This document shows positions 1 to 64,000 of a stretch of 64,000 nucleotides of DNA, in pieces. The notes beneath the pieces were generated by a model. The model was not told the origin of the DNA. It saw only the letters and a program-made list of their open reading frames with translations, and searched no databases. The stretch comes from Hormiphora californensis. Lineage: Eukaryota > Animalia > Ctenophora. A program made the translations under genes and the position numbers. The stretch is from NCBI GenBank assembly GCA_020137815.1, contig CM035350.1:5022001-5086000 (forward strand), given 5' to 3'. Every line of letters begins with the position of its first letter. Position 1 is the first letter of the stretch.

Positions 1-381
1 TTTTTTTTGAAAATTCACTAACCCCAACACCGATTGGCATCACTTTCCAACAGCCGAAGAGAAGCTGCCGAAGAGAGAAAGGGGGTAACTGTATGAAGAG
101 TTAATCGCGATGAGTCTCATTCACATTGGGTTCGATCATTTGCCCCCGGTGTTGGGGTTAGTAATAAATCTTAAAATCACTCACTCAAATAAATAATAAA
201 TCTTACAAATAAAATCTCACACACGATTCAGATATTGAAGTCAATACTGCCAAGTCCTACTGGGTTGTATTTAATTCGACATCCCCTCAGAGATCTCAAT
301 GTTGCGATCAGCAAGCAGAATCTCAGCCTCCTTCTGATAGCTGCCAACGCCTGATCTAACCAATCCTACTATCATGATACA

Positions 382-1103
382 CATTGGGTTTTCGAAAAAA
401 CGGCCATTACAATTTTGGCGAGGCGGGTAAATCGTTTACTGTAACGCGCGAATTTCCCCAAAAAAGCGCTGCTTTTTTACGCCGCGCGCGAAACCTGAAA
501 TTACGCGCGCAGTGTAAAATTTTAAAATTCATTGAAAATTTCCTCTCGTTCGCGTTATATGTCGCCAAAAAAAAGTCGACGAAAAATTCCAAATTCGTGA
601 ATTATAAGAACTCCGGTCAGTTCTCATCTTGCCAATCCGTTTTCCGGGAACCCCTGGCCAAAGGACATTAAAATTCACATACCGAACAAGTTTCATATCG
701 ATTGGATAAGATTTTGGGTGGCTACGGTGAAAAATATCGTATTTTTGGCATTTTTAACTTTCCCGACGCGATTTACGACCCTTAAACATTGAGTTACGGG
801 AAATCGCGATCAAGTAAAATGAAGTTCAAACGATTCTCTTTCCCCACTATCGCGTTAGTTTTTTGATTTAGAGCCGTTTTCAGGGTCTTAGAAGCGTTTG
901 AAAAATGTAAGTCTTTTTGTCGCAATTACGTCACCCCGTGACGTCACTGTTGTAAAGATCGGATCAAAAATCTGAGCCCGTACTTACACCCGCCTTGGTC
1001 CAAAGTACCAGTGTACAAATTTTCAGGGGTCTAGCTCAAAAACTGTAGGAGGAGTAGGGAGAAAACAATTATCGGACTAACATTTTGGAAATTATTATAT
1101 GGA
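382..1103 (-). mobile_element. Non-autonomous Helitron-like repeat, copy 1 (~720 bp)
   Basis: Near-identical to 2126-2257 joined to 9745-10328. The minus strand begins A|TCCATATAATAA, matching the Helitron-type 5' TC. The short ORFs in it are shared between copies and have no recognisable domain. The class assignment is inference. Confidence 0.55.
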
Positions 1104-1115
1104 TAACCGGTGACA

Positions 1116-1656
1116 TAAGGAACCATAATAAAGTTCAAGAGCGCACCCCATCCAAGAGCGTATACTCCATTTTTTTTTCAACTGTTCACCCCCCAAAGTT
1201 GTGCGCGGAATTGTTTTGCGCGTTTATCACATGTTAACGTGTAGCGCGCGCCACAAAATTTCTAAATTTCATTTTTTGGGTGAACAGTTGAATAAAAATG
1301 GACTTTACCACCTCCAAAAGACACCACTCTAAGAGCGCACCACATCAAAGAGAGCTCCCCATCCAGAAGATACCGCGCGCAGGGGACACCACGCGCAGAA
1401 GAGACCGCACGCGCAAATACAACGCCGCGCTGGTCTCTTCTGCGCGTGATGTCCCCTGCGCGTGGTATCTTCTGGATGGGGAGCTCTCTTTGATGTGGTG
1501 CGCTCTTGAAGTGGTGTCTTCTGGAGGTGGTGCGCTCTTGGATGTGGTCTCTTTTGGGTATGGTGCGCTCTCAGGTGTGGTCTCTCTTCGATAGGGTGCG
1601 CTCTTGGAGGCTCTTGGAGGCTCTTGGAGGCTCTTGAACTTTATTATGGTTCCTTA
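1116..1656. mobile_element. Palindromic MITE with TA flanks (Tc1/mariner-like)
   Basis: taaggaaccataataaagttcaagag at 1116 and its reverse complement ending at 1656; internal inverted sub-repeats. Confidence 0.75.
1166..1302. mobile_element. Small MITE nested in the 1116-1656 MITE
   Basis: TIRs tccatttt..tcaactgttcaccc / gggtgaacagttgaataaaaatgga; internal sequence related to 1681-1831. Confidence 0.65.
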
Positions 1657-1680
1657 TTTGTGTTTGATTTTTAAATGATT

Positions 1681-1831
1681 AAGTCGGATTTTTTGAAGTT
1701 GTCACCCCCCTTTTCGTGCGCGGAATGTTTTTGCGCGTTACATCACATGTTAACGTGTGGTGTGCGCGTCAAAATTGATAAATTTCACATGCGCGGTCAT
1801 TTTGGGGTGACAACTTCAAAAAATCCGACTT
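1681..1831. mobile_element. MITE with ~28-bp TIRs and TTAA-like flanks
   Basis: aagtcggattttttgaagttgtcacccc / ggggtgacaacttcaaaaaatccgactt; a partial relative lies near 43290. Confidence 0.7.
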
Positions 1832-1872
1832 TAATTTGTTTGTTCCTTAGAGCAATGAGTCTCATAGTACTA

Positions 1873-2124
1873 GTAGGAGCGGTTAGATCAGCACGTGCAG
1901 AAAGTCGCGCGACGTGCGCCACCCTATTTTAATCTCAGGTTACTCTCACGGCTTCATTTCGCATCCAATCCAAAAGTGACGTTCATAAAACCTGCAGTAG
2001 ATCTCCTTAAGGAGAAGCGAAAACTTGAGGGACATTTCTTGATTGGATGCGACCTCGAGCTATGACAATGCACAAAAAGGGGTGGCACGCGACTTTAACC
2101 ACGTGGTGATCTAACCGCTCCTAC
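1873..2124. mobile_element. TIR-bounded element (18-bp perfect inverted repeat)
   Basis: gtaggagcggttagatca (1873-1890) / tgatctaaccgctcctac (2107-2124). Confidence 0.6.
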
Positions 2125-2425
2125 ACATTGGGTTTTTGAAAAAACGGCCATTACAATTTTGGCGAGGCGGGTAAATCATTTACTGTAACGCGCGAATTTT
2201 CCCAAAAAAGCGCTGCTTTTTTATGCCGCGCGCGGAACCTAAAATTACGCGCACAGTTTGTTTGTTTGTTTGTTTGTTTGTCACTAAACCATGGGATACG
2301 CTCAGCAAACCTCCATACCAACCCGGGTATGTGGTAACTATGGCGCTGAGTCCCTTTCTCTCCCCTGGGAGAGAAAGAGACTCATGGTTTAAATTTCTGG
2401 AACATTCGAGAGGATCTTGGTCCGT

Positions 2426-2574
2426 TAGGTAACGTTTTGCCTTTGAGGGGGTCTTGGTCGGGTAGGTAACATTTTGCCTTTGAGAGGGTCTTGGTCTTGA
2501 AAATAGGTAACGTTTTGCCTTTGAGAGGGTCTTGGTCGGGTAGGTAACGTTTTGCCTTTGAGAGGGTCTTGGTC
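2426..2574. repeat. Four copies of a ~37-bp minisatellite
   Basis: taggtaacgttttgcctttgagagggtcttggtc repeated four times. Confidence 0.85.
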
Positions 2575-3035
2575 TGGTTTGATATTTATCGTATTTGTTG
2601 GTCTGTCTGGGGCACACTCTCAAGCTATGTCTTGTCTTACTCTTAATTATTGAATAGTCAATTACATTCACAATATCAACTGTACACAATAAATGAACAA
2701 ACAATACAGACAGGTGAACTTACGACCTTGATGAATGATTGGTACCGTGATGTTGTTGGTGATGAGATGAGAGGTGTAAACATTTCCAATGGTGACAAAG
2801 AACGAAAACGATCAAACACAAACAATGGGTTGGGCAGATTGTAGCACCACTAGAGTGTAAAATGTTCTAGAAGACGATTCGGATGAGATAGATAATAACA
2901 TTTGTTAGTTGTTACACGCGATAAGCGACTTAGTGCACCAAAACACAAGGATTGTCTCTGTAGTGTGGTATTTAGCAATGTCCGCTATATTGGGAGAGGT
3001 GGGTGGGGGAGGGCGGGCGGGGGTGGGGCGGGGGG

Positions 3036-6000
3036 TAATATTGGACAAAAATGTTGCTGTAATTTAGTAATGGGACCAGGCCAGGCCCGAGAGACAGTTC
3101 AGTGGTAACTGGGAGGTCATGTGTCATGGAAATGAGAACTAGAGGCAGATTTGAGTTACATTTTATTGAGGAAAATAGCCCTTTTTAGTGTCTGAGACAA
3201 GCAAAAGTGAAACGAAATGCAACGTAACGAACTAGTAATGAATAGAATTCTGCTCTGTGACTTGTTAGTGCTCCTTTATCAAACACGCAATGGCAAAGTA
3301 CAAAGTTTCCCAAATTTAATTAAATGCGAAATTTCAAAGTTTTGGTCGATTTTGGCCAAAATTGCTGCCCTAAACTAATTATTGGACTGTGCGTTGCCGG
3401 GGAGACTGCTCGCTGGTGACTGAGAGATCATATGTTCTCGAATATTGGTATTTGAGGCGGATTTAAGTTGTATTTTAGTGAGGGGAAGAGCTAATATTGG
3501 ACAAAAATGTTGCTGTAATTTAGTAATGGGACCAGGCCAGGCCCGAGAGACAGTTCAGTGGTAACTGGGAGGTCATGTGTCATGGAAATGAGAACTAGAG
3601 GCAGATTTGAGTTACATTTTATTGAGGAAAATAGCCCTTTTTAGTGTCTGAGACAAGCAAAAGTGAAACGAAATGCAACGTAACGAACTAGTAATGAATA
3701 GAATTCTGCTCTGTGACTTGTTAGTGCTCCTTTATCAAACACGCAATGGCAAAGTACAAAGTTTCCCAAATTTAATTAAATGCGAAATTTCAAAGTTTTG
3801 GTCGATTTTGGCCAAAATTGCTGCCCTAAACTAATTATTGGACTGTGCGTTGCCGGGGAGACTGCTCGCTGGTGACTGAGAGATCATATGTTCTCGAATA
3901 TTGGTATTTGAGGCGGATTTAAGTTGTATTTTAGTGAGGGGAAGAGCTAATATTGGACAAAAATGTTGCTGTAATTTAGTAATGGGACCAGGCCAGGCCC
4001 GAGAGACAGTTCAGTGGTAACTGGGAGGTCATGTGTCATGGAAATGAGAACTAGAGGCAGATTTGAGTTACATTTTATTGAGGAAAATAGCCCTTTTTAG
4101 TGTCTGAGACAAGCAAAAGTGAAACGAAATGCAACGTAACGAACTAGTAATGAATAGAATTCTGCTCTGTGACTTGTTAGTGCTCCTTTATCAAACACGC
4201 AATGGCAAAGTACAAAGTTTCCCAAATTTAATTAAATGCGAAATTTCAAAGTTTTGGTCGATTTTGGCCAAAATTGCTGCCCTAAACTAATTATTGGACT
4301 GTGCGTTGCCGGGGAGACTGCTCGCTGGTGACTGAGAGATCATATGTTCTCGAATATTGGTATTTGAGGCGGATTTAAGTTGTATTTTAGTGAGGGGAAG
4401 AGCTAATATTGGACAAAAATGTTGCTGTAATTTAGTAATGGGACCAGGCCAGGCCCGAGAGACAGTTCAGTGGTAACTGGGAGGTCATGTGTCATGGAAA
4501 TGAGAACTAGAGGCAGATTTGAGTTACATTTTATTGAGGAAAATAGCCCTTTTTAGTGTCTGAGACAAGCAAAAGTGAAACGAAATGCAACGTAACGAAC
4601 TAGTAATGAATAGAATTCTGCTCTGTGACTTGTTAGTGCTCCTTTATCAAACACGCAATGGCAAAGTACAAAGTTTCCCAAATTTAATTAAATGCGAAAT
4701 TTCAAAGTTTTGGTCGATTTTGGCCAAAATTGCTGCCCTAAACTAATTATTGGACTGTGCGTTGCCGGGGAGACTGCTCGCTGGTGACTGAGAGATCATA
4801 TGTTCTCGAATATTGGTATTTGAGGCGGATTTAAGTTGTATTTTAGTGAGGGGAAGAGCTAATATTGGACAAAAATGTTGCTGTAATTTAGTAATGGGAC
4901 CAGGCCAGGCCCGAGAGACAGTTCAGTGGTAACTGGGAGGTCATGTGTCATGGAAATGAGAACTAGAGGCAGATTTGAGTTACATTTTATTGAGGAAAAT
5001 AGCCCTTTTTAGTGTCTGAGACAAGCAAAAGTGAAACGAAATGCAACGTAACGAACTAGTAATGAATAGAATTCTGCTCTGTGACTTGTTAGTGCTCCTT
5101 TATCAAACACGCAATGGCAAAGTACAAAGTTTCCCAAATTTAATTAAATGCGAAATTTCAAAGTTTTGGTCGATTTTGGCCAAAATTGCTGCCCTAAACT
5201 AATTATTGGACTGTGCGTTGCCGGGGAGACTGCTCGCTGGTGACTGAGAGATCATATGTTCTCGAATATTGGTATTTGAGGCGGATTTAAGTTGTATTTT
5301 AGTGAGGGGAAGAGCTAATATTGGACAAAAATGTTGCTGTAATTTAGTAATGGGACCAGGCCAGGCCCGAGAGACAGTTCAGTGGTAACTGGGAGGTCAT
5401 GTGTCATGGAAATGAGAACTAGAGGCAGATTTGAGTTACATTTTATTGAGGAAAATAGCCCTTTTTAGTGTCTGAGACAAGCAAAAGTGAAACGAAATGC
5501 AACGTAACGAACTAGTAATGAATAGAATTCTGCTCTGTGACTTGTTAGTGCTCCTTTATCAAACACGCAATGGCAAAGTACAAAGTTTCCCAAATTTAAT
5601 TAAATGCGAAATTTCAAAGTTTTGGTCGATTTTGGCCAAAATTGCTGCCCTAAACTAATTATTGGACTGTGCGTTGCCGGGGAGACTGCTCGCTGGTGAC
5701 TGAGAGATCATATGTTCTCGAATATTGGTATTTGAGGCGGATTTAAGTTGTATTTTAGTGAGGGGAAGAGCTAATATTGGACAAAAATGTTGCTGTAATT
5801 TAGTAATGGGACCAGGCCAGGCCCGAGAGACAGTTCAGTGGTAACTGGGAGGTCATGTGTCATGGAAATGAGAACTAGAGGCAGATTTGAGTTACATTTT
5901 ATTGAGGAAAATAGCCCTTTTTAGTGTCTGAGACAAGCAAAAGTGAAACGAAATGCAACGTAACGAACTAGTAATGAATAGAATTCTGCTCTGTGACTTG

Positions 6001-9000
6001 TTAGTGCTCCTTTATCAAACACGCAATGGCAAAGTACAAAGTTTCCCAAATTTAATTAAATGCGAAATTTCAAAGTTTTGGTCGATTTTGGCCAAAATTG
6101 CTGCCCTAAACTAATTATTGGACTGTGCGTTGCCGGGGAGACTGCTCGCTGGTGACTGAGAGATCATATGTTCTCGAATATTGGTATTTGAGGCGGATTT
6201 AAGTTGTATTTTAGTGAGGGGAAGAGCTAATATTGGACAAAAATGTTGCTGTAATTTAGTAATGGGACCAGGCCAGGCCCGAGAGACAGTTCAGTGGTAA
6301 CTGGGAGGTCATGTGTCATGGAAATGAGAACTAGAGGCAGATTTGAGTTACATTTTATTGAGGAAAATAGCCCTTTTTAGTGTCTGAGACAAGCAAAAGT
6401 GAAACGAAATGCAACGTAACGAACTAGTAATGAATAGAATTCTGCTCTGTGACTTGTTAGTGCTCCTTTATCAAACACGCAATGGCAAAGTACAAAGTTT
6501 CCCAAATTTAATTAAATGCGAAATTTCAAAGTTTTGGTCGATTTTGGCCAAAATTGCTGCCCTAAACTAATTATTGGACTGTGCGTTGCCGGGGAGACTG
6601 CTCGCTGGTGACTGAGAGATCATATGTTCTCGAATATTGGTATTTGAGGCGGATTTAAGTTGTATTTTAGTGAGGGGAAGAGCTAATATTGGACAAAAAT
6701 GTTGCTGTAATTTAGTAATGGGACCAGGCCAGGCCCGAGAGACAGTTCAGTGGTAACTGGGAGGTCATGTGTCATGGAAATGAGAACTAGAGGCAGATTT
6801 GAGTTACATTTTATTGAGGAAAATAGCCCTTTTTAGTGTCTGAGACAAGCAAAAGTGAAACGAAATGCAACGTAACGAACTAGTAATGAATAGAATTCTG
6901 CTCTGTGACTTGTTAGTGCTCCTTTATCAAACACGCAATGGCAAAGTACAAAGTTTCCCAAATTTAATTAAATGCGAAATTTCAAAGTTTTGGTCGATTT
7001 TGGCCAAAATTGCTGCCCTAAACTAATTATTGGACTGTGCGTTGCCGGGGAGACTGCTCGCTGGTGACTGAGAGATCATATGTTCTCGAATATTGGTATT
7101 TGAGGCGGATTTAAGTTGTATTTTAGTGAGGGGAAGAGCTAATATTGGACAAAAATGTTGCTGTAATTTAGTAATGGGACCAGGCCAGGCCCGAGAGACA
7201 GTTCAGTGGTAACTGGGAGGTCATGTGTCATGGAAATGAGAACTAGAGGCAGATTTGAGTTACATTTTATTGAGGAAAATAGCCCTTTTTAGTGTCTGAG
7301 ACAAGCAAAAGTGAAACGAAATGCAACGTAACGAACTAGTAATGAATAGAATTCTGCTCTGTGACTTGTTAGTGCTCCTTTATCAAACACGCAATGGCAA
7401 AGTACAAAGTTTCCCAAATTTAATTAAATGCGAAATTTCAAAGTTTTGGTCGATTTTGGCCAAAATTGCTGCCCTAAACTAATTATTGGACTGTGCGTTG
7501 CCGGGGAGACTGCTCGCTGGTGACTGAGAGATCATATGTTCTCGAATATTGGTATTTGAGGCGGATTTAAGTTGTATTTTAGTGAGGGGAAGAGCTAATA
7601 TTGGACAAAAATGTTGCTGTAATTTAGTAATGGGACCAGGCCAGGCCCGAGAGACAGTTCAGTGGTAACTGGGAGGTCATGTGTCATGGAAATGAGAACT
7701 AGAGGCAGATTTGAGTTACATTTTATTGAGGAAAATAGCCCTTTTTAGTGTCTGAGACAAGCAAAAGTGAAACGAAATGCAACGTAACGAACTAGTAATG
7801 AATAGAATTCTGCTCTGTGACTTGTTAGTGCTCCTTTATCAAACACGCAATGGCAAAGTACAAAGTTTCCCAAATTTAATTAAATGCGAAATTTCAAAGT
7901 TTTGGTCGATTTTGGCCAAAATTGCTGCCCTAAACTAATTATTGGACTGTGCGTTGCCGGGGAGACTGCTCGCTGGTGACTGAGAGATCATATGTTCTCG
8001 AATATTGGTATTTGAGGCGGATTTAAGTTGTATTTTAGTGAGGGGAAGAGCTAATATTGGACAAAAATGTTGCTGTAATTTAGTAATGGGACCAGGCCAG
8101 GCCCGAGAGACAGTTCAGTGGTAACTGGGAGGTCATGTGTCATGGAAATGAGAACTAGAGGCAGATTTGAGTTACATTTTATTGAGGAAAATAGCCCTTT
8201 TTAGTGTCTGAGACAAGCAAAAGTGAAACGAAATGCAACGTAACGAACTAGTAATGAATAGAATTCTGCTCTGTGACTTGTTAGTGCTCCTTTATCAAAC
8301 ACGCAATGGCAAAGTACAAAGTTTCCCAAATTTAATTAAATGCGAAATTTCAAAGTTTTGGTCGATTTTGGCCAAAATTGCTGCCCTAAACTAATTATTG
8401 GACTGTGCGTTGCCGGGGAGACTGCTCGCTGGTGACTGAGAGATCATATGTTCTCGAATATTGGTATTTGAGGCGGATTTAAGTTGTATTTTAGTGAGGG
8501 GAAGAGCTAATATTGGACAAAAATGTTGCTGTAATTTAGTAATGGGACCAGGCCAGGCCCGAGAGACAGTTCAGTGGTAACTGGGAGGTCATGTGTCATG
8601 GAAATGAGAACTAGAGGCAGATTTGAGTTACATTTTATTGAGGAAAATAGCCCTTTTTAGTGTCTGAGACAAGCAAAAGTGAAACGAAATGCAACGTAAC
8701 GAACTAGTAATGAATAGAATTCTGCTCTGTGACTTGTTAGTGCTCCTTTATCAAACACGCAATGGCAAAGTACAAAGTTTCCCAAATTTAATTAAATGCG
8801 AAATTTCAAAGTTTTGGTCGATTTTGGCCAAAATTGCTGCCCTAAACTAATTATTGGACTGTGCGTTGCCGGGGAGACTGCTCGCTGGTGACTGAGAGAT
8901 CATATGTTCTCGAATATTGGTATTTGAGGCGGATTTAAGTTGTATTTTAGTGAGGGGAAGAGCTAATATTGGACAAAAATGTTGCTGTAATTTAGTAATG

Positions 9001-9726
9001 GGACCAGGCCAGGCCCGAGAGACAGTTCAGTGGTAACTGGGAGGTCATGTGTCATGGAAATGAGAACTAGAGGCAGATTTGAGTTACATTTTATTGAGGA
9101 AAATAGCCCTTTTTAGTGTCTGAGACAAGCAAAAGTGAAACGAAATGCAACGTAACGAACTAGTAATGAATAGAATTCTGCTCTGTGACTTGTTAGTGCT
9201 CCTTTATCAAACACGCAATGGCAAAGTACAAAGTTTCCCAAATTTAATTAAATGCGAAATTTCAAAGTTTTGGTCGATTTTGGCCAAAATTGCTGCCCTA
9301 AACTAATTATTGGACTGTGCGTTGCCGGGGAGACTGCTCGCTGGTGACTGAGAGATCATATGTTCTCGAATATTGGTATTTGAGGCGGATTTAAGTTGTA
9401 TTTTAGTGAGGGGAAGAGCTAATATTGGACAAAAATGTTGCTGTAATTTAGTAATGGGACCAGGCCAGGCCCGAGAGACAGTTCAGTGGTAACTGGGAGG
9501 TCATGTGTCATGGAAATGAGAACTAGAGGCAGATTTGAGTTACATTTTATTGAGGAAAATAGCCCTTTTTAGTGTCTGAGACAAGCAAAAGTGAAACGAA
9601 ATGCAACGTAACGAACTAGTAATGAATAGAATTCTGCTCTGTGACTTGTTAGTGCTCCTTTATCAAACACGCAATGGCAAAGTACAAAGTTTCCCAAATT
9701 TAATTAAATGCGAAATTTCAAAGTTT
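3036..9726. repeat. Tandem array of 456-bp units, ~14.7 copies
   Basis: taatattggacaaaaatg recurs at 3036, 3492, 3948 and onward. Printed lines repeat every 2280 bp (5 x 456). I saw no differences between units and there are no variable spacers. Confidence 0.97.
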
Positions 9727-10741
9727 TAAAATTACGCGCACAGTGTAAAATTTTAAAATTCATTGAAAATTTCCTCGCGTTTTATGTCGCCAAAAAAAAG
9801 TCGACGAAAAATTCCAAATTCGTGAATTATAAGAACTCCGGTCAGTTCTCATCTTGCCAAACCGTTTTCCGGGAACCCCTGGCCAAAGGACATTAAAATT
9901 CACATACCGACCAAGTTTCATATCGATTGGATAAGATTTTGGGTGGCTACGGTGAAAAATATCGTATTTTTGGCATTTTTAACTTTCCCGACGCGATTTA
10001 CGACCCTTAAACATTGAGTTACGGGAAATCGCTATCAAGTAAAATGAAGTTCAAACGATTCTCTTTCCCCACTATTGCGTTAGTTTTTTGATTTAGAGCC
10101 GTTTTCAGGGTCTTAGAAGCGTTTGAAAAATGTAAGTCTTTTTGTCGCAATGACGTCACCCCGTGACGTCACTGCTGTAAAGATCGGATCAAAAATCTGA
10201 GCCCGTACTTACACCCGCCTTGGTCCAAAGTACCAGTGTACAAATTTTCAGGGGTCTAGCTCAAAAACTGTAGGAGGAGTAGGGAGAAAACAATTATCGG
10301 ACTAACATTTTGGAAATTATTATATGGATTTTGTATACACAGGAGAACTCAACAGTACTCAACAACAGGAGGATATTCTTTTAGAAATATAGTTTTTAAA
10401 TCTTCTTGAAATATAAACATTTTTAATGATTCCATATGAAAAGTCTTAGAATTACAGCAGAATTACAGCAGTTCACAAAGTACAGCCTCCTGCTACTGTT
10501 GGTGAACTTCATTACCCATGCCCAGGTTTTAAAAGTAACAAATCCCACCCAACAGTTTATCAGTATTCAATGTAACTTTACTTACTTGAACTTAAACATA
10601 TATCCCCTCTTGCGAAACACATATTTTATTGACATCTGCTGAACAACTAATATCACCAAATTTAGTAATGATCAATATCTTCCCCAGCAATATAGTACGT
10701 TTCGTTATGTGATAAACCAGTTCCCGAGGAGACATATCACC

Positions 10742-34768
<24,027 letters not shown>

Positions 34769-35599
34769 GTATAATATGACCATGTGATGTGACCTTGATA
34801 TTTACCCAACAGTATTGATCCTGTGTATACCAGTTTGCATTGTATAAAGTTCACTTTGAGTCGCATTGCACTTGCAGTATAATAGTAGCGATAGGTTTGT
34901 AAATGTACAACAGATTGTACAGAGAACTTTCAGTATCGTGCGACAGAGTGAGACCGAGAATAAGAAACGAAAGATGGAGGCCGGAGGGTAGGCCAAGGAA
35001 GAGAAAGACAGAGACAGAGAGGGGGACTGAGGAGAGAAAGTGCAACTGTTCACTATAGGAGTTTTACGTTAAAGTGTTACCCCCGTCTGTTATATTGCTT
35101 TTTCGATGACTGATTTTTTAAGATTACATAATAAACATATTGATTTGAATTTCCTTCATTAAACTAAAACAGCAATTTTAATTGTTTGGTTCTTTTCATG
35201 ATATTTATTTTGTGCCCTTCGTATTGTACCTGAGTGATGAAGAGGGACGAACGCTTTTAAAGGCCAGGGGTTGGTGCACCATGGTGGATCCATACGCATT
35301 GGGTTCGCGGTACGATGGAAGCATCTATAAAAATTTCTATGCGTTGCAAAACAAATTGCGCGCGCGCGTTATTTACTTCGCAATTTGTTTTGCACTGCAC
35401 ATGAAATTTTTACCAAAATTCTGAAATTTTGATTTGACTTTTCAATTTTTTGGTGCAAAATGTCGATTCTTTAACCTTTTCAATCAATTTGGCGCTGACT
35501 ACTGACTCACATATGCTATAGGTAACTGTAGGCTTCCCCCTTACACAATATACCGGACTAAAATGGTATTTTCCCGATTATAAAATATAATCCCCCTCA

Positions 35600-36128
35600 C
35601 TGAGCCCTGAGGATGGTGAATGGTCATTGGCATTTGGCCATCCGGTATCCACCAGGCTTCAGAGTACTGAGTAGGTTGAAAAGCGCTGCCTTATCCCGCG
35701 CTGCGCCAGCAGCGTTTGCCAACAGAGTAGGACAGTAGGTATAACCTGCCCCTCTTTGTCAATTTTTAGACTTTAAGGCTGCCTTTGATTCGGTTAACAG
35801 GGGGTTCGTTTGGGCTGCGTCTAGGTACTATTTTTGTTATAGGTACTATGCCATAGTAACTATGGCCTCCCCAACAAATACATCGGAATCCTCAGGACCT
35901 TCTTGCTTCTAGAATTGGGAAAGAATCAGGTGCATTCCGATGCCTCGGGAAGGTCTAATACAATCGTAGTATCCTGGAGCGGACTAAAATGCGTATCTAT
36001 AAGGCTGCCCTCTTAACCATCCTACTGTATGGGAGTGAGACCTGGAACTCTACCAATACCCAGATGCACCGTTTAGAAGTTTTGTCTTCGGTGTTTTGTC
36101 CTCGCCGTATCCTTAAAATTAGATGGTA
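35600..36128 (+). pseudogene. Degenerate RTE reverse transcriptase fragments
   Basis: Interrupted translations DFKAAFDSVNRGFVWAA..YGLPNKYI and TKMRIYKAALLTILLYGSETW parallel the intact ORF at 54089-57304. Confidence 0.75.
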
Positions 36129-38815
36129 CGTACAACGACAATACCCATCCTATTCTCTGTGTTAATATTTAAGGTTAATTGGGGTTTGGGTTAAGTTGGG
36201 GTTAGGCCTTGACATTTCCTACCAGATAAACTTTGAATTAGCCAAAACGGTTGAGTGGTTTGGCAGATAGAGCCATTTTAGTGAATCAATTTTTTGGAAG
36301 TGTGCACCTGTAAACATGCCGCCAATCACCCAGATCCTAACGGCGCCCGTATTTTGGGGTATTCATACAAAATAACAGCCAATAGTATTTTTTGCTCACA
36401 ATTAGTTCCTATAGGACGTCCAATGCCCCCTAGGTAAGGACTATAACATATAATTCAAATCGTATTGCTATGTTTCTAGTTTGAATTAAATTATCGACGT
36501 GAATGATACAGTTTTCACACGGTCCACTTGTTAAAGGGCCGCTCTTTCTACACGATATGCTGGTGTGACACGTTATGTGACAAGTTAGTGAAATATCGGA
36601 TATGACTTGATGGCACTATTTTAAATCACTTACTTGTCATCAAGGTTCGGCCAACCTGGTGACAGATACAAAGTCTGACTTTACTACTAGAACACACAGA
36701 CAAACACACATCCTCAGCTAGAGAGAGAGAGAGAGCGAGAGAGAGAGATGATTGCTTATTATTTGTGCGGGAGCTTCTCTTCATATTTCGACATCCACTG
36801 ATGATCGTTGCCCAACTGATATAACTATAATTGCCAAAGGAGTTGGGTAATCCTTTGTTTACATACAGGCCCGTTTGTTCTTCAGGGATGAGCTAGGAAT
36901 TATGGGCATGTTGGTATGTCGTATTTCAGTTTTTATCATCGATCTCTTTTTATTGTTTTCATCTCAAACTCACAGTAACATTTGCTTTTAAGTTGCCTGT
37001 ATACATGTGTTACATATGTAACTAGATGTAATAGGTCCACCATCCTGTATGCTACACGTCCCAACCCTCCTCTTGTTGTTAGCAACTGCGGAAGCTAGGT
37101 ACCTTACTGAGCTGCAGTACCATAGGTCTATAAACCACATGGGTCCTACACATGCAGTATTAAATTTCCGGTCATAGTAATGTGTATTATGTTGTGGTAG
37201 CTTAATAGTTGCGCATGTGCCCATAACAATGCCCGACTTCTTCTTCTCTCTAGAGAATGGCAGGCGCCAAAGAACTGGTCTTCACACCATCACGATTCCT
37301 TGTATCATTGTATTAGTCATCTGTATTACATCATAATTGGTTGATATATCGACAATGACAGCAGAGCAGTTGTAAAAAAAATCTCGTAAGGAACTTTGAG
37401 TATGCTAATGTCAAAAATGCTTTTTTGTTCTCCAATCATTTCTTATATTTTAACATTTCTTCTATTTCCTCCCTTTCACTCATTTCTTTCTTTCTCAATT
37501 ATCTATTTCTCATCTTTCCTTGATTGATTGATACCCATTCTCCCTCTCTCTGGAGAGATCTCTGAGTGCTTGCTTGATCACATCAGGAAGTGCACTCTGT
37601 TACACAGATTCTACAAGTTGATCTGTAGGATACATCTTAGTTAATAACATGTACCCCTCTCTCCGCTCTCTTTCTTTAGTTGAATTCAATAGAAATATTT
37701 TTCGACCGAATTATTACCCAGCGTTTCCGCATGGCGGATAGTACAAAAACAAAAGAATGGCTGTACACTTCCGCGTCCATTATTCAAGTACAATGCCCGA
37801 GAGATATTAATTTTGAATCACCTCTTTAGGGTAAAACTTGCACTGGGGCAAAGTGGACCAAGCCAATAGTATTGCTCGATTTTTTCCCTGCCCGGGTGAA
37901 TGCCGAAGGCATTCACCCGGATGCCTTTTTACTTTGTAAAAAGGCATAGCAGGGTTAGAATTCGAAAACGACATTTTGGTATACTAACTAATCGGTAGAG
38001 GGACATTTTTTGGTCACACTTTCGTTGCGAGGGCAACGGTGTAGCAACTAGAGCCGCGCGCACAGTGACGAGCTACTCCTTCATCAAACACCTCATTGAC
38101 ACAGACCACAGTTTGATGGACGTGTGTGCGCGCGCCACTCAACAAAACATGAAATGCTCTGCCGCGCGTTTCGCGTGTTACATACACATTTTCATCTTGC
38201 GAGACGAGTGTGAGATGTTAGATAAGTAGTTAAGTTGGAATGTCAAAAGCTGGTTAGCAAGTGTCATGTGATTGGGAGTTAGCTAACTCTAAGCTATGTG
38301 AGAACTGAGAAGTATACTGACAGCTAGATCGTATGCATCTCACATTACATTATGACCAAGCCTTGATCCTGTTGGCAGTGACAATGTCACTGACATGTGA
38401 AACGGTAGGGCAGGGAAACACAGCATTATGAATACATAATGCAATAATTCTTGTTATCACGTGCCTGGTGTCGCGTCGTTAGAATTTTTTGGCATTTGAG
38501 GGAACTAAGGAGTGAATAATAATTATGATTTCTCGCTGAAAGATAGAATACATGATTGTATGAGTACGAAATAGCCGTTATATAGTGTTTCAACAGGTAT
38601 CAAATCATAAAGCAACAAGTAGATTTGTACAGCATTTCAGGATATGTCAAGTTATTTTCACTCTTCTCTCTCTCTCTCTCAAAACTCAATCTGTAGATAA
38701 AATATACACATTATAGACCGGATAAATCTATCTCACTTTCACACATCTCCAAAAGAATATCAAGTCCTTGTAATATCCCGGTTTAGTTTGTTGTTGTTTG
38801 TTGTTGTTGTTACTC

Positions 38816-38885
38816 ACTCAACAAGTTGTTACTCAACAAGTTGTCACTCAACAAGTTGTTACTCAACAAGTTGTTACTCAACAAG
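38816..38885. repeat. 15-bp tandem repeat directly 3' of the NDPK stop
   Basis: actcaacaagttgtt, about 4.7 copies. Confidence 0.9.
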
Positions 38886-38890
38886 GTTTA

Positions 38891-39346
38891 TTAGTACACA
38901 TGTGCATTCGCTGTCATCTCATAATCCATGACCTCGTCATCCCTGAACCACATCTTAATCTCTTCATTTGCACTGTCAACACTATCAGACCCGTGACAGA
39001 TGTTCCTACACATATCAATACAATAGTCTCCCCTGATAGAACCAGGTTTGGAGGCGAGAGGGTTAGTTTCACCCAGCATTGCACGACCCTGTTTCACAGC
39101 ATCTTTACCCTTCCAAGCCATTGAGACAACAGGGCCACTAGTCATAAAGTTGATCAGACCGGGGAAGAAAGGTTTCTTTTTCAGATCTCCGTAATGTTCC
39201 TCCAGCAACTCTCGGCTAGCCATCCTCATCTTAAGGGCAGTCAGCTGATAACCCCTCTTTTCAAACCTGGATATAATGTCCCCGACTAGTCCCCGCTGGA
39301 CCCCATCAGGTTTAACCATGATATACGTTTGTTCGTTGTTACTCAT
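38891..39346 (-). CDS. NME1: Nucleoside diphosphate kinase, group I (151 aa, intronless CDS)
   Basis: [39 protein letters not shown] with the catalytic His intact. The upstream 46 aa in the ORF track are probably not real. The symbol denotes the NME1/2 family. Confidence 0.95.
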
Positions 39347-40325
39347 CCCTGCATGAGATGCTGTTGCTAGAATGGAGGGTTGAGTTGTGAGGGATAGCAG
39401 GGCCAGGTTGTGTGATGTGTAGAGGGAGGCACACCAGTCATCAATAAGCGTGAACACCAAACGTTCTGGTATTCGCATATACAAGCAAAGAGGGAGATGA
39501 GAGAGAGAGAGAGAGAGAGCAAAGGTAAAACGGCAAACAGCAAATAAATGTGAGGAGTAGTGGGATATTGTGTGTGTGTGCGGGCTTTCACATGCAGGAA
39601 AAGTCTATCAGTGAACAAATAGAGCTTCCTACTACTGCTGCGGGATACTTCAAACGAAGAAGTGATGATAACGCTTAAATCTCAATATTGAAATTCTTTC
39701 TAGAACCATCTCTAACACCAGATTTGGTTCCAAGGAACTCCCACTGCCGTGTGCCAACACTGCACTTATCGTGTGGAAAATTAGGCAGTGTTCTAACCCT
39801 ACAAAGACAGACCCGAACACCTTATAAGTGAGCTATGCTCAAGACAATGACGCCTACGACAGACGGATACAACAGTACCACCTGAGCCAGGCGCCTTCGG
39901 GGCGCAGAGCGAGGTACAGTCGAACCAAACCAAACAAAACTTTTCTATCCGGCATTCACCCGGGCGGGGAAAATAGTGAGGTAGATACTGCAGGTGATTA
40001 TAATTCTCACCAGCAAATAGATCGAAAGCACGTGTGGGTATTTCACTGATTCTCTCATTACTGTGTACTGTAAACATGTACAGGTGCCCCTCTCTCGAAT
40101 TCTCTACAATCTTCGTCATGGCTTTCAGTTTCCACCCCCTTCTTTTCAATATCAATCATGCCTACAAAGAGGTAGTGTTCTTTTCACGTTCTTCAGTTTC
40201 TCTCTAACTCTTGTTTTCCTCTTGATCATTTCCTTTTGTTTCGCATCTCTCATCTACACCTTTGTTTAGCCATAAACTAAGAGACTCTAAATAGTCTTTC
40301 TCTCCCTCCTTCTCTCTCAGCTTCC

Positions 40326-40361
<36 letters not shown>

Positions 40362-42328
40362 CACAAAATCTAACAAGAAAACTCACAGGTGTGTTCTACC
40401 TGAGCAGAACTCATAATAATTCCCCCCGAGCTTTGCCACGTAGCATGTATAACAGGCCAACTGCGTTGTAACTCGTACACATGAGAGAGAGGGAGAGAGG
40501 CATGCAACTGCCCATTCCTCACTATAACACTTGCCATGTAGCCTGCATGCCCCACATGCGGTAGTTCGGTACTAAAATCAGTGTGCTAATTAGCGGAGTT
40601 GTGTCGAACATTCCAAGAGGGCAGTTTTTACAATGTTATAGTTTTTACAGTGTCTGGAGAGAGTTGGCCGAGAGAGAGAGTAATAGTGAGAAAATAAGAG
40701 AGGTGAGAGAGCGAGGTTGTAATTTATTTGATTCCACTGCTACTCTTCCCCCTTACTCAACAAACTGCTACTGGATAGTTGTGAATTGCAGTCTAGCTTA
40801 GCAAGCTGGATAGATAGAAACGCGTTTAATCGTTATTTATTTGTTATTTGTCTTTCCCGGAACTGTAGAGGAGAAACTTAGTACATATTATAGTGTAATT
40901 GTTTCAATATTTTATCCTATATCCGACCAATTGATCAGTACCAGTTTGCATATATTTACAGTATGCTGTATGCAAACTTGTCAACATGTTTGTATGCACT
41001 TTGTCAGGCAAGAAATGCTGTGTCAGATATTAGAAACAGCTCCTCTGCACTTCTGCTCCAGCTGTTCATGACGATTTCAGCGAGCACATTAGGAAGCTCA
41101 TAAAGGCCGTTATAGTGTTGATACTTGATTGACAAATACCAGCCTCGTGATGAGTCGGTGGTGGCAACCCGAGCTTGTGTTATTAGTTAAATGTCGTGTT
41201 TAGTCAGTGTGCACAACGTGCAGCACGGAGGATATTGAGACTTGAGAGGGAAATGAGAGATCTCTAGTATCAAATACCTCTAAAGATCACTTGCAACATT
41301 TTATGGCAAACTGCCATCGGCAAGTTACTATATATTCCAATACTTTGCATGTTTAGTAGTAGCTGCTGTATAATTCACATTTGCTGTATAATTCACATTT
41401 GCTACCAAGTCGATTCCCGTACAAGTCAGTCATGGGGTGTTGTTTTTCATCCTTATTTTGAAGGGGAAGCTGGGGTCACGAATCTATAATGGTTCTTGAT
41501 TTATAATGTTTGTATGAGATTTAGACAAAGCAGGGTTGTGTTAGTGGGAGGTATATAAGACTCTATACAGAGAGACTCCATCAATGTGTGAAGCTTTGGT
41601 TCTTTAGCATATTACCGTTCTTTGGTCTTCGCTGGCACACTTTCTCATGCTGTTATTGCCCACTATAGTCAATATATTGAGTGATAATGTATGGCTGAGA
41701 ATATAGCGAGAGATATAGATAGAGTCTGAGAACTGCACATCGAGGGGTATAGATCCTCACATATAGGCACAGCGAGGGAGGGCTATTTGACTAAAAACGT
41801 TTTTCAGTTTATCAACAGTTTATATCGGTTCTTCTCTTTGTCGAGACACGGAGACAATGCTATAATTGCTTCTACTGTTACTTCTACAGAGTCGCTGCAC
41901 CAATTGAAGTAGATAGAAATAGAAAGAGAGCGAGGGAGGGAGTTGAGTAATTAAACCGAGCTAATGATTTATAGTGTGGTCACTGGTCAGGGACCAATAG
42001 TCACCACAAAGGCTCTTAGCGGCAGAAACCATTTAGAGGGAGTTATACTAGCCAGTAGATAACAGCCATTATATAGGCGTGCACTACAAGAATTAGTGAA
42101 TAGAGCTAATGACTGGGTGAAAATGAAATGAATCCTCGCCTTGTTTATTCATTGTATTCATTATTTAGTTCTTTGTGTTGGTTAGATCTTCCATAACGAT
42201 TCATATTATAGTCATGAATCATGATTTTATCTTTCTCTGTAATTATACTAGTATTATTCCTCAACCAATACAACCCGATATAGGGTAGTGTACTAAGTAC
42301 ATGGCAAGGCACGTGGACATAGGGTATT

Positions 42329-42381
<53 letters not shown>

Positions 42382-42539
42382 AGAGAGTGTGTGTGACAGA
42401 GAGAGAGAGAGGGAGACTCGATAACTAGCAGGAGCAGAGACATGATTTGAATCGCTAACAGATATCGCTGAGCGCATAAGAGCCGACTGAGATAGTTACT
42501 TCGTACGACAGCAAGCACTGCACGTGGACATAGGGATGC

Positions 42540-42582
<43 letters not shown>

Positions 42583-42605
42583 CAGAGAGAGACAGAGAGA
42601 TAGAC

Positions 42606-42656
<51 letters not shown>

Positions 42657-42844
42657 GAGAGAGAGAGAGAAAGAAGTGTGTGAGAGTGTGTGTGTGTGAG
42701 AGAGAGAAAGAGTTTAATTTCGCGGGGCACGTGGTAGCTCGACCGCCAGCTCTTGGACAATGTAATTGTGGTATCATCCCTAGACTATGTGTGGTTTGTA
42801 TCCCAATGATAATTCATATTTGTAATTGCTGTGTTTTGAAGCTA

Positions 42845-43278
42845 CCTTATTACCGCTATATAACGGAACCTCCTATTAGCGTACCTTTAATTAACGAACC
42901 TTTAATTAACGAAAATCGGTTTGGGTTAGCAAATTTTGACAAAAAGCACAAATACTGGGTTAAAATGGTAATTATGTTCCTATTGAGATATCAAGAATAA
43001 TATTCTTTGCAATTGAGCACGATTGTGAATTTGATGCATTTCAGTCACCATTGGTTCAGGGAGGGTTGGAAATTAAGGTCCTTTTTACTGTAAATGGACA
43101 GAACATGGGCTTGCCTCATTACAAACTATAATTACTGAAAAGTATTGACCCGTATGATCGACAATTTTTAATTAAAGGAACATTAATTTAGCGGAACCCT
43201 AAATTAACGATACCTAAAATTAACGACATTTTTACTGATTTCGTTAATTAAAGGTTCCGTTATATATCGGTAATAAGG
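42845..43278. mobile_element. MITE with TA flanks
   Basis: TIR ccttattaccgctatataacggaacct / aggttccgttatatatcggtaataagg. Confidence 0.8.
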
Positions 43279-44673
43279 TAAGCAACTTCTTAAATCGGAT
43301 TTTTGAAGCCCCCCCCCCCTTCTCGTGCGCTCGTTTTTTTGTGCGCCTAAATTGATAGGTCAAAATTGTTGCGTGTAGGTTTGGCGATGATAACGTGTCC
43401 ACTGTCCTGCATGTAATACCGACTTCTACGATATATGCGAGGAGTGAGGGGCTTTAATTGTTTTTGAGGTTTGTCCATGTCGAATGTCAATTGTCTATGC
43501 TAAGTGCTGCCGCCTGACATGATAAAGTGAAGATATACAGACAGTTATACCCACTATAACAGTACACACATAACAGCCCTGTCTGAGTTAGTTTACTTTT
43601 TATAGTGAAATAATAATCTCTCAGGCAGTATGTGCGTATAACCTAATTTTTCTAATATACTAGAATTAGTGGTCTACCGGTTACAGGGAAGATATTTCAG
43701 AATCTCTAAGACCTCCAGTAACTTGTACTTTTCAGTTGAATATGTCACATTATATATAGTTAGTAAAGTCTTTGCGGTGTTCCTATATTTTCATTAGCTG
43801 CATTAATAGCAAAATATCCAGTTACATAGCAGCAGCTGTACAGTATTTATGTTGCTGTAATACAGGAATTATAAAATATATATTCTTTTCTAATCGATAG
43901 CAGCTGCAGCCCAGTCGCAAGGTCTTTGTCCCGTGATTATGTTTGTGAAATGATAAATGATTTTATTTTCAACATAACAAAGATGAAAAATTATTATGTA
44001 TTTAATACAGTCCGGAGAAAACTATATTTGCCAACGTTTTATAGCTCGTTTTGGCTGTTTTAAGCATCTCATTGGCTGCTGTGTATCTCATTCGGGGTGA
44101 TATATTGATATGGACCACCATGGTTTGCCCCGTTATACTGTATCACACAAGACATGGAAATGTTGCTACCGCCAATAGTTGTTCAGAGGAACTTTATATC
44201 ATATTCACGTGTTGGAACTGATATTGAAACAGCTGAGATGGTTGTGTGTTGTCCCCCTCATCGGGTATATGTTGTCTCCAGATCTGCTGGACTGATATCA
44301 TGGTGCCAATAACAACTTATTCATTCTTTACCGCCTGTTCCAGGGCACTCCCTCAACTGGAGCAACATTCCGTAATTGTTATTATTTTGGCCCTCTTGAC
44401 TCGAAATCTCGACCCAATGCGGCTTCAACCCGTGCAGTAGTTTTCTCAATCAGCAAAGACATTATCTTTGTATCCCTCTGAACTCCCGCTGCAATTGTGC
44501 AATCTTCAATATGTCTCTTTCTTCTTTTCTGTCTTTGCGGTTTTTTTCGGACTTGTCCCACCAGGGGGCATTGGTCACAATCATTAGAAATTTACTGTCC
44601 ACTAGCTCGAATATGTGTTTCGACACGTCAACTTCTATTCACATAAACCTCCTTGTTTTAGCAACAAGTCATC

Positions 44674-47600
44674 ATGGGTAATTCAAGTGAAGCGAAGGCA
44701 TGTAACTCAGGGGAGTCATTTGAGGGGCTCAACATAACGAATATGTGTGACCGGGAATTAATTGATGTCCTAATCATGACGCTCATGTATCTGTTCATTG
44801 TCATTATCGGGTTAATCAGTAATGGATCCGTTATCCTGGCATCTATATTTGAAAGGTGAGCATCATGTTGTTATGGTAACCATATAGAAGTCATATGAGT
44901 TACATGATTTGTGTGTGACTGAGTTGTCCTGTAATTGTCGTTAGGATAACTAGGGGCATTTGTTACACTTTCCATATTTGGCTATTTCAGGCCATTATGA
45001 AAGAGCCCAAAGGTAAAACCACAATGGTCCATCCCATTACCAAGTGATTATATATTCCAGGTGGAAAGAGATTGATCAGTTTACGTTTGTAATGGCAGTA
45101 TCCCAAGCATTCTGTCACTTCCTCTTTGCCCTCCTTATCTACCCCATGGGCCTTGTCAGTGTACTCCAAAAATCAGGATGGACGTTAGGATCCTCGTGGT
45201 GAGTACATGCCCATATATGGTGGTTTAGTATGTCACGTGATGCCCGTATATAGTAATTGCTGCTGGTCATGTTTGTGTGTCGCACGTCCTGCAGCAGTTA
45301 GTATAGTAAGGCTTCATGTCTCTTTTTGATGCCTGCTCTAATGGTCTTGGCGCATGTCCTGAGCTGTGATGGACTCTCAAAATGACCTGTCAGGATACAC
45401 ACACAGACACAGACACTCCAGGTCTGTCCACAACATGATGACAGACACTCCAGGTAGACCACAACACGATGACAGACAGTGTTGAGAGAGTTCATGCTGC
45501 ACAGATCATGCTGCTCAGTGGCTATACCGTAGTACTACCAAACCAAACCAAACCAAACCACAGATCATGAAGAGAGTTGAACGTGACAACATTAAAAATA
45601 TAATCAGCTTGATTTACTGTCTACTACCGGCTTCCTTCTATCCCTGACAACCTTCTATCATGATATATCACTGACACCCTTCTATATCTCTAACACCAGC
45701 TTCTATAACTAACACCAGCTTCTATCACTAACACCCTTCTATCTCTAACACCCTTCTATATCCCTGACACCCTCCTATCACTAACACCCTTCTATCACTA
45801 ACACCCTCCTATCACTAACACCCTTCTATATCCCTGACACCCTCCTATCACTAACACCCTTCTATCACTAACACCCTCCTATCACTAACACCCTTCTATC
45901 CCCGACACCCTTCTATATCACTAACACCCTTCTATTACTAACCCCCCTTCTATCACTAACACCCTTCTATATCACTTACACCCTTCTATATTACTAACAC
46001 CCTTCTATATCACTAACACCCTTCTATAACTAACACCCTTCTATCATTAACACCCTTCTATCCGTGTCTCTATCTGCAGGTGTTGGCAGACGGCTCTACT
46101 TGGCAGTTACTTTGAGATCATGTACATTCTCCACATTATAATGCTGGGAGCTGATATTATCATTGGAAGATTCACAAAACTCAAGGACAGAGTCTTTGTA
46201 GCCCTCAGTAAGCAGGTCAGTTCATTTAGTGAGAGTTTTGTTGTTTATCATGAGCATCGCGTGGCACTGTATGCAGGCACTTCAAGCTCCGTTATGGGAG
46301 GTTACACAGGGCTGTGACTGGAAGTTCCTTTCTGTGCAACATGTGTCTAATAATTTTTTACCCTTTTCAATATGTCCCCTGCAGGTGGCTCTATTCCTAT
46401 GGCTGGTGGCCCTTCTGCCCCAGATATTTGTGGCGCTGAACCGGAGTCGGTCCAACAATGTCTTTGGGTATTTCGAGGACACCAGCGGCAACAAGATGTG
46501 TTACGCTACCTATATGTACCCTGACTGGAATGTATGTGACAGACAAACAAAGAATTTAGAGAAGATGGTTGTGTACCATCATGATAGTCTCAAGATTCTC
46601 TTTGGGATCTTGCCAAGACTTCGGCTCATTTTGCTTGATGAGCGGCAGGAATATTTCTGCAGTTTTTGTGGTATTGGCCTATTTTTACCGGGACCAACAG
46701 TGAACATTGATTTAAATTAATTGAGTGAAAAAGGGTTACATGAACAAAGAGAATGAATGAAGAATTGAGAGAATAAATGATAGAGGGGATAAATAAAAGA
46801 TAGAGAGGGGATATAGAAAAGAGATTACGGGTTCTTATGAATAGCCACACTTGCACATTATATACACAATAAAACAGTGCCAAATTCCTCGCACTGTATG
46901 CTGTTTTTACCATCACCCATTGTAACCGCGATATAATTGATAAACTAATATTATTTCAGCACTGTAACAGCCGTGTTAATTGATTTATTGATCCCCCCTC
47001 TCTCTTCAGGAATTTGGAAAGTACGTTGCGATATTCATCTTCATTCCAGTTGCGTGCAGTGTTACCCAATACGTCTTCCTTCTTTACCGATCTAACAAGA
47101 AAAATGTAAGAATTAACTACATATGTAACAGGAACCGACCGAATCAGGAAATACTGGTCCTTGATTGGCTGATAACCAGTCACGTGACCTAAATAACGAG
47201 TTCTGATTGGTTGTTTACTTGTTTCGGTCGGTTCTTGATATGTAATGTGTCAATTGTAAATATATCTTCCCAGCTCGTATTATAGGTGTGTTTGTGTATG
47301 TGTGTCTGTACAACTTCGTTTTTTTTTCAGTGATAGATGGTATATTGAGGGGTACAAACAATTGATAATTAGGGTAGCCACTGGCTATTTGAAACAGTTT
47401 TTCACTTTTTTCCCTTGCCTGCCCACAAATCAAGTCGAACCCAAATTTTTTTGACCTTGTGTTACCGAGACAGTCCCTGGGTAGTTTTTTGGGTGGTTGG
47501 AGATGTCTCATTTTGTCTTCCGGGGCCAGGGTCACGTGATATCTATCCAAATTTGGTGTTTCAGATAGCCCACCTCGGTCTGCTAATTTGAAACACCCGT

Positions 47601-49710
47601 ATCTCCCTCAATTTTTCCACGAAACCGAAATTTTTGACATGGAATAGTTAGAAAAGGGTTGTGCAGAGCCATTCCATGTCTGAAATCTGAATTTGTTTGC
47701 ATGTGCTTGGTGCAGTGAATGTTTCCAAAAATTGTTTCAAATAGCCAGGAAAACAGTTTTTGCCCCAAATTCGGCCAATTTTTGGCGGAAATGGCTAAAC
47801 TCATAATTCATATCCTCCCTATGCCCAAAATGAACATCAAAAATTTCCGACAGCGGATTTGGAGAAAAGTGTTTCAAATAGCCCTCCGCAGTGTTTCAAG
47901 TTACCAGACTCGCTTGCCCTGCAGCTCATAACATAGCGAAAACCACTGAACCCGACTAATTTCGATACGCTGAATCACGTAAGCAACTTTTCCAATCCGT
48001 ATGAGGTCGATAAAGTGCCCTAATTGAGTATAATTGGGTCTAATTGACCTTAATTGCTCAATTAAGGCATTTTCCCGACCTCTGAGGGATTGGAAAGGTT
48101 GCTTACGTGATTCAGCGTATAAAAATTAGTCGGAAAAGTGCCCTCACATAAGTATAAATCATTTCCAGGTGAAAAGTTGTAAATGGGGTAAATAAGACCC
48201 AATTATGCTTAATTAGAACACTTTTCCGATCTGAGACGGAGCCCAGAGGTTTAAAAAAGCTATTTATAATTATATTTAAGTTTCTCAATTTTCATTTTTT
48301 GAAATAAAGAGGAAATCTTTGAATTTTTTGTTTAAACACAAGGATTGTTTCTATTCCAGAATTTAAAACAACGGCATGAGTACCTACTGTTTGCTATGCA
48401 TCTCCCAAGACAAGCTACTACATACGCGGCACTACGTTTCAAATAGCCAGACCATGCGTTTCAAATAGTCAGACACTGTTTCACATTGGCAGGCGTTTCA
48501 AATAGCCAGTGGCTACCCTACTCACTTCATCACCAATATATTACATGTAGAATCATCTGGGGACTCAACATTTGTCAAACTGATTTGGCAAATCGTCTAT
48601 TTACTCAATATTCTTTACTCGCTTATATTCGCTCTCTTTTTCAGAGTAATGCAAATGATCCCGGTAAGGGAAATAAGAACAGGAGTTTTTGGATGAATTA
48701 CAGGACATCATTCATCATGATATTTCTCTATGCCATATCCCAGTTCCCCCGCTGGATATACATCTTCCTTACCATAGCCATTGCCACCAACGAAATAAGT
48801 GAGTGCAGTAAAGTAGATCTAAATTAAAGTATAAAATTAAATTAAATTAAAGTATTATCCTAAACTCATTGTCAGAGTTTTTATTATTCTCAAACTTTTC
48901 AACACTACTTTAAACAAATTAATTTGAGCCTGATGAAGAGGTAGATCCTCGAAACTTGTTGTGACAATTATACACGTCTGTTTCATTCGTTCAGCCCAGA
49001 GAGAATAATAAAAACTCTGACAATAAAACATGAGGCTAATCCTAAACTCAAATACAATATCCATACACGGTCGCTTGTAGTGGGAAAACGGTAATGGAAA
49101 ACTGAGATACAGTAAGACGACGTGCAACCGTGGCCAATCAGGGCGCTAGTACGTGCTGAACACATGCACTTTTTGCCGTGCGTTATGCAACGTGCGCATC
49201 TCATTACTGTATTTCTATTACGGTAATACGACTACAAGCAGCACTGTAATACAAAGATCGCTTCTGTCTAGATGATGTTTGGTTTATTTGAATCACCGGC
49301 CCCAACTAACCCCGCTGTGTTTTACAGGCTTGAAACCTGATTACCGGGTAGCCGATTTCATAGTAGTGTGGTCTAGTTTTGGAAGTATTCTTATACCCTT
49401 TGGATACCTTGTTACCTGTCCCACTTACTTCAATCAGGTACACGATCGGTGCAGTGGGATCAGAGCAGGAACCGACCGAATCAGGAAATACTGGTCCCTG
49501 ATTGGCTGATAACCAATCACGTGACCTAAATAACGAGTGCTGATTGGTTGTTTACTTGTTTCGGTCGGTTCCTGGATCAGAGTTTCCCAGAGTTGTGGTT
49601 CATAATTGTCGGGCTTCGAAATATTATTATTCTAGGTTCCCAGAATATACAGCCCCATATTTGACCGTTTTAGAGTGCATATAATAAATACAAGACCATA
49701 TTCTAGCTAG
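44674..49710 (+). CDS. Divergent class A (rhodopsin-like) GPCR, ~8 exons
   Basis: TM1 GLISN (44674-44855); TM2 plus WTLGSSWC (45061-45198); TM3 (46080-~46214); TM4 and ECL2 Cys (46385-46531); TM5 (47011-47105); TM6 QFP (~48645-48799); TM7 IPFGY (49329-49437); probable last exon 49636-49710. Introns have GT-AG boundaries. Confidence 0.8.
45640..46061. repeat. Intronic ~17-19-bp minisatellite
   Basis: Variants of cacccttctatcactaa. Confidence 0.9.
47129..47237. mobile_element. 109-bp hAT MITE, copy 2
   Basis: Same sequence as 31458-31566; perfect 8-bp TSD atatgtaa. Confidence 0.9.
47370..48520. mobile_element. Non-autonomous TIR element (~1.15 kb)
   Basis: tagggtagccactggctatttgaaac / gtttcaaatagccagtggctacccta; subterminal gtttcaaatagcc repeats; no 8-bp TSD seen. 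Confidence 0.8.
48890..48928 (+). other. Genomic copy of the ctenophore spliced leader exon, not followed by a GT donor
   Basis: tcaaacttttcaacactactttaaacaaattaatttgag matches the ctenophore SL as I recall it (..TTTCAAACTTTTCAACACTACTTTAAACAAATTAATTTGAG). The next bases are cctg. Confidence 0.85.
48929..48988 (+). ncRNA. Minimal type I hammerhead ribozyme core (probably impaired)
   Basis: CTGATGA at 48930-48936; stem II gagg/cctc; GAAA; stem III cttgt/acacg with one mismatch; GTC cleavage triplet at 48976-48978. Confidence 0.65.
49466..49574. mobile_element. 109-bp hAT MITE, copy 3
   Basis: Same family; perfect 8-bp TSD gatcagag. Confidence 0.9.
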
Positions 49711-50248
49711 TGCAGTATAATACCTCTCAGCAGCTCTGCACAGCTACATAATAGGTGACAATTGCTCAGCTGCATGGTCTATTTAAGAACCGCTAATGCA
49801 CGCTCGTATGTGAGAAAGACGTTCGAACCTAAAATATCTGGGCTCTAAGTACGTTCATAATATGGTCATTAAGTACCTAGATACTTGCATCAATATATAG
49901 CCATTCTACTCGAATAATGCTCTACCCACTCGCCACACTGTAATTATAGCGACTAAGCTGATATGGGTTTGTATCTCATGTGGTCTAATTTCAGTAGCTC
50001 GACTGGAAACCACACATTTTACCATGTATACTAGTATGCTAGTGGTGTTTCCTTCCCCGTAATACGGGCGGGGGACACGGCGGGTCTCATTCAGACAACT
50101 GTAATCATCTCCTTGCCATGGTACACAGTCTGTCGTTTGCGCGATGAATATCGCCTCCGACGCTCGGCCTGTGAGAGCCGACAGACTGGGAACAATCAAT
50201 CCGCTCCAGCTGTTAGAGAACAATCCATGACCTTCCGTCGGATGCAGT

Positions 50249-51197
50249 TTGCGAATACAAAGTACACAGAAACATTCACACGCCTACCTAGGTTACCGAG
50301 CGCTCCGAAAGCACTGGTGGAGTTGTGGGGAAGATGAACCCATGAGCAGAAAGGATAAGCTGTACTGCCGAATGATCGAGAAGGAGTTCTACCAGTCCTG
50401 TACTGTTAACGACATGCAGAGTCCCAAGATAGATTGTGGGGTGAACTGTAGGGATGGAGTCTGCTACAAGATGTATGGAGAGAATCTGAAGGTTCCTGCT
50501 GGTACCACGGTTTGGTCGGAAAACGAAAAATATGCCATTGTCGCTCAGGTAACCTATACTATAAGATCTGAATTCTGATAAGTGATATAAGCAATCGCAA
50601 TTCTCTCAATCAAATGAATATTTTACCGCTATTTTTATTGATCATCCATTACAGACAGATGACAATGTGGTCCTTTACTGTAAGGGAGGAATACCCAACT
50701 GGCACACTGACACTTGGGACGAGGGGAATGATGGGTTTGAGATAACCAGCGATGGGGAGCTGGTTGTTTACGGAAGATTCAAGGACTATAAAAGTGGAAC
50801 CAAAGGTAATTTCCATACAACTGTGTTGGTGACGCAGTCACCCTTACAACTCGCACGCCAAAACGAAGCCCGCGTCGCCACCAAACAACTGTGAAGTAAA
50901 CACTTGGCGCCTTGGTAATTGTTCCACTGGAGTAGGTACATTAAATGACCGTCATATAGCCGACAGTGCATCTAGTTGACCGACGTGCAAATGAGCACTG
51001 CACTGAATGGTCAGAGTTTAAATTACTACAATTACTACAGATAAATAATCCCCTTCTTTTCAGCTGGGTACTCGCCTAGTGGACCGGGTATCAACCAGTT
51101 TTCTCTGACTGTTGAAAACGATGGTAACATGGTTATCAGGGATTTCAGAACAGATCAATTGGTCTGGGAGGTGGGAAGCGAGAGGGGAGACTGCTAA
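50249..51197 (+). CDS. Bulb-type (GNA-like, B-lectin) domain protein; 5' end unresolved
   Basis: WSENEKYAIVAQ|TDDNVVLY matches QxDxNxVxY; ITSDGELVVY and LTVENDGNMVIRD..LVW follow. Exons run to 50548, 50655-50805 and 51064-51197. Confidence 0.7.
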
Positions 51198-51525
51198 CTG
51201 TTCACATGATAACATGATGGAGCGAGAGGGCCTTGCACTTTAAGTTTAACTAGACGCTGCACCATACCATGCTCATACTTAGTCCAATATAAACTAAAAA
51301 GTGTCTAAAAAGTGTCTGAAAATGTACATTCTTTATTCTAGTTTATTCTGGATTGTTATACAGATGGTGCTGTCCTTACATGCGCTGATATTATTATTAT
51401 TATTATTAACATCTTATTCAACCTTGAATAATGTTTTGAGTTTTCTTGTTTTCTAAATTATGTCGAACGGTTGCGGTAAAAGTTCTGGTAGTGGTACAGA
51501 ACTCATGTGCACACGCTGAAAATTA

Positions 51526-51663
51526 GGGGGGGGGGGTGACACGTAACACTTTGTAACATTTAACACGCACAAAGAGTTTTCCGCACATGTTACAAAGTGT
51601 TACAAAATGTTACAAAAAAATTTCTGCACATGTTACAAAGTGTTACGTGTCCCCCCCACCCCC
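51526..51663. mobile_element. Short palindromic MITE-like element
   Basis: G-run-gacacgtaacactttgtaacat / atgttacaaagtgttacgtgtc-C-run. Confidence 0.6.
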
Positions 51664-51802
51664 AAGTAAGTACACAGCTCTTTTCTGGGACCTTGGTAAC
51701 TCGGGGCAGCTGAAATGGGTCATGCACGGGAGCTCACTAGTTTATATTTCGTCTTAGTGGTGAAAACGGAGATACGGTAAGAAGACGTAATTCCATTGCG
51801 GT

Positions 51803-51940
51803 AATTACACGACAGTTACCCAATAATTACACGAAAATTACCCAATAATTACACGAAAATTACCCAATAAGTACACGACAGTTACCCAATAATTACACGA
51901 CAAATACCCAATAATTACACGACAATTACACGACAGTTAC
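51803..51940. repeat. ~22-bp minisatellite
   Basis: Variants of aattacacgacagttacccaat. Confidence 0.85.
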
Positions 51941-51944
51941 TCAC

Positions 51945-54900
51945 CCGTGTCCACTTAAGCGATCCCCCGCAGTAAGAGATCATTCGTTGGAGAGTCTCTA
52001 TTGCATATACTGCATCTCCAACACAGTATATGTGAACCGCTGCTTTTATACGGGATAGAGCCGCTCCTAAACTGAAGAAGGATATACAAGGTGGGCCACG
52101 GATTGTTGGTAAGGGTTAGCGAGTTGTCCTGTCAAAACGGTGATAGTTGCGAGAATAAAAATCATGGGAGCACTCTGGATTAATTTCTTGGTAACTTTTT
52201 CCATAATTTTTTGTCAAAAATTCGAAAATTCATTTTTCATTCCTTCATTCATTTCTCGTTCATTTATGATGTGAGCATCCTAATTTTCCATCATGGTGCT
52301 ATTTTTCTTTGGCTTGAATTTATCTTTCCAATGAACACCATAAAAATGAAATTGAAGCACCAGGTCACGTTGCAGTTGAGAAAATGCTCATGCATGATTT
52401 TGGCTCTTCCTGCGAATTTCAATGAGCTGTATCACGGCTCCCTTTTGTTCAATCTTTTTCAAAATTTGGGTGAACATTGGATAAACAAAGATCTTTGCTC
52501 ACAAGAAAAATCAAGGTCAAAACTCAAAGTTCATTTTTTATTTTTGGTAGTTCATTCCACTCATTCAGGAACTAACATCCCTAAAGTCATGAAAAGTTTT
52601 GGGTTTTGTTTGGCCTATGCTCTGCAATGCCAGAGAGGTGTAGTAGCGTGTTTCCGGGCTAGTTTTTGGGTGTCCATGTGATCATGATGATACCTGACAC
52701 CTTATTTGGGCCATAATTAAGAGATTTTCTCAAGTTGAAGCATGTGACTTGGGTTTTCTGTGATTGATATCGTGAAACAATGTTATGGGATCCCATAGCA
52801 CCCCTAAAATGATGATTAATTCAACAAAATGAGTTGATTTATGATCGAAATTGTTTGTTTAGTTGAGTTTGTCTTCGGTTTAAATCTTTTCGATCATAAA
52901 TCAACTCATTTTGTTGAATTAATCATCATTTTAGGGGTGCTATGGGATCCCATAACATTGTTTCACGATATCAATCACAGAAAACCCAAGTCACATGCTT
53001 CAACTTGAGAAAATCTCTTAATTATGGCCCAAATAAGGTGTCAGGTATCATCATGATCACATGGACACCCAAAAACTAGCCCGGAAACACGCTACTACAC
53101 CTCTCTGGCATTGCAGAGCATAGGCCAAACAAAACCCAAAACTTTTCATGACTTTAGGGATGTTAGTTCCTGAATGAGTGGAATGAACTACCAAAAATAA
53201 AAAATGAACTTTGAGTTTTGACCTTGATTTTTCTTGTGAGCAAAGATCTTTGTTTATCCAATGTTCACCCAAATTTTGAAAAAGATTGAACAAAAGGGAG
53301 CCGTGATACAGCTCACTGAAAGTCGCAGGAAGAGCCAAAATCATGCATGAGCATTTTCTCAACTGCAACGTGACCTGGTGCTTCAATTTCATTTTTACGG
53401 TGTTCATTGGAAAGATAAATTCAAGCCAAAGAAAAATAGCACCATGATGGAAAATTAGGATGCTCACATCATAAATGAACGAGAAATGAATGAAGGAATG
53501 AAAAATGAATTTTCGAATTTTTGACAAAAAATTATGGAAAAAGCTACCAAGAAATTGATCCAGAGTGCTCCCATGATTTTTATTCTCGCAACTATCACCG
53601 TTTTGACGGGACAACTCGCTAACCCTTACCAACAATCCGTGGCCCACCTTGTATATTGAGACGTATGAATATAAGGTTGGGATCAGAGAGCGAACAAAAG
53701 TTAAAAACTCTCCCCGGTTGAAGACTTTCTAAAGTCATTGTATTACAAGAACTGCATATATTTACCTAGAAAAGTATTGTTTTTGTTGTTCCATTTGAAG
53801 GGCACTGGGTAACGTTGAGGAGTGTAGCTCTCCTCCTGTGAATATTATAATATGCTTCACTGCACCATCTACCTGAAGGATAAAGTTTAGTATGTTGTAT
53901 TGATGGGAATGGGATGGGAATGGTTGTGTGATGTGTGTCGTTGCTGCCAACGTCCACCGCTCACATGACAAGTCCGATCAGTCCACCTCCCCGTGGTCCA
54001 TCCTGGGTCATGCTAAGAGACTGAGGGGCAATGCGGCGTGTCGTGCTAGCAACTCGTCACGCTTTAAAATCTTGCTACGAATCTCTCGGTGTCCTCCTCA
54101 AATTTGGCGTCGGTGAAAGCTGGCAAGCACCTTATTCCGGACAGCGAGGTTAGGGTGACCAGAGGACGGGAGGAGGGTAAAGCTGGGTCAGGTGATTCGG
54201 GGCCCTCCGACCTGATGGGAGTCTCGGATCTGGTGTCATTCAATCGCAGAGTTATTTCTGGCCAACACATCCCTGGTGTGGCCGCTCCGGGTTCTTTTAG
54301 TTCCTTTAGTTCTTTTAAGCCAATTAATGCAGTCCGTAATCATTTTCATCTGGCAACTTGGAATGTTTTATCTCTACAGTCATCATCCTCTAAGTTGTAC
54401 GAATTATCAAACGCAGTTTCATCTTTCCAACTTGACGTTTTGCTTCTCACAGAAACGCACTGGCCTGGTACGGAGGTTATGACCCTGGATAACGGGCATC
54501 TTTTTATTAACTCTGGCAGGGCAGATGGTTTGAGGCGGCAAGGTGTTGGGTTGGTGTTATCAAAATCTGTCAAGAAGTCCTTAATTTCCTACAGTCCCTT
54601 CTCTGAGCGCATCATGGCAGCCCGACTGCACACCAAACATGTTAATATCTCCCTTGTTATTGCATATGCTCCAACCAATGATAAGGATGACGCGGTCAAG
54701 GAGGAGTTCTACAACCAGTTATCATCGGTTTTGGATAGGCTTCCTCGGCAGGACGTGGTCTTCTTGGGCGGGGATTTCAACGCGAGGGTTGGTGGCGGGC
54801 ACTCTCTCCACCAAGTTTCTAATGACAACGGTGAGCGGTTGGAGGATTTGTGTGGGATTCATCAGTTGTCTATTGGTGCGAAGATGTTCCCTCATAGGGA

Positions 54901-57900
54901 TCACCACAAGGGAACCTGGAGATCTCCTGACGGTACCACTGTGACGCAGATAGACCATCTGTGTGTCGGCAACAAGTGGCGAAGTTCTCTGTTGGATGTT
55001 AGGGTCCTAAGGAGTGCAGACATCGGGTCTGATCACTACCTGGTTCGGGGTAAGGTTAGGATCCGGCTGAGTGCAGCTAAGAACTGTAGGAAACCGGTCA
55101 GGGAGGTTCCAGCTATAGAGAATCTCAGGAAGGGGTGTGATGAGACACGCACGGAATACAATGTCTCTCTCCGGAACAGGTTTGAATCTCTGGAGCCTGA
55201 GGAAAGTCTGGAGGGTCAGTGGCGGCAAGTTAAGGAGGTAATCGGTGAGGTGTCACTGGAGGTCCTGGGAGCGCGGCCGAAACGGATTCGTCAGCAGCAC
55301 TTGTCTCTGGAGACTCGAGACCTCATCGCCCAACGTGCTGAGCTGAAGAAGAATGATCCCGAGGGTGGATCTGAGTACTCTAGGCTTAATAAGCTGGTCA
55401 AGAAAGCAGCACGGGTGGACGATGAAAGGTGGGCGGATAGTTTGGCGTCTGATCTGGAGGATGCTGCGGTGCACGGGCGGCAGAGGGAACTTTGGCAGCA
55501 TATGAAAGATCTGTCAGGTGTGAGGAAACGCGGCGGTACTGCTGTTCGTGATAGGAACGGTGAACTCATCGCTGATCCTGTTCAACAGCGGGAGCGCTGG
55601 GCGGAGCACTTCTCTGAGCTGCTAAACCCCCCTGTAACTACATCACAGCTCTCGGATCTGGATGGTCTGGAGGTGGACCCGTGCTTTGAGGATCTTGGTG
55701 AGGATGATCCTCCGCCTTCTCGTGGAGAAGTTTTAGTGGCACTGAACAGGCTCAAAAACCATAAGAGTCCTGGCGTTGATGGGATCTCGAACGAACAGCT
55801 ACGGTATGGCTCGTCCGGTCTTGTTGGCCCCCTTGTGGACCTGTTTGGTGGAGTCTGGAGGGAGGAGAAGGTCCCGGAGGAGTGGTTAAAGGGTGTCATC
55901 TCGGTGATTCCCAAGAAGGGTGACGCCAGTGTGTGCTCAAATAATAGGGGCATCACTCTGCGATCTACCACTTCCAAGCTGTTCCAGATAATTATGCTGA
56001 ACAGGTTGTCTTCTGGTCTTGAATTGGCACTTCGAGAGAATCAGTGTGGATTCAGACGTAACCGGTCTTGTGTGGATCAGATTTATTCCCTCCGTACCAT
56101 CATCCATCAGTGTATAGAATATAATTTACCGTTGTATATAAACTTTATTGACTTCAAATCAGCATTTGATTGTATTAACAGGGATTTTATCTGGGCCGCA
56201 TTTCGCCATTATGGTCTTCCAGAGAAGTATGTCCGGATAATTCGAGCATTCTTTGACGGTACTGTGAGTGCAGTGAAACATGACGGAGAGCTCTCCAGCT
56301 GGTTCAGTGTCCTCAGTGGTACCGGTCAGGGCGACATTCAGGGTCCACCAGTCTTCAACATCGTGATTAACTGGGCGGCTCAGCTTGCTGAGTCCAACAA
56401 GACTGTCTCCAGGGGTCTCACTCTTCACGGCGCTGAGAGTGATGAGGGTGGGGAATGGATCATGGATCTCGACTATGCTGATGACATGGCTGTAATGGAT
56501 GATACTGAGGAAGGGCTCCAGGAGTCAACAGATTTGCTGGTAAAATACGCAGGGTACGCTGGTCTGAAGATTAATGCGAAGAAGACCAAAGTTGTGGCTT
56601 TTTCAAAGGGTCTTAGCCAGCGCCCATTTTCAGAGGCGGATACGGTCAGCATCTCTGTGGAGGGTAATCCGGTTGAGCAGGTTTCCAGTTTTACCTATCT
56701 CGGATCGGCGTTGTCCTCTGACGGTACCATCGACAAGGAGCTTGGTATCAGGATAGGGAAGGCTTACAGTGCATTCAGTATGCTTTGTAGGATCTGGTAC
56801 AACCGTAACATCAGGACCTGTACCAAGATCAGGATATACAGAGCTGCTGTTCTGACAGTTCTTCTCTATGGTTGTGAGGCCTGGACAACTACTCAGGTCC
56901 AAGATCGCCGGGTGGAGGCGTTCCACCAACGGTGCCTGCGTAGAATCCTGAGAATACAGTGGTTTAGGAGAGTATCTAACAGGGAGGTACTGGAGAGGGC
57001 GGGGATAGAACCAATCTCGAACTTCATTGGCAATGGGAGACTCCGCTGGTTTGGACACCTGATTAGAATGCCTGAGGGTAGGGTGCCCAACAAACTCTAC
57101 CACTGGGTGCCTAGTCATGGGAGACGTTCCAGAGGAAGACCGCGTAAAACCTGGTCCTCCTGTGTGCTGAATGATTATCGAGACGCTACGGGTCAATCCC
57201 AGTCTCTCCGTGCAATTACTAACACTGCAGAGAACAGAAATGAGTGGAGACAGCTCACGTCATTACGAGCGAGGATACTTGGAGCCGGCCACTCGAATGA
57301 TTGAGGAGACCGTACCAAGTATCAAGTAAGTAAGTAGTAATTCTGATAAGTTTTCAAAATTTTACTTTACTGGTTCATTTCATTTGATAAGAGGGGTGTG
57401 ATGATATATGTGGTGTTTAGTGAAATTAGTTCAAAGAGGGTTGAGCAAGGCAAGCTCTGTGATGGCTCGCCAGAGCGCCAGAGCAAGAATTCCCTACCTG
57501 AGCGAGTTTGAGAAAGGTAACCAGCATCTCGAATGTGAACCCAAAACATTTTCCATCTCCCTTGTTGACCCTCTTCTGCCTCAAAAACGGGGTATTTCCC
57601 CCTGACATGGCCTTGTCCTTTCTCATCAGACCGGTAGATATATCTCCCAGTATCTCCAGGAGTCTGGCCCGGGATGTTGATATTTCACAGATCATCTCAT
57701 TCCAGTGGGCTGTTAGGAACGGCAGAAGATCCTTTGACATAGAACCTGGGGGGGGGGGGGGGGGAATGGGGTAATATTCCTAATTCCAGTGAAGAATATT
57801 GACATTTTATCAAATATCCAGTACCGATTAAACCCCCTCCCTAACTTATGGATCTTTATTACCTGATAGGACTTCAGTTTCGATAATACCTCCCGGGGAT

Positions 57901-58608
57901 TTCCTAGACAACATGTAGACATTAATAACGCTACTCATTAAAAACATGCACACTCTCGTCCCATCCTCTGCTTCCGTAACTGTTCTGAGAGAGATGGGGC
58001 GGTGGTAGAAATTAAATGGGGAAGAAAGGGCGAGAAAATGTATGAGAAATAGTGATCAGCAATTACCTTGATATGGCATTAAAAATGTGCAACTTTTCTT
58101 TCGTAGACAAAAAATCATCTACGATAAAGATGATGACTTGGGAGAGAGATCCAACACCCTTGTCGAGGATTGTATACGTCTCCCCTGAGGCTACACTCTG
58201 TGGAATTACCTCTCCTGTCAGCAAGGTATTATCTGGAGAGATATAGGGATTAGCTGTGCCAGTTGTTTGGTTTAAAGAGGGAGATTCAGATTGTCGACTG
58301 TTGAGCATCATCGATGATGCCCTACTATTTTTCCTATATGAAAACTTACTTTCCCTACAGAAGACACATTTCCAAACATCCTCAATAAGTTGGCAGTGCT
58401 TGTTGTAGTACGATTTACAAGCGGTACATCTTATAGCCCTGGTGACGTCTCCCTCCCCACTCCCAGCAGGTCGGACGGGGTCAAAGAGGAATCCAAAGGG
58501 TACATGACACGCCTCGCCAACTGTGGCGGAGGCCGGGAGGAGCTTACAAGATGGTTGGACAGGAATGGTAGTTTTTACATCGTGATCTAGCCCATCCACT
58601 ATTACCAT
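51945..58608 (-). CDS. Divergent Sec23/Sec24-family protein (zinc finger + vWA trunk); 3' end not located
   Basis: Exon 58608-58067 RCTACKSYYN..WKCVFC and IIFIVD; exons ~57985-57862, 57745-57497, 53872-53766 (HIIIFTGG) and 52071-51945 (AVHIYCVG..SYCGG) splice in frame and follow the Sec23 trunk order. Confidence 0.7.
52087..53651. mobile_element. Foldback-type palindromic element with TA flanks
   Basis: 764-bp arms (52087-52850, 52888-53651) with about 6 mismatches and a 37-bp spacer; termini caaggtgggcc / ggcccaccttg. Confidence 0.9.
53911..54024 (+). ncRNA. HDV-like self-cleaving ribozyme at the LINE 5' end
   Basis: P1 gggatgg/ccatcct with a G1-U wobble; P2 tcagtc/gactga; P3 acc/ggt; L3 tccccgt; P1.1 cc/gg; catalytic C in ctaa at 54013. 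Confidence 0.88.
54089..57304 (+). CDS. RTE LINE ORF: AP endonuclease + reverse transcriptase (1071 aa, intact)
   Basis: EN motifs TWNV, ETHW, GDFNA, IDH and SDH; RT motifs DFKSAFD, QG and YADD; RTE-type C-terminus RWFGH..RSRGRPRKTW. Confidence 0.96.
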   Translation: MSSSNLASVKAGKHLIPDSEVRVTRGREEGKAGSGDSGPSDLMGVSDLVSFNRRVISGQHIPGVAAPGSFSSFSSFKPINAVRNHFHLATWNVLSLQSSSSKLYELSNAVSSFQLDVLLLTETHWPGTEVMTLDNGHLFINSGRADGLRRQGVGLVLSKSVKKSLISYSPFSERIMAARLHTKHVNISLVIAYAPTNDKDDAVKEEFYNQLSSVLDRLPRQDVVFLGGDFNARVGGGHSLHQVSNDNGERLEDLCGIHQLSIGAKMFPHRDHHKGTWRSPDGTTVTQIDHLCVGNKWRSSLLDVRVLRSADIGSDHYLVRGKVRIRLSAAKNCRKPVREVPAIENLRKGCDETRTEYNVSLRNRFESLEPEESLEGQWRQVKEVIGEVSLEVLGARPKRIRQQHLSLETRDLIAQRAELKKNDPEGGSEYSRLNKLVKKAARVDDERWADSLASDLEDAAVHGRQRELWQHMKDLSGVRKRGGTAVRDRNGELIADPVQQRERWAEHFSELLNPPVTTSQLSDLDGLEVDPCFEDLGEDDPPPSRGEVLVALNRLKNHKSPGVDGISNEQLRYGSSGLVGPLVDLFGGVWREEKVPEEWLKGVISVIPKKGDASVCSNNRGITLRSTTSKLFQIIMLNRLSSGLELALRENQCGFRRNRSCVDQIYSLRTIIHQCIEYNLPLYINFIDFKSAFDCINRDFIWAAFRHYGLPEKYVRIIRAFFDGTVSAVKHDGELSSWFSVLSGTGQGDIQGPPVFNIVINWAAQLAESNKTVSRGLTLHGAESDEGGEWIMDLDYADDMAVMDDTEEGLQESTDLLVKYAGYAGLKINAKKTKVVAFSKGLSQRPFSEADTVSISVEGNPVEQVSSFTYLGSALSSDGTIDKELGIRIGKAYSAFSMLCRIWYNRNIRTCTKIRIYRAAVLTVLLYGCEAWTTTQVQDRRVEAFHQRCLRRILRIQWFRRVSNREVLERAGIEPISNFIGNGRLRWFGHLIRMPEGRVPNKLYHWVPSHGRRSRGRPRKTWSSCVLNDYRDATGQSQSLRAITNTAENRNEWRQLTSLRARILGAGHSND

Positions 58609-58679
58609 GCTAAATTGTAGAGAGGGAGTGAGAGAGAGTGAGTTAGAGGACGATAGAGAGAGAGAGAGAGAGAGAGATA

Positions 58680-58741
<62 letters not shown>

Positions 58742-59128
58742 AACGTATGTTGATTGTTGAGGGGTTCTTGTTGGTGTGGTGGCTGGCCTAGATGTGTGAG
58801 AACTGTGTGATTGTACACACAGACAATGTTACATCACAGAAAACGCGCGGTTCGAAACACAAGAAGTGTTCTGCGCGCTACACACAAGCACACCAAAATC
58901 CGCCCTGAATCCAACTTTGGCTAATTGACATTCAACATTGTCAACTTAAACAAATTTGACAAATTGATCTGTTTTTTATACCCTGTACAGCATAATCAAT
59001 ACTCAACACTGTCGCACACACACACAAAACGGAATTTTAAAAGAAGGCAAACATCGGACTCCTGACTCTCCTAGGAGCCAGAAAGGGGTTGGGGAGTGAG
59101 AATTAAAAAAAACACCATATCCTTGACA

Positions 59129-62100
59129 TCACAGTGTGTTAATATCTCCCATAATTCTCACTGGGCGACCCTTGTACCGAATGCTAAGGTGCTTTTCAAC
59201 ACATCCCTTGAGCTCCTTTGTGACCTGTGATGGCCCGTTTCAGTTTCGGTTCAACGTCCTCATACGTCTTCTCGGCTTCAACAACTCGTTCTTTTAACTC
59301 AGCAATAGTTTCCTAGAGATTATGCTGATCGTTATTGTATGTTCAAACGAATTATTAACAAATATTTGTATATTTTCTCTCTCTCTCTCTCTCCTTCTCT
59401 CCCGCCCACTTCCCCTGTCACTCTCTGATCGCAGTGAGTAATTAGGCCCATAGCGAGGTGTCATACACACACTCAACCAGACAGACAAACAAACAAATGG
59501 TACAAATAAACATTTCCGGATTTAGTTCAAACCTGCATCTTGTCAGAGAGACGTAGTTGTGACTGGAGATTATCACCCAACCTATCCAGATATTTCTCAC
59601 TGTTTTTTAATAGCAGCAAGTGTCTCATTTTATCACATGTTAGTTGATTGAGGGGAGAGTCAACGGCCGCCAACATCTTACCAACACCCACAAGTTGTGC
59701 TGTTTGTATCTCTGGGGGACCTGGCGAATAATTAGCGATTAATTATGTACAATAATTAGCGATTAATTATGTACAATAATTATAACATACTGGGACGATT
59801 ATGCGAGATAAAACAATAACACTTACAGTCAGGTATTTCACTGAGTATACTCTCAGTGTCTCGTCCCATTTCCTCACACCGTGCTGACAGGAAGGCAGAC
59901 AGCTCATACAACTCATCAATAATCTTATTTCTAGTAACAGTGTTGTCAAGTAGAGTTTGGTTCTTGTTCTCTTCGCCTGCCTCAAGAAGATCTATCTCAA
60001 TACCTCCCTCATCTCCAAAATCAATATCTCCTGGGAATTAAAATTATTTTGGTTTTGATTTGTTAAGTTTTTGGGGATCAGAAAGGGTGATGCACTGTGA
60101 GGCAGTACACGTCACGCAGTGTAACGTGCGGACTCCTTTCATCACCTCCCCGTCAAACCGTGAAGGTTCATTAACTTAATCTTAACTGGTAGAGGGGTTA
60201 GTTTTGGGATCAGATATTTGGAATAGAAACAATCCTTGTGTTTTACTCTACCCACCATAATCGACAGTTTCTTCTCCGAAATCAATGTCCGTTCCAAAAT
60301 CGATTGTGTCAATACCAAAGTCAATGTCATCGGGTGATTCATTTCCGATGGTTGTGGCAATTTCAGGAAGTGTTGGTTCCGGATCAGTTTCAATATGTCT
60401 GAAGGAGAAATAAAAATGGTTTAGAATTGCGGATATTCTCGAAAATATCATCTTTACTTACTCGTGATGATCGGTTGTAACGTACACACACCCATTCTTA
60501 TCCTGCGTCTCAATTGGATCAATTACCTCCACACTACTTTCACTGTCGCTACTCTCTGTGATAGAAGCCGAGTTTTATGAAGGAGCATATAAATATGTAA
60601 TTATGAAGGAGTAATAAATATTTATAAAGGAACACATAATATTTATAAAGGAGCATATAAATATTTATGAAGGAGCACACATATCAAACTGTTATGTGTG
60701 CTCCTTCACAAATTATATGTTATTTACAGTTACTTACCCATCGGGACTCCTGGGTTTTCCCACTGGGACACAGCTGTGTTTCCGTGCTTAACAAAATACG
60801 TCAAAATAGGACACACTTCCATATTGGGGTTGTTAATCAAAAATCGAACAAATGTCTGAAAAATGATTATCAGCAGATCTAAAAACGTCTGAGAAAGTTC
60901 ATTTTTGCATTGACCAATTATGAACTACTTATCAAGCTCATTACAATGTTTGTACCTGGTAGTAGGAGATGGCAGGCTGAATGTGACCTAAACTCCGTGA
61001 AATTTCCGTCATGAGATAGGGAATATCCAAAACCAACCCAGACAACTCGGACTTGATATGATCACCAACTATCCCAATCTCTGCACATTTCTCCCGGTAC
61101 TTAGCTTCATATTTGGTGATGTTGTTAGAACAATCCGCCTGTTTCTTCACACTATCTTGTTTAACCTGAGTTGCCCTGAAAATGTAGTGCTCCTTTATAA
61201 AACTGTCAAATGATGTACCTGAGTTCAGTGCTCCTTCATAAAACCAGCTGTCCTCCCACACCCACATAGTGGTGGGAGAGAAAGGAAACAGCAGGTGGTA
61301 TATTTACTCAAAGTTGCACCATTCAATCTAGTCACACGACAACTAGTCTTTATGTCGCTCTCTCACAATCCTTACTGACTTCCATCCTATTTTCCAGCGT
61401 GTTATAACTCTATTGTGTTTGAAAGCCTGGGTCCTACCCTCGCACTTCATCATCCTAGGAGCCTAACGTAATCTCGCTAAAATGCCGCAACAATATCGTC
61501 TTACCAAACCATAAAATCTCGGCTCTAGTACACCACTGAGTTCTAGATGCTTTAGCACGATATTATTCTGAGCTCGTAAAAATAGTGGACGCGACCAAAG
61601 CTGACTTGCATTAGCTTGCCTTGCTGGATCCTCTCTCAGTGCGCCCTTTACAAATATTTCAAAGGAGGGTAAGAGGGTTAGAACATAACAAGCATTAGCC
61701 AGAACGCCCAGATTTACTTATTTTAATCACACTACTAATGGTATGATTATTTCGTGGGACACAATAGGAGAGCTATATTGTCTTGCTCGACCCTCTTGTA
61801 CAGAGCTATCCTCTGTGTGTCTATTTTCATCATTCTCAACTCCATCTATATCTAATTTTCTCCGACTTAATTCTGAGCTGCCACCTGATTTCACGTCTCC
61901 GTTCCATGTGTTCCACTATTATATCAACTGCCATGATGATTCGTTACCAGATCTAGTAAAGAATTGTATCTGCAGGTACAATTCCTACCACGTCAGTATC
62001 AGCTCCGACTCACTACGAGCTGTCCGTACCAGTTAACACTATTTACCTTGCGATTTGCTTCTTGAATAGTGGGACATCATATTTAACGTTCTGTGTCAGG

Positions 62101-62405
62101 TTTTTAGCACAGTCTGCAAGGAAGGTGTTATCCTTCTCAAACAGCTTCACAATACGGGCCCATGTTGCTGTGTATTGGTGCGTGTATTGACCAATCATGT
62201 TCTTGCTACCTAGAAAATGTAAAGATGGGTAAGGGATTCATGTGGAGACTGGAGTGTGGACATTGGAGCGGGGAGCGGGGGCAGGTATGAACGATAGAGG
62301 TAGATTGGGACTGAGTGAGCTATAAATAAAAGATGCCGTTAGGTTCTAGGAATAGTGTATCTCCTACCAAATGGAGAGCTCTCCAGAGCCTCTAGTATCC
62401 TCACA
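59129..62405 (-). CDS. CDK5RAP3: CDK5 regulatory subunit-associated protein 3 (C53/LZAP); 5' exons not located
   Basis: SKNMIGQY..FEKDNTFL..NVKYDVPLFKKQI (62047-62210); GDHIKSEL (60956-61176); PILTYFVKHGN; IDFG repeats; TRNKIIDELYEL; C-terminal RYKGRPVRIMG. The last exon has an apparent 1-nt frameshift. Confidence 0.9.
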
Positions 62406-62829
62406 CTGACAGGGTACAGTATAGGCTCAACAACCTCGTGTCTGATATCATCAAGGGGGCATTCCTCAGTCAGTACCTAGGGGGTGAAGGGGTGAATAAA
62501 CGGGATTACAGCACGTTCGGGGAGGGGAGAATAAACGGGATTACAGCATGCACCTAGAGGGGGAGGGGAGAGAAGGATCACAGCAGGTGGTGAGAAGAAG
62601 AGAGGGGCGTGAGGAATGTGGAGCATTATCCCATACGGTGGAGTAGTAAATATATGGCAACGTATAACACAGGTGGGCCGTGGGTGAACTTCAAAAACCC
62701 TTGACCTTTACCGAAAACTCTCCTCAAATTGTGATTTCAAAGCGCATATTATATATTTTGTCATTTGCCTCCATCCTAGGGGCCGCATATATTTTGTCAT
62801 TTGTCGCTTGACTCATGCCCTGTGCCCAG

Positions 62830-63306
62830 TGGGGTTGCTAAGTTGAAAAATTAAAAATACACAATTTTAAAGTGTTGCACGTGTATTAGGATGTTCTAGG
62901 GACTAATTTCCGTGTTTTGAAATTTTAAAATTTCAAAATTTTTTTTCGATTTTTTCCCGATTTTTCACCGAAAATAAGGGTCACAAAAGTGGCTTGCGAT
63001 TCAATGTGGCTCAACCGTTTGGGCTGAAACTTCGAATATTAGTAGAAAATTACCCACTGAATACCAGATATAATGTTCGAAAGCGATATTTTGAGTATAC
63101 AGCAAGGTATACAAAATATAGTGCTCCATTGACTTCATTAACCCTAAAATTCCCATTATTTACGCAAAAACGCGGGTTATGAAAGTCGCTTGCGATTCGA
63201 AGTGGCTCAACCGTTTGGGCTGAAACTTCGGATATCAGTAGAAAATTACCCACTGAATACCAGACATAATGTTCGAAAGCGATATTTTTCAACTTAGCAA
63301 CCCCTA
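62830..63306. mobile_element. hAT-like MITE with an internal ~100-bp direct repeat
   Basis: TIR ggggttgctaagttgaaaaa; flanks gtgcccag / gtgcccac form an 8-bp TSD with one mismatch. Confidence 0.75.
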
Positions 63307-64000
63307 GTGCCCACTTCAGTCACTAGGAGACCACTTCCCCAGCAGCAGCAGTAGCCGGTGTTATGTGCGGCGTTTTTGTTTATCGGTAGTTGCACAATGA
63401 CCATAATCCCCCCATAATGTGAGGGGACGAGAAAGATAATCATAGTTCTTTATATTCTTTCTCTTCCTCATGACTAAGGAGTTTAGAATTCTTGGGATTG
63501 AGTTTCACAGTTACCACTCTTTGTCTCTCTCACAACCTCCTCTCTCTCTACGTCATTGTTCCTAATATTCTCTTACAACTTTTATAGCTCCTCTCACCTG
63601 GTAAATGTTCTTTGCTGTGCTAGCACGATGTTGGGACTTTTACAATCGTATGAGGGTGCCCTGCCTTGCACTCGACCCTCTCTAGGGTTAGAAGACATAG
63701 GGTGCTCCCTCGCTCATTTGGTGGTAAATGTCTGAAGTGCCACTAACTTTACCCTCTAACTCTGATATGTAATACTATTTCAAATAAAGTTCACATTCAC
63801 TACCATTTACAGCGTCCCTCTCAGGAGCTCTTCTTATTACATAGTGCTGTGCCACCCGAGTTCACTGTGCCACGCTAATTTTCACGGCCCTATATCTCGG
63901 CTAAACTAATTTCAGTTCTCTTTGTACCAGCTGCCTTGGTATAATATCCCGTAGTAAATCTTCTCTGTACTCGACTTCCCAGCTCTCACTCCCCAGTGAC

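Follow-up and report, generated by a model that had tools for sequence, protein, structure and literature searches.

Features of the locus

The window, that is, the whole stretch of 64,000 nucleotides of Hormiphora californensis DNA that was analysed, carries a 170-bp insert bracketed by two copies of a 12-mer (48857-48868 and 49039-49050). Within the bracketed region lies a perfect 24-nt inverted pair (48868-48891 and 49001-49024, 100% complementary), the left arm of which has one base in common with the flanking 12-mer and two with the spliced leader behind it. The coordinates given in a preliminary description of this DNA for the 12-mers, the 170-bp insert and the inverted pair were all reproduced from the sequence.

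Outside evidence was taken from four of the 22 listed sequencing runs (X1, X5, X7 and X12, runs with a small share being left out), which were compared over 48500-49400; the figures from this comparison refer to the 40 of 70 variants, 12 of 13 indels, 23 of 391 loose ends and 32 of 10,011 pieces that were listed. Run X1 derives from organism A, possibly the window's own source, and is hence not independent, X5 is another sample of organism A, X7 derives from organism B, and X12 is one RNA run, a metatranscriptome. The features, with the evidence for each in brackets, are as follows (TSD, target-site duplication; PLE, Penelope-like element).

48799-49327, plus strand: host intron containing the insert in sense orientation (RNA contig 9 of X12 joins 48798 to 49328; GT/AG ends)
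48852-48856, no strand: left half of a 5-bp inverted repeat with its partner at 49051-49055, symmetric around the target 12-mer (noticed post hoc)
48857-48868, no strand: left TSD copy, 12 bp (single copy in the empty alleles of X1 and X5)
48868-48891, minus strand: inverted arm of 24 nt, a copy of 49001-49024 without the tail (100% complementary; junctions)
48890-48928, plus strand: last 39 of the 44 nt of the ctenophore spliced leader, with no GT donor behind (by-eye match to the published leader; RNA contigs of X12)
48929-48970, plus strand: predicted minimal type I hammerhead motif of the PLE type (descriptor match; features compared with PMC4209133)
48971-49024, plus strand: remaining element leader, a putative 5' UTR (variant table of the sample runs)
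49025-49038, plus strand: one-sided tail of 14 nt (ends of the inverted pair; the X7 copy extends to 49040)
49039-49050, no strand: right TSD copy, 12 bp (sequence; empty alleles)

The hexamer AATAAA occurs at 49007 and 49022, but no poly(A) follows it; its reading as a polyadenylation signal was rejected for that reason, and it is taken instead as part of an A-rich leader. Neither poly(A) nor a simple-repeat tail stands at the 3' junction of the insert, unlike in a processed copy made by a LINE. The tail contains an ATG at 49030, the sole other ATG of the insert opening a three-codon upstream frame at 48933, and by comparison with the insertions of PMC3846280 the tail ATG may mark where the parent ORF starts. 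By a rough estimate, the recurrence of 7 nt within the insert (48962-68 and 49018-24) was put down to chance. No second copy of the family was found in the window, and no tandem array over the insert locus.

Target-site duplication and empty alleles

The window has 61 places with a direct repeat of 12 nt at a spacing of 50-300 bp, many of them within tandem repeats, so the repeated 12-mer proves nothing by itself and the proof lies in the empty alleles. In X1, one contig (depth 143.8) joins 48846 to 49039 with five letters between them and retains one 12-mer; in X5, a contig joining 48866 to 49252 likewise retains one 12-mer and lacks both the insert and the neighbouring inverted-repeat element. 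The 12-bp repeat is thus a true TSD, no older than the insertion, as the preliminary description had proposed, and the insert is polymorphic. Organism B (X7) joins 48809 to 49316, which amounts to a much shorter intron. Run X1 also holds a filled-allele contig over the left junction (window positions 48785-48902), the depth of which, 78.7, is under half that of the flanks of the same haplotype (175-188); hairpin-related loss or a mosaic insertion is a possible cause.

The target is AT-rich, with a context of 20% GC, and its symmetric 5-bp flanks contain ATT, an observation from one site only. Inverted 5-bp flanks around a 12-mer are found at 90 of 63,978 window positions and at 14 of 3,347 in AT-rich context (0.4%), the symmetry having been noticed post hoc.

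The host exons (48648-48798 and 49328-49437) encode hydrophobic, membrane-protein-like stretches with no Pfam match. The genomic leader, being sense-oriented and ending in AG, could be a cryptic acceptor within the host intron. At 13 bp to the right of the insert lies a very high-copy inverted-repeat element (49064-49248) with 37-nt arms of 73% complementarity and TA at both ends; absent from the X5 allele, it looks like a TA-targeting miniature DNA transposon. A long imperfect hairpin at 47987-48096, with a sub-threshold microRNA match, is probably another miniature inverted-repeat element.

The spliced leader

Positions 48890-48928 correspond to nucleotides 6-44 of the published 44-nt leader of H. 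californensis (39/39 by eye), the first five being missing (PMC8527503), and the 39-mer given in the preliminary description is confirmed as the leader of this species. The bases that follow are CC, not GT, and then CTGATGA-A-GAGG/CCTC-GAAA; the lack of a GT donor had been noted correctly. The locus does not have the form of an SL RNA gene: neither the donor nor a GT-bearing remainder of an SL RNA stands behind the leader. No second leader is present in the window, where the next best match has 13 mismatches, and a 29-mer of the leader gave no match in viral contigs and none in prokaryote genomes. A search of metagenome contigs for a pattern of leader end plus hammerhead core returned 53 loci, all with at least 12 mismatches to the 39-mer; the pattern was too loose, and these matches were discarded as chance.

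Among the RNA contigs of X12, contigs 11 and 12 start in the leader and continue into different sequences, the adapter abutting the leader. No contig of this one RNA run bears the leader-hammerhead junction; the run has no cover at 48965-49057 and is uninformative on expression. According to PMC8527503, the leader is found on 56% of Iso-Seq reads, and 718 genomic leader copies are present in H. californensis and 491 in M. leidyi, the passage on these counts giving no origin for them. In Hydra, around 30% of transposable-element transcripts carry a leader, i.e., are trans-spliced (PMC12220107).

The hammerhead motif

A descriptor modelled on the minimal hammerhead of PLEs (PMC4209133), composed after the site had been seen, matched once in the window and not at all in 7.68 million strand-bases of Markov-resampled sequence, while a looser hammerhead descriptor matched three times in the window. 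The parts of the motif are C3 at 48930, an extra A at 48937, a 4-bp helix II (48938-41/48947-50) closed by G10.1-C11.1, the GAAA box at 48951-54, and C15.2-G16.2 around a 2-nt loop 3 (UU), with predicted cleavage after GUU at 48958-60 and the 3' strand of helix I running from 48961. The motif thereby has the core boxes, the extra base between positions 9 and 10.1, the G10.1-C11.1 pair, an NUH triplet and paired positions 1.1-2.1 that mark the minimal PLE form. In helix I, G48961 pairs with C48929 and U48962 with the last G of the leader; five distal helix I pairs are possible between leader bases 48920-24 and 48966-70, on the far side of a 3-by-3 internal loop, although a five-pair run of this kind is available at 203 of 6,215 comparable window positions (3%) and is hence only suggestive. 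A palindromic 15.2-loop 3-16.2 segment was not found: C15.2 and G16.2 match, but the UU loop would leave two U-U pairs in a dimer.

Rfam returned no hammerhead at E<=5 over 47000-51000, with two sub-threshold matches elsewhere, and the segment 48915-48975 folds no better than its shuffles (z +1.03). In the predicted monomer fold, helix I does not form (pair probability 0.0), and the GAAA box is sequestered by a competing helix (48951-55/48980-84, probability 0.95), one pair of which would be broken by the majority letter of the other copies at 48981. The ribozyme call is therefore a prediction from the core motif, to which the thermodynamic fold adds no support. As regards compensatory changes among copies, no variant between 48929 and 48965 appears among the 40 of 70 variant and 12 of 13 indel rows listed, and the three majority variants fall beyond the core.

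The cleavage triplet is likely to be GUU (48958-60) rather than the GTC (48976-78) chosen in the preliminary description. In the GTC register, helix III would be longer (5/6 pairs), but no helix I forms: there is no pair at 2.1-1.1 or 2.2-1.2, C standing opposite U and then G opposite G, and the C left unpaired in this register, C48929, is not derived from the leader. The junction of leader and element does fall inside helix I, as had been proposed. The accompanying suggestion that the leader switches cleavage off by swapping one strand of stem I loses its basis, since in the GUU register the terminal G of the leader and the C after it still pair with the strand behind the triplet.

Other copies of the family

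Relative to unique flank, depth over the hammerhead and tail is 31-151x in X1 and 22-146x in X5, and over the leader around 2,000-2,400x; these are depths and not copy numbers. At 48974, 48981 and 48991 the window copy has a letter not shared by most other copies, the alternative letter being carried by 8-30 contigs per run. Contig 26 of X7 (organism B) matches 48906-49040 with eight other letters and three gaps, behind unrelated upstream sequence. The fusion of leader, hammerhead and tail therefore recurs in another copy, from another organism, and elevated depth, variants in many contigs and this X7 copy together dispose of the possibility that the hammerhead segment is single-copy.

Eleven further X7 contigs diverge after 48929 into a noisy consensus (agreement 0.52) that reads TGACGA, one base, G...CGAAAC and GTC, apparently a different hammerhead-like core directly behind the leader; such consensus strings are weaker evidence than the empty alleles. 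Another 21 X7 contigs diverge at the leader end into diverse sequence, the consensus having no initial GT. On the 5' side of the leader, 22-27 contigs per run in X1, X5 and X7 have diverse flanks (agreement 0.42-0.46), and their consensus ends in the five published bases that the window copy lacks. These flanks, again known as consensus strings and not as alignments, are what would be expected of dispersed full-length leader copies.

Run X5 also holds further inverted or rearranged copies, with joints at 48885-49000 and 48928-48966. The latter, between opposite strands, is an inverted rearrangement with its breakpoint exactly at the leader 3' end. At a loose end before 48901 in X7, two contigs (agreement 0.63) place a hammerhead-like core just upstream of the leader, its GTC overlapping the first leader bases; they could be partial tandems of leader-hammerhead units.

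Proposed origin of the insert

The polymorphic, TSD-flanked insert probably arose when a Penelope-like reverse transcriptase-endonuclease copied the trans-spliced 5' end of the element's own RNA. The earlier proposal of a leader-bearing RNA retro-inserted with Penelope-style ends is supported by the TSD with its empty alleles, the inverted arm, the one-sided tail and the missing poly(A). We infer that the element RNA was trans-spliced, that the enzyme was that of a PLE, and that both strands were primed.

Under this proposal, the host leader would be joined to the element pre-mRNA at a splice acceptor marking the 5' end of helix I of the hammerhead. The leader and the acceptor both end in AG, so the two proximal pairs of helix I would survive trans-splicing and the distal helix alone would change. 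The enzyme would cut both strands of the symmetric AT-rich site 12 nt apart and start internal priming from two closely spaced positions about the start codon. The first cDNA would start at around 49038-40 and extend to within 5 nt of the leader 5' end, while the second would start at 49024 and end after 24 nt; the inverted arm would be this second cDNA, primed from the top-strand nick by analogy with PMC11167929. Head-to-head joining of the two at a 2-nt microhomology would complete the insert. A minimal hammerhead depends on a dimer or on protein, and the copied RNA would accordingly have been uncleaved. If a leader-capped RNA is primed internally close to the start codon, the product is exactly a leader followed by a 5' UTR.

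Much of this scheme has published counterparts. In insertions of PLEs, a truncated arm lies alongside in inverted orientation, the tail is on one side, the TSD measures 8-9 bp, and the ORF start falls within pLTR plus tail (PMC3846280, PMC8557442). In purified form, a PLE protein cleaves AT-rich DNA on both strands with a preference for ATT, takes uncleaved RNA as template, and starts synthesis from two neighbouring internal positions close to the ORF start, the spacing of which sets the tail (PMC11167929). Minimal PLE hammerheads are marked by an additional base ahead of 10.1, the pair G10.1-C11.1 and a short helix III; Penelope of D. virilis has a cis-intron whose end coincides with the 5' end of a 2-bp helix I, so that two forms of the ribozyme arise (PMC4209133).

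The present insert has in common with PLE insertions the short inverted arm on the 5' side, the tail at one end, the TSD, an AT-rich target with ATT, a hammerhead near the start codon, and an apparently uncleaved template. It is unlike them in that its direct arm opens with a host spliced leader, in that promoter, intron and ORF are absent, and in the length of its tail, 14-16 nt compared with the 30-40 nt described. With metazoan PLE hammerheads, above all that of D. virilis Penelope, it shares the extra base, G10.1-C11.1, the tiny helix III, the 2-bp proximal helix I and a splice junction at the helix I 5' end; by contrast with D. virilis Penelope, the junction would be made by a trans-spliced leader instead of a cis exon, and it is the spliced form that was inserted. 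Loop 3 is not palindromic here, unlike in PLE hammerheads, and helix II has 4 bp compared with 6-8. No RT/GIY-YIG parent ORF was found by Pfam in 134 scanned frames of the window, the only retroelement ORF there being that of an APE-type LINE. The insert works like a PLE leader insertion and is a candidate member of a PLE family.

Rather unlikely, yet the strongest of the alternatives, is that the leader is fixed in the DNA of a small non-autonomous family, leader-headed and SINE-like or retrozyme-like, which captured it once, begets copies from copies, and is moved by a PLE; the terminal AG of the genomic leader would possibly be the acceptor for a fresh capped leader in each cycle. The occurrence of the same fusion in two organisms speaks for such a family, as does a leader part that is 39/39 identical in a copy which otherwise differs from most copies at three places, and among the run contigs listed no leader-free copy with an AG acceptor was seen. 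The five distal helix I pairs that the leader can add point the same way, with the frequency of such runs given above. Against it, repeated trans-splicing accounts more simply for a second hammerhead family behind the leader, and the tail ends just past an ATG, like the leader of a coding element. GAG is also a rare acceptor in most eukaryotes, which counts further against it. A fixed-leader family could itself go back to an ancestral event of trans-splicing.

Template switching or RNA ligation, in which the reverse transcriptase jumped from element RNA that was not itself trans-spliced to a leader-bearing RNA (the SL RNA or any mRNA), would be an event like that behind U6-L1 chimeras. In its favour, the inverted arm shows cDNA ends joined at short microhomologies, and leader-bearing RNA is abundant, as the Iso-Seq share reported in PMC8527503 indicates. 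It is nevertheless highly improbable, given that the junction falls at the exact leader 3' end, with no donor or mRNA bases, in both the window copy and the X7 copy, and that the hammerhead core of the second family also stands 0-1 base behind the leader. Lower still is the likelihood of the alternative raised in the preliminary description, a hammerhead element inserting site-specifically at genomic leader exon ends in the manner of CRE and NeSL: leader-targeting retrotransposons do exist (PMC3636483), and the hammerheads lie at a constant distance from the leader end, but the TSD encloses the leader, the empty alleles hold none, and the downstream sequence shows no GT-bearing remainder of an SL RNA gene. 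Site-specific insertion could only describe an earlier event.

Relation to other systems

The metazoan non-LTR retrozymes (PMC7229834; bioRxiv 10.64898/2026.07.22.740005) resemble the insert in being small, non-coding and low in GC, in having a type I hammerhead and a long TSD, and in being thought to be mobilised by PLEs. The insert differs from them in having a minimal and not a canonical hammerhead, a 5' end that is the leader and not the cleavage site, and no tandem repeat; the retrozyme hallmark of tandem 150-450 bp units with canonical type I hammerheads was not found at the locus, which holds a single unit. Dinoflagellate retrogenes with spliced-leader relics (PMC5585692) likewise have a genomic leader that marks the copy of a processed RNA; those are copies of host mRNAs, whereas here the non-coding front end of a ribozyme-bearing mobile element was copied, without poly(A). 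In CRE/SLACS and NeSL (PMC3636483), retroelement sequence also lies next to a spliced leader, the difference being that those elements insert into leader genes while here the leader travels inside the TSD.

No description of a spliced leader fused to a hammerhead or a PLE was found in the largely open-access literature searched. The earlier remark that no description of either arrangement was known needs qualifying, a cis-splice acceptor at the helix I 5' end being described for D. virilis Penelope (PMC4209133). Each ingredient has a precedent, the dinoflagellate leader relics included; for the combination, none was found in that literature.

Possible significance

The spliced leader is added to sense pre-mRNA only. 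For that reason, a genomic Penelope-type copy starting with the leader would tag the template used in vivo as sense, spliced, capped and uncleaved. An antisense template has been proposed to explain intron retention, the point being left open (PMC3846280); priming on supplied sense-region templates was shown in vitro (PMC11167929). Hundreds of such copies would map the transcript starts, priming sites and cut geometry of a poorly understood transposition cycle. They are also a possible source for some of the leader copies, 718 in H. californensis and 491 in M. leidyi, by which gene annotation in these genomes is misled.

A broader extrapolation, which we regard as speculative and unlikely, is that several ctenophore Penelope families put a trans-splice acceptor inside helix I, with the leader supplying one strand, such that the ribozyme would be assembled from two separately encoded RNAs and be active only after capping; leader-headed copies would then be a self-renewing class of small elements, to which much of the unexplained genomic leader copies, hundreds in number, would belong.

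Other features of the window

A single-frame gene for a 970-aa ionotropic glutamate receptor (19825-22740, minus strand; Pfam ANF_receptor and Lig_chan) sits between opposite-strand exons for SH3/WW (10643-11722) and PH/RhoGAP (31121-34765) domains and is likely to be a nested intronic gene. The minus strand also carries a nucleoside diphosphate kinase frame (38894-39604), a Sec23/Sec24 zinc-finger frame (58066-58833) and CDK5RAP3 exons (59783-61303). An open frame of 1077 aa with APE-endonuclease and RT (54068-57304, plus strand) appears to be an intact LINE ORF. Around 8 kb of steady positive GC skew (0.22-0.26) extends over 2001-10600, where no frame stays open for 75 aa from 2720 to 10594, and minisatellites with 17-nt and 22-nt units lie at 45666-46062 and 51802-51929.
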